From: Bacteroidia bacterium
Lineage (GTDB): Bacteria; Bacteroidota; Ignavibacteria; UBA10030
Assembly: GCA_022180565.1 (NCBI GenBank)
Contig: BQML01000006.1
Location: 2,504-66,503 of the forward strand
Reading direction: 5' to 3'
DNA length: 64,000 nt
Notes under the pieces: generated by a model
Databases searched by the model: none
What the model was told of the DNA's origin: nothing
The model's input: the letters and a program-made list of their open reading frames with translations, nothing else
In this document: in pieces, positions 1-64,000 of the stretch
How the letters are laid out: every line of letters starts with the position of its first letter
Numbering within the stretch: position 1 is the stretch's first letter
Program-made: the position numbers and the translations under genes

Positions 1-406
1 TGAAGCGGTATTCGGAGGTGATTTGATGCCTGATGCCGGCCTTTTCCGCCGCATCGAGAATTTCGCGGGCTTCGGCTTCGTTGAAAGCCAGCGGCTTCTC
101 GCAGTACACATGCTTGCCGTTCTCAATTGCAGCAAGCAGAGCATCCTTGTGCATCCTGTTCGGTGTGCAGATGTTCACAACATCGATGTCGTCGCGCGCA
201 ACAAGCTCCCTAAAATCCGTTGTGCCGAACTCGAAACCGGCTTGTTCGACCCCCTTACGGACCAGAGCCTCATTCGAATCGCAAACTCCTTTGAGGATGA
301 TGCGGCACGGGTTCCCGTCGTAGTACAGGGGAATGGAGCGGTACGCATAGGTGTGAATCCTGCCCATCTGACCGAACCCAATGATGCCGATGCGGAGCTC
401 TTTCAT
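1..406 (-). CDS. Gfo/Idh/MocA family oxidoreductase, runs off the left edge
   Basis: Not in the ORF track. My translation from ATG 406: MKELRIGIIGFGQMGRIH...DIDVVNICTPNRMH...GKHVYCEKPLA (GxGxxG, TP and CEKP motifs). ATGA overlap with the upstream stop. Confidence 0.93.
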   Translation of the reverse strand, partial: MKELRIGIIGFGQMGRIHTYAYRSIPLYYDGNPCRIILKGVCDSNEALVRKGVEQAGFEFGTTDFRELVARDDIDVVNICTPNRMHKDALLAAIENGKHVYCEKPLAFNEAEAREILDAAEKAGIRHQITSEYRF

Positions 407-1257
407 TGTTGGCCTCCGCTGCCGACCATGGCGAGAGCGTCCTTGACGGAAGCACCCTGGTGCACGATTGCCGCGAGGGCATGAAGAATGCCCGAGGGGT
501 GGGCATGCTGCCAGACGTTCCGTCCGAACACAATGCCTCTCGCCCCGGCGTCCATGGCATCTTTGACCATTTGCAGCATGTCCATGTCGGAATCCATCTT
601 CGGACCGCCCCGCACGAGGATCGGAGCCGACGAAAGCGAAACCAGTTGCTCGAATTGCCGGCGCGACTCGGGATAATCGGCCTTGATCACATCGGCGCCG
701 ATCTCGGAGGCCATACGAACGATCAGCTTCATGATCTCGAAATCCCGAACGACATTCGACCCCTTTTGGATTGCGAGGGGTTCAACAATGAACGGAATTG
801 CGTTGACACGGGCTTCTGCGGCAAGAGTAGAGAGAGTGCTGACATTGTCGGCCTCCTGAGCATCCGTGTCGTATCCGGCGAAGAGGAAGGTTACCACGGC
901 ATCGGCCCCGAGCTGGATTGCATCGCGGACCGAAGCGACCTGCGCATAGTAGCCCTCCTTGGGTGCAGGAGATTTTCTCCAGATATTTGTGGCATCGAGA
1001 CGAATCACAACGCCCGGCTTGTCCTTTCCGCGAAAATGGCCCAAGCATGCGCGGGCCGTTCCCGGGGTCATCTGTATGGCATCCGGCTTGCCCGGAAGCA
1101 ACGTTCGCACTGCCGAATCAACGTTTTCCACTCCGGGGAGCGGACCGATAAACAGTCCGTGATCGATGGCCACAACGATCCCGTTTCCGGTGTCAGGGTT
1201 GAGGATTCTTCCGAGACGAAGCTGTGTACCGGCCAAATGGGACATAGGAAACCTCAT
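403..1257 (-). CDS. DhnA-type class I aldolase (FbaB/LsrF/ADH-synthase family)
   Basis: VAIDHG, LGADAV, EIGADVIKADY (Schiff-base Lys), RGG and GIVFGRNVWQ motifs. ATGA overlaps at both ends. Confidence 0.9.
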   Translation of the reverse strand: MRFPMSHLAGTQLRLGRILNPDTGNGIVVAIDHGLFIGPLPGVENVDSAVRTLLPGKPDAIQMTPGTARACLGHFRGKDKPGVVIRLDATNIWRKSPAPKEGYYAQVASVRDAIQLGADAVVTFLFAGYDTDAQEADNVSTLSTLAAEARVNAIPFIVEPLAIQKGSNVVRDFEIMKLIVRMASEIGADVIKADYPESRRQFEQLVSLSSAPILVRGGPKMDSDMDMLQMVKDAMDAGARGIVFGRNVWQHAHPSGILHALAAIVHQGASVKDALAMVGSGGQQ

Positions 1258-3971
1258 TTCTTCGGTTTTGGTGTTTCAACGTCAAGCCTGACGGTCGCGA
1301 TCTCAAAGGGTCTCAACCGAAGCCTGATCGTTCGCCGTTTCATCACACGGACAGGCTTTAACGGCGATTCATCGAGTCTGCACAGAACGGCACTGCGAAC
1401 CGGCAGATAGCTGGTCAACACACCCTGAACCGGCTGTCCGACGGGATTATAGACCCGAACGATCACTCCGCTCCCGGCTTCCGCTTCCTTGATCGTGCTG
1501 AGTTGAATGTTCCCTTCGACCGAAAACCAACTGCGATCGAGCACCGTCTGGTCATTTTTTCGGTTCACCGTGAACGGCGTGACGGTATAGAATTCCGCCT
1601 CCCTCAACACCACGGGCCAGAACACGTCTTCCTCCCCGCCATGCGGCACAAGGGCGTATTCGAAAACATGTCGGCCCAAACACTGTGCTTCCGGCGTCTC
1701 CGTCCACCACCCCGCTGCACCACCAGGGCGCGTGAGAAGGTTGCGTCCGGACAGCTTTCCCACACACCGAAGAAGGGTTAACGAGAGTTTCCCACGCTCG
1801 CGCACTCCCAGTTCGTATTCGGGTAGCCCGCGCGCGAGCAGTGTCAATCCCTTCCGCCCATCCCTCAGCGAGACGAATCTCTTCATCGGTGCCACCAGGG
1901 CGGGATGTTCGTACGGAAACTCCTGCACATCGTATTCACGGTGTGTGCGGTGCACAACGGCAAAAGGCGTTTCGGCAAAGGACTCGACAGTATCAACGCC
2001 CGTGCGGAATATCGCCCGAAGACGATGATCTCTTGCGGTGTTCTCGATTTCAGTTTTCACCTCGACACGCCGCGCATCGGGGGTCAGCATGAGCGTTGTG
2101 GTCAGCGGAAGATCAACCAATTCACCGGATCTTCCCTGTTCATCCGGCGTCGCAGAAACGGGCACGCGCAGGACGATTCCGATCTTCAAGGACACACGGA
2201 GAGGGTTTGCCTCGATAACGGTGATCTTCGCGTTTCCTCCTGAAGAATCGACCATCGTATCATGTTTGGGATAGGAATAGTTGTATTCGTCTCCCACGTC
2301 TCCCGAATCTTCGAACGAATTCAATGGACCGTACCGGACACCGGTCGTCTTGTCCGTCAGCGACCACGAACCGTCGGGATGCACTTCGATCCGAAGGTAC
2401 TTGTTCTCAAGATAATTGTGACCCGCGGAAAGCCCGTCCCGGCTCTCAACGAACGGAGGCACATCCCTGATCACCCTGTATCCCTTCCATCCGAGCGCGG
2501 GAATCTCCTCAGCGTTCATAATGATTCGCCACCTGTCGACGAGGATCTGGCTTGGGTAATCATGCTTCGAATACACGATGCCGAATGTTTCTTTTCGCTC
2601 CAGAACATGGTACGGTACGGGTTTTCCGCCGGAATCCTCCAACCGAAAGCTCTTTGGCCCAGCGAGCTTTGGAGCGACATGAACTTCCGGGTTCAATCCG
2701 ACGACGACGTCCTGCAAGGTGAAATCGACGTGGGCTTCCACAACCTCCGTGCGCGTCATGGGGGAGGGATTGAAAACAAACAGGAAGCGGTCGTCTCCCT
2801 TGGCCTTTTCGTCGTATGGTAAAAGTGCGTTCAGGGACTCCTGGAGGGCAAAAGCACCGATGTTCTTTGCTTTTTCATAGCGGCTCACCATTTCCCGATG
2901 CACTTCGTCGGTGCTCGTTCCGCAAATGGCATCGTGATCGTGATTCTGAATGACATATTTCCATGCCTGCTCGATCTGGGCTGTGATCGACCGCGCCCCC
3001 ATCATCATGGCAAAGACATTCAGAGGATCCACCATCCGTTCCAGAAGATTCTCGCCGGCGGCGTTCATTTGTTTCAGGTACATCCTGCTGGAATACACGC
3101 CGCCCTGGACGACGAATGCATGCCGGTATCCAAACCGCGTTTCACCATTCAGAACGGGGAGTTTTGATGGCTTGATCTCTCGCCGGAGCCTGGAGAAAAA
3201 TTCAGGAAAACTGCTGTGGACCACATTCACACCCAGGCGCTTACGCAGGATTTGGATAGCCCCGGTGACTGCCTCGTCGGGCCAGTGGTGATCCCCGCCG
3301 TTGAAGAACAATCTTTGCGAGGTCGTGGACCGTTCGTCGAGTTCCTTTTGCATCCTGCGGAACTTTCCGATAACGACGCCCTCGTCCTGTGTCCCGAAGT
3401 ATCCCGCGCTATAGCCGTCTTTGGGCATGTGGTGCAAGAGCACCTTCGAGCCATCCGGCCCGATCCACCAGTATTCCGAGGGTTCCTGCCCGGGCTCTCC
3501 GCCGAATCCACGATAGAACATTGCCGTGTCAAGGCCGAAACCGCGAAGGATCTGAGGCATTTGTGCAATATGAGCGAACTGGTCCGGAATGTAACCAATC
3601 TTCATGACGCCCCCGAGGTCTTTTCCATAACGCATACCGAGCAGGAGATTTCGGATCTGTCCTTCTCCGCCCGCAAGGAACTCATCCTGCAAGATATACC
3701 AGGGTCCGATGAAGAGCTTCTTTTGCTTGATGAGTTTTGCGATGGTTTTTCTCCGGTCGGGCCGGATTTCGAGATAATCCAGAACAGCCGCGAGCTGGCC
3801 ATCAAGCGTATAGCTTCTGAAGCCCCGATCCTTTTGGAACATCCCAAGCAAATCTTCGATCATTTCCACGAGCATTGCGCGGAATCGATCAAAGGGGAAG
3901 TACCACTCTCTGTCCCAATGAGAATGGGATACAATGTGATAGGTAGGTTTCTTTGCCTTCGTTGCTTTCAT
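1254..3971 (-). CDS. GH38 alpha-mannosidase (MngB-like), no signal peptide
   Basis: HSHWDREW, LDGQ, GPWYIL.DEF, YIPDQF, NHDHDAICGTS and TLLRCVG motifs. Start moved to ATG 3971 (ATGA overlap). Confidence 0.92.
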   Translation of the reverse strand: MKATKAKKPTYHIVSHSHWDREWYFPFDRFRAMLVEMIEDLLGMFQKDRGFRSYTLDGQLAAVLDYLEIRPDRRKTIAKLIKQKKLFIGPWYILQDEFLAGGEGQIRNLLLGMRYGKDLGGVMKIGYIPDQFAHIAQMPQILRGFGLDTAMFYRGFGGEPGQEPSEYWWIGPDGSKVLLHHMPKDGYSAGYFGTQDEGVVIGKFRRMQKELDERSTTSQRLFFNGGDHHWPDEAVTGAIQILRKRLGVNVVHSSFPEFFSRLRREIKPSKLPVLNGETRFGYRHAFVVQGGVYSSRMYLKQMNAAGENLLERMVDPLNVFAMMMGARSITAQIEQAWKYVIQNHDHDAICGTSTDEVHREMVSRYEKAKNIGAFALQESLNALLPYDEKAKGDDRFLFVFNPSPMTRTEVVEAHVDFTLQDVVVGLNPEVHVAPKLAGPKSFRLEDSGGKPVPYHVLERKETFGIVYSKHDYPSQILVDRWRIIMNAEEIPALGWKGYRVIRDVPPFVESRDGLSAGHNYLENKYLRIEVHPDGSWSLTDKTTGVRYGPLNSFEDSGDVGDEYNYSYPKHDTMVDSSGGNAKITVIEANPLRVSLKIGIVLRVPVSATPDEQGRSGELVDLPLTTTLMLTPDARRVEVKTEIENTARDHRLRAIFRTGVDTVESFAETPFAVVHRTHREYDVQEFPYEHPALVAPMKRFVSLRDGRKGLTLLARGLPEYELGVRERGKLSLTLLRCVGKLSGRNLLTRPGGAAGWWTETPEAQCLGRHVFEYALVPHGGEEDVFWPVVLREAEFYTVTPFTVNRKNDQTVLDRSWFSVEGNIQLSTIKEAEAGSGVIVRVYNPVGQPVQGVLTSYLPVRSAVLCRLDESPLKPVRVMKRRTIRLRLRPFEIATVRLDVETPKPKK

Positions 3972-4918
3972 GAACGCACGTAGGAATCGAACGATCGAAT
4001 GGCCGTCGATGCCCCGACGGCGCTTACACAATCTGCCGCGACCGCATTCGCAATCCCGGCCGCCGTGAACGGATCATGGCCTTTCAACAACGCCGCGACC
4101 ATGCCGGCAACAAACGCATCCCCGGCACCCGTAGTGTCCGCCACCGTGCGAACGCGGACAGCCGGCACATACGCTCCCCTTGCGCCATCGTCAATATAGC
4201 ATCCTCTTGCTCCAAGCTTCACCCCCACGATTCCGCTCTTCATGACTCTCCGCAATTTGCGAACGATGGATTCCACGCTCTTCGCTCCTGTGAGACGCAC
4301 CGCCTCCGCAAAACTCGGCACAAAACAATCCACGGAGGAAAGCAGGGCCATCAGGGGACGTTCGGCCATCCTCGGAGGAATTCCTCCGGTATCAAGCACG
4401 ATCCGGCATCCCGCGTGTTCGCGGATCGTCCGCAAAAGACGGGGCAATTCATCGTGCATTTCGGGAAGAAGTCCAAGATAACCAAACACAAGCCATGAGG
4501 AACGTCGCAAGAGATCGGAATGTGCCAGAACATCCTGAGGGCGGAACCTTGCCATACAGCCGCGTGTATGAAAAAATGTTCGTTCCCCGCTCTTGTCCAC
4601 CGCAACAAAGGTCGCCGAGGTTTGCGCTTCACCATCGACTGTGACGCCCGAGGTCTCGAGGCCGAGCCTCGCATACTCTTGCAACAAGAAACGTCCAAAG
4701 CTGTCGTTCCCCACACGCGTGATTGCACCAATCCGAAAGCCCAGCTTTGCGAGGTCGATTCCGACATTCGAAACATTCCCTCCGGTTGTCATGGTCAGGA
4801 AATCCACCTCGGCCAGACTGCCCTTTCTGGGGGGACGGTGAACATTCACCGGTTTGCCGATGATGTCCACAACGGCAAGACCGGCAACGACGACATCCAG
4901 GTTCGGCGCTTCGCTCAT
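3968..4918 (-). CDS. PfkB/ribokinase family carbohydrate kinase
   Basis: GGNVSNVG, VGND.FG, VKLGARG and DTTGAGDAF signatures. Confidence 0.93.
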   Translation of the reverse strand: MSEAPNLDVVVAGLAVVDIIGKPVNVHRPPRKGSLAEVDFLTMTTGGNVSNVGIDLAKLGFRIGAITRVGNDSFGRFLLQEYARLGLETSGVTVDGEAQTSATFVAVDKSGERTFFHTRGCMARFRPQDVLAHSDLLRRSSWLVFGYLGLLPEMHDELPRLLRTIREHAGCRIVLDTGGIPPRMAERPLMALLSSVDCFVPSFAEAVRLTGAKSVESIVRKLRRVMKSGIVGVKLGARGCYIDDGARGAYVPAVRVRTVADTTGAGDAFVAGMVAALLKGHDPFTAAGIANAVAADCVSAVGASTAIRSFDSYVRS

Positions 4919-4926
4919 ACTTCTCT

Positions 4927-6744
4927 CTATTCGGTCACCCGAAGGGCTTTGAAATCCAGCACACGCCTCTCGCCGCCATGAGTAATCGTCAATCGTTCAC
5001 TTCCGACTTCCGCGTTCAGAAACGGACCTTCGAAGAGGCGGGTTCTCTTCAAATCCACCCTTTTTCCGTTCAGCACCCGGCCATCAGGAAAGGAGAATCT
5101 CATGAGTGCCCCATCGATTGTTCGATATTCAACCGAAACGGTTCCCGGTTTCAGTGTTGCTTTTGGAATGTGTGCCCTCAGTTTTGCTGTGAATTCGTTG
5201 AACGCGCCGATCTCTGCTTTCGACCGTACTTCAACGACGTACCCGTTCTGCAGTTTGTGGCTTCTGAGTCTCCAGTTCCCCATGGGGGGCCGGTCGGTCT
5301 CCATTTCAGGCCTTCCGATGGTGTTCTTGGTCTGCCCGGGCTTCTCATACTCGGCGATCCATTCATACTCCTGCAATGGGTACCATCCGACGTAGGTGTC
5401 TCCTGCGCGGCAGACAATCCATCCGGATGGATCAACACTGCGATGATCAAGCGTCATCGGAAAGAACCCGTCGATATGTTCCGTCGTCGTTCCCGGTTCG
5501 ATGTCGTACAGCACGATCAACGTGTTCTTATGCTGAAACGTGCGTTCAAATGGGGAACTTCCGGTCCATTTGTCCGGATTGTTGTACGTCCCCTTCGACG
5601 CAACAACGTCGGAGATCATCATGCGCTCCTCCTCGGGGAAGAACATGATCAACTCGAGGGCGGACCAGTACGGATGGAGACCAAAGATCGTCGTGTAGGG
5701 TTCGCCGCTCGTGAACCTGACGCTCCAGGTGTGCTGTTGAATGGGCTGAAGAATGCCGCCCTGCAATGAGCTCAGACCGTAATCCTTGGTAATGAAGGAG
5801 TACTTATAGACCGGCGGGTTCTTTTCGCTTCCAAGCCGAATAATATTGCGTACTCTCTTTCGTTCTTTGTGAACGTACGGTTTGGATCGGTCCACCGCCA
5901 CACGATAGATGATGTGTGGGAGACGGTACGATGAGAGCGCAGGCAGGAGGGCCCAGCCGGATTGGGTGGGTTTTCCAGTGCCGAAGTACAGCCAGGCGAA
6001 CGCGGAGGCCTGGGAAAGGAGGGGCTTGTACACCGCCGGCTGATAGATACGGCTGAATCCTCCGATATACTGACCTTCGAGATGGTCCACGGCAAAATCC
6101 GCCAGAAGGTAATCGGCCATCATTCGCCCTCTTGTTCTCATGTCGGCATCCTGCGCAAACTGGGCGAGCAAGACCATGGGAATGACGTACTCCGGCAAAT
6201 AATCCGGCGAATCAAATTCACCCTGTCCGATCGTTGTGGTGATGCGGATCCATTCGATCAGATATTCTTTTGCTTCGATTCGGTTCTCGTCCGAGCTCTT
6301 CCCATTGTACCATTCGGATCCCGGCAACCCCGGCCATTGCTCCGCCGCCAGGAAAAGCGATGCATAGTACATGCACCAGTGGTTTTCCGTGTCGCCCCGA
6401 TACGGAGTGTACGTCTTCCACGCATTCCTCACAGCCGCCCGGGTCTCTTCCGACATCTTGTCCTTTCCGTGCAGGTAGGCCCCCATGACCGGGAACATCC
6501 AAAACATATCGCCGCGGGGCTCCCGCAGGGCCTCGACGAACAGGCTGTCCGCGAGCCTCACATTGTTTCTGGTCGCGTACCGTGCCGCAATCGTGTAATA
6601 GGATGCGGACGTGGAGGTATCAAACGCCGCTACGATGTGCGCGGCCCTTTCTGTGTATTCCCGAAGGTACGTTTCGGGGTCTTGGATCTGGCCGAAGCAA
6701 ACCGCGGCAGCACCGACACAGAGAATGGAGAGGAGTTTCATCAT
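4927..6744 (-). CDS. Secreted uncharacterised protein, predicted (alpha/alpha) toroid + beta-sandwich (lyase-like); paralog of 7760-9529
   Basis: Signal peptide MMKLLSILCVGAAAVCFG|Q. YRGDTENHW, GQGEFDSP.Y and LQPIQQHTW blocks are shared with the paralog. The fold is inferred. Confidence 0.7.
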   Translation of the reverse strand: MMKLLSILCVGAAAVCFGQIQDPETYLREYTERAAHIVAAFDTSTSASYYTIAARYATRNNVRLADSLFVEALREPRGDMFWMFPVMGAYLHGKDKMSEETRAAVRNAWKTYTPYRGDTENHWCMYYASLFLAAEQWPGLPGSEWYNGKSSDENRIEAKEYLIEWIRITTTIGQGEFDSPDYLPEYVIPMVLLAQFAQDADMRTRGRMMADYLLADFAVDHLEGQYIGGFSRIYQPAVYKPLLSQASAFAWLYFGTGKPTQSGWALLPALSSYRLPHIIYRVAVDRSKPYVHKERKRVRNIIRLGSEKNPPVYKYSFITKDYGLSSLQGGILQPIQQHTWSVRFTSGEPYTTIFGLHPYWSALELIMFFPEEERMMISDVVASKGTYNNPDKWTGSSPFERTFQHKNTLIVLYDIEPGTTTEHIDGFFPMTLDHRSVDPSGWIVCRAGDTYVGWYPLQEYEWIAEYEKPGQTKNTIGRPEMETDRPPMGNWRLRSHKLQNGYVVEVRSKAEIGAFNEFTAKLRAHIPKATLKPGTVSVEYRTIDGALMRFSFPDGRVLNGKRVDLKRTRLFEGPFLNAEVGSERLTITHGGERRVLDFKALRVTE

Positions 6745-6755
6745 GATCGCCGTCC

Positions 6756-7763
6756 TTATCGTTCTATCACGATTCTTCCCACTTGTGCTCCCGGTAAGCC
6801 CACCGCACGCCACGTTTCACCCTTGTCGTCCGATCGATACACCCCCGCTCCCATGGTGCCCGCGTAAACACGATTCGGATGCACGGGATCCACGGCAATG
6901 GAATGAATGTGCTCGATTTCGAAACCCTGGCAAGTTCGTTTCCAGGAAGTGCCCCCGTCCGTCGATCGGTACACCCCTGTCGCATATCCTCCCGCATAGA
7001 CGATCGATGGATCCCGGGGATCGTAGGCAATCGTGTAGAATGTTGCGTGGTCAATCCCTGCTTCACGTTTTTCCCATGTTTTGCCGCCGTTGGAAGAAGC
7101 GTAAATCCCATGGTTCTCCGTGCCGGCAAGGAGTGTCAGGGGATCTTTTGGATGTTGGGTGACTGTTCGGGTCCTGTCGATCGAAAGACCGGTCCTCTTC
7201 CATGTCTCTCCGCGATCCGTGCTCTTGTACAATCCTATTTCCGTTGCGGCGTAGAGAATGGATGGATCGAACCGGTCAACAATGACGCAGGAAACAAAAC
7301 CGGTGAACACCTGCTTCCACGTATCGCCCATGTCCGTCGATTTGTAGATCCCGTACGCCGTTCCGATAAACACGTTCATCGAGTCCGTGCGGTCGAGGGC
7401 CACGGCCCAAATCTCTGTAATCCTCCATCCGGTCGTGATCTTCCAGCTGCGCCCGCCGTCCCTCGTCCGATGCAAACCGTTCCCGGATGCCGTGTAACGA
7501 ATCCGCCCATTCACCCCGGGGAACACCGCCAGGGCATTTGCCCGTATGTTTTTCGCTCCCGTGTGATGCCAGACGGTATCCTCCGATGGTTTCTGGAAGA
7601 ACATGCCCGTTTGCGGATTGGCGGCCCCGACGACGAACAATTTTGTCGAAAACACGCTGACGTACACCGTCGGTTCGTCCGTTTGCCCGTAGAGAGACAC
7701 CATGAGGCAAGTCAACAAACCGGCAATGATGACGCTTCTGATAACCATGGCATCTTCTCTCAT
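6756..7763 (-). CDS. Secreted BNR/Asp-box beta-propeller protein (VPS10/GH74-like repeats)
   Basis: Repeated S/T-x-D-x-G-x-T/S-W Asp-boxes (TRDGGRSW, STDMGDTW, STDRGETW, STDGGTSW, SDDKGETW). Signal peptide present. Confidence 0.85.
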   Translation of the reverse strand: MREDAMVIRSVIIAGLLTCLMVSLYGQTDEPTVYVSVFSTKLFVVGAANPQTGMFFQKPSEDTVWHHTGAKNIRANALAVFPGVNGRIRYTASGNGLHRTRDGGRSWKITTGWRITEIWAVALDRTDSMNVFIGTAYGIYKSTDMGDTWKQVFTGFVSCVIVDRFDPSILYAATEIGLYKSTDRGETWKRTGLSIDRTRTVTQHPKDPLTLLAGTENHGIYASSNGGKTWEKREAGIDHATFYTIAYDPRDPSIVYAGGYATGVYRSTDGGTSWKRTCQGFEIEHIHSIAVDPVHPNRVYAGTMGAGVYRSDDKGETWRAVGLPGAQVGRIVIER

Positions 7764-9529
7764 TCCATGATCTCGGTTGTATTGAAATCCAGCGTCCTCG
7801 ATCGACCTTTGTACCGCATGGTAATGCGTCCGCTTCCGCGCTCACTCTGGAGGAACGGTCCCTCAAAAAAACCATAGTCCGTCAGGTGAATCTCTTTTCC
7901 GTTCACCATTCGGGTTCCATCAAAAGAGAAACGCAGATCGACCCCCTGTCGATTGCGGTAGGACAGAGACAGAGTGGTGTTGAATGCGGAGGTGTCCAGC
8001 CGTGTTGTTGCAAGCGATGTCCGAAATGCCTCCCAGGACCCATCCTCACGCTCCGACCCGACTTCAACAATCACACCGTTTTTGAGCTGGTGGCTTCTCC
8101 ACCGCCAGTTCACCGTTTCTTCAATCCACTGCCCGCGCCTCACCGGATGGAGGGCGACGTACACTTTCCCTGCACGGCAGAGGATCCATCCCGCCGATTC
8201 CATGCGTTCATCCAGGTTCTTCGGGAAAAAGCCGTCGATATGCGGATGCATCTCCCCCTCCTTTATATTATAGAGGACGATCAGCGTATTGCGATGCTGA
8301 AACGTCCTTTCGTAAGGGGAGCTGGAATTCCATTTGTCCGGACTCGTGTACACCAGATGGTACCGGTCCACTTCATCGGCCAAAAACTTGATTTCCTCGG
8401 GAAAAAACATGGCAAGTTCCTTTCCCGATGCGTATGGATGAAGAGTGAAGATCGTATTGTTCGGCCTTCCCGATGCGAACGTTACATCCCAGGTATGCTG
8501 TTGAATGGGCTGGAGAATGCCTCCGTGCAGAGAGCCAAGGATGTAATCGGAGGTGACGTAGGTGTATTTGTACACGGGCGGGTTTTTCTCCGTTCCAAGC
8601 CTGATGACATTTCGGACGCGTTTCGTTTCGGTGTGTACGTACGGTTCGGACCGGTCGGTGGCAATGGACCGGATCATGGGCGGAAGACGATAGGAACCCA
8701 AGGCCCCGAAAGCCGTCTCCCAACCGCCCCGGTTTCTGGGACGAAACCGCGCCTCTTCCCACTGTTCAAACTCCGGTTTTCCGAAATAGAGCCAGGCCCA
8801 CATCGTGCTTGGTGCCCCTAAGGGGTTGATGATATCCTCGGGGTAGTCCCTGCTGTGACCGCCTCCGTAATTGCCTTCGAGATGCTCGGCGGCAAAATCC
8901 GCGAAGAGCAGATCCAGCATCATCCCCGCCCTCTTCTTCATCACGGGATCTTCGGCAAACTCATGGAGAACGATCATCGGAGTCAGAAACGTCGTGATGT
9001 ACGTCGGTGAATCGAACTCACCCTGCCCGATTGTGGCGCTTGTGGTCATCCAGTGACCGAGCCATTCGGCCGCTTCCTGAAAATTTTCCTCTGAGGATTT
9101 TCCATTGAACCAAGTGTCCCGGCCCTCTCCCGGCCAGGTCTGTGCCGCCAGGTAAAGGCCCGTATAGTACATGACCCAGTGATTCTCCGTGTCGCCGCGG
9201 TACATCGTGCGGTCCCGAAATGCCAGCCGGACTTTTGCATGGAGCGAATCGGGCAATGCATCCCTCGTGAAGAGATAGGCACCGATCAACGAGTAAGCAT
9301 AGAACATTCCGCCCATCGCCCTGTCACGCGTAAGTGAATCGAGCAGGAGACAGGCGCCCGCCAGGTCCCTTCCGGTGCGAACCTTCGCGGCAATGACGTA
9401 GGGGCTCACTTCGTTCTCGGCGCTGACAACCTCGAGTAATCTTGAAGATCGCACATCAAAGACCGGGTCATCCTGCGCTGTACAGGAACCCAGAACAAAA
9501 CAAACGGCCGCAAGCAGAAGCAGTTTCAT
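7760..9529 (-). CDS. Lipoprotein, uncharacterised toroid/lyase-like protein; paralog of 4927-6744
   Basis: Start moved to ATG 9529 (ATGA overlap): MKLLLLAAVCFVLGS|C lipobox. Same conserved blocks as 4927-6744. Confidence 0.72.
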   Translation of the reverse strand: MKLLLLAAVCFVLGSCTAQDDPVFDVRSSRLLEVVSAENEVSPYVIAAKVRTGRDLAGACLLLDSLTRDRAMGGMFYAYSLIGAYLFTRDALPDSLHAKVRLAFRDRTMYRGDTENHWVMYYTGLYLAAQTWPGEGRDTWFNGKSSEENFQEAAEWLGHWMTTSATIGQGEFDSPTYITTFLTPMIVLHEFAEDPVMKKRAGMMLDLLFADFAAEHLEGNYGGGHSRDYPEDIINPLGAPSTMWAWLYFGKPEFEQWEEARFRPRNRGGWETAFGALGSYRLPPMIRSIATDRSEPYVHTETKRVRNVIRLGTEKNPPVYKYTYVTSDYILGSLHGGILQPIQQHTWDVTFASGRPNNTIFTLHPYASGKELAMFFPEEIKFLADEVDRYHLVYTSPDKWNSSSPYERTFQHRNTLIVLYNIKEGEMHPHIDGFFPKNLDERMESAGWILCRAGKVYVALHPVRRGQWIEETVNWRWRSHQLKNGVIVEVGSEREDGSWEAFRTSLATTRLDTSAFNTTLSLSYRNRQGVDLRFSFDGTRMVNGKEIHLTDYGFFEGPFLQSERGSGRITMRYKGRSRTLDFNTTEIME

Positions 9530-10503
9530 TGTGTCGAGAGGCCCCAGATCTGTCCCTGGTCCTGGCTGTTCAATTTCCATGTCCGTCCCCCATCCGTACT
9601 GCGGTACAAACCGCCGTTCAATGTGCCCGCAAAGACGACGTTGGGGCGTGTTTTCATGACAAGCAAGCAATGCACAACCGGGATCCCGAGGCCCTTCGAA
9701 GAACGCGTCCATCTCTCGCCGCCGTTCACAGTGATGTACACACCGCCTCCATGCGTTCCAGCATAAAGGATGGAGGGATTGTTGGGGTGGACGGCGATGG
9801 CATACACCGTCTGATGCCTGAGGCCCGCGCTCCTCTGCATCCATGTCCTTCCCCCGTCCGATGAACGGAACACCCCGTCATTTTCCGTGCCCACCCACAA
9901 GACCTCAGGTCGAACGGGGTCCTGCACAATCACTCTGATCTGCTTTGCTTGGAGAGCTGTCGGTGCCCATGTTTCTCCCGCATCGCGGCTCATCAGCAAA
10001 CCTTCCTCCGTGGCCGCAAAGATTCGTCGTGAATCCGATCGATCCACGAGGACATCCGACGCAAAGGGCAATTTCAGCCCGAGTGGCTTCTCCTCCCATG
10101 TTTCTCCGGAATCCGCCGTCTTGAATATTCCATACGCTGTCGCGGCGTAGACGGTGGAGGGATCCGATGGATCGCAATCAATCTTCAACACCTCGGTTAT
10201 CCTCCACCCCGTGGTAATGCGCCAGTGTTTTCCGCCGTCATCCGATCGCAGGACACCGTTCCCGCAGGCAGACCAGATTACGCCGTCGGATGCCGCCTCC
10301 GTATAGAAGGTCCTGATGTATTCCTTCCACCCCCGATGCTCCCAGGTCTCTCCGCCGTCGGTACTCACGAAAACACCCACCACAGGGTTGTCGCTCACGT
10401 TCAGTCGGTGCTTGCGGGAACTCAGGACGGACATCACCAGGGTTTCCGTCTGCCCCACCGCCTCCGCTCCCGCTACGGCAAGGACCGTCAGCATGATGAA
10501 CAT
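9526..10503 (-). CDS. Secreted BNR/Asp-box beta-propeller protein; paralog of 6756-7763
   Basis: Asp-boxes STDGGETW, SDDGGKHW, SRDAGETW, SSDGGRTW, STDGGRTW. Shares W.ITTGWRITE with the paralog. Start ATG 10503 lies just after the upstream stop. Confidence 0.85.
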   Translation of the reverse strand: MFIMLTVLAVAGAEAVGQTETLVMSVLSSRKHRLNVSDNPVVGVFVSTDGGETWEHRGWKEYIRTFYTEAASDGVIWSACGNGVLRSDDGGKHWRITTGWRITEVLKIDCDPSDPSTVYAATAYGIFKTADSGETWEEKPLGLKLPFASDVLVDRSDSRRIFAATEEGLLMSRDAGETWAPTALQAKQIRVIVQDPVRPEVLWVGTENDGVFRSSDGGRTWMQRSAGLRHQTVYAIAVHPNNPSILYAGTHGGGVYITVNGGERWTRSSKGLGIPVVHCLLVMKTRPNVVFAGTLNGGLYRSTDGGRTWKLNSQDQGQIWGLSTQ

Positions 10504-10504
10504 C

Positions 10505-12829
10505 TTAGATCGCAACACCGATGCCTTCCTTGAGTGCTTTCGCTGAATGGAGTCCAAGACGTTTGCCGTTCACCACGAGAGAGTAGGAGTCGCGGTCCAA
10601 CCCGTCGAACGTCAGCCGGACAGTCCGGGGAACGTTCACGTTGTCGAGAAGATCCAACCAAATCGTGTCGCCCTCCACCAACACACTCGGAATCCTGCAT
10701 CCGTCGATTCCGACCCCCCACTGTCCGCGGACATTGACAAAGGCGTTCCCGTATTTCGGTTCAATGAGGTGAATCGAGACGACGGAGCTTCCCGTTCCCC
10801 AATGGAGACCCGTAACGCCGGCAAGCCTGTCGGCCGCGGCATGCGCGTAGTTCTCAGCGGTTCGGGGAGAGTCGTTCGATTCGAACAGAGAAAACATCGC
10901 TCTCAGGGCCGCAACGCCTCTCTCGAAATACTCGCGGCTCCCCGTGGCCTCAGCATACCGGACAAGCGTCACCGCAAAGTAGCCCTGCCGCGAATCGCTC
11001 CATTCTCCGTCGGTGTTTTGCACGCCAAAGCCTCCCATCAGTTCGCACGACAACCATTCGGGACTCCACATCTGCTGATAGAGACAGAGGTAATCCAGAA
11101 TCCGGGTGCCAAGGGTGATGTACGCCTTGTTCCCGGTGAGCTCATACAGCGACAAACAAGCTTCTGTGGCCTGGTGCATAGAAAGGGTGTTCTGCGGATA
11201 CTGGCCCGTCTTGCTGTCGAACAATGACAATGGTTTACGCGAACAGGAAAAGAATGTCTCAAAGTCAAACCACTTGTTCTTCGGCACAATGTTCGTCGCA
11301 ATATACTCCATGGCTCGCTCGGCAGACTTCAGATACACAGGATCCTTCGTTCTGCGGTACAATTCCGCCAGGAAGAATGCAGCTCCGGCGGTTTCTGCAT
11401 TTTCCTCGCGTAATTCCGGCACGGGCTTGAGCGTGGACGGGTCATACCAGGAGGGGATAACACCCGATGCAAGCTGGTTTCTCACGAGGAAATTACCGAA
11501 CCGACGGGTGCGCCGGATGATCTCGTCCCGACGATCCGGAAGAAGATCGCTCCATCGGAGGAGCCAGAGAGAGGTCCAGGAATTGTGGAACATTGCGTAG
11601 CAAGTACCGTCGCGAATACCTCCCCACGCGTGATCGGCCACCCAGTGTCCTCCGGTACTGTCGAGGAAGAAAATCGACGGCGTCATTCCATCGTATTGCG
11701 GGGCCGAGAGGGCAAGGTTCAGATTTCCCAGCGCCCGCTGTTCAAGCTGTCCGTTACCGGTCTCGCGTGCATGCAAGTACATTCCATAGGCCGTTCGGAG
11801 CGAGTTGAACCACACATTGAACCAGTTGTCATTGTTGGCCGACCGAGGAAGTTTGTTGCTCCAGGAGAGCCGTTCCTGACGGAGCAAAGTCACGGGGGTG
11901 CCCCCATAGACCGTGTCGAGAGCCACGAGGGGTACGAACTGCTCCCAGGCCTTACGTTTATACGAGGCAAACGGTTCAGTCTGCGGGCCGCGGGCGCGAA
12001 GAAAATTGCTCCGGCCGAACTTCTCCCACTGAAACCTCACCACGCTCTGGAATCCGGCGGCCGGAGCCGCGGAGGCATTCACGCAAATGTAGTACCCGAA
12101 CTCCAGCCTTGTACCGGCCTCGATGGTCGCTCGCGTGCTGTCTGAATGGGAATAATACACGTGGCCTTTCTTCTCCCAGGGGAGTAGTCCGAAGGACAGA
12201 TAAGGAAACGGCGGCATATCAACGCGCATATCGGCACCCGAGCGCACGGGTCTTGCCCGACCGTCAAGGGTATGCACGTCGGGAATCAGGGCCGCGAAGT
12301 CCCTTCCCTTTTGAATCATGAACGCCGGTGCCCTGAATGTATGGTCAGCGATCACCTCGTCGTCCTCCGGCCTCAATTGCGGAGTGAATACAAAGTCCAC
12401 GTTGCCCCCCGGAAGAAACGAATAGGTCGAGAGCAGGTGCTGAAGCTCGACCTTTTTCCGGAATTGTGCCGTCACTCTGACATAAACAAACGGGTCGCTT
12501 TCAGTAACCCGAATCGTCTTCTCCATGCGGCCGATCCCGGAATCGGCTACGAGAATGAGCATTCTTCCCCTGTCTGCCAACTCCGCATGAACGTATTCGA
12601 TATGAATGTCGCGCCCTTCGATACGAAGTGATGGATCGCGCCTGGATATGCTTCCGCCGCCAAGAATCTCCTTCCATCTCCCGCCTGATTCCGCCAGATA
12701 GACGACGCGGTAGCCGCTCCCTGCCTGCTCGGCGCGAACTCTTACCCGCCCATTTCCGATCTCCAACTGCCGTGCATCCGTTGAGAAAAGGGCGACGAGG
12801 ATCAGCCCACAACACCTCAATGCTTTCAC
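10505..12829 (-). CDS. Secreted uncharacterised protein with C-terminal six-hairpin (alpha/alpha)6 glycosidase-like domain
   Basis: GTG 12829 (GTGA overlap) gives a signal-like N-terminus. Helical repeats (FLAELYRRTKDPVYL..A, LYELTGNK.Y) and acidic motifs WFDFETFFSC and QNTDGEWSD. Confidence 0.65.
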   Translation of the reverse strand: MKALRCCGLILVALFSTDARQLEIGNGRVRVRAEQAGSGYRVVYLAESGGRWKEILGGGSISRRDPSLRIEGRDIHIEYVHAELADRGRMLILVADSGIGRMEKTIRVTESDPFVYVRVTAQFRKKVELQHLLSTYSFLPGGNVDFVFTPQLRPEDDEVIADHTFRAPAFMIQKGRDFAALIPDVHTLDGRARPVRSGADMRVDMPPFPYLSFGLLPWEKKGHVYYSHSDSTRATIEAGTRLEFGYYICVNASAAPAAGFQSVVRFQWEKFGRSNFLRARGPQTEPFASYKRKAWEQFVPLVALDTVYGGTPVTLLRQERLSWSNKLPRSANNDNWFNVWFNSLRTAYGMYLHARETGNGQLEQRALGNLNLALSAPQYDGMTPSIFFLDSTGGHWVADHAWGGIRDGTCYAMFHNSWTSLWLLRWSDLLPDRRDEIIRRTRRFGNFLVRNQLASGVIPSWYDPSTLKPVPELREENAETAGAAFFLAELYRRTKDPVYLKSAERAMEYIATNIVPKNKWFDFETFFSCSRKPLSLFDSKTGQYPQNTLSMHQATEACLSLYELTGNKAYITLGTRILDYLCLYQQMWSPEWLSCELMGGFGVQNTDGEWSDSRQGYFAVTLVRYAEATGSREYFERGVAALRAMFSLFESNDSPRTAENYAHAAADRLAGVTGLHWGTGSSVVSIHLIEPKYGNAFVNVRGQWGVGIDGCRIPSVLVEGDTIWLDLLDNVNVPRTVRLTFDGLDRDSYSLVVNGKRLGLHSAKALKEGIGVAI

Positions 12830-14451
12830 TTCCGGATCTTCACTCGTTTCAGGATCTTCTGCATATTCAACCCGAACATCTTCTTCTTTTCGTCGACCGA
12901 GCAGTGGGAGTAGGCCATCCATCCGAACTGCGGAATGGGATCTCTCATCGGTTGGTCCGTCCCGAACAAGACCCGGTCGGCTCCGACGTGCTTCACCATG
13001 AACTCAATGACGCGGTAGGTCACCGACGTAAGTGTGATCTCGAGAAACACGTTTTTGTATTTCTTCGCCACTTCGATCGCAAGGCGGGCATCCCTAAAAG
13101 ACGCCCCCGAATGGGCCAGGATGAATGAAATGTTCCTGTAGCGACGGGCCAGGTCGGAAGCCTCCTCGACGACGTTGGGCGAGGGATGAATCAGCGCATA
13201 GGCGTTGATGCTGTTGCCGTAGCGAAACCAGGGGGCCCAGGCCTTGTCATTGTAAGGAATGAATGTACGCGGATAGTATGGTTTTATTCCGCCCATTTTG
13301 CACAGTTTGTACCACAGATCGCATTCCTTTTTCCAGTCCTTCACGTACTGCGGCTGGAGGGATGCATAGCCGTGATAGAAACCCGGATACCGGCGCATGG
13401 CATCAACAATAATCTTGTTTCCCTCGGCGTAGTCCGTCCACACCGCTAAAAACCCGCTCACGCACATGGCATCGATGCCCATGAGCTTTGCGCGCTCCCT
13501 CATGCTGGCCGCATCGCCGTAGGGCTGGTGAAGAAAACCGATTCCCCCGGCGCCGTCGTGGGACATGTGGGCATGGGAATCGATGACAACCATGTCGTCC
13601 AGGGGCTTGCCGTCCTTTGCGCGCTGAAGGATCGAATCCCCGAACCGGTCCTCACCATAGGAGGCAAGCGGCGTTTCAAGCCTGAGGAGTTTCCTGATCG
13701 TGCCTGACGCGATCGCTGCCTTTTGGCTATCGGTTAGGGTGCAGTAATCCACAAACGCCTTGGCGGCACCGGGAGACTTTTCAAGCGCTCCCGTCCCGAA
13801 AACAATCCTGTTGGAGCCGTACCATTCGGAAAACACCTCCATGGCCCGATTTCCCTGATGATTAGAGAGCTCCAGATGCAAGCGCTTGTGCCTTCTCATC
13901 AGAGGCTCTACGTATCGAGTCGATTCCCAGCGGGAGGCTTGAAGGATGACGTTTAAGTACGGATGGCGCGCCAACATGATATCAAGATCGCTGAGGAGGA
14001 CTTGGTTCGTCGGCTCCAGGATGTCCGGATGATAGCAATGGCCGCCTTCGACCATCAGCACAATTTGCTCCTTCTCAAGTTCCGCCAGGAGGTCTCCGCA
14101 GAATTCAGGCGTGAAGGGGTAGCGGTGGGCTCGCGGATACATCTTTGCCGCCCGGATCCCGTGATCCTTCATTTCTCGCACAGCATCCTTCGGTCTTGGG
14201 AATTCCCTCGTGTGATGCGGCATTACGGTCCACACGCCGAACAGGCGAGGGCTCTTTCGTAGCTCATCGAGGAGCATCCGGTTTCCGTAGGTCGGATCAT
14301 ATTCCTTTGCGACCGAGTGGGCGATGAGTGCACCGTGGATCCCGCACCACTCCATCTCCTCCAGCAGAACTTCTGTCTCGTAGGGCGTTTCGACGTCCTT
14401 CGGCCCTTTTCGGCCGACCATGGCATAGCAATCGATGTATTCCCGTGTCAT
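12826..14451 (-). CDS. Tandem two-domain amidohydrolase (Amidohydro_2 x2)
   Basis: C-domain has DSHAH, IHP, LAHSG, VFLE and VLFGTD. N-domain has the same layout with degenerate ligands (DCYAM, FGTG). Confidence 0.82.
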   Translation of the reverse strand: MTREYIDCYAMVGRKGPKDVETPYETEVLLEEMEWCGIHGALIAHSVAKEYDPTYGNRMLLDELRKSPRLFGVWTVMPHHTREFPRPKDAVREMKDHGIRAAKMYPRAHRYPFTPEFCGDLLAELEKEQIVLMVEGGHCYHPDILEPTNQVLLSDLDIMLARHPYLNVILQASRWESTRYVEPLMRRHKRLHLELSNHQGNRAMEVFSEWYGSNRIVFGTGALEKSPGAAKAFVDYCTLTDSQKAAIASGTIRKLLRLETPLASYGEDRFGDSILQRAKDGKPLDDMVVIDSHAHMSHDGAGGIGFLHQPYGDAASMRERAKLMGIDAMCVSGFLAVWTDYAEGNKIIVDAMRRYPGFYHGYASLQPQYVKDWKKECDLWYKLCKMGGIKPYYPRTFIPYNDKAWAPWFRYGNSINAYALIHPSPNVVEEASDLARRYRNISFILAHSGASFRDARLAIEVAKKYKNVFLEITLTSVTYRVIEFMVKHVGADRVLFGTDQPMRDPIPQFGWMAYSHCSVDEKKKMFGLNMQKILKRVKIRK

Positions 14452-14456
14452 GGAGG

Positions 14457-15707
14457 TTACCAGTAGAAAGGTTTGATTGATGATCGTTCACGCGTTTCGG
14501 CGTCCAACGCCCGTTTCAGGGCCGCCCGGGCGCGTTCGAGACTTTGGTCGATGTCCTCCTGCTTGTGGGAATATGAAATGAACCAGCGGAGGATCACAAA
14601 GATACCTTCGCGGAAGAGTTCGCGAAACCACAGATACTCCAGACGCGCGTTATACTCTTTGTCCGGCGTGTTGAATTTCAGGAACGACGAGACTGGCAGT
14701 CCTGCGGCATACGCTTCAATCCCGAGGTCTTTCGCCAGAACATTGAAACCGTCCATGAGACGTTTCCCCATGCGGTAGAGATGATCATGCACTTTTTCGC
14801 GCTTCATCACCGAAATCGTCGCAAGGGCCGCAGCGAGAGAGAGCGTTTCGCCGGCGTAGGTTGTCGTCATTTTGAAATGATTCAGCTCGGAAAGATAGCG
14901 GGACTTGCCCACATAGGCCGACAGAGGATAGCCGTTTGCCATGGCCTTCGCATAGCTGGCAAGGTCGGCCTTCACCCCGAAGTACTCCTGCGCCCCGCCT
15001 AGCGCCAATCGGAATCCGGTCCACACCTCGTCGAGAATCAGCAGAATCCCATATTCTTCCGTGAGCTTCCGGAGGTGTTTGACGTATGCCCCGCTCGTAT
15101 CCTCATTCATGTCATACGGAATGGAGATCACACACGCCAGCCGTTCGTTGTACTTCCGAATGAGTTTTTCTGCCATTTCCATGTTTCCCCAAGGAATCTC
15201 CTGCACGTAATCGCGAAGCATCAAGGGAACTCCGTTATCCGGACTCTCGCCGACGGCAAACCAATCGGGATACCCGTGGTAACCGCTCGTGAGAATCATT
15301 TCGCGCTTCGTGTGGGCCCGGGCAATGCGGACGTTGCTCAAATTGGCATCTTCCCCGGTCTTCATGAACCTCACCATCTCAGCGTTCGGAATAATGTCAT
15401 GGAGCATCCGGGCCAGGTCAAGTTCCAGTGGGCTTGCCATGCTGAACAGCACGCCGTTTTTCATCTGTTCACGTACTGCATTGTCCACTTCATCATAGCA
15501 GTAACCCAGCGTAACCGGACCCAGCGCCAGGCGATAATCGATGTACTCCTTCCCTTCCATGTCCCAGATGCGGCAGCCCTTCCCGCGAACGATAAACTTT
15601 GGCATTGTTTCGTCGAATGCCGGATAGGGCCGCTTCGCATTGGTTTGCGTGCCCCACGGAATGAGCTTTAAGGCTTCCTGGAAATGCTTGTCAGAGGGCT
15701 TCATCAT
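14457..15707 (-). CDS. Class III PLP aminotransferase (GSA-aminomutase-like)
   Basis: WDMEGKEYIDY, GYHG, LILDEVWTGFR and YAKAMANG (PLP Lys) motifs. Start moved to ATG 15707. Confidence 0.88.
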   Translation of the reverse strand: MMKPSDKHFQEALKLIPWGTQTNAKRPYPAFDETMPKFIVRGKGCRIWDMEGKEYIDYRLALGPVTLGYCYDEVDNAVREQMKNGVLFSMASPLELDLARMLHDIIPNAEMVRFMKTGEDANLSNVRIARAHTKREMILTSGYHGYPDWFAVGESPDNGVPLMLRDYVQEIPWGNMEMAEKLIRKYNERLACVISIPYDMNEDTSGAYVKHLRKLTEEYGILLILDEVWTGFRLALGGAQEYFGVKADLASYAKAMANGYPLSAYVGKSRYLSELNHFKMTTTYAGETLSLAAALATISVMKREKVHDHLYRMGKRLMDGFNVLAKDLGIEAYAAGLPVSSFLKFNTPDKEYNARLEYLWFRELFREGIFVILRWFISYSHKQEDIDQSLERARAALKRALDAETRERSSIKPFYW

Positions 15708-15763
15708 GGTTATCCGATCAGTATTCGGCCGCCCATTCCCGGCTCGGCTCGCGTCGATCAAAG

Positions 15764-17776
15764 TCAGGAAAGCTCCACCTCCACGCTTGAATCCATCCCG
15801 ATCATCACGATGAATCTCCTGCCACCCTGCGCTCCGGACACGCGCCACATTCCGTTCTGCTGTGCGATGCCGAGTTCAGGCCGGGGAGAATCGCTTGCCG
15901 ACACCTGACAGGCGGTTAGAATTCCATGCACAGATGCCGGACCATGTTCCACTTCGATGTAGGGAAAGACACCGAGATCCTCGGGAAGGTTCAGTTTCCC
16001 CGTGAGGATCCTCGGATTCGATGAGCCGGCAACGGAGGCATGCAAGAAAACTCCCGGGCGTTCTATAGTGAACGAGTTTTCCAGCGTGCGTCCTCTCCCT
16101 TTCCCGTCCTCGTTGTAGATCTGAAACCGCGCCTGAACCCATCCCGGCGAATCCAACCGCACGCTGTCAAAGAGGATGAGGACATCGGGTTTGACAAAGA
16201 TCATCGTTCGCAACACTTCCCGGACTGTGGGATGAACCAGTCGGTAGGCTTCGGTGGCGTCGCTCGTGGCGACCGTAGAGGTCCCGTTTGCCCGATAGTG
16301 TGTCACCCGCGCTTCGGCCCATGAAGCATTCGTTCCCTCCCTGCCGTCATGGTACTGGTGCCCCTTCCCGTTGATGAGAACCGCCGTATGCGCTTCTGTC
16401 TGCCTGAGCAGCCAGTGCGGCTCCGTGTAGGAATAGGAGGCCTTGAACGGATCGTGCAGAAGTCGCTCTCCCCGGGCTTTCAGGACAATGCTGTTCCGAT
16501 CTGCATGCTCGTGATTTCCCGGCATTCCGCTCCTCATCGCTACCACGGTGCTTGTCACATCGTATCCCGTCCGCGAAATCACGAGATCGTTGGAAAACCG
16601 GACATCGTGGAGCTCCGGTCCCGGCTTTTGCGGTTGGATTGTGGAATCGTACCACACAAGCGCATAGTGACTGCTGACTTCACCGATCTCCAGCGCAACG
16701 AATTGGGCGATCGGGTCGCGGAAGCGCCGGGCGACCCAGGCGGCAACCGACGTGTCGCCGACGACGCTGGCGTCGCCAAAATTCACACAATCCCCGGGTT
16801 TGCCATTCGTTGGCATGGACATGTTCAGGCCGTAGCGAATCGTTCCCGTGAAGTTGATCAAGGAATTCAGATCGATTCCCTGCCGGCGGCCAAGAACCTC
16901 GACAAGAAGAGCCAGGTGCAACACGGTATATCCCCAGTAGCTCACGCCTTCTTCGTAGCTTCCATCCGCCCCGAACATGGGCGCGAACGCCCGCGCACTC
17001 TGAATGGCCAAGTCCATCCATTTCCGGGCCTCAGGATGTTTGTCGGCCAGCAGGGATCCGGCGATACCAAGACCCGCAATAGGAATAACCTTGAGGTTTG
17101 TTGAATTCAGAATGATCGGCCACCGGTTCAGATCGAGCGTATTCCGGAATCGGTAGTCACTGTTCGGATCGATCGTCCAGCCCCTCACGCGGTCGGGATG
17201 CAGCATCCCCCAGAGAGTCCGATAACACGGGGGCGCGCCTTTTTCTGCAATTTGCTTCTCTACTTCCCGTTTCATAGCCGGCGACAGCATGTCGTCCATC
17301 CAATCCAGTGCAAGGGCCATCGCGATCGTCGCTTCAGGAGCTCTCTGGAGGCCGATCACCAGCTCACCGCCTTCGAAAAAATAATCCCATTTGGGATACT
17401 CAAGGATCTTTTCCATCGCCAGCTGGGCAACGGCGTACTGATTGCGGTCTCCGGTGAGAGCAAATGCAAACGAAGTGCGTTCAAGGATTTTCCTCGCCCT
17501 CAGCATGTCGTACACATGGCTGTTGGTCTTTAGTTCGGACCGGAGGAACTTTGCATCGGCTTTCAGGTCTGCCGCAAGAACAGTTTTCCAAAAAGGGACG
17601 AAGCGCGGGTGGCGTACGGTTTCGCGCATGCGATCTTTGTCGGACTCGTCAAACAAAAGACCCGTCGCCAGTCGGGCCGGCGCCGGCTTGGCCAAAGTGT
17701 CGAGCGCACCGAGGGACAGTCCGGCCACAGCAAGGCCTGTGCGGCTCAAAAACTCCCTCCGGGAGGCATTCTTCAT
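15764..17776 (-). CDS. Tat-exported heparinase II/III family polysaccharide lyase-like protein
   Basis: SRREFL Tat motif. DGSYEEGVSYW, NFGD, HEHADRNS and T.AH.AVLING motifs. Confidence 0.82.
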   Translation of the reverse strand: MKNASRREFLSRTGLAVAGLSLGALDTLAKPAPARLATGLLFDESDKDRMRETVRHPRFVPFWKTVLAADLKADAKFLRSELKTNSHVYDMLRARKILERTSFAFALTGDRNQYAVAQLAMEKILEYPKWDYFFEGGELVIGLQRAPEATIAMALALDWMDDMLSPAMKREVEKQIAEKGAPPCYRTLWGMLHPDRVRGWTIDPNSDYRFRNTLDLNRWPIILNSTNLKVIPIAGLGIAGSLLADKHPEARKWMDLAIQSARAFAPMFGADGSYEEGVSYWGYTVLHLALLVEVLGRRQGIDLNSLINFTGTIRYGLNMSMPTNGKPGDCVNFGDASVVGDTSVAAWVARRFRDPIAQFVALEIGEVSSHYALVWYDSTIQPQKPGPELHDVRFSNDLVISRTGYDVTSTVVAMRSGMPGNHEHADRNSIVLKARGERLLHDPFKASYSYTEPHWLLRQTEAHTAVLINGKGHQYHDGREGTNASWAEARVTHYRANGTSTVATSDATEAYRLVHPTVREVLRTMIFVKPDVLILFDSVRLDSPGWVQARFQIYNEDGKGRGRTLENSFTIERPGVFLHASVAGSSNPRILTGKLNLPEDLGVFPYIEVEHGPASVHGILTACQVSASDSPRPELGIAQQNGMWRVSGAQGGRRFIVMIGMDSSVEVELS

Positions 17777-18780
17777 CGAAGTATCTCCTTCACGTCAATG
17801 ATCCGTCCGCTCTTCAGCGATTCTGTCATGGCCTCGATCACTGCGAGCGCCGCAACTCCCCCTTCCCCGTTTGTCTCCGGTTCCCTTCCCTCCAACACAC
17901 ACCGGCCAAACTCTTCCATCTCCTCCTCGTAGCTGGCATATCCCTCGGCGCTGAAATCCTGCTCCAGATCCGTCACCAGTTTGTCGTTCTTCAGCACCTG
18001 AAGGCTTACGCCATTGACACTGCAGGAGAGAATGCCCTTGGTTCCATAGATGCGGAACGAGTACACGTCCGGAGTAACGTAGTACGACGAAAGAACCGCT
18101 GGAACACCGGACTCGAGACGGAAGACCGCCGAAGCAGCATCGAGGCCTCCGCCGGGCATGGAAGTGTGATTTGCCACGCAGCCAACATATCTGATCGGAC
18201 CCAGAAGATAGTGCACAACGTCCACGAAATGAATCCCCAGTTGGGTCATCGGAACGAGATGGGCCGTCTGAGGATCGGCCTTCCATCCGGGAAGATCGGC
18301 AAACAGACCTGCCGGTCGGGACATGTTCATTTCCACGCCGGCGATGGTACCGAGTTTTCCCGATTCCAGCACCTCGCGGGATTTCCGAAACATGCCGCGG
18401 CGCCGGGTGTTGTGCCCTACCATTAGAACAACACCCTTCTGTTTCGCGTGCGCGATGGCTGATTTGCCCTCGGCAACCGTTCTCGTGATCGGCTTCTCGA
18501 CGAACACGTGCTTACCCGCGTCAATTGCAAGCGCCATTTGCGCCGCATGAAGATGGTTTGGTGTCACTAATGCCACCGCATCGACTTCAGAGTCCGCGAT
18601 AATGGCTTCATAGGATTCGATGTGCCGCACTCCAAGCTTCTTCGCCGTTGCCCGGGATTCCTGATCCTTCAGATCATTCAATGCAACCAGCTCCAGCGAA
18701 GGGGCCTTCCGAATGGCGTTGAGGATAGTCTCACCGTGGCTGGTAATGCCGATTTGGGCGATGCGAACCTTCTTCTTCAT
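17773..18780 (-). CDS. Gfo/Idh/MocA family oxidoreductase
   Basis: VTPNHLH, GKHVFVEKP, VGHN.R and GIHFVD motifs. Start moved to ATG 18780. Confidence 0.9.
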   Translation of the reverse strand: MKKKVRIAQIGITSHGETILNAIRKAPSLELVALNDLKDQESRATAKKLGVRHIESYEAIIADSEVDAVALVTPNHLHAAQMALAIDAGKHVFVEKPITRTVAEGKSAIAHAKQKGVVLMVGHNTRRRGMFRKSREVLESGKLGTIAGVEMNMSRPAGLFADLPGWKADPQTAHLVPMTQLGIHFVDVVHYLLGPIRYVGCVANHTSMPGGGLDAASAVFRLESGVPAVLSSYYVTPDVYSFRIYGTKGILSCSVNGVSLQVLKNDKLVTDLEQDFSAEGYASYEEEMEEFGRCVLEGREPETNGEGGVAALAVIEAMTESLKSGRIIDVKEILR

Positions 18781-18803
18781 TGAATTCTGATCGGTGCGGT
18801 TCT

Positions 18804-20261
18804 TCAGGGTCTTGCTTTGGCAGAGTGCGGCTTGCCGCGACTCACCAGGAATTCTTTGTACACGGCGGTATAGACCTCGTCCCTCGGCACACAACCTGCA
18901 GGATACTGGCCAAGCTCGTTGTTCTTGGCACGCATCAGATTGGTGCAGTAGCTGATGGCCAGGCAGACCCGGGAATGCTGCAGTGTCCCGTACTTCTTCG
19001 CATCGTGGGCATAATCGGGATAGGCGATGGCTCCGCGGCCGGTTGCAACGACGGTCACCCGCCCGTTTCTCAGATTCCATTCCCCTGCATTCAGAAGAAA
19101 TTGCCGCAGCCAGCTGTAGCCGGTACCCACGACCACAAGATCGGGGAAGGCTTTCTGGATGGCCCCCGTGATGCGAAAATGACGCGCCACACCGATGAGG
19201 GGATGCTCAGGAGTATAGTATCCGTCGTCAGGGGACCGTTCAAAGGGGCGACCATAGTGCATGTTGTAGTACGGACTGCCCATCGAGACGTTGATCATTG
19301 AAACGCCGTGGGACCGCATGAGACGGATAAGTTCAATCGGCTCGGACAGGTCCTCTTTCAGAGGATCATTCTGATCGACCCCAAAACTGTGCCGGTAGGG
19401 CAGTTCAAAGGGGATCGGGACTCCGACCCCGGTTTTGGGGTCTTTTGCAAAGGGAACACCGTCGAACGCGTTCACCCGGGACGCGATCAGCACAGAGTTG
19501 CCCAGTTCCGCCCGGATCTTCCCGAGCACGTTTCGGATGAAACGAGTGCGTCCTTCAAAATCGCCGCCGTATTTGCCCGGCCGTGTGCGCGCGCCAAGCA
19601 GTTCGTTCAGGAGGTAGGTGTGGCACTGTTTGATATCGATGAAATCGAATCCCGCCTTGTAGGTCCGCCTGGCGGCAGCGACGTAGGCGTCCTCCAAACG
19701 CTCGAGATCGTCGTCACTCATCACCGGATAATCGGCAGGGATTCGCACGCTCTTTGCCTTATCCAGGTACGTGACCTTGTCTGCCTGCGGATGGTGGTAC
19801 GCAATGAGGGGTCTCCGGTAACTGTATCGACCGGAATGCGTCAACTGTAATCCTACCAGGAGGTCGCTGTCTGTACCGTATCGTTCAACGTGGGCCGAGC
19901 GCGCGACCCGAACGAGCTCGGCGATCGATTTCAGATTCTCCTCATTGATCAACAGTTGGCGCGGGTTCGCAAGTCCCTCAGGAACGACCGCAGTCGCCTC
20001 GCCCCAGATGAGCTTCGCCCCGCCTTCCCCGAACCTCCGCCATCGTCGAACCGTCAACTCATCCGGCTTCCCTTCCAACGTTCCATCGCATCCCTCCATC
20101 GGATGAATGCCCATCGAGTTACCGATGGTCCGATCAGCGATCTTCACAGGTCTGAAAACCGCCTCGAGTTTTTCCTCAAACGAAATTCCCACCCCCAGGC
20201 GGGCCGCTTCGGAGCGGATTTCATCAAGACTTTTGAAATCAAAGAATCGTTCCGTCGCCAT
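18804..20261 (-). CDS. NADH:flavin oxidoreductase (Old Yellow Enzyme family)
   Basis: HPMEG, WGEA, QLTHSGR, AGFDF.DIKQCH.YLL and YGG.FEGR.RF motifs. TAATG overlap. Confidence 0.88.
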   Translation of the reverse strand: MATERFFDFKSLDEIRSEAARLGVGISFEEKLEAVFRPVKIADRTIGNSMGIHPMEGCDGTLEGKPDELTVRRWRRFGEGGAKLIWGEATAVVPEGLANPRQLLINEENLKSIAELVRVARSAHVERYGTDSDLLVGLQLTHSGRYSYRRPLIAYHHPQADKVTYLDKAKSVRIPADYPVMSDDDLERLEDAYVAAARRTYKAGFDFIDIKQCHTYLLNELLGARTRPGKYGGDFEGRTRFIRNVLGKIRAELGNSVLIASRVNAFDGVPFAKDPKTGVGVPIPFELPYRHSFGVDQNDPLKEDLSEPIELIRLMRSHGVSMINVSMGSPYYNMHYGRPFERSPDDGYYTPEHPLIGVARHFRITGAIQKAFPDLVVVGTGYSWLRQFLLNAGEWNLRNGRVTVVATGRGAIAYPDYAHDAKKYGTLQHSRVCLAISYCTNLMRAKNNELGQYPAGCVPRDEVYTAVYKEFLVSRGKPHSAKARP

Positions 20262-22447
20262 TACAGGTTGATTTCGACTTTCACCTCATTCTTGGGAAGG
20301 GGAAGGCGAAGAGCTCCATCCTTCAGTTCCTGCCGCTTGCCGTTGACGACAGCAAACGGCTCCTTATCCGACTTGGTCACTGAGAGGCGGAGGCTCTTTC
20401 CCCGGATTCTCGTTTGCGTGTCCATGGTCGAAAGCCCTGCAAGGAGCCGAGGGCGGAGGATGAGGACATCGGGCTCGGGACGCACGCCAAAGAGGTGATG
20501 CATGAAGAACATGGACAACTCTGCCCAGGTCCAGGGAATAATTCCCACCGGCGGCAGGGGAGGCACGGGCCGATCGCCGTAGAGTTCAAACCACGCTCCT
20601 GCTTTGCCGCCTTGTACATTCTGAAGCCATCGGAGCACGCGCCAGACTTTCTCATCGTTCCCCGCTTCGAAGTAGGCTCTCGCCACGAAGAGACTTGCGA
20701 AGGGCCAAGGACCGGGTGAATCGGGCTCGGATGTCACGTGGTACCGGGCATACCCTCCGTTGGTCCATCGCTGATTCCAAAGGACCTCAAGGGACTCAAG
20801 GGTCTTCAACGATATCGGATTCGTCGGTTCCACCACGCCATAAGCGATCGGTAAGGCGCTCGAAGTGTCAGGATCACAATAGGAAACCTCTTCAACGTTC
20901 ATGGGCATGCCTGGGGGCATGGTCGCTCGATTCGGAGGCTCAAAAGTCCGCTGTACCTGACCATTTGGCATGCGCCTCTTTATGAAGCGGCCGTCCTCCA
21001 CCAAGGAGAGCTTTGGGTGGTGGAGGTAGGAATTCTTCATCGTGCGCGAAGCCTCGAGCCATTTTTGCTGACGTGCCGGCTGCTTGAGCAATGAAGCCAT
21101 GGCCGCGGCCTTCTCGAGGCCGACGATATTCCAGAATTGATACGCGTTTTCAAAGCCCTCTTTGACCCCGAATCCTCTGTCGCGTTCCCAGAACTCGCGG
21201 CTGTTCTTGAGCAATCCCGACTCTGGATCGCGGAACTCCGGCCTCAGGACGTAATCCGCCACTGCACTGATCTTCTTCCAGTGCTCTTTGATGAGATCCG
21301 TCCTTCCGGTCCAGTTCCAATGGGTCCAGAGCGCATAGAGCAGTACGCCGTTCTGATCCAGTTCGATGTTTTCCGCGGACCTGTGGCGGCTTGCATCGAT
21401 CGTACGACCCTCGTCGTCGACTGATCGCGTCAAGATTCTCCTCAAGATCGGCTCCGCAACATCATCGAGCCCCGCCATGACGGCGCCCGTGGCCACCAGA
21501 GACTGATCGCGCACCCACTCGAAGTTGTATTGCCACAAACTCCCATCCACCTTGCCGGACTGAGCGACGAGGGCGCGCAGCCCGGACACGGACGTTCTGA
21601 ACAAATGGTCGAGGCCGCCATCGCCGGTCCGGATTCTCGTCACCGTGTTCCAGAATGAACGGGCTTCTTCGGTCATTCGCTTGACTCCCTTCCGCTCTAC
21701 TTCTTCCCGGGTCGTGTCGAGGGTCAGAAAGAACATCGTCGATTGTTCCTCGCCGGGGGAAAGATCACCCACAGAGACCGCCAGGTGGCGGTCACCGGCG
21801 ACGGGGACCTTTGAAGCAAACAACCTGAGTGTCTTGTATCCGCTTGCCGTTAACGTCCCCCTCACGCGATCAACGTCGTACTCATCGAAGTACATCTGAT
21901 TGGGATACAAGAGAAGAACAATGGACACGCCCTTTGCCCCATTCGTTCCGCCTTTAACGCGTACTGTTCTGACCAGAACGGCATCCTTGGGAGGGCTGAA
22001 CAGTTCTTCGGAAACCTCGCATCCTCCGGCTGACCAGTCTATGCGTACGGTTGGAATCCCATCAGGGTAGGTCCAGGAAACTTGCGACAGACGAGGTTGA
22101 GCAACATACGACGCGCCGCCTTCGTTGACGATGCAGCGCGAATTTTGAAGGCCGCGCTCCGGATGATAAAGGTAGGTGCTGATCTTTCTTCCGAAGTGCT
22201 GCGGTGACATCACAAGCAGGCCGCAATGGGTACCGATTTCCTCGCGCGGGGATGTTTGAAGCCCTGCGAGCATCAAGCCGTTGCCGAGAAGATAATACTC
22301 AATGCCTTCATTGTTGGTTTGGTAATCCTGATGCAGACGCTGTTCTTCGGCTGCAGGAGAGGTGAGGGTGGATCGGCCGAACGGAAGCGTCGTCGCGAGG
22401 GCTCCCGTGCCAAGGGTCTTGAGAAAGGACCGCCGTTCGAGATTCAT
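20261..22447 (-). CDS. Tat-exported GH15-like (alpha/alpha)6 glycoside hydrolase
   Basis: MNLERRSFLK Tat signal (start 22447). Y..EWVRD, ELDQ and EFWER resemble GH15 catalytic motifs. Confidence 0.7.
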   Translation of the reverse strand: MNLERRSFLKTLGTGALATTLPFGRSTLTSPAAEEQRLHQDYQTNNEGIEYYLLGNGLMLAGLQTSPREEIGTHCGLLVMSPQHFGRKISTYLYHPERGLQNSRCIVNEGGASYVAQPRLSQVSWTYPDGIPTVRIDWSAGGCEVSEELFSPPKDAVLVRTVRVKGGTNGAKGVSIVLLLYPNQMYFDEYDVDRVRGTLTASGYKTLRLFASKVPVAGDRHLAVSVGDLSPGEEQSTMFFLTLDTTREEVERKGVKRMTEEARSFWNTVTRIRTGDGGLDHLFRTSVSGLRALVAQSGKVDGSLWQYNFEWVRDQSLVATGAVMAGLDDVAEPILRRILTRSVDDEGRTIDASRHRSAENIELDQNGVLLYALWTHWNWTGRTDLIKEHWKKISAVADYVLRPEFRDPESGLLKNSREFWERDRGFGVKEGFENAYQFWNIVGLEKAAAMASLLKQPARQQKWLEASRTMKNSYLHHPKLSLVEDGRFIKRRMPNGQVQRTFEPPNRATMPPGMPMNVEEVSYCDPDTSSALPIAYGVVEPTNPISLKTLESLEVLWNQRWTNGGYARYHVTSEPDSPGPWPFASLFVARAYFEAGNDEKVWRVLRWLQNVQGGKAGAWFELYGDRPVPPLPPVGIIPWTWAELSMFFMHHLFGVRPEPDVLILRPRLLAGLSTMDTQTRIRGKSLRLSVTKSDKEPFAVVNGKRQELKDGALRLPLPKNEVKVEINL

Positions 22448-22460
22448 GATGCGCTCCGGA

Positions 22461-23270
22461 CTAGGAGGATAGTTCCGCAAGGTACCTGCGGAGGGTTTCC
22501 ACATTCTGTTTGGATTTCTCGATCAGGGGCAGGCAGTGGGTCTCGATGGTGATGTGAGAAACGAGGTCTTCCCGGAGGAGAGCCTCAAGCTGGCCTTTCC
22601 AATCGATCGCCCCTTCACCCACCGGCACACAGCGGATCAACGATCCCTCGAGGGTATCCTTGACGTGGACGTTTCTGACAAATTCTTTGACTGCCTGATA
22701 TCCATCCGGATAAGGCCGTGGCTCGGCACCGTAGGCATTGCAAGGATCCCAATTGGCCCCGAGGTTCTTCTTTCCGGCCTTTTTCAACAGATCGGCTGTC
22801 GTCGCCCCGGAACTGCACCAGAAACCCGGCTCATTCTCGATCGCCAGGTCCATACCCGCCGTTCCTGCGATCTCCGCCGCCCGCCGTATGGCGTCCAGCC
22901 ATAACGATTCCCTCTCTTGGTCCTCATGGTTCTCCCGCTGGAATCCGAACACAATGATCAGGGTTGCGCCCAGTTCTCCGGCGAGATCGATCGTCCGGGG
23001 AAGCGTGTCGAGAATCTCGTGTTCGATTTCCTTCGTCTGGGAAAGTGTATGCTTGAAAATCCCCGGCGAGAGAGCAGAGATGCGTATGCCGCTTTCCCGG
23101 GCGATGCGGCCGACAGATTTGATTTCCGCGGATTGTACAGACGGTACGCGTCCGGACTGGAGCATGCGAAGCTCAACGATCCGGATGCCCCATTCGGCCG
23201 CATACTGTGCGGCCACGGCAAAATCGGGAGAGATTTCGTCGCTGACGATGCCGAGTTCGAGCTTCTTCAT
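22461..23270 (-). CDS. Sugar phosphate isomerase/epimerase (AP_endonuc_2 TIM barrel)
   Basis: SDEI, LAIENE, WDPCN, VHVKD, VGEG.IDW and IETH metal-ligand pattern. Confidence 0.88.
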   Translation of the reverse strand: MKKLELGIVSDEISPDFAVAAQYAAEWGIRIVELRMLQSGRVPSVQSAEIKSVGRIARESGIRISALSPGIFKHTLSQTKEIEHEILDTLPRTIDLAGELGATLIIVFGFQRENHEDQERESLWLDAIRRAAEIAGTAGMDLAIENEPGFWCSSGATTADLLKKAGKKNLGANWDPCNAYGAEPRPYPDGYQAVKEFVRNVHVKDTLEGSLIRCVPVGEGAIDWKGQLEALLREDLVSHITIETHCLPLIEKSKQNVETLRRYLAELSS

Positions 23271-24070
23271 GTCTCAGGATGTGCTGAAGGCGGTTTGGAG
23301 GGATTGTACCCCAGTCGTATTGAAATCTGGTCCGCCGATCGCGTGAGAAAAGAAATTAATTCCTTCGCTTTTCTCTTGCTCTTCCGGTACCGTTCAGAGG
23401 GGATGGCCGTCATCAGCGAGGCCACGACCCTGGCCGTATGATCGCGAATGGGAACCGCAATGGCGCAAAGATCGGGTTTATATTCACCGTCAACGATCGA
23501 ATATCCTTCTTTGCGAATGTTGACCAGCCGTCGTTTCAAGGCCGTCAATGTCGTGATCGTAGTTTCCGTAAACTTCTTCAATCCTTTACGGCCGATCAAG
23601 CGCTCCACCTCGTGAGCGTCACGATCCGCGATGAGCACGAGTCCGGAGGCCGTGCAATGGATGGGAGAACGGTGGCCGAGGCGCGTGACCATTTTCCACA
23701 CTTCCGGCGTGTCCACATGGTCGATCAGGATGACGTCGTCATGGTCGAGGATAGCGAGATAGAAGCTTTCGCGCGTTTCATGGGCAAGCTTTTGCAGATA
23801 AGGATGAGCGACGGTCTTTAGGTCGATGCGCGAGAGGGCGGCATTCCCCCATTCCAGGAGCCTCATCCCGAGCGTGAACACCTTGCGATCAGGATCTTCG
23901 ACCACGACCGCGTGTTCCTCAAGTGTGTGGAGAATGCGGAAGAGGGTGCTTTTGGGCACGGAAAGCTCGTCTGCCAGCTGGGCGAGGGACCGCCCGTGAG
24001 GCGCCAGGGAAAGGATTTCCAGAAGACGCACTGCCCGATCGATTGCCGGGACGGTGTAGTCGACAGGCAT
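23267..24070 (-). CDS. IclR family transcriptional regulator (KdgR-like)
   Basis: PAIDRAVRLLE...PKSTLFRILHTL HTH; HCTASG and GYS..DGE....L.AIAVPI effector-domain motifs. Confidence 0.93.
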   Translation of the reverse strand: MPVDYTVPAIDRAVRLLEILSLAPHGRSLAQLADELSVPKSTLFRILHTLEEHAVVVEDPDRKVFTLGMRLLEWGNAALSRIDLKTVAHPYLQKLAHETRESFYLAILDHDDVILIDHVDTPEVWKMVTRLGHRSPIHCTASGLVLIADRDAHEVERLIGRKGLKKFTETTITTLTALKRRLVNIRKEGYSIVDGEYKPDLCAIAVPIRDHTARVVASLMTAIPSERYRKSKRKAKELISFLTRSADQISIRLGYNPSKPPSAHPET

Positions 24071-24083
24071 GGGAGTTTTGCTA

Positions 24084-24100
24084 ATTGAATGCTATTTAAT
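24084..24100. promoter_or_regulatory. Candidate IclR operator ATTGAATGCTATTTAAT over the predicted TSS of the iclR gene
   Basis: Imperfect 17-bp palindrome 2 nt downstream of the -10. Resembles the box at 53189-53205. Confidence 0.4.
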
Positions 24101-24102
24101 CC

Positions 24103-24131
24103 AGTATACGGCTAATCCGTTCGTTTGTCAA
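24103..24131 (-). promoter_or_regulatory. sigma70-type promoter TTGACA-17-TATACT upstream of iclR and the left operon
   Basis: Minus strand reads TTGACA aacgaacggattagccg TATACT. Confidence 0.85.
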
Positions 24132-24146
24132 GCAGAATCCCACGCT

Positions 24147-25445
24147 TCACACGATCCCCGCCGATGTCCCCGAACGCGCCGGTCTCTCTTTCGCCTTGTG
24201 CGCCCGGTAGCCACTCGCGCGGTATGTCAGGATGGGATCTAGAGCACCCCCGGCGTTTTGCCGGGCACGCCGAAGAATAGGGGTCACATCCGTGCGAAAG
24301 GCCTCCTTGAGTATTCTGAGCGCCATGATTGCATCGTTCTCCTCTTGCGCCGCCGCAAGCGCCTTCTGATCCACCAGCAACGCCTGCACATACGCCCTTT
24401 GAATCTCCTCCGCCGAGAGCATCAGCGATTCCAGGGGATCGGTGACATTATGGCTCTGATCAATCATATAGGAAAGATTCTGATTCCCCCTCCTCTCTTC
24501 CCCCGCGCTCACAAGCTCGTGGAAAACAAGAAACAGCTGAAACGGCTTGATGCTGCCTGCATCAAGATCATCGTCGCCGTACTTGCTGTCATTGAAATGA
24601 AATCCACCGAGCTTGCCGAACTGCAGGAGCCGAGAAACCACCATTTCAATGTTCGTGTTCGGCAGATGATGGCCCAGATCTACCAGACAAAACACCTTGG
24701 ACCCAAGGTCTGTTGCGCAGTAATACGCCGTTCCCCAATCGTTCAGCACCGTTGCATAGAGCGCCGGTTCATAAGGCTTGTATTCGAGAAAAAGCCTCCA
24801 ATCATTGGGCAGGTGGTTCACGATGACTCGAAGGCTCTCAAGATAGCGATCCAGGCTTTGACGGAAACTGATCTGGCCAGGCAGGTTGGAACCGTCCCCG
24901 ATCCACACGGTGAGGGCTTTCGAGCCAAGCTTCTTACCGATCTCTATGCATTCGAGGTTATGCTCGATGGCCTGCCGCCGCACGGCCTTGTCCGTGTGGG
25001 TCAGGGAACCGAACTTGTAGCTCAGGTTCTGTCCCGGCTGATCCTGAAACGTGTTCGAATTTATTGCATCGAATCCCAGCCCGAGTGACTCCGCGAAGGC
25101 TTTGAGAGCCTGAGGCTCCGCCGGCTTGTCCCAGGGAATATGCGGCGATACACGCGGGGTGATCCGCATGAGCTGGTGCACGGTCGCACAATCGACGAGT
25201 TTCTCCCCCACGGTTCGCGGCTCTCCACCCGCAGGAAAACGCGCAAACCGGGTTCCCCCCGTTCCGACAGCCCACGAGGGAAGAGCCACCTCAAAGGCCC
25301 CTGCCCTCCTCACAAGGAGCTCAATTGAGATTCCTCGTGTTTCCAACGCCTCCCCCAGCGCATCATATTCACGGTTCGCTTCGGACTCGAACCGCTTGTT
25401 CTGCTCTTCAAGAAACGACGGGGAAATACGGAATCCAGTTTCCAT
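24147..25445 (-). CDS. rhaI: L-rhamnose isomerase (Pseudomonas stutzeri-type RhaI)
   Basis: PSWAVGTGGTRFARFP, HIPWD, NSNTFQD, WIGDG, EYKPYEP, DLGHH, FHFND.KYGDDDL and DQSHN motifs. Start 25445. Confidence 0.88.
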   Translation of the reverse strand: METGFRISPSFLEEQNKRFESEANREYDALGEALETRGISIELLVRRAGAFEVALPSWAVGTGGTRFARFPAGGEPRTVGEKLVDCATVHQLMRITPRVSPHIPWDKPAEPQALKAFAESLGLGFDAINSNTFQDQPGQNLSYKFGSLTHTDKAVRRQAIEHNLECIEIGKKLGSKALTVWIGDGSNLPGQISFRQSLDRYLESLRVIVNHLPNDWRLFLEYKPYEPALYATVLNDWGTAYYCATDLGSKVFCLVDLGHHLPNTNIEMVVSRLLQFGKLGGFHFNDSKYGDDDLDAGSIKPFQLFLVFHELVSAGEERRGNQNLSYMIDQSHNVTDPLESLMLSAEEIQRAYVQALLVDQKALAAAQEENDAIMALRILKEAFRTDVTPILRRARQNAGGALDPILTYRASGYRAHKAKERPARSGTSAGIV

Positions 25446-25452
25446 GATCCAC

Positions 25453-26385
25453 CTATGAACGAAGAAGATCCAACACCTGCTCCGCCGCCCGCCTCTGCAA
25501 TTGACCAATACTGGCACTGCTGAACCAGGCGATATGACTTGTGGCCAGAGCGCCGGGAAGCGAAAGAAACGGATGATCCGGCGGCAGAGGCTCGTTTTCA
25601 AACACGTCCAGAGCGGCACCCGCGATCCTCCCCTCCCTCAGCGTGTCCACCACGGCGTTCAAATCCACCAATCCGCCCCTGCTCGTATTGACAAGAAGAG
25701 CCAGCGGCTTCATCCGTCCCAAGGTCGCGCGGTTGATCATATGCCGCGTGGACTCGTTCAATGGACAATGAAGGCTTACGACATCCGAAACCTCCAACAA
25801 ATCATCGAACGACACGGCCTCAGCACCGCCCGAAGCGATCTCCTTCTCCGTCACGAGGGGATCGTACGCCACGACCCTCATCCCGAACGCCCTCGCACGC
25901 CCGACAACAAGCCGCGCGACCCTTCCGAATCCCACAAGCCCAAGCGTGGACTCCCGAAGTGGAGGAAGGTTCAGTGGAGGAGTGATCGACCATGTACCCC
26001 TCTTCACTCTCTCCGCAACCGTGGTCACCTGCCGTTGAAGCGCAAGCATCAGGGCGAAGGAGTGATCGGCAACCTCATCGAGGCAGTAATCGGGAACGTT
26101 CCTGACCGGAATGCCGCGCTTCTTTGCCGCCGCGAGATCCACGTTATCCACACCGATCCCGTAACGGACGATCCCCTTGCATCGTTTCATCGACCCGATG
26201 GCCTCCGCCCCCACGGGCGCCCATTGCACCATGACTGCATCAGCATCGGCCACCACCGCCGCGACCTCGTCTTCGGTCTTGCATTGATGAGCCACGAGAT
26301 CGATATCGTGGCCGCGGAAGACCGCTCGTTCCGGGTCCAGGGACGGAAATCCCCAATCTGTAATGACAACCTTCCTCACGGTCAC
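25453..26385 (-). CDS. D-2-hydroxyacid dehydrogenase (CtBP-like)
   Basis: RYGIGVDNVD, NVPDYC..EVADH, GFGRVA, NTSRG, LDVFENEP and SHIAW motifs. GTGA overlap. Confidence 0.9.
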   Translation of the reverse strand: MTVRKVVITDWGFPSLDPERAVFRGHDIDLVAHQCKTEDEVAAVVADADAVMVQWAPVGAEAIGSMKRCKGIVRYGIGVDNVDLAAAKKRGIPVRNVPDYCLDEVADHSFALMLALQRQVTTVAERVKRGTWSITPPLNLPPLRESTLGLVGFGRVARLVVGRARAFGMRVVAYDPLVTEKEIASGGAEAVSFDDLLEVSDVVSLHCPLNESTRHMINRATLGRMKPLALLVNTSRGGLVDLNAVVDTLREGRIAGAALDVFENEPLPPDHPFLSLPGALATSHIAWFSSASIGQLQRRAAEQVLDLLRS

Positions 26386-27125
26386 TTGAGGTAATCGTGC
26401 AATACTTTTCCCTCGACCAGGGTGAAATCCGCCTTCCAATACATTCCCGGCCCCGTCTCGACGACGGGCAGGCGAAACACCGGGGCCTGAATGTTCGGGC
26501 GGAGTTCGACCGTGCACGGACCGATCCAGCACTCGTCAACCCGCACATCGGTCAAAAGGCGGCTTGTAATCTGGCGAAGCGCCGTCTTCCCGTCGATGCC
26601 CGGAATGACTTTATAGTTCAAATTGACTGCGAAATCGAAGGTCAGCTCCTTGAACTCCTCGAGCGTTCCGCGCTCCTGTTTGTATGCCATCGTGCCGGTC
26701 AGAATGTCAATGCCGTTCCTGGTCACTGTCCCTACAAGGAGATCTCCGCGAACCTCGACGCGCGGATCAGCGAATTTCTTAGGCTGTCCGTGTACTTCTC
26801 TTCCATGAGCAAGTCCGACATCGCTGTTCAAAAACAAATAGGGACTGTAGCCGCCCCTTGCCTTGCCGGGAAGCTCCGCACCGACCATCACGTTGCATTC
26901 GCCATAGGATCCCAGCCACTCGACGTCGTGCATGTTGTACACATGAACCACGATGCGGTCGCTGATCGCCTTCAGGGGAGGGGGAAGAAGCGATCGAATG
27001 GCTTCTTCCGTCGTGCGGTAGGAAAGGGTGAGCACTTCTACGTTCCGAAACGTGAACGGGAACTTCGGCACCAGAGGTGCGTCCCAGGGCGTGGACCAGG
27101 CGTTCTCAGGGGTTCTCTTGGTCAT
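26382..27125 (-). CDS. Acetoacetate decarboxylase family protein
   Basis: F.F.NVE, G.Y.E and GREVHGQPKK (Schiff-base Lys-Lys) motifs. Confidence 0.87.
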   Translation of the reverse strand: MTKRTPENAWSTPWDAPLVPKFPFTFRNVEVLTLSYRTTEEAIRSLLPPPLKAISDRIVVHVYNMHDVEWLGSYGECNVMVGAELPGKARGGYSPYLFLNSDVGLAHGREVHGQPKKFADPRVEVRGDLLVGTVTRNGIDILTGTMAYKQERGTLEEFKELTFDFAVNLNYKVIPGIDGKTALRQITSRLLTDVRVDECWIGPCTVELRPNIQAPVFRLPVVETGPGMYWKADFTLVEGKVLHDYLK

Positions 27126-27877
27126 CGCTTGTCCTCCGTCAGACGTGGCGCCCCCGCGGGAGCCTGTTTACCCACCCGCTCATAATATTCTGCGGGAATC
27201 TTCGCGGGATCCTTGTAGATATACCACACGCAGGCATCCTCGGCCTTCTCCGGGTACTCCGTGATCCGCATGGGATGCCCGTAGTTCTCAATGGCCAGGA
27301 CCTCATTGACCATCGAACAGTGGGCACAGTAATAGCACACTCTCTCCTTCCCCCAAGTAAGCGGACCCGCTTTCCGGGAAAAGCCAAACAGGTCCGGACG
27401 CTGTTCCAGGCCGCTTTCAACCCGCTGACGCGCCACGCCGCCGCTCCCGCACGGGTCAAGCCGCAGAACATACCGATCGGCCTCCTCTGTCACCTCAATT
27501 TCGCCCTGTCTGTCCCTGCCCATCAAGTGCCCCCTCAATCCTTCCACCGTTAATTGCAGTTGAGTCTTCACGTCTGAAGCCATGACCTTGTCGTACCGGG
27601 CTTTGTAATAGCTTCCCAGCACGGCCCGCATCGCCTTTTCCAATTCCTCTTCCCCATAGGTATTCGCAATATAGGTAAAGAAGGACCATGACCAGTTCAC
27701 GTACATATCGTGCACCACCTGCCATTCCAGGCGGGCATACTCCACGATGCGTTTGGCTTCTGCCAGATCCCCCCGGTCCATCGCGGCATACGCCTGATGA
27801 AGTGTGGAAACACCGACTTCTGACGGCTCATCCTGCCGCAGATCTCTCCCAAGAATCGTTGACCATCGAAGGTTCAT
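27122..27877 (-). CDS. Hypothetical protein with a Cys cluster (possible V4R-like metal site)
   Basis: PCGSGG, CYYCAHC and ACVWYIY motifs. ATGA-coupled to the ADC gene. Confidence 0.65.
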   Translation of the reverse strand: MNLRWSTILGRDLRQDEPSEVGVSTLHQAYAAMDRGDLAEAKRIVEYARLEWQVVHDMYVNWSWSFFTYIANTYGEEELEKAMRAVLGSYYKARYDKVMASDVKTQLQLTVEGLRGHLMGRDRQGEIEVTEEADRYVLRLDPCGSGGVARQRVESGLEQRPDLFGFSRKAGPLTWGKERVCYYCAHCSMVNEVLAIENYGHPMRITEYPEKAEDACVWYIYKDPAKIPAEYYERVGKQAPAGAPRLTEDKR

Positions 27878-27910
27878 GAGTCATACCTCACATGTTTTTT
27901 CCTGTTCACC

Positions 27911-28696
27911 CTAACTCGTCAGCATGAATCCGCCGCAAACGTTGATTTCCTGACCGTTAATAAACGATCCCTCCTCGGAAACGAGAAAGCAAATGAGGTT
28001 GGCAACGTCTGCCACCGTCCCGATTCTCCCCAACGGAGTCTGCTTGCGCCAGATCTCCCAGAATTCATCGGGATCTTTTCCGGTGATCGCCTTTAAGCCC
28101 CTGAAGTTTCCTTCCCACATCGGGGTATCGATGGGACCCGGACAAACGGTGTTCACAGCCACATTGTTCGCTCCGTAGGCCAGCGCCAGGGATTCTGTGA
28201 TGTTCTTGACGGCGGCTTTCGATGCCGAGTAATGGGCAGACAGCGCGCGGCCCTTGCGACCTGCGTTCGAGCCAAGGTTGATGATCTTTCCTCCTCGCGG
28301 AGCCTGCATCGACGCTGCTGCAGCGACGCAGATAAAAAAAAGCGCTCGGACGTTGACATCCATAACCTCATTATATTCGTCAACCGATATTTCTTCCATT
28401 TTCGTGAAATAGCACATGCCCGCAGCGTTCACCACAATATCGAGGTATCCAACGGCTTTCAAGGCGTCCGGAACCACGGCACGGGCTTCATCGGCGGACC
28501 GGAGATCCCTCCGAAGAGCCACGTGCGGTTTTCCGCCGGACACAAGCGATGCCATGGCATTCTTCAGCTTTCCTTCGTTTCTCTCAACACCGACGATACG
28601 CGCGCCCAGCATGGCGAGTCTCCTGCCTGTTTCAAGGCCAATGCCGCTGCCGACGCCGGTGATGAGCGCCGTCTTTCCTTCCAGTGCCAGTCCCAT
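27911..28696 (-). CDS. SDR oxidoreductase (polyol/sorbitol dehydrogenase-like)
   Basis: TGVGSGIG, NAAG, YSASK and CPG.IDT motifs. Confidence 0.9.
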   Translation of the reverse strand: MGLALEGKTALITGVGSGIGLETGRRLAMLGARIVGVERNEGKLKNAMASLVSGGKPHVALRRDLRSADEARAVVPDALKAVGYLDIVVNAAGMCYFTKMEEISVDEYNEVMDVNVRALFFICVAAAASMQAPRGGKIINLGSNAGRKGRALSAHYSASKAAVKNITESLALAYGANNVAVNTVCPGPIDTPMWEGNFRGLKAITGKDPDEFWEIWRKQTPLGRIGTVADVANLICFLVSEEGSFINGQEINVCGGFMLTS

Positions 28697-29487
28697 TAGG
28701 AAATCACTCCTTTCGGATGCCTCTGAATAACGAGCGGATCATACAAGGGGATGATCAGGTCGGTCTCTCGCCTCAGACGCGCAAACAGCCTGTAATGCTC
28801 TTCCAACGATTCGGAGAGACCGAGCGGGATCTTCTCTTCGTAGTTCCTGTACTTGAACACGGCATCGGTCACCCCCACGCGGCCCTGCGTCGTTTCAATA
28901 ACATACACCATGCTCGATCGGTGGTGCGCTCCGCAAAACCAGGAACGGATGCCGGGGAAAAGCTCCCGGTATTCGTCGGGAATCAGATTCAACCGTTGCC
29001 TGTTCGCCTCAAGCCAGTGAAGGACATGATCCGGAAAAACGATATTCCGGGGAAGCTGCGGAATCTCGGGATCCGGATGATGGAAATCCGTCCATCCGTG
29101 TTCAGAAATCCAGATGCGGGACGTCGGAAACTGATCAAGCCCTCCGGTCGCGTAGGCAGTCATGGGCGTTATCAGGACATGATCGATCGCCTCAGGACCG
29201 GTGCCGGCGGCCTTCAAGGCGTTCACGATCCAGTGTTCATCCCGCACGACGGGAACATGGCCCTCCTCGTCGGTCGCCGCTTTTGCCCAAGCCGTCCAAT
29301 GCTTGTGGAGGGCGGAGAAATCCCGTGGAAAACCGGTGTTGATCAGGATGCGTCGTTCCTCATTCTCGATCAACAACGCCCAGAAGGTCAGCGGCTCCCA
29401 TCCGACAAGCCTGGTCATCCAGTACAGCTCGGCACAGGGAACGGTCGTTTCACCCATGCTCAGAACGCGTATTGTATAGGGTTTCAT
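28696..29487 (-). CDS. Metallo-beta-lactamase-fold protein (AHL-lactonase-like) with degenerate metal motif
   Basis: ILINTG and IDHVLITPMTAYATGG at the usual THxHxDH position; GAHH, TDA, IPLYDP. Start 29487 (ATGA overlap). Confidence 0.65.
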   Translation of the reverse strand: MKPYTIRVLSMGETTVPCAELYWMTRLVGWEPLTFWALLIENEERRILINTGFPRDFSALHKHWTAWAKAATDEEGHVPVVRDEHWIVNALKAAGTGPEAIDHVLITPMTAYATGGLDQFPTSRIWISEHGWTDFHHPDPEIPQLPRNIVFPDHVLHWLEANRQRLNLIPDEYRELFPGIRSWFCGAHHRSSMVYVIETTQGRVGVTDAVFKYRNYEEKIPLGLSESLEEHYRLFARLRRETDLIIPLYDPLVIQRHPKGVIS

Positions 29488-30248
29488 AACTGTGCGTTCC
29501 ACCCTCCGTCAACATGAATGGTTGTGCCGTTGACATAGTCGGCCTCTCGGCTGGCCAGGAAGAGCACCGCCGCCTTCAGGTCTCGCGGAGCGCCAAGCCG
29601 CCCGACGGAAACGTGCGCAGCAACCCAGGGTTTGACCGATGCCTCGTCACGCGATTGTGGGTCATTGATGTCGGTGTGCATCCAGCCGGGCGCAATACAG
29701 TTGACGGTAATGCCGTGCCGCCCAAGTTCGATCGCCATTCCCAGGGCAAGCAGATGAAGCCCGCCCTTGGTCGCACAGTAGTGCGCCTGTGTGGCATTCG
29801 ACCGGAACGCACCCACGCTGGTCGTAAAGATGATCCTCCCGCCCTTTCCCCGTTCAACCATCATCCGGGCGGCTGTTTGCGTGACGTAGAATCCGCCGTT
29901 GAAGTTCGTGTCCATATGCCTCCGCCAGTTCTCATCGTCGATCTCCAGGTACGGTGTGAACCTGCAGATACCGGCGTTGCTGTGAACAATGTCAAGACCC
30001 CCAAGCATGTCGGCGGCCTTTTGCACCATGGCCCGCGCCGCCTTTGAATCGCCGACATCGGCATCGATTTCAAGAATCTTCCTCCCTGTGAGGTCTCCGA
30101 GCCGTTCACATTCCCTGCGTGCCTTTTCTGAGTCACGAAAATGATTCAGAACGACGTCGCATCCCGACTCTGCCAGCGCTTCCGCACTGGCCAGTCCAAG
30201 CCCCCGAGAGCCCCCCGTTACAAGAGCCGTGGTGCCAAACGGGGTCAT
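29484..30248 (-). CDS. SDR, L-rhamnose/aldose 1-dehydrogenase-like
   Basis: TGGSRGLG, SNAGIC.F, Q.HY..TK and PG...TD.N resemble LRA1-type enzymes. Start 30248. Confidence 0.75.
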   Translation of the reverse strand: MTPFGTTALVTGGSRGLGLASAEALAESGCDVVLNHFRDSEKARRECERLGDLTGRKILEIDADVGDSKAARAMVQKAADMLGGLDIVHSNAGICRFTPYLEIDDENWRRHMDTNFNGGFYVTQTAARMMVERGKGGRIIFTTSVGAFRSNATQAHYCATKGGLHLLALGMAIELGRHGITVNCIAPGWMHTDINDPQSRDEASVKPWVAAHVSVGRLGAPRDLKAAVLFLASREADYVNGTTIHVDGGWNAQL

Positions 30249-32164
30249 GAGATGGGCCCTCCGGTTTTCTCCTCGTACTGTGCCGCGCTTCTGATTTCCG
30301 ATTTCTTGCCAAAATACCACATCAGCGAACCAAAGATGATCATGATGCCGATCATAACCATCAGAATTTGCTGTTCGCCCAGCGAGACATTCGTGAACAT
30401 GATCAGCCCCATCAGCAAACCCATGATCACGGTGGTTCCCCCGACCAGAGGGAAGGTCGAGACTTGTTTCTTTCCCGCGCCGAAGACTTCGCGGGCCACA
30501 TCCACCGGTGTATCGAGTTTTTTGAAAAACTCCTCCACCGCCCTGCGCTGTTCTTCGGTCTCCATCGAATACAACCGCGAGAATCCAAACAGACTGCTTC
30601 CAAGAGCAACCGTCATGAGGAGAGCCAACGGCTCGGTCATCGGCCCGGGCTCGCCCGCAATCGTGTTGAGAAAGAGCGCCGCCGTGCCAGCGGTGACGGC
30701 GAAAGCGATGGCGGCCAGCATCCGCTTGTTGGTTTTGTAGAGACGGCCCAGCACAGGCGAAGCGACAAAAATGCCGAAGGACATCAGAAAAGCAAGGTAC
30801 ACTTGCGGACCGATATCCCAGCCGAGAATGTAACGGGCGGTGACTCCGACGATCAATCCCCAGGCGATCGAACCGAACGCGCCCCATTTCGGGACGCGGC
30901 GAAAGATCAAGCCGAATGCCGTCGGAACAACCACGGGAATATTGAGGAGGGTGAAGAAAGCCTGCATGAGGTTGAAGAGGCCGAATTCGCTTGTGACAAA
31001 CGAAATGGCGAGGGCCGTCACTGTCAGTCCGATAACAATGGAAAACACACGGCCGACCTTCAACAGACCGACGTCGCTTATGTCCGGCTTGATGAGGCCC
31101 TGGTAAATGTCCCTGGAAAGGATCGATGAGACCATGTTATAGACCGAGCTCAGGGCGCTCATCGTCGCCGCGAGCATAGCGGCGAGAAAGACTCCGATCA
31201 GGCCATTGGGCAGCAGTTTCAGACAGAGAGCAACGAACACAAGATCCTGCGGATTGCTGTCGGCATACGGCTTGAAGAACTCCACCTGCGAAAGATCGGG
31301 CCAAAGGACTCTGGCAACGAGCGGAGGAATTCCGAACACGAGAGGGACGGTGAGAAACAACCCTGCCGCGAGCTTTCCCACCCGTTTGGCATCACGTTCA
31401 TCCTTCACGCTGTAGAACCGCTGTGCTCCGCCGGCGGCCGTGCCGAGGGACATGATGATGAAGATCGAGATAAGCCAGTGCTCGGTGTAGTGAACGCCGT
31501 TATAGACATGCCCGAACTCAAGCGGCGGCAGAGCATCGAATAAAGCCCCAAATCCGCCGACGAGATTCAAGGCAAGAGGCATGACGATGAACGTAATGCT
31601 GAGGAGAATCACACCCTGGACGACATCCGTTATGGAAACAGCCCACAGGCCGCCGAGGAACGTATAGAGGAGGATGACGATGCCCGTGACGAGCGTGACC
31701 AGGACGATATCAAGCCCCATCACCGGGGCCATCAATTTGCACGTCGACGCGAGCTGAACTCCCGCCGAAAGCGTAAAGTTCAGGGCAATCACCCAGCTCA
31801 GAAACTGCTGCGTGGTGATGTTGAACCGCGTGTACGTGTATTCCACCGGGGAAATGGAACGTGTCCGTCTCCACTTCGCGGCCGTCAGTTGGGAACCGAC
31901 GTAGTACGACACCGACCAGGTAGCAAAATACAGAATCGCGAACCACCCTGTTGCGTAAGCAAATCCCGCCGCACCGGTGAACGTCCATGCACTGAAGTTG
32001 GCCATGTAGAGCGTCATGCCGGACACCCACCAGGGGATCATGCTTCCGCCCGCAAAGTAGTCTCTCCCGCCCTTGTTCACGCGCATGAAGTAGAATCCGA
32101 TGCCGAGCATGAACACGAAATAAGCCGCAATGACGATATAATCGTACACATTGACGGATCTCAT
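30245..32164 (-). CDS. Sodium:solute symporter (SSS), paralog 1
   Basis: YFAGG..PWW, LGGLWAV..TD..QG and AAMLAATMS motifs; multiple TM helices. Confidence 0.92.
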   Translation of the reverse strand: MRSVNVYDYIVIAAYFVFMLGIGFYFMRVNKGGRDYFAGGSMIPWWVSGMTLYMANFSAWTFTGAAGFAYATGWFAILYFATWSVSYYVGSQLTAAKWRRTRSISPVEYTYTRFNITTQQFLSWVIALNFTLSAGVQLASTCKLMAPVMGLDIVLVTLVTGIVILLYTFLGGLWAVSITDVVQGVILLSITFIVMPLALNLVGGFGALFDALPPLEFGHVYNGVHYTEHWLISIFIIMSLGTAAGGAQRFYSVKDERDAKRVGKLAAGLFLTVPLVFGIPPLVARVLWPDLSQVEFFKPYADSNPQDLVFVALCLKLLPNGLIGVFLAAMLAATMSALSSVYNMVSSILSRDIYQGLIKPDISDVGLLKVGRVFSIVIGLTVTALAISFVTSEFGLFNLMQAFFTLLNIPVVVPTAFGLIFRRVPKWGAFGSIAWGLIVGVTARYILGWDIGPQVYLAFLMSFGIFVASPVLGRLYKTNKRMLAAIAFAVTAGTAALFLNTIAGEPGPMTEPLALLMTVALGSSLFGFSRLYSMETEEQRRAVEEFFKKLDTPVDVAREVFGAGKKQVSTFPLVGGTTVIMGLLMGLIMFTNVSLGEQQILMVMIGIMIIFGSLMWYFGKKSEIRSAAQYEEKTGGPIS

Positions 32165-32212
32165 ACACGGTCTCCGAATGAAAGCATGGCACCCATCGGA
32201 CGGGGCCGGTTA

Positions 32213-34123
32213 TTATGAGGATTGCATGTACTTGCTGACATCGCGTATCTCTGATTTCCTGCCGAAGTACCACATAGCCGCCCCCAGGGCGATCATCAGA
32301 ATGATGATCGTTGTCAGAATGGTCCTCTCATTTGGAGTCAGTTCCGTAAGGAAGATCAAGCTCATGAGAAGTCCCATCACGATCACTGTTCCACCGACGA
32401 GGGGGAATGTCGAGACTTGCTTCTTTCCTTCTCCGAACACCTCCTTCGCCACATCGATGGGTGTATCAAGCTTCCTGAAGAACTCGGCCAGAGCCTCCTT
32501 GTCGGCCTCCGTTTGGGATGCGAACAGCTTCGAAAAACCGTAGAGGCTCAGCCCCATGGCCACGCCTGCAACGATGCCAAGGGTCAATTGCAGAGTGTTG
32601 ATCTCGGCCGCTGCCGTCCCCGTGAACAGCCAGGAAAAGAATGCGGCCAAACCAAGGCTGAAGACGACCAGGAGAGACCGGTTTGTCTCGTAGAGCCGGC
32701 CGAACCATCCCGATGAAACAAAGATGCCGAAGGTCAGAATGAACGAGAGGTAGACTTGAGGTCCGATGTCCCACCCCAAAATGTAGCGTGTCACGGCCCC
32801 GGTCAGCAGTCCCCAGGTGATGGCGGCACTGGCAGACCACTTCGGTACGCGGCGGAAGATCAAGCCGAATGCCGTCGGAACGGTGACAGGGATATTAAAC
32901 ATGGTAAAGAATGCCACGAGAAGATTGAAGATCCCGAATTCGCTCTCTACGAACAGAATCGCCAGACCGGTGACGACAAGACCCGTTATGATCGATAACG
33001 CGCGGCCCACCACAAGAAGCTGTCGGTCCGTTGTATCCGGATGGAAGACTCCCTGGTACACATCCCGCGCAAGGATTGAGGAGACAAGATTGTATACCGA
33101 GCTCAGGGTGCTCATCGTCGCGGCCATCATGGCTGCAAGGAAGACGCCGATAAGCCCATTGGGAAGGATGCGCATGCACATTCCGAGATACACGAGATCC
33201 TGCGGATTGCTTCCTGCGTAGGGCTTGAAGAAATCCACTTGGGAGAGATCGGGCCACAGAACCTTGGCCACCAGGGGAGGAACGCCGAAGACGAGCGGGC
33301 CCGTGAGCGCCAACGCTCCGGCCAGCCATCCGACTTTCCGGGCCGACTTTTCATCCTTTACTGAATAAAACCGTTGGGCGCCGCCGGCAGCAAATCCGAT
33401 TGAGGAAATCAGGAAGATCGAAACCAGCCAATGTGCGTCGTAATGGACTCCATTGTACATATGATCAAAAGTCAACGCGGGCAGCGCTTCAACCAACTTC
33501 TCAAATCCGCCCACGAGGTACAGGCTGGCGGGCACGACGATGGCCGCAGTGGCAAGGAGAATGACACCCTGCAACGTGTCGGTAACAACTACGCCCCAGA
33601 GTCCGCCAAGAAATGAATACGTGAGAATCACGATACCCGTCACCAGCGCGACGACAGCGATGTCGAATCCGAAGACAGGGGCAAGCAGTTTGCTGGTCGA
33701 GGCGAGTTGTACGCCCGCGGAGAGGGTGAAATTGACGGCGATGACCCATCCGATCAGCTGGCGTGTCAGCCCGTTGAATCGCGTGTGGGTATATTCGATC
33801 GGCGAAATCGAACGAGTTCTCCTCCAAAGCGCCGCCGTGAGCGCACTCCCCACCCAGTAGGCAAGGCCGCCGATGCCAAAGTAAATGAGCGAAAACCAAC
33901 CGACACTGTACGCGAACCCGGCCCCGCCTGTGAAGATCCAAACGCTGAAGTTGGTCATGTACAGCGACATTCCCGACACCCACCAGGGGAGCATGTTGCC
34001 GCCGGCGAAGAAATCCTTGCCCCCCTTGCTGATGCGGCTGAAATACACGCCGATCGCCAACATGAAGACAAAGTAGGCTCCGACAACAACGTAGTCATAG
34101 TGGTTGATCGCGCTCATCCGCAT
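32213..34123 (-). CDS. Sodium:solute symporter (SSS), paralog 2
   Basis: Same motifs, collinear with paralog 1 including the C-terminal LDTP.DVA.EVFG.GKKQVSTFPLVGG. Confidence 0.92.
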   Translation of the reverse strand: MRMSAINHYDYVVVGAYFVFMLAIGVYFSRISKGGKDFFAGGNMLPWWVSGMSLYMTNFSVWIFTGGAGFAYSVGWFSLIYFGIGGLAYWVGSALTAALWRRTRSISPIEYTHTRFNGLTRQLIGWVIAVNFTLSAGVQLASTSKLLAPVFGFDIAVVALVTGIVILTYSFLGGLWGVVVTDTLQGVILLATAAIVVPASLYLVGGFEKLVEALPALTFDHMYNGVHYDAHWLVSIFLISSIGFAAGGAQRFYSVKDEKSARKVGWLAGALALTGPLVFGVPPLVAKVLWPDLSQVDFFKPYAGSNPQDLVYLGMCMRILPNGLIGVFLAAMMAATMSTLSSVYNLVSSILARDVYQGVFHPDTTDRQLLVVGRALSIITGLVVTGLAILFVESEFGIFNLLVAFFTMFNIPVTVPTAFGLIFRRVPKWSASAAITWGLLTGAVTRYILGWDIGPQVYLSFILTFGIFVSSGWFGRLYETNRSLLVVFSLGLAAFFSWLFTGTAAAEINTLQLTLGIVAGVAMGLSLYGFSKLFASQTEADKEALAEFFRKLDTPIDVAKEVFGEGKKQVSTFPLVGGTVIVMGLLMSLIFLTELTPNERTILTTIIILMIALGAAMWYFGRKSEIRDVSKYMQSS

Positions 34124-34161
34124 AGGATCACTCCTGGAACTGGTGCATGTTCATATCCCTC

Positions 34162-35352
34162 TCAAAGAATGCGCGATTCCTCGAATTCGATCTTCTGATT
34201 CATGACGCCCCGTAAGAGCCTCGAAATCCTCGTCTCATCCGGATCCGCAAAATACGTCTGCATTTCGTTCGGCGGAGGCAGACGCTTCACAAGCTCTCGT
34301 CGGTACCGCGTGGCATTGATGCATTCAACCAAATGTTCGGCAAATCGCCGGATGGTATCCTTCTTCGTCTCTCCCGGTACACGCTGGGGCCAGATATCGA
34401 AGTTCCACAGACCGTCGAATCCTTTCCAGTAAAGCCAGTATTCCGCTTCCAACACTTCATTGAAATTGTCATTCCCGGGGATATGGTCATTGTCCCAGTG
34501 CTTTCGGTTATCATTCAGATCGATCTGACGCAGAATTCCGAAATCCATCGCCAGGCAGATACTCTCCGCCAACTTTCCTCCGGCGATGTGGGCATGGCCG
34601 TACTCGATGTTCTGGACGACGCGTCCCCACACGGGCTCCAGACGCTTGTGCAGGGTCTCAAAGAACTGTGCGGCGCTGATTGCAGGATTCTCCGCCAGAA
34701 TCCGCTCTTCGAGCCTCCGGCGCATCCGGTCCTCGACCGCACGCGCAAGGAACACCCCGTGAATCGTCTCCCGCATAAACATGTCTTCCGCAGGATCGCC
34801 CGGCTTCGGCTCGATGCAGAGCTGACACTCGGGCACGGCTTCCAGCACCTCGAGATACCCGTCAATCAACAGTTTCCATCCTTTGGAGTAATCACAGAGG
34901 AACAATCCATTGGATCCGTCATTCCCCTGCCAGAGCACGGCATGTCTGCAACCAAGATCTTTCCCCATCGCTTCCATGACCGGCCGGATGGCGTTGTTGA
35001 GCTCCATCGAACGTTTCACATTGTCGATGGCTTTTCGTCGGATCGCAGGGTCAGGATTGGTAAACCCGCCGTTCTTGTATTCGCCCCCGAACGTCTTGGC
35101 CACAACGCTTCCGATGCCGACTTTGTAATCCCTGGCCAGCTTGATGAGCAGGTCCGGATCGTCCGGGAACTCCGCCGGGAAATGGCCGCACACGTACGAC
35201 ATCCCGCTGATCCTGGCCGTCATTTCAAAGACTTCCTCCAGCTCAAGGGGAAACTTGTTGTATCCCTTCCCAAACCGGTCGTCCATTCCGCCCATAAATG
35301 CCCAGGCACCAAAGGCAAACCTGGGCTCAGGACCGGGCTTTCCTGCGTTCAT
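34162..35352 (-). CDS. Xylose-isomerase-family aldose-ketose isomerase, divergent
   Basis: GHFP, GGFTNPD, LWQG.DG, EPKP, NIE.GH, IDLND, D.D and FD ligands all present; long helical insertion. Confidence 0.8.
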   Translation of the reverse strand: MNAGKPGPEPRFAFGAWAFMGGMDDRFGKGYNKFPLELEEVFEMTARISGMSYVCGHFPAEFPDDPDLLIKLARDYKVGIGSVVAKTFGGEYKNGGFTNPDPAIRRKAIDNVKRSMELNNAIRPVMEAMGKDLGCRHAVLWQGNDGSNGLFLCDYSKGWKLLIDGYLEVLEAVPECQLCIEPKPGDPAEDMFMRETIHGVFLARAVEDRMRRRLEERILAENPAISAAQFFETLHKRLEPVWGRVVQNIEYGHAHIAGGKLAESICLAMDFGILRQIDLNDNRKHWDNDHIPGNDNFNEVLEAEYWLYWKGFDGLWNFDIWPQRVPGETKKDTIRRFAEHLVECINATRYRRELVKRLPPPNEMQTYFADPDETRISRLLRGVMNQKIEFEESRIL

Positions 35353-35388
35353 TACAGTTCCCTTTCACTCGAAATCCGTTCCACCGAA

Positions 35389-36654
35389 TTAACCCCGGAC
35401 GCTCTTCAGACCCTCGATGAGTTTGTCAATCTCCTCACGACTATTATAGATATGGCATGAGATCCTGAGGCCGTTGACTCCACCTTCGCTCACCCCCCTT
35501 GTTCTGAGGTTATAGCTGTTCAGATGCGCCTGGAGTTCGAGAAACGGCACGCTTTCATGCTGAAATGTCACCATCGCGCTCCGCTCTGTGTCTGAAGCCG
35601 GCGAGAGCACCCGAATCTTCGGGATCGATCTCAATCGATCGTGTAAATAGGTGGAGAGCTGTTGGTCACGCTTCCAGACATTCGCCATGCCGATCCGGGT
35701 CAGGAACTGCAGGGCCGCATCGAGCCCAACACGGAGGGGAATGTTCACGGTCCCATACTCGTACCGCTGAGCCGAGGGATGGAAGGCCAGTTCACCTTTC
35801 TGGAAATCGTACCCATGATCCGAATACGCTCCCACGAACTTTGCCTGAACAATGTCCAGCATGTCCTTCCGCACGTAGAGATATCCTGTCTCCTTGGGCC
35901 CCAGGAGCCATTTATGTCCGCAAAATGCATATGCATCGCATCCCAGCTCGTGCAGATTGAGGGGAAGCATTCCCGCCGCCTGCGCGCCATCGACAAACAG
36001 CCATATCCGCCTCGCTCTGGCGAGGTCGGCGAGTTCTCGGATGGGCAGGATTTGTCCGGTCGTAGTCGTGACGTGAGGAACACTGATCAGCCGTGTCCGT
36101 GTCGAGAGCAGACGCTCTACCCTCGCGACGTTCTCCTGCGCCGAAGCCGTGGACGGCTCGAAAAACTTTAAGACAATCCGCCGCCGCTTTTGGAGCGCCA
36201 GCCACGGAACAGCGTTGGCCACGTGCTCGTGGGTTGTGGTGATCACCTCATCACCTTCACCGAGGGGCAGACCGTTGCAAACGACGTTAATTCCTTCGGT
36301 TGCATTCCTCATGAATGCAAGCTCGTCCGCGTCGCACCCGAAGAATCCGCCTGCCCGTGTCTTCATCTCCTTCCATAATCCCTCTGTGTGGCCTGTTTCC
36401 GAAATCTTCTCCAACTCATCCATTTTCGCCTTGACCGCATCGATCACCGCGTAGGGAGAAGCACCCAGTCCGCCCGTATTGAAATAGACACGGTCCCTCG
36501 TAAGGGGAAACTGTGCACGGACAAACGACCAGAAACCCTCGTCGTCGGCACTCAGATTCGTCCATCGTTCCCCGCGATTGACCAGGTGTTCTGCAGTCGA
36601 GGGCATCGCCAACGCTGCAACAGCGGAAACCTTCAAAAACTCTTTTCTATCCAT
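35389..36654 (-). CDS. Class V PLP enzyme (isopenicillin-N epimerase/Cys desulfhydrase-like) with Tat-like leader
   Basis: YFNTG, RNATEG, HEH, VDGAQ, GHKWL.GP and YEYGT motifs; N-terminal DRKEFLK. Confidence 0.85.
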   Translation of the reverse strand: MDRKEFLKVSAVAALAMPSTAEHLVNRGERWTNLSADDEGFWSFVRAQFPLTRDRVYFNTGGLGASPYAVIDAVKAKMDELEKISETGHTEGLWKEMKTRAGGFFGCDADELAFMRNATEGINVVCNGLPLGEGDEVITTTHEHVANAVPWLALQKRRRIVLKFFEPSTASAQENVARVERLLSTRTRLISVPHVTTTTGQILPIRELADLARARRIWLFVDGAQAAGMLPLNLHELGCDAYAFCGHKWLLGPKETGYLYVRKDMLDIVQAKFVGAYSDHGYDFQKGELAFHPSAQRYEYGTVNIPLRVGLDAALQFLTRIGMANVWKRDQQLSTYLHDRLRSIPKIRVLSPASDTERSAMVTFQHESVPFLELQAHLNSYNLRTRGVSEGGVNGLRISCHIYNSREEIDKLIEGLKSVRG

Positions 36655-36666
36655 GCCAATGCTCTC

Positions 36667-38247
36667 TTAGGAATATTGTACACGAACGCCGCAGGACTTT
36701 CGAACAGAAAACGATGCATCAACGTACCTGCTCGTCTCAACCCTGGAGTTCGTGAACGTGATCTTCCGGCCATTCACCTGCACCGATGTTGCTTTCGAAG
36801 CCTGGGGCAGAAGGAGATGCAGGTGGATCGTTCCCTGACCTGAAATCTCGAGATCAAACGTTCGCTGACCGGGCCGATGCTCGTAGGTGTACCCGACCGA
36901 CGCCCCCGATGGCCCGTAGGCACAGGAAACCCGGGCTTCATTCCGGCCTGCCGCGATCCAGCGAGGGGAAAGACGCACGCGGCGGTACAGAATATCAAGA
37001 TCCACAACACCGGCCAGGCCCTCGATCAATGCGTAGAGCATGGCCGACGACCCCCATCCATCCGTCGGCGACGCATCCGGACTTGTGCTTGTTTCCCTGC
37101 TGGCCGGCTTGCCGTTGGGAAAATACCAGAGGTAGGTCTCATTGTTCCTCGTGAGCTCCTCGTATTTCAACAGCTGTTGCACGCCGTACTCCTCGAACCC
37201 ATGCTCCAGAGCAGCGAGGGCCAGCTCGCCGCCGACCAAAGGCATGATTCCTCCGTTGCAATACGCGCCCCCGATGATTTTGTCGTCACCGTAGATCCCG
37301 TCCGGAAACGGCGGATCGATGCTGAACCATTCTGCGAACGCCTTCGTCGTCTCTCCGCGCCGCCGGTATTCCCGGATGATCGCGGATGCAATCTCATGCG
37401 TGGCCATTCCGCGATTGATATCCATGGGGTTGCTCAGGCTCAACTGTTCGCTCTCGTCCACACCCTCGATCTTCACCGGTACTAAATGAACGTGATGCGT
37501 GTAGAACCGTCCGTTGAAACAGAGCTTGTTGGCGCGTTTCCGAAAGGATTCTGCGAAAGTACGCCAGTGGCGCGCACGGGATCGGTTGCCGAGATGATCC
37601 TGCATCTTGCTCAGGAGCATGAATGCCTCGTAGTATCCCGAGTTATCCCCGTGCATGATGCCCCAGAACGTCTTGTCGCTGACCTGAAAATTCAGCCACG
37701 GATGACGCCTCGCCGTATAGTCAAAATCCCATGTGTCGATCGTGTAGGCCCTCTTCACCAGTTTCGTTCTCTTGTCCCACCGCCATTCGTCGGTGAGGAT
37801 GTATTCCAAGGCTTTTTCCATGTGAGGAATCAGCCCTTTCATCCACCGGTCATCGCCGGTCGCCTGCCACGCAAGGTGAACTCCCTTGATAAAACGGTAT
37901 TCGACATCTGCTTCGACGGGGACGCGAACGTATTTGGCCCAGTTCTCCTTCTCGCACGGAACTTTTTCCGGAGTCATCGTGAAATAGTCGAAAATCCATC
38001 CGCGCGCAGTCTGAGTCTCTGCAAAATGATCGATTGCGCTCTTCAGGTCGGTCTCCCAGTATTTCGCCCCTCGCATCATGTCGCTGTGATCGCGGATCCA
38101 GATGCTCGGGGCGTCGGGGGTTCGGTACGCACGGATGCGCGTCCCCAGCATGTTATATTCCGTAACGTCGTTTTGCAGAAATCCCCTGATCCTCGGCACG
38201 AGGGCATCGATCCTGCTGTCCCCAGAGAGAATAGTGGTATCACTCAT
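36667..38247 (-). CDS. Cytoplasmic six-hairpin glycosidase-like protein (GH78-like)
   Basis: IWIRD, EADVE, WQATGD..W and DTWD motifs; C-terminal beta-sandwich. Start moved to 38247. Confidence 0.62.
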   Translation of the reverse strand: MSDTTILSGDSRIDALVPRIRGFLQNDVTEYNMLGTRIRAYRTPDAPSIWIRDHSDMMRGAKYWETDLKSAIDHFAETQTARGWIFDYFTMTPEKVPCEKENWAKYVRVPVEADVEYRFIKGVHLAWQATGDDRWMKGLIPHMEKALEYILTDEWRWDKRTKLVKRAYTIDTWDFDYTARRHPWLNFQVSDKTFWGIMHGDNSGYYEAFMLLSKMQDHLGNRSRARHWRTFAESFRKRANKLCFNGRFYTHHVHLVPVKIEGVDESEQLSLSNPMDINRGMATHEIASAIIREYRRRGETTKAFAEWFSIDPPFPDGIYGDDKIIGGAYCNGGIMPLVGGELALAALEHGFEEYGVQQLLKYEELTRNNETYLWYFPNGKPASRETSTSPDASPTDGWGSSAMLYALIEGLAGVVDLDILYRRVRLSPRWIAAGRNEARVSCAYGPSGASVGYTYEHRPGQRTFDLEISGQGTIHLHLLLPQASKATSVQVNGRKITFTNSRVETSRYVDASFSVRKSCGVRVQYS

Positions 38248-38275
38248 AGACGGTATGTTGATGGTTAAAGTATCT

Positions 38276-39010
38276 TCAGATCGCCGGAACGATCTCCTGT
38301 ACATCTGCCCTGAGCACCCAGGTACCCTCCGCCACGAAATGTGTGGCAAAAGCCCTTCGTACTCTGTTGGGCGAACGGTTTCCGTAGGATCCGTGGATTG
38401 TATGGCTGGAAAAAAACACTCCCGCCCCCTGCGGCACCTCCAGATTCCGAATCGTGCTCCGATCCAGACCATCAATCTCAAAGGAATAGAACTTCTGTTT
38501 CCACTCCTTCCCATTCCGATCCCTCATCAGGTGTTCGGATTCCCAAACCTGATGATCCTGTGAGTTTGTGGCCTTATGGGTTGACAAGAGCCCCTTTTTG
38601 TGACTTCCCGGAACGACGCACAGACCGCCGTTTTCGCCGTCGGTGTCGCTCATCGCCACCCAGCAGGCCATCAGGGTGTCGGGATCATTGGGCAGGTAGT
38701 GACTATCCTGATGGAGGGCTGTTCCCTTCCCAGGCTCCGCCGGCTTCTTTTCCAGGTACATCGTTTGGACAATCATCGGTTTCTTTCCCGCCAAAATCTG
38801 CCGCACGACGCTTACAATATTCGGATGTTTTGCCACAGCCGCCCAATGCGCATCCCTCTTGTGATTATCCAGATGGTTCCTCCACTCCGGATCCTGTGAA
38901 GCCTCGTACTGCACGAATTCATCGGCTTCCTTGTGTGTCAGCAAACCGGGTACGACGACAAAGCCGTGTTCCCGATAGTGATTCAATTGTTCTGTCGTGA
39001 GAGTAATCAT
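38276..39010 (-). CDS. PhyH-family Fe(II)/2-oxoglutarate dioxygenase
   Basis: LHQD, W.A..D...ENG.L.VVPGSH and HGS..N.S...RR motifs. GAAGGAGG RBS before ATG 39010. Confidence 0.9.
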   Translation of the reverse strand: MITLTTEQLNHYREHGFVVVPGLLTHKEADEFVQYEASQDPEWRNHLDNHKRDAHWAAVAKHPNIVSVVRQILAGKKPMIVQTMYLEKKPAEPGKGTALHQDSHYLPNDPDTLMACWVAMSDTDGENGGLCVVPGSHKKGLLSTHKATNSQDHQVWESEHLMRDRNGKEWKQKFYSFEIDGLDRSTIRNLEVPQGAGVFFSSHTIHGSYGNRSPNRVRRAFATHFVAEGTWVLRADVQEIVPAI

Positions 39011-39099
39011 GGCAAAGCCTCCTTCAGGTACATGCACATTGGATCGTCAATATACACCATATTCTCGTGCCGCGCCTACCGTTCTGGAGGCCCGGTATG

Positions 39100-40980
39100 T
39101 CATGAATGCCCGGATGTCCGTGCCGGCATCCGCCACATGTAATGAGGATCGATGAAGGGCTCGTCGTCCCTGTGCCGCTCCATGAGCGCTATCTTCCTGG
39201 CCAGGAGATCACCGAAATTGGTGCCGTACATGTGCAGGGACTCTCCTGTACGGGCGATCGGAATGAACTCCACTGAACTGGTATTCCACAGATCGAGAAG
39301 GTCCTTGGTATTCGCGAGCTCACGGTCGATCATTTCCCGAACGACTTCCCTGTATTGTTCCTTTTCCCGGAGGGCTTTCGCTTGCCGGTATCCGTGCACA
39401 CCTTCGATCCATGCCGTCACATTTCTCAGCGTCGTGTAAAATGCGTGCGCCGCTCTGATGCGGACTTCAAGGTCCTCGAAGACATTCCCCGCCTCTTTTT
39501 CCACATCCTTCTGAAGGGAATTCAAAATGGACCGCAAGGGCGGAAGAACCTTTGCATCGATGGTTCTCTTTTTCGCGCGGGCTTCCCGGACCGTCAGAAA
39601 ATTCCACATCATATCGTTGTTCAAATCGACGCGTGTGGGATTATTGAATGTGGCGATGAGATAACGCTCATAGTACGCTCGTTCCGCCTCGGGGATTGCG
39701 TCAATATTGGGTACAAAAGGGCGTACCCACAACCGGAACCACGGGAACCCAAATGTGCTGTACGGAATTCCGGGCGGACAGGCTCTGACTGCCTTGTCTG
39801 CAAGTTTCCAGTATCCCACCAGAAGACTTGCCTTGTCCAGACCCGCCCACTGCACCGCGGTGTTCTGGAGAATGTCTTCGAGAGCGACAGCCCCTTGCTG
39901 CTGGATCGCCTTCAACACTTCGGCGTTGATATCGAACGGTGCAATTGTCCGCGGGGTGGTTGCGGTGAGGATCCACCGGTCCCCGCGGCGAAGAACGTCC
40001 ATCAGCCGGTCATACACAAGGGCGGGGAACGGAAGACCCGGAATGTTATTGTCTGCAACATCCACTTTTCGATGATTCCAGGCCCCGACCTTACGAAGCA
40101 TCCGCTCCTCGTCGCGCCAAGCCGGGCCCTCGAAGTACCCGAATGAGCCCGCATCAATCCCTCCGCCCAAGCCGCGCACAATGTACCGACGCTCTTTGTA
40201 AAACGGTCCGAGATCGCAAATGATCCTGAACTCGGGATTGCGCGCCCTACCTTCATCGAAGAGAAGCCGGTAGTACGTCAGCACATTCTCCGCCGCTTTG
40301 AGTTCAATTTCCTCATCGCTCTTCCACTCGCGAATCAGATACGGCCCTCCGTTTCTGCCTGCATAGAGCGATGAGGTGAACTCAAAGCCCGCCCCGCTGT
40401 CGTTCGTCCAGACATGGATGAATCCGATGTCGGGCACTTCGTTCAGAAGATTTCTCATGAGTTCCCGATAGTGCTGCTGAACAACCGGATGAGCCATAGC
40501 TAATGTGTAACGGGGGAGAAAACTCTCGCGCGGATGGTCGACGCGCGCGCCGCGCAGGTACGGATACTTCTGCCAGAACTCCTCGGGCATCGACCGTGGA
40601 GAGTTGATGTGAAGGCCGGGAACAAGCCCAAATCTCCGCGCAAGCTCCGCATTGCGCTTCAGCGTTTCAAGATTCTTCTGCAGGTACTCCTTGGGATAGA
40701 ATCCTTTAATCAACGAGCTGTCGACAAACTGATCAAGGTCGGGACTGTAGTCGTAGAACCAGAAATACACGTCTCCCGGAGGGCCCGATTCATGCGGAAG
40801 GTCCGTTCCGAGTCCGTTGATCGTCACATGGGTGAAGGCTTGTTCCGCAAGCTGCCTCATGTAATCCTCGGCATCGAACTTCCTTGCACGGCGAAGACTC
40901 CCAACCAGATAATCACTCAGGTTCCTCATCCAGAGGAACGGTCGTTCGACCGAGATGCGCCGGGCCGGCTTGCGTCCCAT
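39100..40980 (-). CDS. Hypothetical protein (possible TIM-barrel + helical glycosidase-like)
   Basis: Long ORF, TGATG-coupled to the MetE-like gene. RVDHP and TNDSGAG motifs; no family recognised. Confidence 0.6.
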   Translation of the reverse strand: MGRKPARRISVERPFLWMRNLSDYLVGSLRRARKFDAEDYMRQLAEQAFTHVTINGLGTDLPHESGPPGDVYFWFYDYSPDLDQFVDSSLIKGFYPKEYLQKNLETLKRNAELARRFGLVPGLHINSPRSMPEEFWQKYPYLRGARVDHPRESFLPRYTLAMAHPVVQQHYRELMRNLLNEVPDIGFIHVWTNDSGAGFEFTSSLYAGRNGGPYLIREWKSDEEIELKAAENVLTYYRLLFDEGRARNPEFRIICDLGPFYKERRYIVRGLGGGIDAGSFGYFEGPAWRDEERMLRKVGAWNHRKVDVADNNIPGLPFPALVYDRLMDVLRRGDRWILTATTPRTIAPFDINAEVLKAIQQQGAVALEDILQNTAVQWAGLDKASLLVGYWKLADKAVRACPPGIPYSTFGFPWFRLWVRPFVPNIDAIPEAERAYYERYLIATFNNPTRVDLNNDMMWNFLTVREARAKKRTIDAKVLPPLRSILNSLQKDVEKEAGNVFEDLEVRIRAAHAFYTTLRNVTAWIEGVHGYRQAKALREKEQYREVVREMIDRELANTKDLLDLWNTSSVEFIPIARTGESLHMYGTNFGDLLARKIALMERHRDDEPFIDPHYMWRMPARTSGHS

Positions 40981-42053
40981 CACTCCGCTCCCAGCTCTCG
41001 CCGCACGATGCGCGTCCCCGCAACCATCGCCTTGAGTTTCCCATACGCCCGCGCACGCGGCATGAATTTCATTCCGCAATCGGGTACAATGCACATTCGC
41101 TCGGCCGGGATATATTTCAAAGCCTGACGGATCCTCGCCGCAACGATCTCCGGCGTCTCAACTTCCTTTGATTTCACGTCAATCACCCCCACCCCCACTT
41201 CCTTGTCCGTTTTGTACTGCCGAAAAAGCTCCAATCCGACACCATCCGAGACGGCAAATTCCAAACAGATCTGGTCCGCATTGGCATCCAGAATGGCAGG
41301 AAATAGCTCGGCATACTGACCCTTGAAGAGCTTCTTCAGCTGATAGTTTCCATAGCAGACGTGAAGCCCGATCTTCGCATCGACTCCTGCCACCAGCCTG
41401 TTAAACGATTCCACAAGCCAAGGCATGTCCTGAGGGTATCCCACCCACACAGGTTCGTCAATCTGAATGAAATCGCACCCTGCCGCCACAAGGCCGCGGA
41501 GTTCCTTGTTCAGAATCTCCGCCAGATCGAATACGAGGGCTTTGTCGTCTTTATAATATTCATCCGTGGCCCGTTTTGCCAGCATATGAGGACCGGTGAC
41601 GCAGACTTTCGTCCGCGCTACGGCGTATTCCTTCAGAAAACGAAAATGCACATCCATGTTGAGACTTTCCTTCCACCGCACTTTGTCATAAATCACCGGA
41701 TCGGGCATCTGGATGCTCGGATCGAGATTTCCGATGGGATGCATTTTCGCGTGCTCGAAATCGAACCCATGGATGCGTTTTGAAAAGAAGTACACCATCG
41801 TTTCGCGGCGGATTTCGCCATCCGTGATCACATCGACGCCGGCCATTTCCTGATCCTTGATGACCGACTTTACTGCATTGTCGTGTGCCTCTTCGACTTC
41901 CCCCGCCGTCAATGTCCCGTTCGCCCCCAGGACACGAACTTGGTCGAGCCATTTGGGAAAAGAATAACTGCCGATAACACTGGTGGGGAGCAAAGGAAGA
42001 TCATGACGGTGCAGTTTTGGCGCCAAGAGAGATATACGCTTTTTTGTTGACAT
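40980..42053 (-). CDS. Cobalamin-independent methionine synthase II family protein (catalytic domain only)
   Basis: IGSY, DVITDGE.RR, IQIDEP, LHVCYGN, LE, GVIDV and PDCG (H/C/E/C Zn ligands). 357 aa, no N-terminal folate barrel. Confidence 0.88.
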   Translation of the reverse strand: MSTKKRISLLAPKLHRHDLPLLPTSVIGSYSFPKWLDQVRVLGANGTLTAGEVEEAHDNAVKSVIKDQEMAGVDVITDGEIRRETMVYFFSKRIHGFDFEHAKMHPIGNLDPSIQMPDPVIYDKVRWKESLNMDVHFRFLKEYAVARTKVCVTGPHMLAKRATDEYYKDDKALVFDLAEILNKELRGLVAAGCDFIQIDEPVWVGYPQDMPWLVESFNRLVAGVDAKIGLHVCYGNYQLKKLFKGQYAELFPAILDANADQICLEFAVSDGVGLELFRQYKTDKEVGVGVIDVKSKEVETPEIVAARIRQALKYIPAERMCIVPDCGMKFMPRARAYGKLKAMVAGTRIVRRELGAE

Positions 42054-42192
42054 GGAAGGATTGATGAAGGTGAAAGAATGAATGAGTCAGTCCCTGGCGG
42101 ACCAGAGAGGTTATGCACAGTTTGTCATTCTGAATGAATTCAACGTACTACATTTTGCACGGCGCTCAGAACACTATCGAACGTCAGATATC

Positions 42193-42210
42193 CACGATCG
42201 AACGATCGTG
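42193..42210. other. Perfect inverted repeat CACGATCG-AA-CGATCGTG just after the lyase stop
   Basis: 8-bp arms, no U-tract; function unknown. Confidence 0.4.
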
Positions 42211-42213
42211 CTC

Positions 42214-45200
42214 CTAGCGGAAGACCAAAATTCCCATCGACCCCATGTCCCACCAGCTTTGATTGGCCGTATAACCGGCCCAAATGTGGATATTTTTCCG
42301 ATAGGTCGTTCCGTCATTATCGTTGATTGCAACATCGAATCCGATTTTTGAACCGGGACGAATCAAATCGTGCGGAAGATTCTTCAACGGAAATCGGCAG
42401 ATCAGCACGTACCCGGAATCGGTTCTCGTAAAGAACGTCTCTGCGTTCGGTACCAGAAGCGGCTTCGGGATCAGCGGCCCGCCTGCCCCTGCACCCTGCC
42501 AGCGCTCTTTCGGAAACTCCGTTTTTCGAAACTCCGCGAGGGAAAGATGCCTGTACAAACCGGGCGTTGGCGGGTCGCTCCCCTGATCCTCTCCCATCCT
42601 CGTATCCAACACGACTTCCATGCAATCTGTATCCCAGGGATAACTCATCGCAGGAAAATTCCAGTTGGTCACAGTAACCTGGTCCTTCACGTCTGCCCCG
42701 ACGTACAAATATTCCCTGTCGTACATCACATAAACCTGCGCCGACAAATCCAAGGGGCCGCCCCATGGCTGATTGCCCAACAAAAGCTTGTGAACCTGCG
42801 TCGGCAAATCAATGGTCATGGGCACAGAGCAGTTCCATCCCCGCCAAGTCCCGTCAAGAGCGGGTGGCTCGTTGGCCAAATGCGCAATTCCGGCATACAG
42901 GTCCTGCTCAACCACGGTCGAGAATTCGCCGGCAGAAACCGAGATCCTCACCGGATAAAATTGATTCTTTTCCGACCAACCGGACAAACGTACGGGGATC
43001 TCAATCTTCTTCGTTTCGTGGGGACCCAACAAAAGGTCATGCCTCGAGTCGCCTTCGATTGTCCAGGCGCGATGAGCATCAACAGCCAGACGGGCGGAAA
43101 TGGGCTCCGCCGTGTGGTTCGTCGCCTTCAGAACGAATCTCAGCGGACTGCCGTTCGGAACCCTCAATTCGACGGTCAGAGGAGGAGACACAGTGAACCG
43201 GAGTCTTTCAGAGATATTGCCAAATCCAATTTCCGCCTCAGAATTTACCGGCGGAGCGTCGTGAGGAACGGAAACTTCGAGGCTCGCGTTCTTGTGTTCC
43301 CCGGGTGCAAGTGTTATGAGGCCTGAACGCCTTCCGGAAAGCCAGCGATGATCGACAGGAAAGATTGCGGGAGAGATGATCCTTCGCACAGTACCCTTAT
43401 TCAGAGGAAGCAGATTCACGACTCCTCCCCACCATTCCATTTGACTTCTGACACGTTCGTCCCAATCGTCCTGCAAGCGGATGGTGAGGGCTCCCTGAAC
43501 AGTATCCTTTGTCGGGTTCCATAGGCTCACAGGAATCGCGTTCGTTCTTCCCTGAAAGAGATTCTTCCCGGCCGCTGAAAGATCCAGCACGGGCGTTTCC
43601 GTCTGCCGCAGAACGGCATAACCGTTATCAATCTTCACCCGCGAGGCCGTGCCATTCAAGATAACCTCCGTCGCACCCTGCACAAGGATTCTCAAGGAAA
43701 CAAAATCCGCCTCTGTGTTGACGATCAGCCGGCTATCCTCCCAACGGCATTCGACGGAAGGAAGCGTGATATCCGATGCTACAATCGGTATGTTCCCCCG
43801 CCTGATTTCTTTCACATTGAATCCCGCCGCAAGTGCAACGGCTTCGTTCTGCACCCGGAGAATGGAATATCGGGACTCCCGGACGTCCGCGAAGATTCTG
43901 TCCGTTCCCGCACGATGAACGACTTCATAGGTATCCTCCGCCGGTTTGAGGACCGTTTTCACAAAGGGGACATCCGCATAGGCGTGCAACACATGTGCAA
44001 AACGAGTCGTGTCAGCGAACCGCCTGCTGATCAGGATCGCCATGGGTTTCGGCTCACTCACCATTTGTTTGTAGAACCCGCCGATGGTGGGCGCAATGGC
44101 TTGAAAGAGCCGCGTCCCCTCCTCTGGAATCGCATGTACCATGAGACATTCGTTGCGGACTGAAAACACTCCCGACCAGGACCCGTCTGCCTGAGCGGAG
44201 CGGATCTCTCGAAGCTGGTCGTAGCCGGGAATCCCCGGTTCGTGTCCGAACAGATCATGCGGCTCCGCCTTGAGATGCACACCGGAGAGTTCGAGCGATC
44301 CGAAACTCTGCAGAGGCCAATCGATGATCCTCTTGTCTGGACCTTCGATATCCACAAGATCCAGAAAATACTCTCCCACCTGGATCAGTGTGCGGCGAAT
44401 GAGCGAGCCCGGATAAACGCTCGCTGAAGCTCCTGAAGCGATTTGTACGGACGGCAATGCATCGAAGAAGACTCCGTACCCGTTTGTCCAGGTCTGGCTT
44501 GTCTGATCCAGAACCGGAGTCACATGGGCAACGGTCTGACGGTACCAGAGTTGGAGGTTTGGATTGAAGTAGGATTCGTTCAGCGGATCGACGATCCAGT
44601 TTCTCCCCCTGGCATAGTAACCAATCTGAAGTCTGTCGGGATGGCCGTGTTCGCCGCCCATGATGCCGTAATCGAGATACAGCAGGCGTGCGTCACGGCC
44701 CATGCCGTTCCGGAGCGCCGCAAATCCGTTTCCCTTCAGGTTGACACTGTGCTCCGGAATAAACGTGACAGATGAGGGCGGAAGTTCGGGGATCAGGTTG
44801 AAGATGGTTACAGGCGACTGCGCTTCTTCACGCCCGGAGGTTTCACCCACGACCTGCGTGCCGCGGAGAACGTTGGTCTTGTTGAGAAGAGCCAGATACT
44901 TCGGGTCGCGATACTCCGCATACCCCACCTCATAGTACGGGGCATATTCAAGAATATTTCCTCCGCCGCTATCCTTCATTCGCGGAAACTCATAATTCGG
45001 CAGAATGATTTCGAACGGCGCATCGAACATGCTTTTCATCGACCGGCCAGCGACCTGGACGCGGTACAGGTCGATGCCGTTGTGCCGGGCCATTTCGGCC
45101 AAGTGAATCATGCCGCGGAGCGCCACGAAATGGTACCCCGACCACTCGGGCCAGAAGCCGCTCTCGGGAAGCGCCGAGCCCAACTGCCAGAAGAAGCCGT

Positions 45201-45999
45201 ACTTCCCATGGAGAGCAAAATCGATCAGTTCCTGATCGTTATAGAGGAATCCCACCGCGGCCGAGACGTTGTTGTACCATAACTGGCGGTTGGAGGCGGA
45301 CTCCGGAAATTGCTGAGTGATTTTGGCAAGCGGATAGAAGAGCTTTTCCTTTATCTTCTTGCGTTCTGCGGCAGTAAATTTCGCGTACGGAGAGAGAAGA
45401 TCGTATCCGTACGCCATGTCCACGCCCCAGAACGACTCCGAGAGTGTTCCGAAAAAAACATGGGCCGGTCCGAGGATGGTGTTGGAGGTGGGATAGGAAA
45501 GATAGAGATCGGCGAACTTCGTGAGGATCTTCCGTCCGGCCTCGGCATAGGCGTCGTTCTGGTAGATCTGGTAGAGAATGCCCAGCCAGACAAGCCGGGA
45601 GGCAAGTAATCTGTTGTACCAGCCCGCCCAGGCCATGTCGTACTTGCCGCCGGAATATACCTCCGTACTGTCCTTGCGGCACCGGTGGCGGAACGGTTCG
45701 GTTTCGTCGTAGACGAGCTCCACGTCGTGCTTCGGGCAGGTGTACATCTTGTACTCGTACACCTGTTTGATCGGCGAGACGTACACCGGGCGCTTGATGA
45801 ACTCGTCGCAAACCCGCTTGTGCGATTCGATGATGGAGCGATACCAGGGATGATCGCGAACCCATTCGCGGGCTCGCTCGATATCGGACTTATCCGCGAG
45901 GAGCCTGGGGGAGGCAGGCTGCGCCGCCAGGGGGGGTGGGTGGAAAACTCCAAGCGAACAGAGAAGGATTGTACAGCACCCTCGAATGCGAAGCGTCAA
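42214..45999 (-). CDS. Secreted multidomain PL17-like lyase (toroid + Hepar_II_III) with Ig-like and C-terminal CBM9/DOMON-like domains
   Basis: Signal peptide ...PLAA|Q. SN.Q.W, GFW.E.SGYH and HGHPD.L lyase motifs. PALDG...W, YD.EYLY....V.D, D.MEV..D and GFDVAIND.D CBM9-like motifs. Confidence 0.8.
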   Translation of the reverse strand: MTLRIRGCCTILLCSLGVFHPPPLAAQPASPRLLADKSDIERAREWVRDHPWYRSIIESHKRVCDEFIKRPVYVSPIKQVYEYKMYTCPKHDVELVYDETEPFRHRCRKDSTEVYSGGKYDMAWAGWYNRLLASRLVWLGILYQIYQNDAYAEAGRKILTKFADLYLSYPTSNTILGPAHVFFGTLSESFWGVDMAYGYDLLSPYAKFTAAERKKIKEKLFYPLAKITQQFPESASNRQLWYNNVSAAVGFLYNDQELIDFALHGKYGFFWQLGSALPESGFWPEWSGYHFVALRGMIHLAEMARHNGIDLYRVQVAGRSMKSMFDAPFEIILPNYEFPRMKDSGGGNILEYAPYYEVGYAEYRDPKYLALLNKTNVLRGTQVVGETSGREEAQSPVTIFNLIPELPPSSVTFIPEHSVNLKGNGFAALRNGMGRDARLLYLDYGIMGGEHGHPDRLQIGYYARGRNWIVDPLNESYFNPNLQLWYRQTVAHVTPVLDQTSQTWTNGYGVFFDALPSVQIASGASASVYPGSLIRRTLIQVGEYFLDLVDIEGPDKRIIDWPLQSFGSLELSGVHLKAEPHDLFGHEPGIPGYDQLREIRSAQADGSWSGVFSVRNECLMVHAIPEEGTRLFQAIAPTIGGFYKQMVSEPKPMAILISRRFADTTRFAHVLHAYADVPFVKTVLKPAEDTYEVVHRAGTDRIFADVRESRYSILRVQNEAVALAAGFNVKEIRRGNIPIVASDITLPSVECRWEDSRLIVNTEADFVSLRILVQGATEVILNGTASRVKIDNGYAVLRQTETPVLDLSAAGKNLFQGRTNAIPVSLWNPTKDTVQGALTIRLQDDWDERVRSQMEWWGGVVNLLPLNKGTVRRIISPAIFPVDHRWLSGRRSGLITLAPGEHKNASLEVSVPHDAPPVNSEAEIGFGNISERLRFTVSPPLTVELRVPNGSPLRFVLKATNHTAEPISARLAVDAHRAWTIEGDSRHDLLLGPHETKKIEIPVRLSGWSEKNQFYPVRISVSAGEFSTVVEQDLYAGIAHLANEPPALDGTWRGWNCSVPMTIDLPTQVHKLLLGNQPWGGPLDLSAQVYVMYDREYLYVGADVKDQVTVTNWNFPAMSYPWDTDCMEVVLDTRMGEDQGSDPPTPGLYRHLSLAEFRKTEFPKERWQGAGAGGPLIPKPLLVPNAETFFTRTDSGYVLICRFPLKNLPHDLIRPGSKIGFDVAINDNDGTTYRKNIHIWAGYTANQSWWDMGSMGILVFR

Positions 46000-46159
46000 T
46001 GGGCCACCGTGAAAATGGGTATGAAGTCAGAAGAGGTCCTGGCTCATGGTTCAGGGAGATGGATCGCCGCGAGAATCCCCCGAAGCAGGGAGGGTACATC
46101 GCTGGAGCTGGCGATGCGGAACTGAAGGATTACACCGCTCTTCCCCTGACACGATGAGA

Positions 46160-46186
46160 GGGCGGTCCTGGTTTCCCGGACCGCCC
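46160..46186 (-). terminator. GC-rich hairpin after porV (terminator or mRNA stabiliser)
   Basis: GGGCGGTCC-9nt-GGACCGCCC, extendable with GATGA/TCATC; U-tract poor. Confidence 0.5.
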
Positions 46187-46252
46187 AGTCATCCATTCGT
46201 CGTCGACGAACCTTGTGCCGTGTTCAGCCGACAACCGGCGAAGGCCGGCGTC

Positions 46253-47269
46253 TTACTTCATCGAGAATGCCAGCGTGACGCGATGGGCCGCGTCCAGAAT
46301 GTCCATCGACGTATAGGAATAGTCGACACGGACGCCGTAGCCGGACACCGTGGTGTTGAAGCCGGCGCCCAGCGAGATTCCCTCGACCGTGGTCTTGATG
46401 GCTTCACGGAAGCTCGTTCCGCCGTCATCCACGCCGGAATAGTTCAGCTTGTAGCCGCCGCGCACCGAGATCATGTTCATGAACGTGAACTCGGCTCCGG
46501 TGAAGAAGTACTGCACCCCGTCCTGCGGTTTCACCGCATCCACCGCCACCGTCAGCATATTGTTTTCGTCCGAGTACGGCGAGATCGAGGTGCCGATGCT
46601 GAATGTTAACGGAATGGGAGCGCCGTAGTCGTAGAACTTGAGGTCGCCACCCAGGTTGTTGATGCGTGCACCGACCTTCCAGTTCATCACCCCGATCGAA
46701 TAGACAGATCCGAAGTCGAAAGCGATCGCTGTCGCCGTCTGATCGTCAATTTTCTCGCTGATGAACTTGAACGTTACACCAAGGGAAAGCTGTTCCGTCA
46801 CGTAGCGAGAAAACGACGCCTGAAACAGCAGGTCCATATAGTCGTACGACGATGACGTCTGCTGATCGATCTGCAGGGCCTGCAAGGCCGGGTTGCCCGG
46901 ATACACATCCCGATCCGCCGGTATGCCCGACAGGCCGAACGTCATGACACCAAGGCCTACCGTACCGATGTCACCGAGATTGTACGTCACTGCCGCCGCA
47001 TTCTGCGTGATATCCGCAATCCAGCTGTTGTAGGTGAAGGAAACCTGCAGTTGCTCGTCTGTCAGCCCGATTCCCGCGGGATTCCAGAAGATATTGGCAG
47101 CGTCTCCGATGGTAGCGGTCGTTGCCGACCCAAATCCCACCTGACGTGCGCCGACGCCGACCTTGAGAAAGGCCGCGCCGTTGAGTCCGGCCTTCCGCGT
47201 TTGCGCCCACGATTCCCCCGCGGCGAAAACGATCAGAAGAAGGACAATGGAAAGGCTGATTCGTTTCAT
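46253..47269 (-). CDS. PorV/PorQ family outer-membrane beta-barrel (T9SS shuttle-like)
   Basis: GAAFLKVGVGAR, FWNPAG, GARINNLG, VRGGY, VDYSY and HRVTLAF motifs. Signal peptide from ATG 47269. Confidence 0.88.
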   Translation of the reverse strand: MKRISLSIVLLLIVFAAGESWAQTRKAGLNGAAFLKVGVGARQVGFGSATTATIGDAANIFWNPAGIGLTDEQLQVSFTYNSWIADITQNAAAVTYNLGDIGTVGLGVMTFGLSGIPADRDVYPGNPALQALQIDQQTSSSYDYMDLLFQASFSRYVTEQLSLGVTFKFISEKIDDQTATAIAFDFGSVYSIGVMNWKVGARINNLGGDLKFYDYGAPIPLTFSIGTSISPYSDENNMLTVAVDAVKPQDGVQYFFTGAEFTFMNMISVRGGYKLNYSGVDDGGTSFREAIKTTVEGISLGAGFNTTVSGYGVRVDYSYTSMDILDAAHRVTLAFSMK

Positions 47270-47295
47270 GGGTTCTGTCCTTAAAGAATTGGTTG

Positions 47296-49854
47296 TCATC
47301 TTAGGATCGCGAAATGGCCGACCTTCATACCGCCGGAGGGCGATTCAACGGTGTAGATGTACACACCGCTTGCCACTTCCATGCCGTCTTTCGAGAACAT
47401 ATCCCAGAAGACACTGCCGTTGTTCGGATCCGAAGATGAGAACTTGATCTGATCGATAATCTGCCCGGACACGTCGAGAATCGTGATCGTGGCTTCGGGC
47501 GGAAGGTTATAGAACAGAAGTTTGTGATCGAACACGTTCGAGAAATTGTCGTGCAGAGCCGCTCGCTTGTACGGATTGGGCCGCACGCCGACATTTGCGA
47601 CATCACCGGCCGCAGCGAGAGCAGAGGAGACAATGTGAACGCCTCCAATCGCCTGCTTTCCTGCCGCCGTCGTCGGATAGTTGGCGTTGTTCGTCGCGAA
47701 CGGATAGGTCTTCTGCCACAAACCGTTTGCTCCGTTGCGGTTCGTGTAGTGGGTTTCGATCCTTGTCGTTGTTTCTCCATCCGGCCCCTCATAGGGTGTG
47801 GCCGTGTTTTCATAGTACGCTGACACATAATACCAGTACGAGAACCCAAGGACCACATCCGCATCCGTGTACTTGTATGTATAGGGAGTTGTACCACCGG
47901 TGTAATTCCCGACCTGTGCGGCCGGAATCACTTGAACGAGTTCCCAGGTACCCCAAGTGTCGGGCTGATACTCGCCCTTCTGGGCCGCCGCCGCCACAGC
48001 GGAGAACGCGTCGAACTTCGGGTTGACGGGCTTCTTCAATGAGTCTTTTGAAGCGCCGACAACCATTTGCTCTTGATAGCGGTCCGCAAGCCTGTGACCT
48101 TCCTCCAGCCATTTCTTTTTCAGGAAGTTGGAGGATTTCCAGATCTTGTAGCCGGCGAAACCGGGGCGACTCTCGGCTCCATTATCCCATTCGATTTCGA
48201 CCGTCTTCGTTAACGTGTTGCTGACCTTCATGAGGGGCCGATAGGGCGGAATCGGAGACGTTCTGCCGTTGGTGGGACTCTGCATCCAGTTTGTCTGGTA
48301 GGCCCATCGTGCCGCGCGAACGGCTTTCTGGATTCCCTCGAGCCTGTATCCGCCGACGAGACCCAGCACAACGACCATCGATTCGCCGTCGTTCAACTGA
48401 AACGGTCCGATGCCGCTGTACATGTCGCCGTTAAAGTCGTGACCGAAGTTATAACCCTTGCCGTTCGTCTTCGACCATGTACCCCAGCCGGTCGGATACG
48501 GTGTTCCCGTTGTCGCAGTTCCGTCTTCGAAAGGACCTTGTTCAAACGTCTGACCCTTCTGGTCACCGTCAGGTGCGCTTCCGCCCACAGAGTCCCGAAC
48601 AAACGTGGTGGGATCGCCTTGTGTTCCCGACAAGAAAAATGCGTCGTTTGGGCTCCGATCGAGATCGGCAATGCTTCGGGAACTTCCGCCATTCTGATAG
48701 AAGGCTCCTATGGCCACCGTATGCATGCGCCTCGGATCACCGCCTGTTGCGGCCAGACCTCCGCCCGAGCCGGTGGACACATAATCGCCGCGCTGGGCGC
48801 CGGTGCCGATCGGATGAACGCCGAAAATGTTGTTCTTGGTGGGGAGAGAGGCGCTGGAGTTGTTCGGATCTGCAGGGAGGGTACCCGATTTTGCATCGAT
48901 CCACACCCAACCGTTCCAGGTATCGGTGTAACTCTTGATCGTCGGAGCATTAAAACCGAGATCGTTCTGCCCCGCCCCCGGTGTCTGTAAACTGGATCCG
49001 GCATAATAAGCATTGAACGCCCATGGGAAGCCGTCCGGCGCCGGGTTGTGAATCCATCCGCCCATGCGCGTGAACCTGTTTGAAATCGAGTTCACGTTTC
49101 GTCCGCCGCCCGGCTGGCTGGAAATCGACTGGAAGATCTCGCCGGACATTGTGAGCGCCAGAGCGCGAATCACATGGTTCGTCGCCTCGGTCATCCCGTT
49201 CATATCGATGTCGATCTCGCCCGTGTTCGTGAATTCGATTTCCACGATGACGAAATCATTGAGATTGTTCCAGTTGGGGCCGGAGAACCCGTGCGCACGG
49301 ATCTTCACATCAACGCCGAGATTCGTAGGAAAGCCGGCTTCGTAGACGACATGGTTCTTGGCGGCATCCACAAAGTACGGTTCGACGCTGTAGAGGCGGG
49401 CGGGATTATTCGCGCCTGCCACTGTGGATTTGAAGGCCAGATACGCATAATTCCCCGCACCTCCGCTCTCCCACCGGCTCGGGTTTCCGTAAGGATTCCA
49501 GAGCGTATCGGGGTTATATTCCGTGACGTACATGTAATGCGACCAGTACATGGTCCAGGGAAATGCTCCGGGCCAGTGACTGTTCGGCGTCGTCCATGCG
49601 CGATCGAAATTGCCGAAGCGGATGAACTGTCGATTCCCTCGCGTGGGGGCGTCGCCGGCCTCGCCGTAGAACGGACCGAATCCTGCGGGCAACAAGGACT
49701 CCCAGAGATCGCCCGCCTGAATCACGCCGGCGCCGGGAAAGCCGATAACACTGTTCGCCGGCGTCCCGGGTTGCGCGTACGACTGGGACCAGACCATCGC
49801 TGTCAAGAACAGGATGGCGGCCGCAACAGTCGCCTTGTGAAGGATAGGTTTCAT
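47296..49854 (-). CDS. T9SS type A CTD-containing secreted protein of unknown function
   Basis: Signal peptide; C-terminal V.PNPY...LFYNLP..ATITI.D.SG...WD......VASGVYIY...GHFAILR. AAGGAG RBS before ATG 49854. Confidence 0.85.
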   Translation of the reverse strand: MKPILHKATVAAAILFLTAMVWSQSYAQPGTPANSVIGFPGAGVIQAGDLWESLLPAGFGPFYGEAGDAPTRGNRQFIRFGNFDRAWTTPNSHWPGAFPWTMYWSHYMYVTEYNPDTLWNPYGNPSRWESGGAGNYAYLAFKSTVAGANNPARLYSVEPYFVDAAKNHVVYEAGFPTNLGVDVKIRAHGFSGPNWNNLNDFVIVEIEFTNTGEIDIDMNGMTEATNHVIRALALTMSGEIFQSISSQPGGGRNVNSISNRFTRMGGWIHNPAPDGFPWAFNAYYAGSSLQTPGAGQNDLGFNAPTIKSYTDTWNGWVWIDAKSGTLPADPNNSSASLPTKNNIFGVHPIGTGAQRGDYVSTGSGGGLAATGGDPRRMHTVAIGAFYQNGGSSRSIADLDRSPNDAFFLSGTQGDPTTFVRDSVGGSAPDGDQKGQTFEQGPFEDGTATTGTPYPTGWGTWSKTNGKGYNFGHDFNGDMYSGIGPFQLNDGESMVVVLGLVGGYRLEGIQKAVRAARWAYQTNWMQSPTNGRTSPIPPYRPLMKVSNTLTKTVEIEWDNGAESRPGFAGYKIWKSSNFLKKKWLEEGHRLADRYQEQMVVGASKDSLKKPVNPKFDAFSAVAAAAQKGEYQPDTWGTWELVQVIPAAQVGNYTGGTTPYTYKYTDADVVLGFSYWYYVSAYYENTATPYEGPDGETTTRIETHYTNRNGANGLWQKTYPFATNNANYPTTAAGKQAIGGVHIVSSALAAAGDVANVGVRPNPYKRAALHDNFSNVFDHKLLFYNLPPEATITILDVSGQIIDQIKFSSSDPNNGSVFWDMFSKDGMEVASGVYIYTVESPSGGMKVGHFAILR

Positions 49855-49887
49855 GCCTGTACTCCTTATTGACAAGTGATAGTCGGG

Positions 49888-52800
49888 TTAAAATTCAACA
49901 CGAGCGCCGAAATAGAACTCCCGCGGGATATCATAGAACAACGTTCCGTCCGGACCCACGGGCCGTTTCCGGTCGCCGGTGGGGTCGGGTGAACCGGCCG
50001 CAAGAGAGGTCTCCCACAGCGAGGTCCCGGTCGTCGTTCTGTCGTATCCCAGAATGTTCTCCCAATCAAAGATGTTCTTGATGTCCACAAACACCGCGGC
50101 ACGCACGCCTGCAAACGTGAAGCCCTTTTCGAGGCGGACATTGACCATCTTGTTCCACGGACCTTCACCCAATTCCCGGCTGGAGACACGCGGATCCACC
50201 AGTGTCAGCGGGTAGAAGAATCCGCTCTGGAAGGTACCGATTGACGTCAACCGGATGTCTTCAGGGAAGGTCAGCAGGAGCGTATAGGTGATCCGGTGGG
50301 TTCTGTCATAACCGCCGGTCAGCGTGCTATTGGTCCCCTGGACGTTCACGAGAACCTTGTTGTAAAAATTGATATCCCCGAACGGCAGGTCGCCGCCGTA
50401 CGTGGCGCTGTCACCTGCAGCCGTCGAGAACGAGGTCTTCATCTTGGTATCGAGACCCGCAAACTGAGAGGCCTTGATGTAGGTGTAGGCATAGTTCAGG
50501 CGGCCGGTGAGGGTCATGAAGTCGAAGAACCTCTGCGGGAGGGCCTGAACGCTGATTTCCACGCCGCGCGCGTCTGCCAGGCCGGCAGTGAACCCGATGT
50601 TGTAGTTCGTTCCTGTGGGTCCGGACCGCGGGACCACGTTGAACGAGTAGTATCCGTAGTTCTCGATGTCGCGCAGGTATGCCGTCAGGTTCATCCCAAA
50701 TCGCTGGGGCATGAACTCCCACTGCACGCCAAGCTCGTAGTTCGATGAACGGTAGGGCTGTTGTCGAACGGTGGACACGTTGGGCAGGGAGATGTTTCCA
50801 AAGTTGTTGTAGAACGCATACAGCTGGGAGTAGGGCGGCGGTGTCGTGTTGCGGGAGAACGAAAAGTACATCGCCGCTTCGTCGGAAATCGGGTGCGACA
50901 CGCCGAACCGCGGGGAGAACGCCACGATCGGATCCACTTCCCGTGTTCTCACCGTCACGCGATCCAGAACGTCGTTCAGACCGCCGAAGCTCGTCGTCGT
51001 GGTCTGGTACGGAGCAAAGTAGGTGCCGAAATCCTGTGCGGCGGGATCCCAGTAATCGAGACGACCGCCGAGGTTGATGATCAGGCCGGCATATTCCATA
51101 CGATCCGCTGCGTACAGACTGAACTCCGAGGGCTTGATGTTCCATTCTTCATTGTAGAACTGCTTCCGTGCATCAATGGCGCCGAGATATGAGGAGCGGC
51201 GCACCATGTCCAGATTGTGCATTCTCACCTGGAAGCCGCCCTTGAGCTGGTGGTTACGGGTCACCTGGCTCGTGATGTCGCCCTTCAGCGCAATGACCTG
51301 GTTGAGGAAATTCTCGTAGTAGAAGCCCGGACGCGCAAGCCTGACGGTGGTATTACCGGCATTGAATTGGAAGTTCGTAGAACTCGCCGGTTCGTCCTGA
51401 TTGCGGAAGAACTTCGACAGGTCTGTGTTGGAAATGTACTTATCAGCCTCGGCCAGCGTGGACAGCGTAATGAACGTGCCGTCATCTTCATCAAGCGCGC
51501 AAAAACCGTCGCCGTTGCTGTCGATATAGCCCATGCGGTTGATGCTTGAATTGATGCTGGCTTGGATCTCATAGAAAGTCGACGGAGATAAAACGTGCGT
51601 CAGTTTCGCACTGGCGATCACATCGCCGCCGTCGTTTTTCGGCACGCCTTCGAGGAAGAACCGGGCGGATTCTTGATAGGATCGGTTTTTCCATTTCAGG
51701 AAGTATCCGCGGTCGGTAATGATGCTGAACGCGGAAAGCCGCATGTCATCGGACAGTTGATAATTCGTCTTGCCCGTGATGTTGAGTTCACGGTTCTTCT
51801 CGTTAGGCAGGCGACCGTTTGAATCCATGTACCGGCCGCTCAGGAAGAAGTTCCACCCTTCCATGATATCGCCGCCGAGAGAGGCCTCGACCTCGATTTG
51901 CGGCTTATCCTGATTGTTGTACTTGCCGGGATAGTAGCTGTACCGGGTGAGCCGTGCACTATCGGCAGGAAGCGTCGAGTATTGCGACGGAGGAGCGCCG
52001 CTGGTCCGGAGGTTTCGCAACGAATCCACCCGATTGCTCAGGGCGGTTTTCTCGGCGAAGTAGATTGATTCGTTCCAGTACACGTTGGGTCCGTTGTACT
52101 TCAGTCCGTCGAGTTGACTGATGCGGGTGAAGAAGCTTCCGCTCAGCGGTCCGCGGCCTTCACGGAGCGTGTAGTTGATGACCCCGGCTGTTGCCGTGGA
52201 ATACTCCGCACCGACCGCTCCGGTATTGACGTTCATCTGTTCGATCGCACTGAAGTTCAGGCCTCCCGTCGTGTTCAGCTCGCTTCCCCGGTAACGCGGG
52301 GTGCTCGTGTACACGAGGAAGACGGTACTCACCGTCTGATCACCGGCCGCGGCGAAGTACGAATCCGTAACATCGACACCTTCGATGATCGTCTTGCTCT
52401 CTTGAATCCGGCCGCCGCGGATGAAGCCTTTGTATGCCCCGGGTGTGGTGTTCAGAATTTCCACCGCCGAAGTAACCGGAAGGGTATTCGATACTTCATC
52501 TCTTCCCAGCACAGTCTTGGTGGCCGTGAGAGACTTGTCAACCACACGCGGTCTCGCCTCAACCACGATTTCTTCCAGTCCGATCGCCTCGGACCTCAGG
52601 TTGAAATCCCGAGTGATGGTCTGGTCGGCCGACACGACAACGTTGATGACCGTCTCCTTGGCGTAACCGACCGCCGATGCTACGAGTCTGTATGTTCCCG
52701 GAGGAACGTTGAGAATAAAATAGACGCCGTTTCCGTCGGCCGCGGCTCCGAGGGTCGTTCCCTCAATGACAACGTTTGCGCCGACGATGGGATCTCCACT

Positions 52801-52911
52801 CGATGCGTCTTTCACTACTCCTGTAATCTTGCCGCTCTGAGCAAACAGGCCCGCGGACAGCGCGAGACTGAAGAGCGCAACCAGGAGCGTTCGGCACCTG
52901 ACTGGATTCAT
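49888..52911 (-). CDS. TonB-dependent receptor with N-terminal carboxypeptidase-regulatory-like domain
   Basis: GKITGVVKD...GANV, IRGGR, AEY....GVIN, SPRFGVSHPI and YELG motifs; C-terminal PREFYFGARVEF. AAGGAG RBS before ATG 52911. Confidence 0.92.
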   Translation of the reverse strand: MNPVRCRTLLVALFSLALSAGLFAQSGKITGVVKDASSGDPIVGANVVIEGTTLGAAADGNGVYFILNVPPGTYRLVASAVGYAKETVINVVVSADQTITRDFNLRSEAIGLEEIVVEARPRVVDKSLTATKTVLGRDEVSNTLPVTSAVEILNTTPGAYKGFIRGGRIQESKTIIEGVDVTDSYFAAAGDQTVSTVFLVYTSTPRYRGSELNTTGGLNFSAIEQMNVNTGAVGAEYSTATAGVINYTLREGRGPLSGSFFTRISQLDGLKYNGPNVYWNESIYFAEKTALSNRVDSLRNLRTSGAPPSQYSTLPADSARLTRYSYYPGKYNNQDKPQIEVEASLGGDIMEGWNFFLSGRYMDSNGRLPNEKNRELNITGKTNYQLSDDMRLSAFSIITDRGYFLKWKNRSYQESARFFLEGVPKNDGGDVIASAKLTHVLSPSTFYEIQASINSSINRMGYIDSNGDGFCALDEDDGTFITLSTLAEADKYISNTDLSKFFRNQDEPASSTNFQFNAGNTTVRLARPGFYYENFLNQVIALKGDITSQVTRNHQLKGGFQVRMHNLDMVRRSSYLGAIDARKQFYNEEWNIKPSEFSLYAADRMEYAGLIINLGGRLDYWDPAAQDFGTYFAPYQTTTTSFGGLNDVLDRVTVRTREVDPIVAFSPRFGVSHPISDEAAMYFSFSRNTTPPPYSQLYAFYNNFGNISLPNVSTVRQQPYRSSNYELGVQWEFMPQRFGMNLTAYLRDIENYGYYSFNVVPRSGPTGTNYNIGFTAGLADARGVEISVQALPQRFFDFMTLTGRLNYAYTYIKASQFAGLDTKMKTSFSTAAGDSATYGGDLPFGDINFYNKVLVNVQGTNSTLTGGYDRTHRITYTLLLTFPEDIRLTSIGTFQSGFFYPLTLVDPRVSSRELGEGPWNKMVNVRLEKGFTFAGVRAAVFVDIKNIFDWENILGYDRTTTGTSLWETSLAAGSPDPTGDRKRPVGPDGTLFYDIPREFYFGARVEF

Positions 52912-53188
52912 AGTGCTTCTCCTTATGTGAAAAGGACCGTTGGAATGCTGTGGGTACTGCCGAAATCGGGGAAGAACACGAGGACGTTGGATCACTTCAA
53001 CCGGCATTCATCCTCCTTTCGCGGAAAGGTGAGTGATGGATTGGATTGGAAGTCCTGGACCGGCCTCCGCTCATCACGGGGCTCCTTCGTCTGCCGGAAT
53101 ACCACTAAACTGTCTTTCTCCGCCTCGTCCTGACCGTCGCTCGAATGGAAAATAATCGCGCGGTCGTCTCTCGGATGGTGTTTAATTA

Positions 53189-53205
53189 GTAAAACACGGT
53201 TTCAT
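53189..53205. promoter_or_regulatory. Candidate KdgR/IclR-type operator GTAAAACACGGTTTCAT at the TBDR TSS
   Basis: Imperfect palindrome TAAAAC-N3-GTTTCA, 6 nt downstream of the -10. Confidence 0.55.
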
Positions 53206-53211
53206 AGCCAG

Positions 53212-53240
53212 AGTATAGAATTTTTTGGAAGTAATGTCAA
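53212..53240 (-). promoter_or_regulatory. sigma70-type promoter TTGACA-17-TATACT upstream of the TBDR operon
   Basis: Minus strand reads TTGACA ttacttccaaaaaattc TATACT in an AT-rich patch. Confidence 0.87.
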
Positions 53241-53331
53241 GGGGAAATGAACTTTTGGGACGAACGGCGGAACTGTTGAAAAACTACACCGATCCGGCAG
53301 ATTCTCCCGTTATTCGTCCCTCACGCACCTA

Positions 53332-54477
53332 TCAGCGGATTTCGAGATAATCCTTGTCGGGAAGTTTGGGAAAAGCCGCATGAGGCTCCTTCTGATACCA
53401 GAACGCAACCGAAGAAATATCGTCCTGCAAGGGAAGATAGCGGCCGCCGGAACGCCATCCAAGCGCCTGGAGAGTGATTCTGAGATCCTTTCCGAATCTG
53501 ACAGGATCCATAATATGCCATCGATACAATCCGAACCGCTGTTGCGAGTTGTACACCCCATCGGGCCGTATCACCTGGGCGAGACCGCTGTAGGGCGTCG
53601 TGAATTCCTGATATTGTTTGGTCTGCCTGTTCTCAAAGTTATAGGATCCGCAAAAGTAGTCCTCTGTGCCCGTGCCGCAGATCGTCGGAAACTCCCCATC
53701 GCCGTCGATGAAGAACTTGATCTCCCCTTCTCCCCACCATCCGCTGTTGTTGACTCCCCACGCAACGTACGTCCCGACATAGTGTCCCCATCCCTGAACG
53801 CCGTCCAGAATCGTATAGTCGGCCTTATACGGGAGCGGATTTTGCCGGCGGAACTGCGCATGGAAGTAACCAACGTCCGCAGGAACATCGGTGAGCGCAT
53901 AGTCGATCTGATAGTACACTGTGACCTCGTCATCCCCGATGTTCTCGATCGTGAGCCTGGCCGATGTGCGGAACGGCATTTCCCAGTACGAGTTCAGCGC
54001 GCTGCCGGGGTTCACGCACACGGCGAGAGAAGAGATCTGAGCGTACTGATTCCATCCGCACGCAAAGAAATCCCCCACCGGAACCTCAACCGACGGCGTC
54101 CGCTCGCCGTCCCAGTACATCCGAAGAATCAGATACCGCCAATGGCCCGTCGGCGTCATCCAAATGTGTTGAATCGCCCCACTCCCCTTGATTTCTCCAA
54201 GTACGAACATCTCCTTCGGCTTGACCTTCACCGACGGCGAAATCTTCCATCCGCGACCCAGCTCACGCGCGGCGTTCATGCCGGTCCCCTCTCTCGCCAT
54301 CCCTCCTTTCCCCTTCTCCCCCGTGAAATTCTCGGGACTGATCGAGCGGGTCTCCGCACGGGACAGCCGTGATAACGTCCCCATGCCCATGCCCAGGCCG
54401 TTGAAACCCTGACCGAAAACCTGCTGTGTCAAAAGACCGGTGAGATACGCCAAAAAATATGTGGATAATCGTTTCAT
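53332..54477 (-). CDS. GH172 (DUF2961) alpha-D-arabinofuranosidase/fructofuranosidase-like, secreted
   Basis: SISPEN.TG.KG.GG, PSVEVP.GDFF, WWGEGE, GTGTEDYF and DDISSVAFWYQ motifs; GGAGG RBS. Confidence 0.92.
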   Translation of the reverse strand: MKRLSTYFLAYLTGLLTQQVFGQGFNGLGMGMGTLSRLSRAETRSISPENFTGEKGKGGMAREGTGMNAARELGRGWKISPSVKVKPKEMFVLGEIKGSGAIQHIWMTPTGHWRYLILRMYWDGERTPSVEVPVGDFFACGWNQYAQISSLAVCVNPGSALNSYWEMPFRTSARLTIENIGDDEVTVYYQIDYALTDVPADVGYFHAQFRRQNPLPYKADYTILDGVQGWGHYVGTYVAWGVNNSGWWGEGEIKFFIDGDGEFPTICGTGTEDYFCGSYNFENRQTKQYQEFTTPYSGLAQVIRPDGVYNSQQRFGLYRWHIMDPVRFGKDLRITLQALGWRSGGRYLPLQDDISSVAFWYQKEPHAAFPKLPDKDYLEIR

Positions 54478-54560
54478 GAAACCTCCTCGGAGAAATTGAA
54501 GATTCGAAACTGAAACAAGAACAACCCTTCCAGCTTCCCCTCCGGTGATTGATCATTATC

Positions 54561-54587
54561 GGTCTCTTCACCCACGAAGAGAAGACC
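54561..54587. terminator. Hairpin between the SBP and GH172 genes
   Basis: TCTCTTC-acccac-GAAGAGA core, extendable GGTC/GACC. Confidence 0.35.
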
Positions 54588-54604
54588 CAGGATGCGAATT
54601 CTTC

Positions 54605-55516
54605 TTATTCCAACTCCTCCCCTCCCTGCTCCACATTCTCCCGTGTGAAGACTCTGGAAAGCAGGGTGATTTCTTTCGGCACCTTCTCTCCTCTCAGCAC
54701 CCTCAGTACCGTTTCCACCGCCTCCTTTCCTCCGGTCGGATACTCAAAGGAAGCGGCCAGAATTCCCTGGCGCACGTACACTTGACCTTCGTGCGGAAGC
54801 GCGTCTACACCGACGAAGAGCATCTCCTGTTCCCTCCCTGCGGCCCTTGCCGCAAGCCAGGCCCCGTGCGCCGCCGGATCGTTGTGGGCATAGACAGCAT
54901 CGATCCTGGAGAATCGCGCTAACGCCGACTCCATCTCCTTCCGCGCATTGGGTTCGAGCCACTTCATGTCGGCCTCAAAGATCACCTCAAGCTCCGACCC
55001 TTTGATCCCCTCTCGAAAACCCGCATGCCTGTCCTGCCCCGGCGTCGAGGTCATGAGTCCCTTCAATTCAACGATCTTCCCTTTCCCGCCAAGTCTTTGC
55101 ACAAGCCATTTCCCTAAGGCTCGGCCGATCTTCCTGTTGTCCGCCCCGATAAAACACGTGTAGTCCTCTCCCAGCACGCGCCGGTCAAGAACGATGACGG
55201 GAATTCCCTTTCGGTAAGCATCCCGTACAACGCCGGTCAGAGGCGCGGCCTCCTTGGGAGATACCAGGATCGCGTCCACCCCGGCACGGAGGAACTCCTC
55301 GATGTGCGCACGCTGGCGGAGGTTGTCGTTCTGCGCGTCCTTGAACATGACGGTCAATTCCGGATGGTCATCCGCCGCCCGGCGGATATCCGCGTTCATC
55401 TGAACGCGCCACGGCTCACCCAGATTGCATTGGCTCATGCCAACGGTCCAGGTCCGCGAAGACTGCCCATGGACGGAACTCAGACACAAGAGGGAAAGAA
55501 CAAAGAGGGAACGCAT
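54605..55516 (-). CDS. Sugar ABC transporter substrate-binding protein (RbsB-like)
   Basis: EPWRV.MN, DAQ.D...Q, IPVIVLDR, IGADN, AHND and GVD motifs. Start moved to ATG 55516. Confidence 0.9.
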   Translation of the reverse strand: MRSLFVLSLLCLSSVHGQSSRTWTVGMSQCNLGEPWRVQMNADIRRAADDHPELTVMFKDAQNDNLRQRAHIEEFLRAGVDAILVSPKEAAPLTGVVRDAYRKGIPVIVLDRRVLGEDYTCFIGADNRKIGRALGKWLVQRLGGKGKIVELKGLMTSTPGQDRHAGFREGIKGSELEVIFEADMKWLEPNARKEMESALARFSRIDAVYAHNDPAAHGAWLAARAAGREQEMLFVGVDALPHEGQVYVRQGILAASFEYPTGGKEAVETVLRVLRGEKVPKEITLLSRVFTRENVEQGGEELE

Positions 55517-55527
55517 GGAAAGTCGGT

Positions 55528-55632
55528 TGATGGATTGGTGGATTGATGAGTGAACGAACACATGCATATGGAGTCATGGAGTGATGATGCATTGACTCTT
55601 GACCGAATGGGGAGCATCATTTAGTGACTCCA
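55528..55632. repeat. Degenerate octamer repeats and nested inverted repeat in the permease-SBP spacer
   Basis: TGATGGAT TGGTGGAT TGATGAGT; TGGAGTCA (55569) / TGACTCCA (55625) with inner ATGATGC/GCATCAT. Confidence 0.55.
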
Positions 55633-55665
55633 CACACCACAAATCGGATGGTTCTGAACAAAAGC

Positions 55666-56661
55666 CTATCGCTTCCCAAACATCACCGCAACAATAATAA
55701 TCACGCCTGTGAGCATGAGCCTCGTTTCCTCTCCAACAGCGTTGATGCTGAGGATCTTCTCAAGGGAGCCGATAATCAGCACGCCGATGACCGTGAGTCC
55801 GACCGATCCTTTGCCCCCTCGCAACGTGGTTCCCCCGATCACGACCATCGCAATCGCGGTCAGCTCGTACGCCGCCCCCGCTTCGGGATCTCCCTGCAAT
55901 TCCTGCCCTGCCTGACACATGCCCGCTACAGCACAGAGCAGACCGCTCAGCCCGTAGGCCAATACCTTGGAGGACTTCACCGGAATGCCGGAAAGCCACG
56001 CCGCTTCCTCGTTCCCGCCAATCGCATACAATCGCCTTCCCAGAACGGTCCGCGAAAGGAGGAACCAGCACACGATTGCACACAGGAGAAAGACGATCGT
56101 GACGATGGCAATGTTGTCGCCGAGGATCCTGGCGTTCAGTATCTCAAACGATGCCGGCGTCGGGACGTATTCGTACGACCCGTCCGCTCCCTGAATCGCC
56201 GTCGAGACCTTCTGTCCTCCGGAAACAAGTTTGGCCATCCCGCGGGCAAAGACCATCATAGCCAGTGTGGCAATGAACGGTTGAACGCGAAAGTGCGCGG
56301 TTGCAATTCCCGAGGCCGCTCCGCACAACGCGCCGACCCCGAGGGTCATTGCGGCGGCAAGCCAGCCCGGCCAGCCCCAGTGGATGACCCCCAGGGAAAA
56401 TAACACACCACACAGTGCAAGGACGCTGCCGACCGAGAGGTCGATGCCTCCAGCGATGATCACCAGCGTCATCCCGCAGGCCAGGATTCCGTACACCGAC
56501 ACCTGCCGCAACATGTCACGGTGTGTGCCCCATTCAAAGAACGAGCCTTCAGCGTGAAAGAAGGCACCTGCGAGCAGAACAACCGCGAGGGCCAGCCCCG
56601 CCTGCGCGGTTCCCGGGAATCTTCTGTGAAAATCACGCCACCAGTCAGGGATGAACGCCAC
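55666..56661 (-). CDS. Sugar ABC transporter permease (RbsC-like)
   Basis: GGIDLSVGS, PFIATL, YAIGGNEEAA.LSGI and YELTAIA.VVIGG motifs. Confidence 0.93.
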   Translation of the reverse strand: MAFIPDWWRDFHRRFPGTAQAGLALAVVLLAGAFFHAEGSFFEWGTHRDMLRQVSVYGILACGMTLVIIAGGIDLSVGSVLALCGVLFSLGVIHWGWPGWLAAAMTLGVGALCGAASGIATAHFRVQPFIATLAMMVFARGMAKLVSGGQKVSTAIQGADGSYEYVPTPASFEILNARILGDNIAIVTIVFLLCAIVCWFLLSRTVLGRRLYAIGGNEEAAWLSGIPVKSSKVLAYGLSGLLCAVAGMCQAGQELQGDPEAGAAYELTAIAMVVIGGTTLRGGKGSVGLTVIGVLIIGSLEKILSINAVGEETRLMLTGVIIIVAVMFGKR

Positions 56662-58246
56662 AGAAATTCACCTTGAGACCGAGTTCGGCCATCGCCGCAG
56701 CCTTCACAAGCATCCCCTTTTTAGCAGACGTCTGATCCGGCGCATACACGACATGGATGTGATTCGACTTGTGTCTCGCCATCATCTGGTCACGCGTCAC
56801 CCCCTTGAGCACCGCATGCATGATCGGCCATTGTGACGTCGTCAGCCTCCACCGTTCCTGCGTCTCCTCATCCGGCAATGCCACAACTTCGGCCAATCCC
56901 GTGTCATATTGAAGCCCGCCGTTCGCTACGAAGACGCGGCTCCAGACCACAAAACCTGGCTTGCTGACGCCCTTGAGGGTCCCTCCCCCCAACCGAAAAT
57001 ACATCGGCGGCTGGCGTTCGCTCGACGCGCCGCGATATCCGTCCACAAAATGCGCCGGCGGGGCCGCCCCCGAGATCTCGAACACCCAGACGAAATCATC
57101 GATGCCGTTTCCTTTGTACCATCGGCCCCATCGCAAATCATGGAGCGTGTTTTCCGGCGGAAATCCGAGCCGTCTCCAGAGACGATAGGTAATCAGCGCA
57201 TCAAGGCCTGCACATTCGTCCACTTCGTTGAAATGCGGCACGGCCTCCCCGGGAAACAGTTCCTCCCCCGTCTGTTCATCAAAAACCGGTGGGCGGTCGA
57301 CGTTGTTCAGAAGTCCTTCCGCCAGATCAGAAGCGGGCGTGAGGTCCTTGAGGCCTTGCTGATACTGAATGCCGATGGCCGCACAGCCGAATTCCTTTGC
57401 GAGTCGAACCGCCGCAATGTACATTTTGCACTGCTGAAGCACTTGCGCCTTTGTCAGCTCCGTTGATTCATCTCGACCAAATCTGAACTGCATTCCCTTT
57501 GCTGTCAACCATCGAAACACCGCCTCGGCTTCCCGATCCGGCACTGTCAGCATCTTCGCATAGAGCGTGGACTGACTCAATCGCTCCTTGAAGACACCTG
57601 TCGGATGCAGAAGTTCGTCGGGGATGATGGCATTGTACATCCCCATGCATCCTTCGTCGAACACTCCAAGAATCGCCTTGTTCCGGCGGAACTCACGGGC
57701 AAAGTTTTCCCCCATCGTTCTTAGGCGGGCGGGAATGGCAGACGCTCTGTATGGAACAACATGATCGGTCTTGTGGCGAAGGTTGCCCGACTTTAACCAC
57801 CGGTCCAGCCCGCGTCGGAAGAACTCGTCCGTAAAATCCTCGCTCCAGAGCGTTGAATACGCCACACCGGCTTTTGTCAAAGAAGCATTCAGGTTCAACA
57901 GGCCGACCAGACCCGGCCAGGTGCCGCTCCAATTCGCGACCGTCAAAATCGGCCCCTGGTGCGTTGTCAGGCCGGCCAGCACATGATGGCTGTACTGCCA
58001 GGCGGACACGGCCACAATGAGGGGATCTCGCGGCGGGATGGACCGGAACACTTCGATACCGTACGCTTGGCTGTCAATGAAACCGTGCCTCTTGGATTCG
58101 TCGTAAGCGTGGGCGCGTTGAACGGTCCCTCCGAACCTGCGCACGGCGGCAAGAATTTTTTGTTCCATCTCCGCCTGCGTCGCTTCGCAATTTTGATTGG
58201 CAGCGAGGCGAAGGTCCCCGCTCGCAATCATCTGAATTGTTTTCAT
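56645..58246 (-). CDS. L-fucose/D-arabinose isomerase family protein
   Basis: W.G.VG.LN, GCMGM, FNEVD and LHD.RWG (E/D metal ligands), C-terminal SNH.HV (His ligand). Confidence 0.75.
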   Translation of the reverse strand: MKTIQMIASGDLRLAANQNCEATQAEMEQKILAAVRRFGGTVQRAHAYDESKRHGFIDSQAYGIEVFRSIPPRDPLIVAVSAWQYSHHVLAGLTTHQGPILTVANWSGTWPGLVGLLNLNASLTKAGVAYSTLWSEDFTDEFFRRGLDRWLKSGNLRHKTDHVVPYRASAIPARLRTMGENFAREFRRNKAILGVFDEGCMGMYNAIIPDELLHPTGVFKERLSQSTLYAKMLTVPDREAEAVFRWLTAKGMQFRFGRDESTELTKAQVLQQCKMYIAAVRLAKEFGCAAIGIQYQQGLKDLTPASDLAEGLLNNVDRPPVFDEQTGEELFPGEAVPHFNEVDECAGLDALITYRLWRRLGFPPENTLHDLRWGRWYKGNGIDDFVWVFEISGAAPPAHFVDGYRGASSERQPPMYFRLGGGTLKGVSKPGFVVWSRVFVANGGLQYDTGLAEVVALPDEETQERWRLTTSQWPIMHAVLKGVTRDQMMARHKSNHIHVVYAPDQTSAKKGMLVKAAAMAELGLKVNFCGVHP

Positions 58247-58264
58247 GGTATTCTCCGAGCTCGG

Positions 58265-58341
58265 TCAAAGATAATGAGGGAGAAGGGTAATTGCCAATCG
58301 GCAATTCTCCTTGCTCCTCATTTCCCTCTTTTCTATTTTTG
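58265..58341. promoter_or_regulatory. Back-to-back divergent promoters with central palindrome AATTGCC-AATC-GGCAATT
   Basis: Plus strand: TTGCTC-17-TATTTT(TG). Minus strand: TTGGCA-18-TATCTT(TG). Perfect 7-bp IR at 58289-58306. Confidence 0.6.
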
Positions 58342-58346
58342 CACCA

Positions 58347-59534
58347 ATGCGTCTCGACGATTGTAAGAATCTTTATCGCGACGGATTGCTCTCGGACACG
58401 ATTCCGTTCTGGATTCCCCGTTCGCTTGATCGGGAACATGGGGGGTTTATCCATGTTCTCGACCGCGACGGATCCGTGCTGTCCACCGATAAGTCGATCT
58501 GGCTCCAGGCAAGGTTTTCCTGGATGCTGGCGACCTTGTATCTGTCCGTGGAACCCCGAAAGGAGTGGCTGGAGGCCGCGCGTTCCGGCGTGGAATTCCT
58601 TGCCCGTCATGGATTCGACGCGGACCACAGGATGTTCTTCTGGGTGACGCGGGAAGGAAAGCCGCTCCGCAAGAGGAGATATGTTTTTTCAGAGCTCTTC
58701 ACGGCGATGGCGTACGCGGCCTTCAGTCTTGCGTCCGGAGATGCCAGGTGGGCTTCCCAGGGAAGGGAAGTATTCAAAACGGCTCTACGCTACCACACGA
58801 CGCCCGGTCTCCTGTCCCCGAAGGTCGATCCCAAAACTCGGCCGATGAAAGGGCTGGCAATGACCATGATGCTCATTGCCGCGGCTCAGGAGTTGCGCAA
58901 AGCCGTCAACGATCCTCTCTTTACAACGGTGATCGACGACGGCATCAACGACATCGAACGGCATTTTTTGAAGCCGGAGTTCAAATGCCTCATGGAAAAC
59001 GTCGGTCCCAAGGGAGAAGTGTACGACACGCTGGACGGCAGACAGGTGAATCCCGGTCACTCCCTCGAAGCCGGATGGTTCATTCTTGCGGAAGGTCGGT
59101 ACCGAAACAACGACCCTCGTCTGATCAGGCTCGGCACGACGATCATCGATTGGTCGTATGAAATCGGACTCGACCGCGAGTACGGAGGGCTGCTGTATTT
59201 TCGCGACGCCCGGGGGCTTCCGCCCACCGAGTACTGGCACGACATGAAATTCTGGTGGCCGCACAATGAGGCCATTGTTGCGACCTTGATGGCCTGGCGT
59301 TGCACCGGCGATCGCAAGTACCTCGACTGGCACGCGACGATGCACGACTGGGCGTACAGCCATTTCCCGGACAAGGAACACGGTGAATGGTTTGGGTACC
59401 TGCGACGCGACGGGGCCATTTCTACGCCTGTGAAGGGCACGATGTGGAAAGGAATGTTCCATCTGCCGCGAATGCAGCTGCTGGGATGGAAGTTGTTGGA
59501 AGAGCAGGAAGGAATTGAAAACTCAAGAGTCTAA
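58347..59534 (+). CDS. N-acylglucosamine 2-epimerase (AGE family)
   Basis: DK..WLQAR, YVFSE, NPGH.LE.GWF, KFWWPHNE, GEWFGYL and WKG.FH.PR motifs. Start moved to ATG 58347. Confidence 0.92.
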   Translation: MRLDDCKNLYRDGLLSDTIPFWIPRSLDREHGGFIHVLDRDGSVLSTDKSIWLQARFSWMLATLYLSVEPRKEWLEAARSGVEFLARHGFDADHRMFFWVTREGKPLRKRRYVFSELFTAMAYAAFSLASGDARWASQGREVFKTALRYHTTPGLLSPKVDPKTRPMKGLAMTMMLIAAAQELRKAVNDPLFTTVIDDGINDIERHFLKPEFKCLMENVGPKGEVYDTLDGRQVNPGHSLEAGWFILAEGRYRNNDPRLIRLGTTIIDWSYEIGLDREYGGLLYFRDARGLPPTEYWHDMKFWWPHNEAIVATLMAWRCTGDRKYLDWHATMHDWAYSHFPDKEHGEWFGYLRRDGAISTPVKGTMWKGMFHLPRMQLLGWKLLEEQEGIENSRV

Positions 59535-59566
59535 AAAACAACGCGAATTAAACACATCAGCAACCG

Positions 59567-60427
59567 ATGGCAAGGATTGAAGACATACCCGACAACAATG
59601 ACGTTGAGTTTTACCGGAGCAACGGTTACTGGCTGAGTCCGAAGCTGTTTTCAGACGAAGAGCTCTCAGAGTTCAGGAAACACCATGCCATGGTCGTGGC
59701 CGGTGAATATGAGACGAAACGATTCCCTCTCAGCCGCGATCCGGAGCCTGGGGACACGTCGAAGCTGGTGCAGGTCAATAACGCGTATTGGACCGACGCC
59801 ACGATCGCCCGCCTGGTTCTCTCCCCTGTCATCGGAAGGATTGCCGCCGCGCTTTCAGGGGTCAGGGGCATTCGCCTCTGGCACGATCAATTGCTCTACA
59901 AGCCGCCGCAGAGCGGAAGCTCGGGCGCGATCGGCTGGCATCAGGATCTGGGGTACTGGCAGTGCCTCGACAACGACAAGGCTCTTACGGCCTGGGTGGC
60001 ATTGGAGGATGTGACCGAGGAGAACGGTTGCATGGAGGTCGTGCCCGGGAGCCATACCTGGGGGCTTCTTGGCGAGGATCATTTCTATCAAAAAGACATC
60101 GACCATCAGAAGAAACGCATTGAGCAGAAGACCGGCCGGCCGTTCACAACCAAATCGTGCGTGCTCCCGGCAGGATGCGTCAGCTTTCATCACTGTCTCA
60201 CCATCCACGGAAGCCGGCCGAACCTGAGCAATCGCCCGCGCATTTCGATTGCCATTCATCTCATTGCAGACGGTACCCGCTATCGGGCCGGCAGTGTCTC
60301 GGATGATCACACCAGCAACACCCTCCGGCAACCGCGGGACGGCGATACGTACGCCGGACCTTATTTCCCCGTCCTGTACCGTGAGGGCGATACTCTCGCC
60401 AACGTCTGGATGAACTCGCCCCTGTGA
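59567..60427 (+). CDS. PhyH-family Fe(II)/2-oxoglutarate dioxygenase
   Basis: WHQD, WVALED...ENG.M.VVPGSH and HGS.PN.S..PR motifs. Confidence 0.9.
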   Translation: MARIEDIPDNNDVEFYRSNGYWLSPKLFSDEELSEFRKHHAMVVAGEYETKRFPLSRDPEPGDTSKLVQVNNAYWTDATIARLVLSPVIGRIAAALSGVRGIRLWHDQLLYKPPQSGSSGAIGWHQDLGYWQCLDNDKALTAWVALEDVTEENGCMEVVPGSHTWGLLGEDHFYQKDIDHQKKRIEQKTGRPFTTKSCVLPAGCVSFHHCLTIHGSRPNLSNRPRISIAIHLIADGTRYRAGSVSDDHTSNTLRQPRDGDTYAGPYFPVLYREGDTLANVWMNSPL

Positions 60428-60458
60428 ACAACGCCACCCTCCACTCCGTCACGGCTCC

Positions 60459-61940
60459 ATGAAGTTCACACTGATTGATGGAGTGATTGTCCTCGCCTAT
60501 GTGACTGCCGCTGCCTGGGCCGGCCTGTCTGTACGGCGCCGTGTTCACACGATTGCGGACTTCCTCGTTGCAGGACGCCGCTTGCGGTATCACCTTGGTG
60601 TCGCCACACTTGTCGCCACAGAGTTGGGTCTGGTCACGATGATGTATTTCGCCGAACAGGGTTTTCGCTTCGGCCTTGCGGCATTCATCATTGGCGTAAT
60701 CTGGGCCGCGGCGTACCTGACGATCGGCACAACAGGCTTCGTGGTTGACCGGCTTCGGACGATGGAGATTATGACCATCACCGAGTATTTCGCGCGCCGG
60801 TACGGCCGCGGCGTCCGCATTCTTGCGGCAAGTCTCCTGATCATCGCGGGCATTCTGAGCCTCGGCGTGTTCCTGAAGCTCGGCGCGCTCTTCATCGTAC
60901 ATTTTCTCGGCATCCCCGAAACCTCAATCCATGTCACAACGACAGTGCTCCTCATCCTCGTCCTCGCGTACACGGCGTTGGGCGGAATGGTCTCCGTCGT
61001 GCTGACCGATTTCATTCAGTTTGTCTTCCTCGCGCTCGGGATGGCCCTGACCACCGTCCTCGTGATCTCAGGTCACGGCCTCCTGGGATTTTTCGACCAG
61101 GCGGCGGTTGCCTACAGCGCCGTCGGACTCGATCCGTTCGACCATCCGGAGTACGGCTGGTGGTTCATCGCCTACTGGACAGTCTTCGCAGTTTCCGGAT
61201 GCGTTCTCTGGCAACCGGTCGCTCAACGAGTTCTCGCGGCGGAACATCCGGCCATCAACCGGTTTATCTTCAGGTCAACAGGACTGATGTTCCTCGGACG
61301 TGCATTCTTTCCGATCATTTGGGGCATCGGAGCTGCGCTCCTGTTCGGTCTCGACAGCGATGCTTCGGCAGGAATGCCTCGCTTGCTCGCGGAGATTCTC
61401 CCGGCGGGACTGCTTGGACTTCTGACCGCGGGCATGTTTGCCGCGATGATGTCGACGGATTCCAGCTACATTCTGGCGTGGAGCAGTATCATCGTCCAGG
61501 ATTTCCTCGACCCCTTGCGCAGACACCCGTTCACCGACACCCAGCGACTGCGGGCAACCCGCTGGTCCATTGCGGTCATAGGCCTGTTGATGCTGGTCTT
61601 CGGCATCTGGTACGAGCTGAAGGACTCCGCGTTCCGCTACCTGCTCGACGTTACGACCGTCTACTACGCGGGCGGACTCCCCGCTCTTGTCCTGGGCTTG
61701 TATTGGAAACGATCGACAACCGCCGGAGCCTACGCGGCATTCATCGGAGGGGGCCTTCTGCCGCTCGCGTTTGTGATCGAGGATATTCTCCTTCAGGCCG
61801 GGGGCGCCTCAGGGGAGGGATTCATTGCCGGATTGATGCCTCCGAACCTGCGCGGGTTTCTGAGCTTCGCACTCGGCTTTGCGGGACTGTTCGTCGGATC
61901 GCTGCTTTCATCCAAGACAGATCGACAAACGATACGCTGA
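60459..61940 (+). CDS. Sodium:solute symporter (SSS)
   Basis: DFLVAGR, EYF..RYG, LGGM.SV..TD..Q and AAMMST.S motifs. Confidence 0.9.
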   Translation: MKFTLIDGVIVLAYVTAAAWAGLSVRRRVHTIADFLVAGRRLRYHLGVATLVATELGLVTMMYFAEQGFRFGLAAFIIGVIWAAAYLTIGTTGFVVDRLRTMEIMTITEYFARRYGRGVRILAASLLIIAGILSLGVFLKLGALFIVHFLGIPETSIHVTTTVLLILVLAYTALGGMVSVVLTDFIQFVFLALGMALTTVLVISGHGLLGFFDQAAVAYSAVGLDPFDHPEYGWWFIAYWTVFAVSGCVLWQPVAQRVLAAEHPAINRFIFRSTGLMFLGRAFFPIIWGIGAALLFGLDSDASAGMPRLLAEILPAGLLGLLTAGMFAAMMSTDSSYILAWSSIIVQDFLDPLRRHPFTDTQRLRATRWSIAVIGLLMLVFGIWYELKDSAFRYLLDVTTVYYAGGLPALVLGLYWKRSTTAGAYAAFIGGGLLPLAFVIEDILLQAGGASGEGFIAGLMPPNLRGFLSFALGFAGLFVGSLLSSKTDRQTIR

Positions 61941-61943
61941 AGA

Positions 61944-62075
61944 ATGGAAGTCTGGAAGATCATCTGGATCGTCACGCTCGTGATTGCCTTCGTCGGCTTC
62001 ATCTTCCTCAGTTCAAAGGTGATCTGGCGGGGGTTGACGGAAATGAAGGAGTTGTTGAAGGGATTGGACGAGTAG
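61944..62075 (+). CDS. 43-aa single-pass membrane peptide, probable SSS accessory subunit
   Basis: MEVWKIIWIVTLVIAFVGFIFLSSKVIWRGLTEMKELLKGLDE*. Starts 3 nt after the SSS stop; below the ORF-track cutoff. Confidence 0.75.
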   Translation: MEVWKIIWIVTLVIAFVGFIFLSSKVIWRGLTEMKELLKGLDE

Positions 62076-62141
62076 GGCTTCTGTCGGCCGGTGCGCGCAA
62101 TTTCCTCTGACGATTTCAGGAATGAGAGACGCGCGGGTTCC

Positions 62142-64000
62142 TTAGTTCAATTCCTTCCTGAATTCATCCCTGTACAAACCGATCCTCTCGAACGGTATCG
62201 TTTCAAAACCCATCCTCGCGACCGGCGAGTCTTTTCTAAAGCGAAAATCCTTCTTTGTGATGTCAATAAATCCGGGATCATCGGTAAAGATGTTGTCCTT
62301 GAACTCCCCGACGAGCGCTGACTGTGCGATCGGGATCATGTCGTATCCCTCCACCCTATCAATGTTGAGGTAGTACGGATCCCATCCGGACTGCCCTTCT
62401 GAACGCCTCCGCAAAATGATCGGGTCGGCAACGAGGTTATCCCTGACGACCACCGTCGAAAAATCAAACTCCCAGTAATCGTACACATCCATCCATCTGC
62501 CGCCGACGGAAATATTCCGGATGATCTTGTTTCCCTTCGGAACCCGCGGCTCATCGTCATAGAGCTTCAACAGTTCGGGGTAGCGGGTGCTGTACGGGGG
62601 TTGGCGAAACTTCATGTCCTCCATCCGCTCAAACAGCCATGGAAAGGTCCCGTCAAAGTAGTAGCCCGCCCACCCCAATCCGCGTGCATCGACATGGACA
62701 GAAGGTGAACACTCGATGAAGATGTTGTTCTCCACCGTGTTGTCGCGTCCTCCGCCAATGAACGCCGCTCTCCCGGCGCGGAAGAACACGTTCCCGAAAA
62801 CCGTGAATCCGCTCGCCCAGTCGTCGAGATACACCGCCATGACGCCATGGAGCCCGGGGCCGACGAGATCATGCAAGTAGTTGTAGCGGATCACATTCCC
62901 CCGCCAGGTCCAATCCCTCCCGGTATGAAGCGCCCCTGCATCCCCGGTTTCCTGAGTGACATCATGGATTTCGTTGAATTCTATGACATGCTCGTTTCCC
63001 CGAAGGTAAATCGCCTCAAAGGGCGCATCGTGAATCTTGTTGTGCGCAATCCTGTTTCCCACACCATCGAGGAAAATGCCGTACTGGCCCGTTCGAAGCC
63101 AAGTGCTGAAATGGTGAATGTGGTTATTGACCGCTTCGTTGTTTCCGGGAGTGAGCGAGGCGCGATCTCCTCCCATCAAACGAACAGCTCCCCGCGACAA
63201 ATCGTACAGATCGCAACTCTGGACCCTGTTCCGCCCTCCCCCATAGATGCCCACGGCTTCTCCGCCCAATTGCCTGAACGTGCATCCTGCGATTCTGTTA
63301 TCGTCTCCCGAAGCGATCACGATCCCCTCGGCCCGCGATTGTTCGAAAACGAAGCCGCGAATAACGATTCGCTTCGCCTTTTCCAAAACCATCAGCGGCT
63401 CGCCGAGGATCGACACCGAGCAGTCATAGTCCCCGAGTGGTCCGGGTGGCCAGAAGTACAGGATACCGGTCGCCCGATCAAGGTACCATTCGCCAGGCCG
63501 GTCGAGTTCTTCAAGCGCGTTCAGAACATAGTAGCGCTGGTTCTTCGTGTACCCGTAGTAGTGATGAGGCTCCGCAAGAGTGATCTCACGCGCGATCGTG
63601 TCGATCGATTTCACGCGCTGAAACGAATCACTCCAATCCCAGGTCCAGTAACCGTGCAGAATCACGTCCTCGTGCTGTTTCCATCTGCCCGGCCTGTCCC
63701 CCTCGTACCGTATGCGGCCGTAGTGACGACCGACCGGCACGCCGTCGTACCGCTTCTCCCGCTCCAGCCCCTCATTATAAAGAGAGTCTCCGGTCTGAGG
63801 CACATCTGCAACTCTCAGCCACCCCGTATTGGGCCAGCGGGCCAACTGCATCCGCTCGCCCCTGTAGAACAGTTCCAGACCCGGACTCCCCCTCTGTTCA
63901 ATGACCCCATAATCATGGATTCCCTGGGCCCGAAGGCTTGTCTTAAACACATGTCCTCTTGCCGTCGAATCTAGTCGCCCAAGGCTCGGGCTATCCGTAA
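62142..64000 (-). CDS. Right-handed parallel beta-helix protein (GH141-like), 5'-truncated by the window edge
   Basis: ELF..G.RM.LARWPN, NALEELD.PGEWY, E.GD.GA and YLDD motifs plus N.IH repeats. The frame stays open to 64000. Confidence 0.8.
   Translation of the reverse strand, partial: TDSPSLGRLDSTARGHVFKTSLRAQGIHDYGVIEQRGSPGLELFYRGERMQLARWPNTGWLRVADVPQTGDSLYNEGLEREKRYDGVPVGRHYGRIRYEGDRPGRWKQHEDVILHGYWTWDWSDSFQRVKSIDTIAREITLAEPHHYYGYTKNQRYYVLNALEELDRPGEWYLDRATGILYFWPPGPLGDYDCSVSILGEPLMVLEKAKRIVIRGFVFEQSRAEGIVIASGDDNRIAGCTFRQLGGEAVGIYGGGRNRVQSCDLYDLSRGAVRLMGGDRASLTPGNNEAVNNHIHHFSTWLRTGQYGIFLDGVGNRIAHNKIHDAPFEAIYLRGNEHVIEFNEIHDVTQETGDAGALHTGRDWTWRGNVIRYNYLHDLVGPGLHGVMAVYLDDWASGFTVFGNVFFRAGRAAFIGGGRDNTVENNIFIECSPSVHVDARGLGWAGYYFDGTFPWLFERMEDMKFRQPPYSTRYPELLKLYDDEPRVPKGNKIIRNISVGGRWMDVYDYWEFDFSTVVVRDNLVADPIILRRRSEGQSGWDPYYLNIDRVEGYDMIPIAQSALVGEFKDNIFTDDPGFIDITKKDFRFRKDSPVARMGFETIPFERIGLYRDEFRKELN

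Follow-up and report, generated by a model that had tools for sequence, protein, structure and literature searches.

A duplicated gene block for a propeller and a predicted lyase-fold protein

The window, the 64,000-nucleotide stretch of DNA analysed here, contains four ORFs in the order A-B-A'-B', as an earlier note on this DNA had read them; these and all features below lie on the minus strand. A (P0001; 9526..10503) encodes an exported Asp-box beta-propeller of 325 amino acids, with an alternative upstream GTG start at 10518, and B (P0002; 7760..9529) the His-230-type paralogue of a predicted lyase-fold protein, of 589 amino acids. A' (P0003; 6756..7763) is a second Asp-box propeller of 335 amino acids and B' (P0004; 4927..6744) the Phe-230-type lyase-fold paralogue of 605 amino acids. 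ATGA start-stop overlaps place the start of B on the stop of A and that of A' on the stop of B, while 11 nt separate A' from B'. In pairwise comparison B and B' are 46% identical over 622 columns (E 0.0) and A and A' 42% identical over 313 columns (E 2e-78). The motifs previously listed as common to each pair are all present: YRGDTENHW.MYY, NGKSS.EN, GQGEFDSP.Y, GILQPIQQHTW and HIDGFFP in both B and B', and W.ITTGWRITE in both propellers, as WRITTGWRITE in A (10192..10224) and as WKITTGWRITE in A' (7413..7445), where it is predicted to contact the 142-161 region of B'. The block holds two old copies of an A/B gene pair, and no further copies were found in the whole genome.

Directly downstream of B' are genes for a PfkB kinase, a GH38 protein and a class I aldolase (403..4918). 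An 805-amino-acid protein with a weak GH76-like match, for which a PDB profile search gave no meaningful match, is conserved upstream of A (10505..12922), and the same gene run includes a heparinase II/III-like (PL15/PL35-related) protein (15764..17776).

Export signals and paralogue clades

Judged by eye, the N-terminus of B, MKLLLLAAVCFVLGS-C, is a lipobox (LGSC, Cys16; 9482..9493) and B' carries a Sec-type signal, as noted earlier. The further proposal that the enzyme is deployed in anchored and soluble forms by design was rejected because the lipobox is not conserved, being present in just 2 of 29 B orthologues. B and B' were observed to fall in two separate paralogue clades in trees built with FastTree, the support values of which were not inspected. 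A fixed difference between the clades lies at position 230 (B' numbering), which is His in B (His225; 8855..8857) and Phe, Tyr or Leu in B', the His-to-aromatic change being fixed in the B' clade (41/41). The paralogues would differ by substrate preference, through His or an aromatic residue at 230, and not by location.

B belongs to a large family with the predicted fold of toroid lyases

Neither B nor B' has any Pfam or NCBIfam match, and searches of PDB sequences (phmmer/profile), using B' or a 110-row profile as the query, returned no chain at E ≤ 10. Lyase Pfam models were absent from 65 B-family proteins at E ≤ 1, with only scattered and unrelated weak matches, and Lyase_8 matched no member among the 65; the nearest named Atlas cluster to the family is nevertheless Lyase_8 at 0.77, which is a lead only. 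Word-based searching of open-access literature found no paper describing either the B family or a lyase with a propeller partner. The description of B as a member of an unnamed family stands, and neither Pfam, NCBIfam nor PDB sequence places it in a family already characterised. The family comprises 2,242 representatives at 50% identity (E ≤ 0.001), occurs in 93 of 301 genomes of this class and includes propeller-bound, propeller-fused, CBM-fused and propeller-free branches.

The AF2 model of B' (pLDDT 94.9, pTM 0.94) consists of a helical domain (23-284) and a beta-sandwich (290-605), a predicted order of toroid and antiparallel beta-sheet domains that is also that of the PL8/12/15/17/21/33/35/39/40 clan. 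Among the Foldseek matches listed, all were PL8/12/15/17/21/33/35 lyases or dermatan sulfate (DS) epimerase, and B is predicted to share their toroid and beta-sandwich fold, although the structural likeness is distant (TM 0.29-0.44, identity 6-11%). The best VIA match was 5jmd (Z 12.7, rmsd 6.2, 391 aligned), a PL12 heparinase III like 4mmh; the two-domain fold is equally predicted to be shared with PL15 (3a0o, 6lja), PL17 (4nei), PL21 heparinase II (2fuq), PL33 (8r6z) and PL35 GAGases (8khv, 8khw). These His/Tyr toroid lyases, which we group as the closest systems, also include PL39 (6jp4) and PL40 Uly1040, the latter not being excluded by its absence from the listed fold matches. B differs from them in having no sequence match to them and no recognisable H-x-H-x-D beta-domain loop, and none of the solved chains listed has a separate or fused propeller partner. 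The candidate neutraliser Asn stands at 121 in B' compared with 186-245 or later in these lyases, so the N-terminal toroid of B' is shorter. The highest TM-scores with B' (0.44) came from the PL8 chondroitin AC, hyaluronate and xanthan lyases (1cb8, 1egu, 1x1h; Z 10.9, rmsd 5.2, 428 aligned), and the Asn-to-Tyr spacing of 59 in ChonAC II (PL8) falls within the B-family range. PL8 enzymes however have a His nine residues ahead of the catalytic Tyr (His233/Tyr242; PMC12088678 Table 4), where B' has Gly173 and 69 of 70 rows have Gly.

Candidate catalytic residues

The lyase-like Asn, His and Tyr residues highlighted in the earlier note gain support from conservation, and the Foldseek and VIA comparisons of the model support the lyase-like fold. 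Asn121-His122 of B' (6379..6384) and Asn116-His117 of B (9179..9184) are candidates for the carboxylate neutraliser and base, and Tyr182 of B' (6199..6201) and Tyr177 of B (8999..9001) for the general acid, with acid/base an option for Tyr177. In 70 diverse rows, E120, N121, H122, E176, D178, S179, Y182 and R232 are each kept at 83-96%, and the most distant branch retains N121, E176, Y182 and R232 in 20/20 each. R232 belongs to Phe230-Ser231-Arg232 of B' (6049..6057), in which the Arg is near-invariant and Phe replaces His. The Asn and Tyr are 59-61 residues apart in most rows, and 52-53 where the inserted loop described below is missing; the corresponding distance in known lyases is 53-63 (PMC12088678 Table 4; PMC12915356). 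The B-family pattern of an Asn-His followed 52-61 residues on by an acidic residue and Tyr is thereby like that of the PL12/15/17/21/33/35/39/40 enzymes (same sources). A comparison of the B profile with the neighbouring HepII-like family by HHalign was not significant (probability 0.1%), so residues could not be mapped through that family, and the putative roles are read from motif and spacing.

The H-x-H-x-D motif is present in P0006, and a register set by hand places LQPIQQHTW of B at that position; among the His residues of the beta domain, His357 is conserved most widely, with Gln or Asn replacing it in 14 of 59 core rows. His230 was rejected as a family catalytic base, being replaced by Thr, Ser, Arg, Asn, Phe or Gln in other branches. 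The Asn-His pair is lost in families f45, f53 and f55, of which f45 and f53 keep the propeller and the single f55 gene has none.

Pairing of B with the propeller

Conservation of the gene pair was observed directly. In the class survey a propeller was adjacent or fused to 59 of 66 B genes, and a sample drawn evenly across the phylum had 17 of its 17 B genes paired, so that B homologs do not mostly lack an adjacent propeller. Fusions recur: they make up 20 of 150 listed representatives, one in reverse order, and are scattered over about nine places in the B-family FastTree phylogeny. Co-folding, which covered the A':B' pair only, gave a score of 0.85 (best control 0.00). Of 157 solved complexes 116 attain this mark, as do 2 of 215 mismatched pairs; the A':B' runs shared at least 86% of contacts with partner pLDDT of at least 90. 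A natural propeller-B fusion was predicted to be rigid across a disordered linker (pTM 0.92). These results support the physical two-part design that had been proposed.

The predicted main propeller contact is loop 142-149 of B' (GSEWYNGK; 6298..6321), which is missing in propeller-less branches, and Arg303 (5836..5838) is predicted to contact A' at 136 and 156. Arg303 occurs in 19/19 propeller fusions compared with 2/10 representatives fused to other modules. The 'outer' group was chosen by eye from its missing loops, which makes the loop count of 0/20 there circular; the fusion-defined groups and the separate long branches of the outer group are independent of that choice.

The pairing had also been called obligate, which is untenable for the family as a whole, since the catalytic motifs persist in propeller-less branches that lack the docking loops. 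Moreover 7 of the 66 class-level B genes stand without a neighbouring propeller, two B genes are accompanied by three propellers in many loci, and one locus (L112) has three tandem core-type B genes with no propeller within 17 kb. Four of five genomes with an unpaired B nonetheless encode a family-level A elsewhere.

Genomic context of the family

In 6 of 7 plasmid loci examined, a distant propeller-less homologue from alphaproteobacteria (rhizobia; HHalign 99.6%, E 2e-24) is immediately followed by a GH88-family (GH88/105) gene, and KduI is close by in 2 loci. One of these homologues, RL_RS36345 of Rhizobium 3841 pRL12, directly precedes GH88 and GH28 genes. Such GH88/105 and KduI neighbours are indirect evidence for lyase chemistry. 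A metagenome scan for one distant branch gave 4 loci only. For core B, 6 loci have a UGL-like gene (matching GH88 structures at E 9e-13) at most three genes away. A 64% homologue of this gene exists elsewhere in the genome of the window, where its presence could be explained by the classical lyase P0006; that genome has no PF07470, KduI or UxaC match. Across the class the genes most often found beside core B are of the GH15-like, symporter, Gfo/Idh/MocA and AP_endonuc_2 kinds and not uronate genes.

Proposed function and alternative readings

We consider it probable that B and B' belong to an unnamed family of exported enzymes of the polysaccharide-lyase type and that each, as predicted, bears a docked and likely non-catalytic Asp-box propeller, A/B and A'/B' being a likely two-part glycan-cleaving enzyme on the predicted models. 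The propeller would grip the inserted B' loop 142-149, between the Asn-His pair and the Tyr, together with Arg303 and residues 370-375, and would stabilise or wall the cleft of the N-terminally short toroid. Asn121/His122 and Arg232 may hold the uronate carboxylate, with His122 or Tyr182 abstracting the proton at C5 and Tyr182 donating one to the leaving group. The resulting 4,5-unsaturated products would feed GH88-like hydrolases and then cytoplasmic kinase and aldolase steps. As substrate, an acidic glycan of microbial origin is likely.

That the propeller is itself an enzyme, a GH74- or sialidase-like tailoring hydrolase in a two-enzyme complex, appears unlikely. A and A' match BNR/Asp-box and Sortilin-Vps10 models, and the best PDB sequence and fold matches of A are GH74 xyloglucanases; Glu117, Glu175, Glu216 and Tyr243 are 88-97% conserved, but all four lie within the predicted interface with B'. 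GH74 enzymes are defined by two tandem seven-bladed propellers in one chain, and the GH74 matches run to ~700-790 aa whereas A is one propeller of ~310 aa and the full lengths of A and A' are 325 and 335 aa. GH33 sialidases have an invariant Arg triad, and among 68 propeller sequences no Arg stood in any invariant or ≥90% column. The non-catalytic, protein-binding YCF48, DAIP and sortilin, Asp-box seven-bladed propellers like the GH74 halves, also resemble A in sequence and fold, and the titles of the YCF48 and DAIP PDB entries describe complexes with peptides or with fragments of proteins; A differs from all of these in its single small propeller, the family-specific W.ITTGW.ITE motif and its genomic tie to B. 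It is more unlikely still that A and B are mere operon neighbours acting on one glycan and forming no stable complex, as the unpaired B genes, the loci with three propellers and the propeller-less homologues might suggest, given the fusions in both orders, the A':B' co-folding result, the rigid fusion model, the distribution of Arg303 and the family-level A genes in genomes with unpaired B.

Two further readings, to each of which we assign a small probability, concern the chemistry. B or B' may be a glycan-remodelling enzyme, such as a uronate C5-epimerase, that takes the first step of a lyase without cleavage, in which case the switch at 230, fixed in the B' clade, could part lyase from epimerase. 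Human dermatan sulfate epimerase 1 (6hzn) is alike in predicted fold and ranked first by Foldseek E-value, but effectively tied with lyases and only 35th by VIA Z; it is 9% identical to B' and a eukaryotic biosynthetic enzyme whereas B lies in catabolic loci, and the GH88-family neighbours point to unsaturated products. Alternatively B may eliminate from a non-uronate activated sugar, such as an oxidised keto-glycoside made by neighbouring Gfo/Idh/MocA dehydrogenases, and not from a polyuronate. AP_endonuc_2 and Gfo/Idh/MocA genes directly before B in several lineages, a levoglucosan-dehydrogenase-like gene after the operon in relatives and the absence of UxaC and KduI matches from the genome of the window are in keeping with this. 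Against it, B carries an export signal and the dehydrogenases none by eye, B retains the neutraliser-type Asn-His motif, and known lyases of the keto-glycoside pathway are TIM-barrel or DUF1080 proteins.

Implications

The reading of B as a propeller-docked lyase can be extended, quite tentatively and against our own expectation, to a new family of polysaccharide lyases in which the core branch became a true heterodimer, where the loop and Arg plug recruit a propeller that completes the cleft of the shortened toroid and B is inactive or altered in specificity when the propeller is absent. Interchangeable A, A' and A'' and the switch at 230 would then tune the paralogues to different linkages, or to lyase or epimerase action, on one microbial glycan. 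The family is large and has no annotation, and since the toroid lyases among the structure matches are single chains, the toroid lyase clan would gain a new architecture in an enzyme with a separate propeller subunit. The bound, fused, CBM-fused and propeller-free branches amount to a natural experiment, and the distant member RL_RS36345, in a culturable strain, makes the chemistry directly testable.

Organisation of the A-B-A′-B′ locus

We identified four minus-strand ORFs in the order proposed in the earlier note, encoding the Asp-box β-propellers A (10503-9526) and A′ (7763-6756) and the probably exported proteins B (9529-7760) and B′ (6744-4927), of predicted lyase fold. A overlaps B, and B overlaps A′, by an ATGA start-stop, whereas 11 nt separate A′ from B′; the set sits within a long series of sugar-catabolism genes on one strand. 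Every motif quoted as shared within the two pairs was found, and the identities of 46 % (B/B′) and 42 % (A/A′) indicate an old duplication. No further copies were found in the same genome, and the named relatives of the locus are Ignavibacteria-type Bacteroidota. Directly upstream of A, at a position highly conserved across family and order, an 805-aa protein (10505-12922, minus strand) gave only a weak GH76 match and no PDB match, and is possibly another unnamed glycosidase family. A protein of approximately 410 aa with weak ferritin-like matches, found on the same contig (C6) just beyond the left end of the window and at L021:414-1718 (minus strand), accompanies FAH-hydrolase and enolase-superfamily genes in a conserved arrangement on the downstream side of the operon. 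Three loci from elsewhere (L026, L044 and L072) carry a gene of approximately 440 aa between A and B; one of the same kind precedes B in L061 and matches trehalase/GH63-like Pfam models, the other copies being similar by eye.

Predicted fold and candidate active site of B

B had no match in Pfam, NCBIfam or PDB sequences, and a word search of the open-access literature found no description of its family, which has 2,242 representatives at 50 % identity (of 7,996 candidates scored, 1,736 are near-length homologues of B). From 110 rows, AF2 models B′ as a helical domain (23-284) followed by a β-sandwich (290-605), with pLDDT 94.9 and pTM 0.94. All Foldseek rows shown were toroid/β-sandwich lyases or DS epimerase (identity 8-11 %, TM 0.29-0.44), while VIA ranked heparinase III top (Z 12.7, rmsd 6.2, 391 aligned) and then PL12 and PL8 entries (Z 10.7-11.7). 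As modelled, B resembles the toroid/β-sandwich lyase clan in fold, with sequence membership in none of the library families tested (Pfam, NCBIfam and PDB sequences).

Eight residues (E120, N121, H122, E176, D178, S179, Y182 and R232, B′ numbering) are retained at 83-96 % in 70 diverse rows. According to two papers (PMC12088678, including Table 4, and PMC12915356) the neutraliser Asn of characterised lyases precedes the catalytic Tyr by 53-63 residues. This spacing is 61 in B′, 59-61 in 77/98 rows and 52-53 in 14/98, the latter rows belonging to the branch without loop 142-149. His122 of B′ would occupy the place of the heparinase II base His202, which lies 55 residues before Tyr257 (PMC12088678, base assignment and Table 4 entries). 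B has no recognisable counterpart of the β-domain His loop of PL12/15/17/35. From motif and spacing we infer the putative catalytic assignments in the B family; HHalign of the B profile against the neighbouring heparinase II/III-like family gave no significant alignment. That neighbour (15764-17776, minus strand) is PL15/PL35-related, with a Tat-like signal, a GNHEHAD loop and NST at the expected Asn-His position.

B and B′ form separate clades, with A-clade genes preceding B and A′-clade genes preceding B′, a matching that is shared operon descent and no proof of co-evolution. Position 230, adjoining the invariant Arg232, is Phe, Tyr or Leu in 41/41 B′-clade rows and His in the other 50. Anchored and soluble forms had been proposed as a design; judged by eye, a lipobox ends the signal in just 2/29 B orthologues (a third regex match falls mid-signal), and likely lipoboxes are sporadic elsewhere, one B′ included. 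Anchoring is thus incidental, and what differs consistently between the paralogues is position 230. Both B-family genes of L083:5680-11668 belong to the B′ clade, which suggests replacement of B there.

Pairing with the propeller

An evenly drawn phylum sample contained B in 10 of 200 other genomes, with an adjacent or fused propeller for all 17 B genes. Within the class, B occurs in 93/301 genomes; 60 regions, hand-chosen across families, contained 66 B genes; they come from one outside genome and from 54 of the remaining 92 genomes with B (56 propeller-adjacent, 3 fused, 7 unpaired). Among the closest GTDB loci, a count biased to kin in which three loci appear twice, a propeller lies ≤ 1.6 kb from 106/113 B copies. 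Of five genomes with an unpaired B, four encode a family-level A elsewhere; none was found in the fifth, where the contig ends 15 nt after B. Propeller fusions account for 20 of 150 listed representatives, one with the propeller C-terminal, and the 19 placed on the tree fall at about nine spots. Family f45 (L120, L126, L129, L132, L142, L156 and L167) keeps the pairing with a single-copy B in which ENH is changed to EHE/EHK-type, with a murA-like gene on one side and one for a secreted BNR protein on the other; it is possibly a repurposed, non-lyase branch.

That A and B form no complex at all we regard as very improbable. Co-folding of A′ and B′ scored 0.85 in three runs (best control 0.00), a mark reached by 116/157 solved complexes and 2/215 mismatched pairs in a rough calibration using our own alignments. 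The runs shared at least 86 % of contacts with partner pLDDT of at least 90, and since no solved chain among those listed covers both domains, the predictor is unlikely to have reproduced a complex already known. For a natural fusion, AF2 gave a model of pTM 0.92 in which the linker is disordered. In the co-folded A′:B′ pair, two motifs of the earlier note touch: residues 106-113 of A′ meet residues 142-149 and 157-161 of B′. The conserved A′ residues 117, 136-137 and 155-156 are predicted to lie against residues 302-303 and 370 of B′. In A, interface positions are more conserved than the others (0.65 vs 0.53 in a plain comparison), and Arg303 is present in 19/19 propeller fusions vs 2/10 representatives fused to other modules. 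Catalysis by the propeller itself is unlikely. In 20 distant representatives, chosen by eye and forming separate long branches, N121, E176, Y182 and R232 are each kept in 20/20, the docking loops are missing and no A match was found, several carrying F5/8, CBM9, dockerin or LamG modules. No propeller gene was seen in three metagenome loci of this kind (one cut near its end), and L112 has three tandem genes of the core type with no propeller over 17 kb. The catalytic domain can therefore exist propeller-free, and the family-wide claim of an obligate two-subunit enzyme does not hold. Many relatives (e.g. L036, L041-L044, L051, L070, L077 and L089) carry, between B and A′, a propeller of a third clade, A″, which is absent from the window and is the sole propeller before B′ in L046 and L047.

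Probable lyase chemistry and genomic neighbourhood

With moderate confidence we favour the reading that B and B′ are two specialised paralogues, exported enzymes of lyase type onto which a non-catalytic propeller docks. Epimerase activity of B or B′, a reading to which the DS epimerase match is relevant, is rather unlikely, and elimination from non-uronate sugars is about equally so. Against lyase chemistry stand the lack of PF07470, KduI and UxaC matches in the genome (marker completeness 100 %, 111 contigs), the classical lyase that the operon encodes besides B/B′, and class-level neighbours of B that are mostly GH15-like, symporter and oxidoreductase genes. The genome does encode KDPG aldolase, and a 458-aa neighbour of core B genes, present in 6 fetched loci, matches GH88 structures (E 9e-13); a homologue at 64 % is encoded in this genome, on contig C13. 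The C13 stretch (L178:1-11393) is a second island whose divergent GH88-like gene is missed by PF07470, with SDR, symporter, UroD-like, kinase and aldolase genes by eye.

Within the window, a GH15-like protein without Pfam match (20261-22504, minus strand) has homologues that in families f46 and f9 belong to a symporter-GH15like-A-B block, and homologues of two large minus-strand proteins without Pfam or NCBIfam match (36667-38514 and 39100-41094) recur adjoining B in distant genomes. The stretch 42214-53007 (minus strand), encoding a 1261-aa lyase (Alginate_lyase, Hepar_II_III_C and CBM9), a PorV-like protein, an 859-aa uncharacterised protein and a TonB-dependent receptor, probably forms the uptake end of the island to which A-B-A′-B′ belongs.

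Searched by tblastn, plasmids gave 25 weak B matches (24 Rhizobiaceae and one Thioclava). In the seven loci examined, mostly kin and not independent cases, a GH88-family gene directly follows the B homologue in six, the next gene of the seventh not being resolved; KduI lies near in two and GH28 in three. No other lyase is annotated in four annotated stretches, and no propeller was seen in the seven. HHalign matches the Rhizobium 3841 protein to the B profile along its entire length (probability 99.6 %, E 2e-24), and the protein retains ENH, E.NS..Y, R, QQH and HP. This unannotated 840-aa homologue, RL_RS36345 (L107:7849-10371, pRL12), precedes GH88 and GH28, has an N-terminal extension with no visible signal peptide, is matched by 200 plasmid records, and is a tractable target by itself.

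Follow-up and report, generated by a model that had tools for sequence, protein, structure and literature searches.

A TonB-dependent receptor, a secreted protein with a T9SS-type tail and a private PorV/PorQ-family barrel as a candidate modular uptake unit of Ignavibacteria

Three tightly linked, co-oriented ORFs on the minus strand (46253..52911) encode, in this order, a TonB-dependent receptor (TBDR), a secreted protein of about 850 amino acid residues, here named MID, and an outer-membrane barrel of the PorV/PorQ family. Positions refer to the window, i.e. the whole stretch of 64,000 nucleotides analysed, and the ORF positions bear out the original prediction of three consecutive genes on the same strand. 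We consider it fairly probable that the triad is a modular outer-membrane uptake unit of the Ignavibacteria and related classes of the Bacteroidota, in which a surface-tethered MID would feed the TBDR. The features of the locus are listed in Table 1.

Table 1 Positions of the triad, its parts and its neighbours within the window.
Feature	Position	Strand	Description
Promoter TTGACA-17-TATACT	53212..53240	-	sigma-70-like, 11/12 matches; about 300 nt upstream of the TBDR start
TBDR	49888..52911	-	signal peptide, CarboxypepD_reg-like N-terminal domain, divergent plug, 22-strand-type barrel
MID	47296..49854	-	852-aa form; unannotated Ignavibacteria family; signal peptide, no lipobox Cys
MID head	48280..49749	-	residues ~36-525 of the 852-aa form; beta-supersandwich
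MID FN3-like stalk	47695..48237	-	residues ~540-720
MID specialised CTD	47299..47619	-	residues ~746-852; T9SS CTD fold, below generic type A models
Private PorV/PorQ-family outer-membrane barrel	46253..47299	-	likely start 47269 (MKRISL...); predicted docking site of the MID tail
Two GC-rich hairpins	46160..46248	-	directly after the barrel stop codon; no clear T run; read from sequence
Polysaccharide-lyase-like protein with CBM9	42214..45999	-	1261 aa; between the triad and the conserved partners
Conserved downstream partner genes of the triad subfamily	35389..42053	-	five genes, listed below
MetE-like	40980-42053	-	conserved downstream partner
unk664	39100-41094	-	conserved downstream partner; TIM barrel and helical bundle, GH-like fold
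PhyH dioxygenase	38276-39037	-	conserved downstream partner
unk615	36667-38514	-	conserved downstream partner, 615 aa
Class V aminotransferase	35389-36654	-	conserved downstream partner

The TBDR ORF extends from 49888 to 53007; its signal peptide starts at the ATG at 52911, and an in-frame upstream ATG with an AGGAGG site is present at 53007. The MID ORF (47296-49875) has a likely ATG start at 49854 and an alternative TTG start at 49875. The TBDR-MID spacing is 12-33 nt, and the stop codon of MID overlaps the first ATG of the barrel gene as ATGA. A strong promoter had been predicted ahead of the triad, and the near-consensus site found there is the sole one with more than 9/12 matches within 41900-54700; the total count of promoter-like sites is at chance level (5 compared with 5.4 in shuffles). 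A search of Rfam with 45900-53400, including the leader of about 300 nt, revealed no RNA family at E values up to 1. The hairpins that follow the barrel gene may be a partial terminator or may serve to stabilise the RNA.

The TBDR has Pfam matches to CarboxypepD_reg (71 bits) and to the TonB barrel PF00593 (71 bits, cut-off 27), and its plug scores below the cut-off of PF07715 (16.6 compared with 23.9 bits) over positions 4-106 of the 107 in the profile. The match to the SusC/RagA model TIGR04056 (62.8 bits, cut-off 368.25) is limited to the N-terminal domain (residues 60-186); as judged from its sequence, the TBDR is outside the SusC/RagA family. As originally predicted, the window contains no SusD-like lipoprotein, none of its 43 ORFs of at least 200 residues having a match to the SusD families, and the only SusD_RagB and SusD-like_3 matches of the genome are on another contig (C3). 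MID itself is no SusD lid, with neither a SusD family match nor a Cys in its signal peptide.

The SusC/SusD (RagA/RagB) system is the textbook route of polymer uptake in the Bacteroidota. Like in that system, a TBDR of the CarboxypepD_reg type is followed by the gene for a surface partner at the head of catabolic genes, and the partner differs between loci while the chassis is conserved. The triad is distinct in that MID is neither a SusD nor a lipoprotein and lacks a TPR fold; any anchoring would be by means of a T9SS-type tail and a third gene, the role of MID as a lid is only putative, and the TBDR falls below the SusC/RagA cut-off. Non-SusD partner families beside non-SusC TBDRs have been proposed as lids in Bacteroides (Price et al., bioRxiv 10.1101/2023.03.17.533168); in the portion of that preprint available to us these are lipoproteins, none of which has a T9SS tail or a private barrel. 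The accessible portion of the Melioribacter genome paper reports only one SusCDE operon (PMC3534657).

No domain was found by Pfam in residues 1-750 of MID, and a phmmer search of the genome's own ORFs with MID returned only itself. In a Foldseek search of the PDB with the whole MID model the only matches were to FN3 and to the PorZ tail, with nothing for the head. Structure alignment (VIA-align) relates the head to the N-terminal domains of GH15, GH65, GH94 and GH116 enzymes and to galactose mutarotase (9ju0: Z 16.4, 254 residues, rmsd 3.4; 7fe3: Z 16.0). The supersandwich fold by itself establishes no function, and no catalytic domain and no catalytic or binding site was recognised in MID by Pfam, Foldseek or structure alignment. 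The stalk is shared with a common partner family of about 1050-1250 residues (hhalign probability 99.8%, E 3.8e-29, columns 480-860), and the heads of the two families have no detectable kinship (probability 1.5%, E 0.033). The copy at this locus is a member of a distinct, short triad subfamily. Unnamed clusters of hypothetical proteins from Fidelibacterota, Zixibacteria, Gemmatimonadota and Calditrichota were the sole leads from the protein atlas (0.93-0.94).

Within MID, conservation is highest in the tail (identity 0.59 compared with 0.44). By sequence it is under the cut-off for a T9SS type A sorting domain (TIGR04183/PF18962), with 20.8 bits for TIGR04183 (cut-off 23), 19.5 bits for FlgD_ig and no PF18962 match reported at E values up to 5; no triad tail is among the 35 PF18962 matches of the genome. 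The tail superposes on the solved T9SS CTD of PorZ (5m11_A; Z 10.8, rmsd 2.7, 90 residues, 30% identity), Foldseek matches it to the PorZ-type CTD with an E value of 8.1e-5, and its closest NCBIfam and structural matches are PorZ and PorU. With an HMM built from triad tails, exactly four proteins of the own genome reach at least 81 bits, and PorU is next with 34 bits. The tails of PorZ and PorU are retained on PorQ and PorV, respectively (PMC10202324), and by analogy the MID tail may be kept uncleaved on the cell surface.

The barrel matches the NCBIfam model of the PorV/PorQ family, NF033709, with 190.2 bits (cut-off 90) over profile positions 3-326 of 326. It is neither PorV proper (NF033710, 75.5 compared with 250 bits; Pfam PF19572, 26.6 compared with 27 bits) nor PorQ (NF033711, 85.4 compared with 220 bits). 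The true PorV of the genome (C12:14963-16093; 257.3 bits, cut-off 250) adjoins PorU, and PorQ (227.2 bits, cut-off 220) is encoded on contig C2; the triad barrel was therefore rejected as a housekeeping PorV and is, as had been predicted, a locus-specific paralogue and no single housekeeping copy. PorU (934 bits) and SprA (199 bits) are present elsewhere in the genome. The GldM models (PF12081, TIGR03517) gave no match and the GldL model TIGR03513 scored below the cut-off (19.7 bits), the control also matching nowhere with these models. In the whole genome the best score with the PorP/SprF carrier model PF11751 was 16.2 bits (on C4), below the cut-off.

A complex model of the barrel (residues 33-348) with the tail (residues 735-852) gave an ipSAE of 0.93 in three runs, compared with 0.01 for the best of three controls, a score that may reflect likeness to solved complexes rather than binding here, since structures of PorV with CTDs have been solved (PMC10994853). 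At least 94% of the contacts agree between runs and the partner pLDDT is at least 81; in the calibration, the mark was reached by 58 of 80 solved complexes and by 2 of 110 mismatched pairs. An interface of the barrel with the CTD is predicted with confidence, and the MID tail would accordingly dock on its private barrel. PorV-family barrels have the FadL-like architecture in common, and the barrel could be a channel of the FadL type through which a hydrophobic compound diffuses, unrelated to the MID tail. We find this scarcely credible given the assignment to the PorV/PorQ family, the confident tail-barrel interface predicted against null controls and a distribution of the barrel that tracks the tail class exactly.

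We propose that the specialised CTD of MID would bypass the general PorV-PorU route and dock on the adjacent private barrel, as PorZ does on PorQ, and that MID, so docked, would stay on the cell surface, tethered next to the TBDR of the same locus. The beta-supersandwich head would bind, or possibly trim, a glycan and pass the fragments to the TBDR for import, after which the products of the downstream genes (MetE-like, GH-like TIM barrel, PhyH dioxygenase, unk615, class V aminotransferase and SSF symporters) would process them. MID might contact the TBDR and serve as a lid or binder. The arrangement resembles the PorZ-PorQ and PorU-PorV pairs of the Porphyromonas gingivalis T9SS attachment complex, where the CTD of a T9SS-exported protein sits on a PorV/PorQ-family barrel; here the docking is predicted. 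It differs from these pairs in that the triad barrel is not the equivalog of PorQ or of PorV, MID is no component of the secretion system and has a head specific to a nutrient locus, and the MID-barrel pair, which is multi-copy, always follows a TBDR gene.

The three genes occur in the same order in all comparison sets. A tblastn search of the class with the barrel (P0001) found a PorV-like gene in 30/30 loci, and a TBDR is also present at the 15 MID ortholog loci (L002-L016). Among 40 modules of the class that were found by the tail only and taken unselected from the top of the list downwards, 38 have the full triad and one (L055) has MID alone. In named MAG loci of the MID family, the barrel is present in all 28 with enough downstream flank and the TBDR in all 26 with upstream flank. 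The genome itself encodes three triads and, on C23, one TBDR-MID pair whose tail is of the triad type and beside which no barrel is encoded; elsewhere there are up to 13 triad-tail matches per genome. The barrel had been called dedicated to its locus, which agrees with its constant presence in the MID family but does not extend to the barrel-less pair on C23.

Homologues of the head also occur with a generic PF18962 tail (L093, L103 and L111), and these have neither a barrel nor a TBDR where flank exists. The tail class is exclusively linked to the barrel and the TBDR, and these natural tail swaps add support to the pairing of barrel and tail. Since the head is ordinary T9SS cargo in those loci, it need not act as a lid. 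Synteny and co-evolution of the triad members, put forward in the original prediction as a check, are both found (r 0.81-0.97): in 55 triads the Mantel r is 0.92-0.97, a value reached by 0/999 permutations, and inside each subfamily it is 0.81-0.95, such co-divergence of linked genes showing inheritance as a unit and not contact.

The same data bear on a carrier-only explanation, in which the barrel would take MID out of the SprA translocon and MID would either be released or be attached to lipopolysaccharide by the sortase, acting as an enzyme or adhesin that is free or cell-bound, with the TBDR merely co-regulated and importing the products while forming no physical complex. Special tails with alternative carrier barrels have been described: cargo with a type B CTD, e.g. 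SprB-SprF of Flavobacterium johnsoniae, has a cognate PorP/SprF-like carrier barrel (PMC10202324, PMC10994853). Like in the triad, the gene for that barrel comes directly after the cargo gene and provides a private carrier or anchor; the triad differs in having a PorV/PorQ-family barrel and a tail with a variant type A fold, and in being linked to a TBDR and not to gliding. The genome's PorU and the generic-tailed heads that travel as ordinary cargo without a TBDR are compatible with a mere carrier. A carrier would leave unexplained why the tail class is as strictly tied to the TBDR (26/26) as to the barrel, and the co-divergence of the TBDR with the MID body (Mantel r 0.97), the nearness of the tail to the retained tails of PorZ and PorU and the lack of a recognised catalytic domain in MID also argue against it, which makes this explanation rather unlikely.

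The triad is followed by about 50 kb of catabolic genes, nearly all in the same orientation, among them DUF2961, lyase-like and GH38 genes on the same strand. The original prediction that the triad heads a giant catabolic locus holds to this extent; an IclR regulator and hairpins interrupt the array, and a single operon is therefore not established. We rejected the whole array as a unit conserved with the triad, the lyase-like gene being an insertion present only here and in the closest relative (L071) and the comparable flank reaching only about 6 kb downstream. The most conserved neighbour of the triad is unk664, whose fold is similar to that of enzymes from GH138, GH20C and GH67 (Foldseek E 8e-10, probability 1.00, TM about 0.45); PDB sequence searches with unk664 and unk615 gave no match below an E value of 0.2.

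These fold-level hints, the supersandwich head and the GH-like unk664, are the reason for suggesting that the substrate is probably a sugar polymer, captured without a SusD lid. The same machine could instead import a nutrient other than a glycan (peptide, cofactor or small organic compound), with the sugar genes adjoining it by accident. The other two triads of the genome adjoin peptidase-like and amino-acid genes (assigned by reading) and not sugar genes, and the conserved MetE-like, PhyH dioxygenase and aminotransferase partners are no classic glycan enzymes. Set against this are the glycoside-hydrolase-type fold of the most conserved partner, the likeness of the head to supersandwich domains of carbohydrate enzymes and the DUF2961, lyase-like and GH38 genes of the locus, and we judge a non-glycan cargo distinctly improbable.

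A full-text search of the literature revealed no account of a TBDR combined with a CTD protein and a PorV-like barrel. More tentatively, and with a probability that we put just short of even, the tail and private barrel of the uptake unit proposed here may form a plug-and-socket docking system, in which a generic tail leads to release and a triad tail to permanent parking by a given TBDR. The triads would then be 'T9SS-tethered utilisomes' of three co-evolving parts with exchangeable heads, replacing the lipoprotein-based SusC/SusD system in the Ignavibacteria and allied classes, and the copy described here would represent a new, short subfamily that supplies a pathway not yet described (MetE-like, GH-like TIM barrel, PhyH dioxygenase, unk615 and aminotransferase).

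To our knowledge, SusD genes are few or absent in the Ignavibacteria and several sister classes, although these bacteria live on polymers in sludge, sediments and soils. If the proposal is true, they would have a second and mechanistically different solution to uptake, with a T9SS-tethered partner in place of a lipoprotein lid, and a role would be found for many unnamed PorV/PorQ paralogues and for a very large family of 'hypothetical' surface proteins. The triad would also be a marker for nutrient loci in uncultured genomes, and the tail-socket pair could be used for surface display. The natural tail swaps offer a direct way to test the idea.

The three consecutive, co-oriented genes and the strong promoter claimed in the original prediction were both recovered, as was the lack of SusD. 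On the minus strand, the gene for a TonB-dependent receptor (TBDR) is followed by those for an unannotated secreted protein of ~850 residues, here called MID, and a PorV/PorQ-family barrel (P0001), the genes being spaced by 12-33 nt or overlapping (ATGA). The promoter is the sole strong match within 12.8 kb, where the overall count of promoter-like sites is the same as in shuffled sequences. The TBDR plug match is full-length yet weak (16.6 bits) and residues 1-750 of MID match no Pfam domain. None of the 43 large ORFs in the window matches the SusD family, and the single SusD of the genome lies on another contig. Downstream of the triad are ~50 kb of catabolic genes, nearly all co-oriented.

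The leader of ~300 nt between the promoter and the signal-peptide start of the TBDR matches no Rfam family. Within it, initiation at an in-frame ATG (53007), preceded by a strong AGGAGG site, would put 32 extra residues ahead of the signal peptide. A DUF2961 gene lies directly upstream of the triad, as it does in three relatives (L075, L104 and L105), and its weak terminator-like hairpin precedes the triad promoter. The predicted cleavage sites of the three triad proteins (LFA/QSG, SYA/QPG and SWA/QTR) all leave Gln as the first mature residue, which fits the Bacteroidetes 'Q-rule' as given in the available part of PMC5837995.

Features of the triad, its surroundings and related loci (window positions unless a contig (C) of the same genome or a locus (L) of another genome is named).
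Feature	Position	Strand	Remarks
TBDR	ORF 49888-53007; signal-peptide ATG at 52911	minus	CarboxypepD_reg-like N-terminal domain 71 bits; TonB barrel 71 bits
MID	47296-49854 (alternative TTG at 49875)	minus	signal peptide, without lipobox cysteine
Barrel	46253-47299	minus	NCBIfam PorV/PorQ family, 190.2 bits (cut-off 90)
Promoter	53240-53212	minus	TTGACA-17-TATACT; 11/12 consensus matches
Leader	52911-53240		
Signal-peptide regions	TBDR 52830-52911; MID 49770-49854; barrel 47200-47269	minus	predicted cleavage sites
DUF2961 gene	53332-54477		
Alginate-lyase/heparinase-like protein with CBM9	42214-45999		1261 aa; between triad and conserved partners
Conserved partner set of the triad subfamily	35389-42053	minus	recurs in relatives
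TBDR and partner	C23:7558-14489		
Tandem PorV/PorQ-family barrels	C35:38183-41822		
PorV2-like barrel	C7:34974-39560		
Tail-swap genes	L093:1653-4208; L103:5986-10108; L111:5881-9996		generic PF18962 tail

The triad barrel is a paralogue and not the housekeeping PorV. It scores below the PorV (75.5 vs 250 bits) and PorQ (85.4 vs 220 bits) equivalog cut-offs, and is not the genome's single copy, since a true PorV (257.3 bits), adjoining PorU (934 bits), and a PorQ (227.2 bits) are encoded elsewhere, together with a PorV2-like protein and SprA. [quoted passage not shown] GldM gave no match and GldL only 19.7 bits, with models that gave no match in control genomes either; these models may miss the T9SS motor of this lineage owing to its divergence. 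PorV/PorQ-family barrels also occur outside triads: a tandem pair on contig C35, preceded by the gene for a 595-aa protein that bears a generic tail, and a PorV2-like one on C7, both close to sigma-54-type regulator genes.

Two further triads of identical gene order are present on contigs C19 and C29. On C23, a fourth TBDR is paired with a 1167-aa partner bearing a triad-type tail (81 bits), without an adjacent PorV-like barrel; a 679-aa membrane-anchored protein is encoded after the partner gene. The dedicated barrel of the original prediction has a candidate in each of the three triads of this genome and no adjacent one in the C23 pair.

The C-terminal tail of the triad proteins represents a class of its own. 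That of MID is below the TIGR04183 cut-off (20.8 vs 23 bits) and is unreported by PF18962, whose 35 matches in the genome include no triad tail. From the genome, a profile HMM of 55 triad tails retrieved exactly four proteins at or above 81 bits, with PorU next at 34 bits and generic tails ranking below it. Among NCBIfam models the MID tail is closest to PorZ and PorU, and its modelled structure can be overlaid on the C-terminal domain of PorZ (Z 10.8, rmsd 2.7, 90 aa, 30% identity). According to the available part of PMC10202324, the PorZ and PorU tails are retained, seated on PorQ and PorV, and cognate PorV-like barrels are suggested to shield tails from cleavage.

The MID family comprises 164 detected proteins, all annotated as 'hypothetical' and named from Ignavibacteria-like or Bacteroidota MAGs, except for one labelled 'Acidobacteriota'; the 45 loci of a named-genome scan are all from MAGs of the first two kinds. 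The AlphaFold2 model of MID, made from 33 sequences (pLDDT 80.2, pTM 0.82), has three parts: a head (residues ~36-525), an FN3-like stalk and the tail (~746-852). The modelled head is a large beta-supersandwich for which Foldseek returned no match; in VIA-align it resembles the N-terminal domains of GH15, GH65, GH94 and GH116 enzymes (9ju0, Z 16.4, 254 aa, rmsd 3.4; 7fe3, Z 16.0) and galactose-mutarotase-like proteins (Z about 11). Profile comparisons reveal homology of the MID stalk and tail to the corresponding parts of the common 1050-1250-aa triad partners (probability 99.8%, E 3.8e-29) and no detectable relation between the heads (probability 1.5%); the MID of this window therefore represents a short subfamily in which a shared chassis bears another head.

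The tail class is exclusively linked to the barrel and the TBDR, and the synteny expected across genomes was found. Searches using tblastn with P0001 revealed a PorV-like gene in 30/30 class-sample loci, and each of the 15 loci of MID orthologs in other genomes (L002-L016) has the TBDR; a contig end truncates the L012 barrel, and L017 is cut inside MID. Among 40 further class-sample modules, taken unselected from the top of a list of tail-only matches, 38 have TBDR, MID and barrel in order on one strand; the exceptions are L039, cut by the contig end, and L055, where MID is alone amid glycoside-hydrolase-like genes. In the named MAG loci of the MID family, the barrel is present in 28/28 that have a triad-type tail and a downstream flank of 1100 nt or more, and the TBDR in 26/26 that have 1000 nt or more upstream. 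Three homologues of the MID head end in a generic PF18962 tail in place of the triad type: L093 and L103 are without barrel and TBDR, while L111 is without a TBDR across 5.9 kb upstream and is cut on its downstream side. L107 is also without an upstream TBDR, its sequence being cut ahead of the tail, and L112-L114 are frameshifted assemblies with an unscorable tail and both neighbours present. Some of the three tail-swap homologues have ASH and SBBP repeats (~1370 aa), and their neighbours include BNR/Sortilin-type proteins with cohesin and dockerin domains. In the phylum sample, 146/301 genomes had a match to the tail alone (E up to 1e-8), as many as 13 in a single genome, and two large families had none (0/63 and 0/22). 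Tandem triads in L081 and L100 (TBDR-MID-barrel-TBDR-MID...) show duplication of the whole unit.

The members of the triad also co-diverge. In 55 complete triads (four of 59 modules were omitted as incomplete), distance matrices for the barrel, the tail, the body of MID and the C-terminus of the TBDR correlate with r of 0.92-0.97, reached by 0/999 permutations, and within groups with r of 0.81-0.91 (MID subfamily, 15 triads) and 0.88-0.95 (common type, 40 triads). The three genes are therefore inherited and diverge as one unit, as anticipated, and contact is not implied by co-divergence alone. Within MID, conservation is highest in the tail (identity 0.59 vs 0.44 within the subfamily and 0.34 vs 0.19 between subfamilies).

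An interface between triad members was predicted with confidence for barrel and tail. Complexes of barrel residues 33-348 (27-row alignment) and tail residues 735-852 (32 rows) gave an ipSAE of 0.93 in three runs (best of three controls, 0.01), with contact agreement of at least 94% and partner pLDDT of at least 81. The calibration mark was reached by 58/80 solved complexes and 2/110 mismatched pairs, which is a rough guide only with custom alignments. The predicted interface involves a conserved N-terminal segment (34-47) and loops of the barrel, and tail residues 756-765, 793-802 and 821-852. Solved structures of PorV-CTD complexes exist (PMC10994853, available part), so the high score may mirror likeness to these. 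Beside this predicted docking of a tail, a role of the barrel as a FadL-like channel is very improbable.

From these computational results we infer that MID is probably exported by the T9SS and kept by its private barrel beside the TBDR, where it would capture glycan for import. The barrel would capture and retain the special tail, as PorQ does that of PorZ; this would park the head next to the TBDR, putatively in contact with it, and glycan bound by the head would be imported by the receptor. Alternatively, the barrel may be merely a carrier, with MID acting independently of the TBDR. The barrel-less C23 pair, L055 with its solitary MID and the free-standing homologues of the head show that the parts are able to work apart; set beside the exclusive link of the tail class to the TBDR, we regard independent action as rather unlikely.

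In relatives, the conserved order is TBDR, MID, barrel, MetE-like, unk664, PhyH, unk615, class V aminotransferase and SSF, where unk664 and unk615 stand for two of the conserved partner proteins. Among 45 loci, many cut short, the MetE-like partner, a single-domain protein, is found in 27, unk664 in 24, unk615 in 14 and PhyH in 12. The lyase-like CBM9 gene is found elsewhere only in the closest relative, L071 (96% identical), and looks like a recent insertion. Neither unk664 nor unk615 has a sequence relative in the PDB, and unk615 belongs to no family. The unk664 model (pLDDT 74.9, pTM 0.80) combines a TIM barrel and a helical bundle, similar to GH138, GH20C, GH67, GH115 and GH89 enzymes (Foldseek E 8e-10 to 1e-5, probability 1.00, TM about 0.45). 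Together with the fold of the MID head, this modelled fold makes a glycan the likeliest substrate; an identical machine serving a nutrient other than a glycan appears improbable.

Full-text literature searches, supplementary files aside, found no description of the triad. The triad falls outside the SusC, SusD, PorV, PorQ, PorP/SprF and generic type A tail models, and belongs with the PorV/PorQ family and, judged by fold, with the T9SS tails. With SusC/SusD and, from the available part of Price et al., the non-SusD lipoprotein lids, it has in common a TBDR with a surface partner, putative in the triad; with PorQ-PorZ, and with PorP/SprF and type B tails, a cognate barrel holding a T9SS tail, which in the triad is predicted. 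The triad is a union of these two known principles. New here are the short MID subfamily with its supersandwich head, the tail-swap cases, the conserved partner genes, including the GH-like TIM barrel, and the barrel-less pair.
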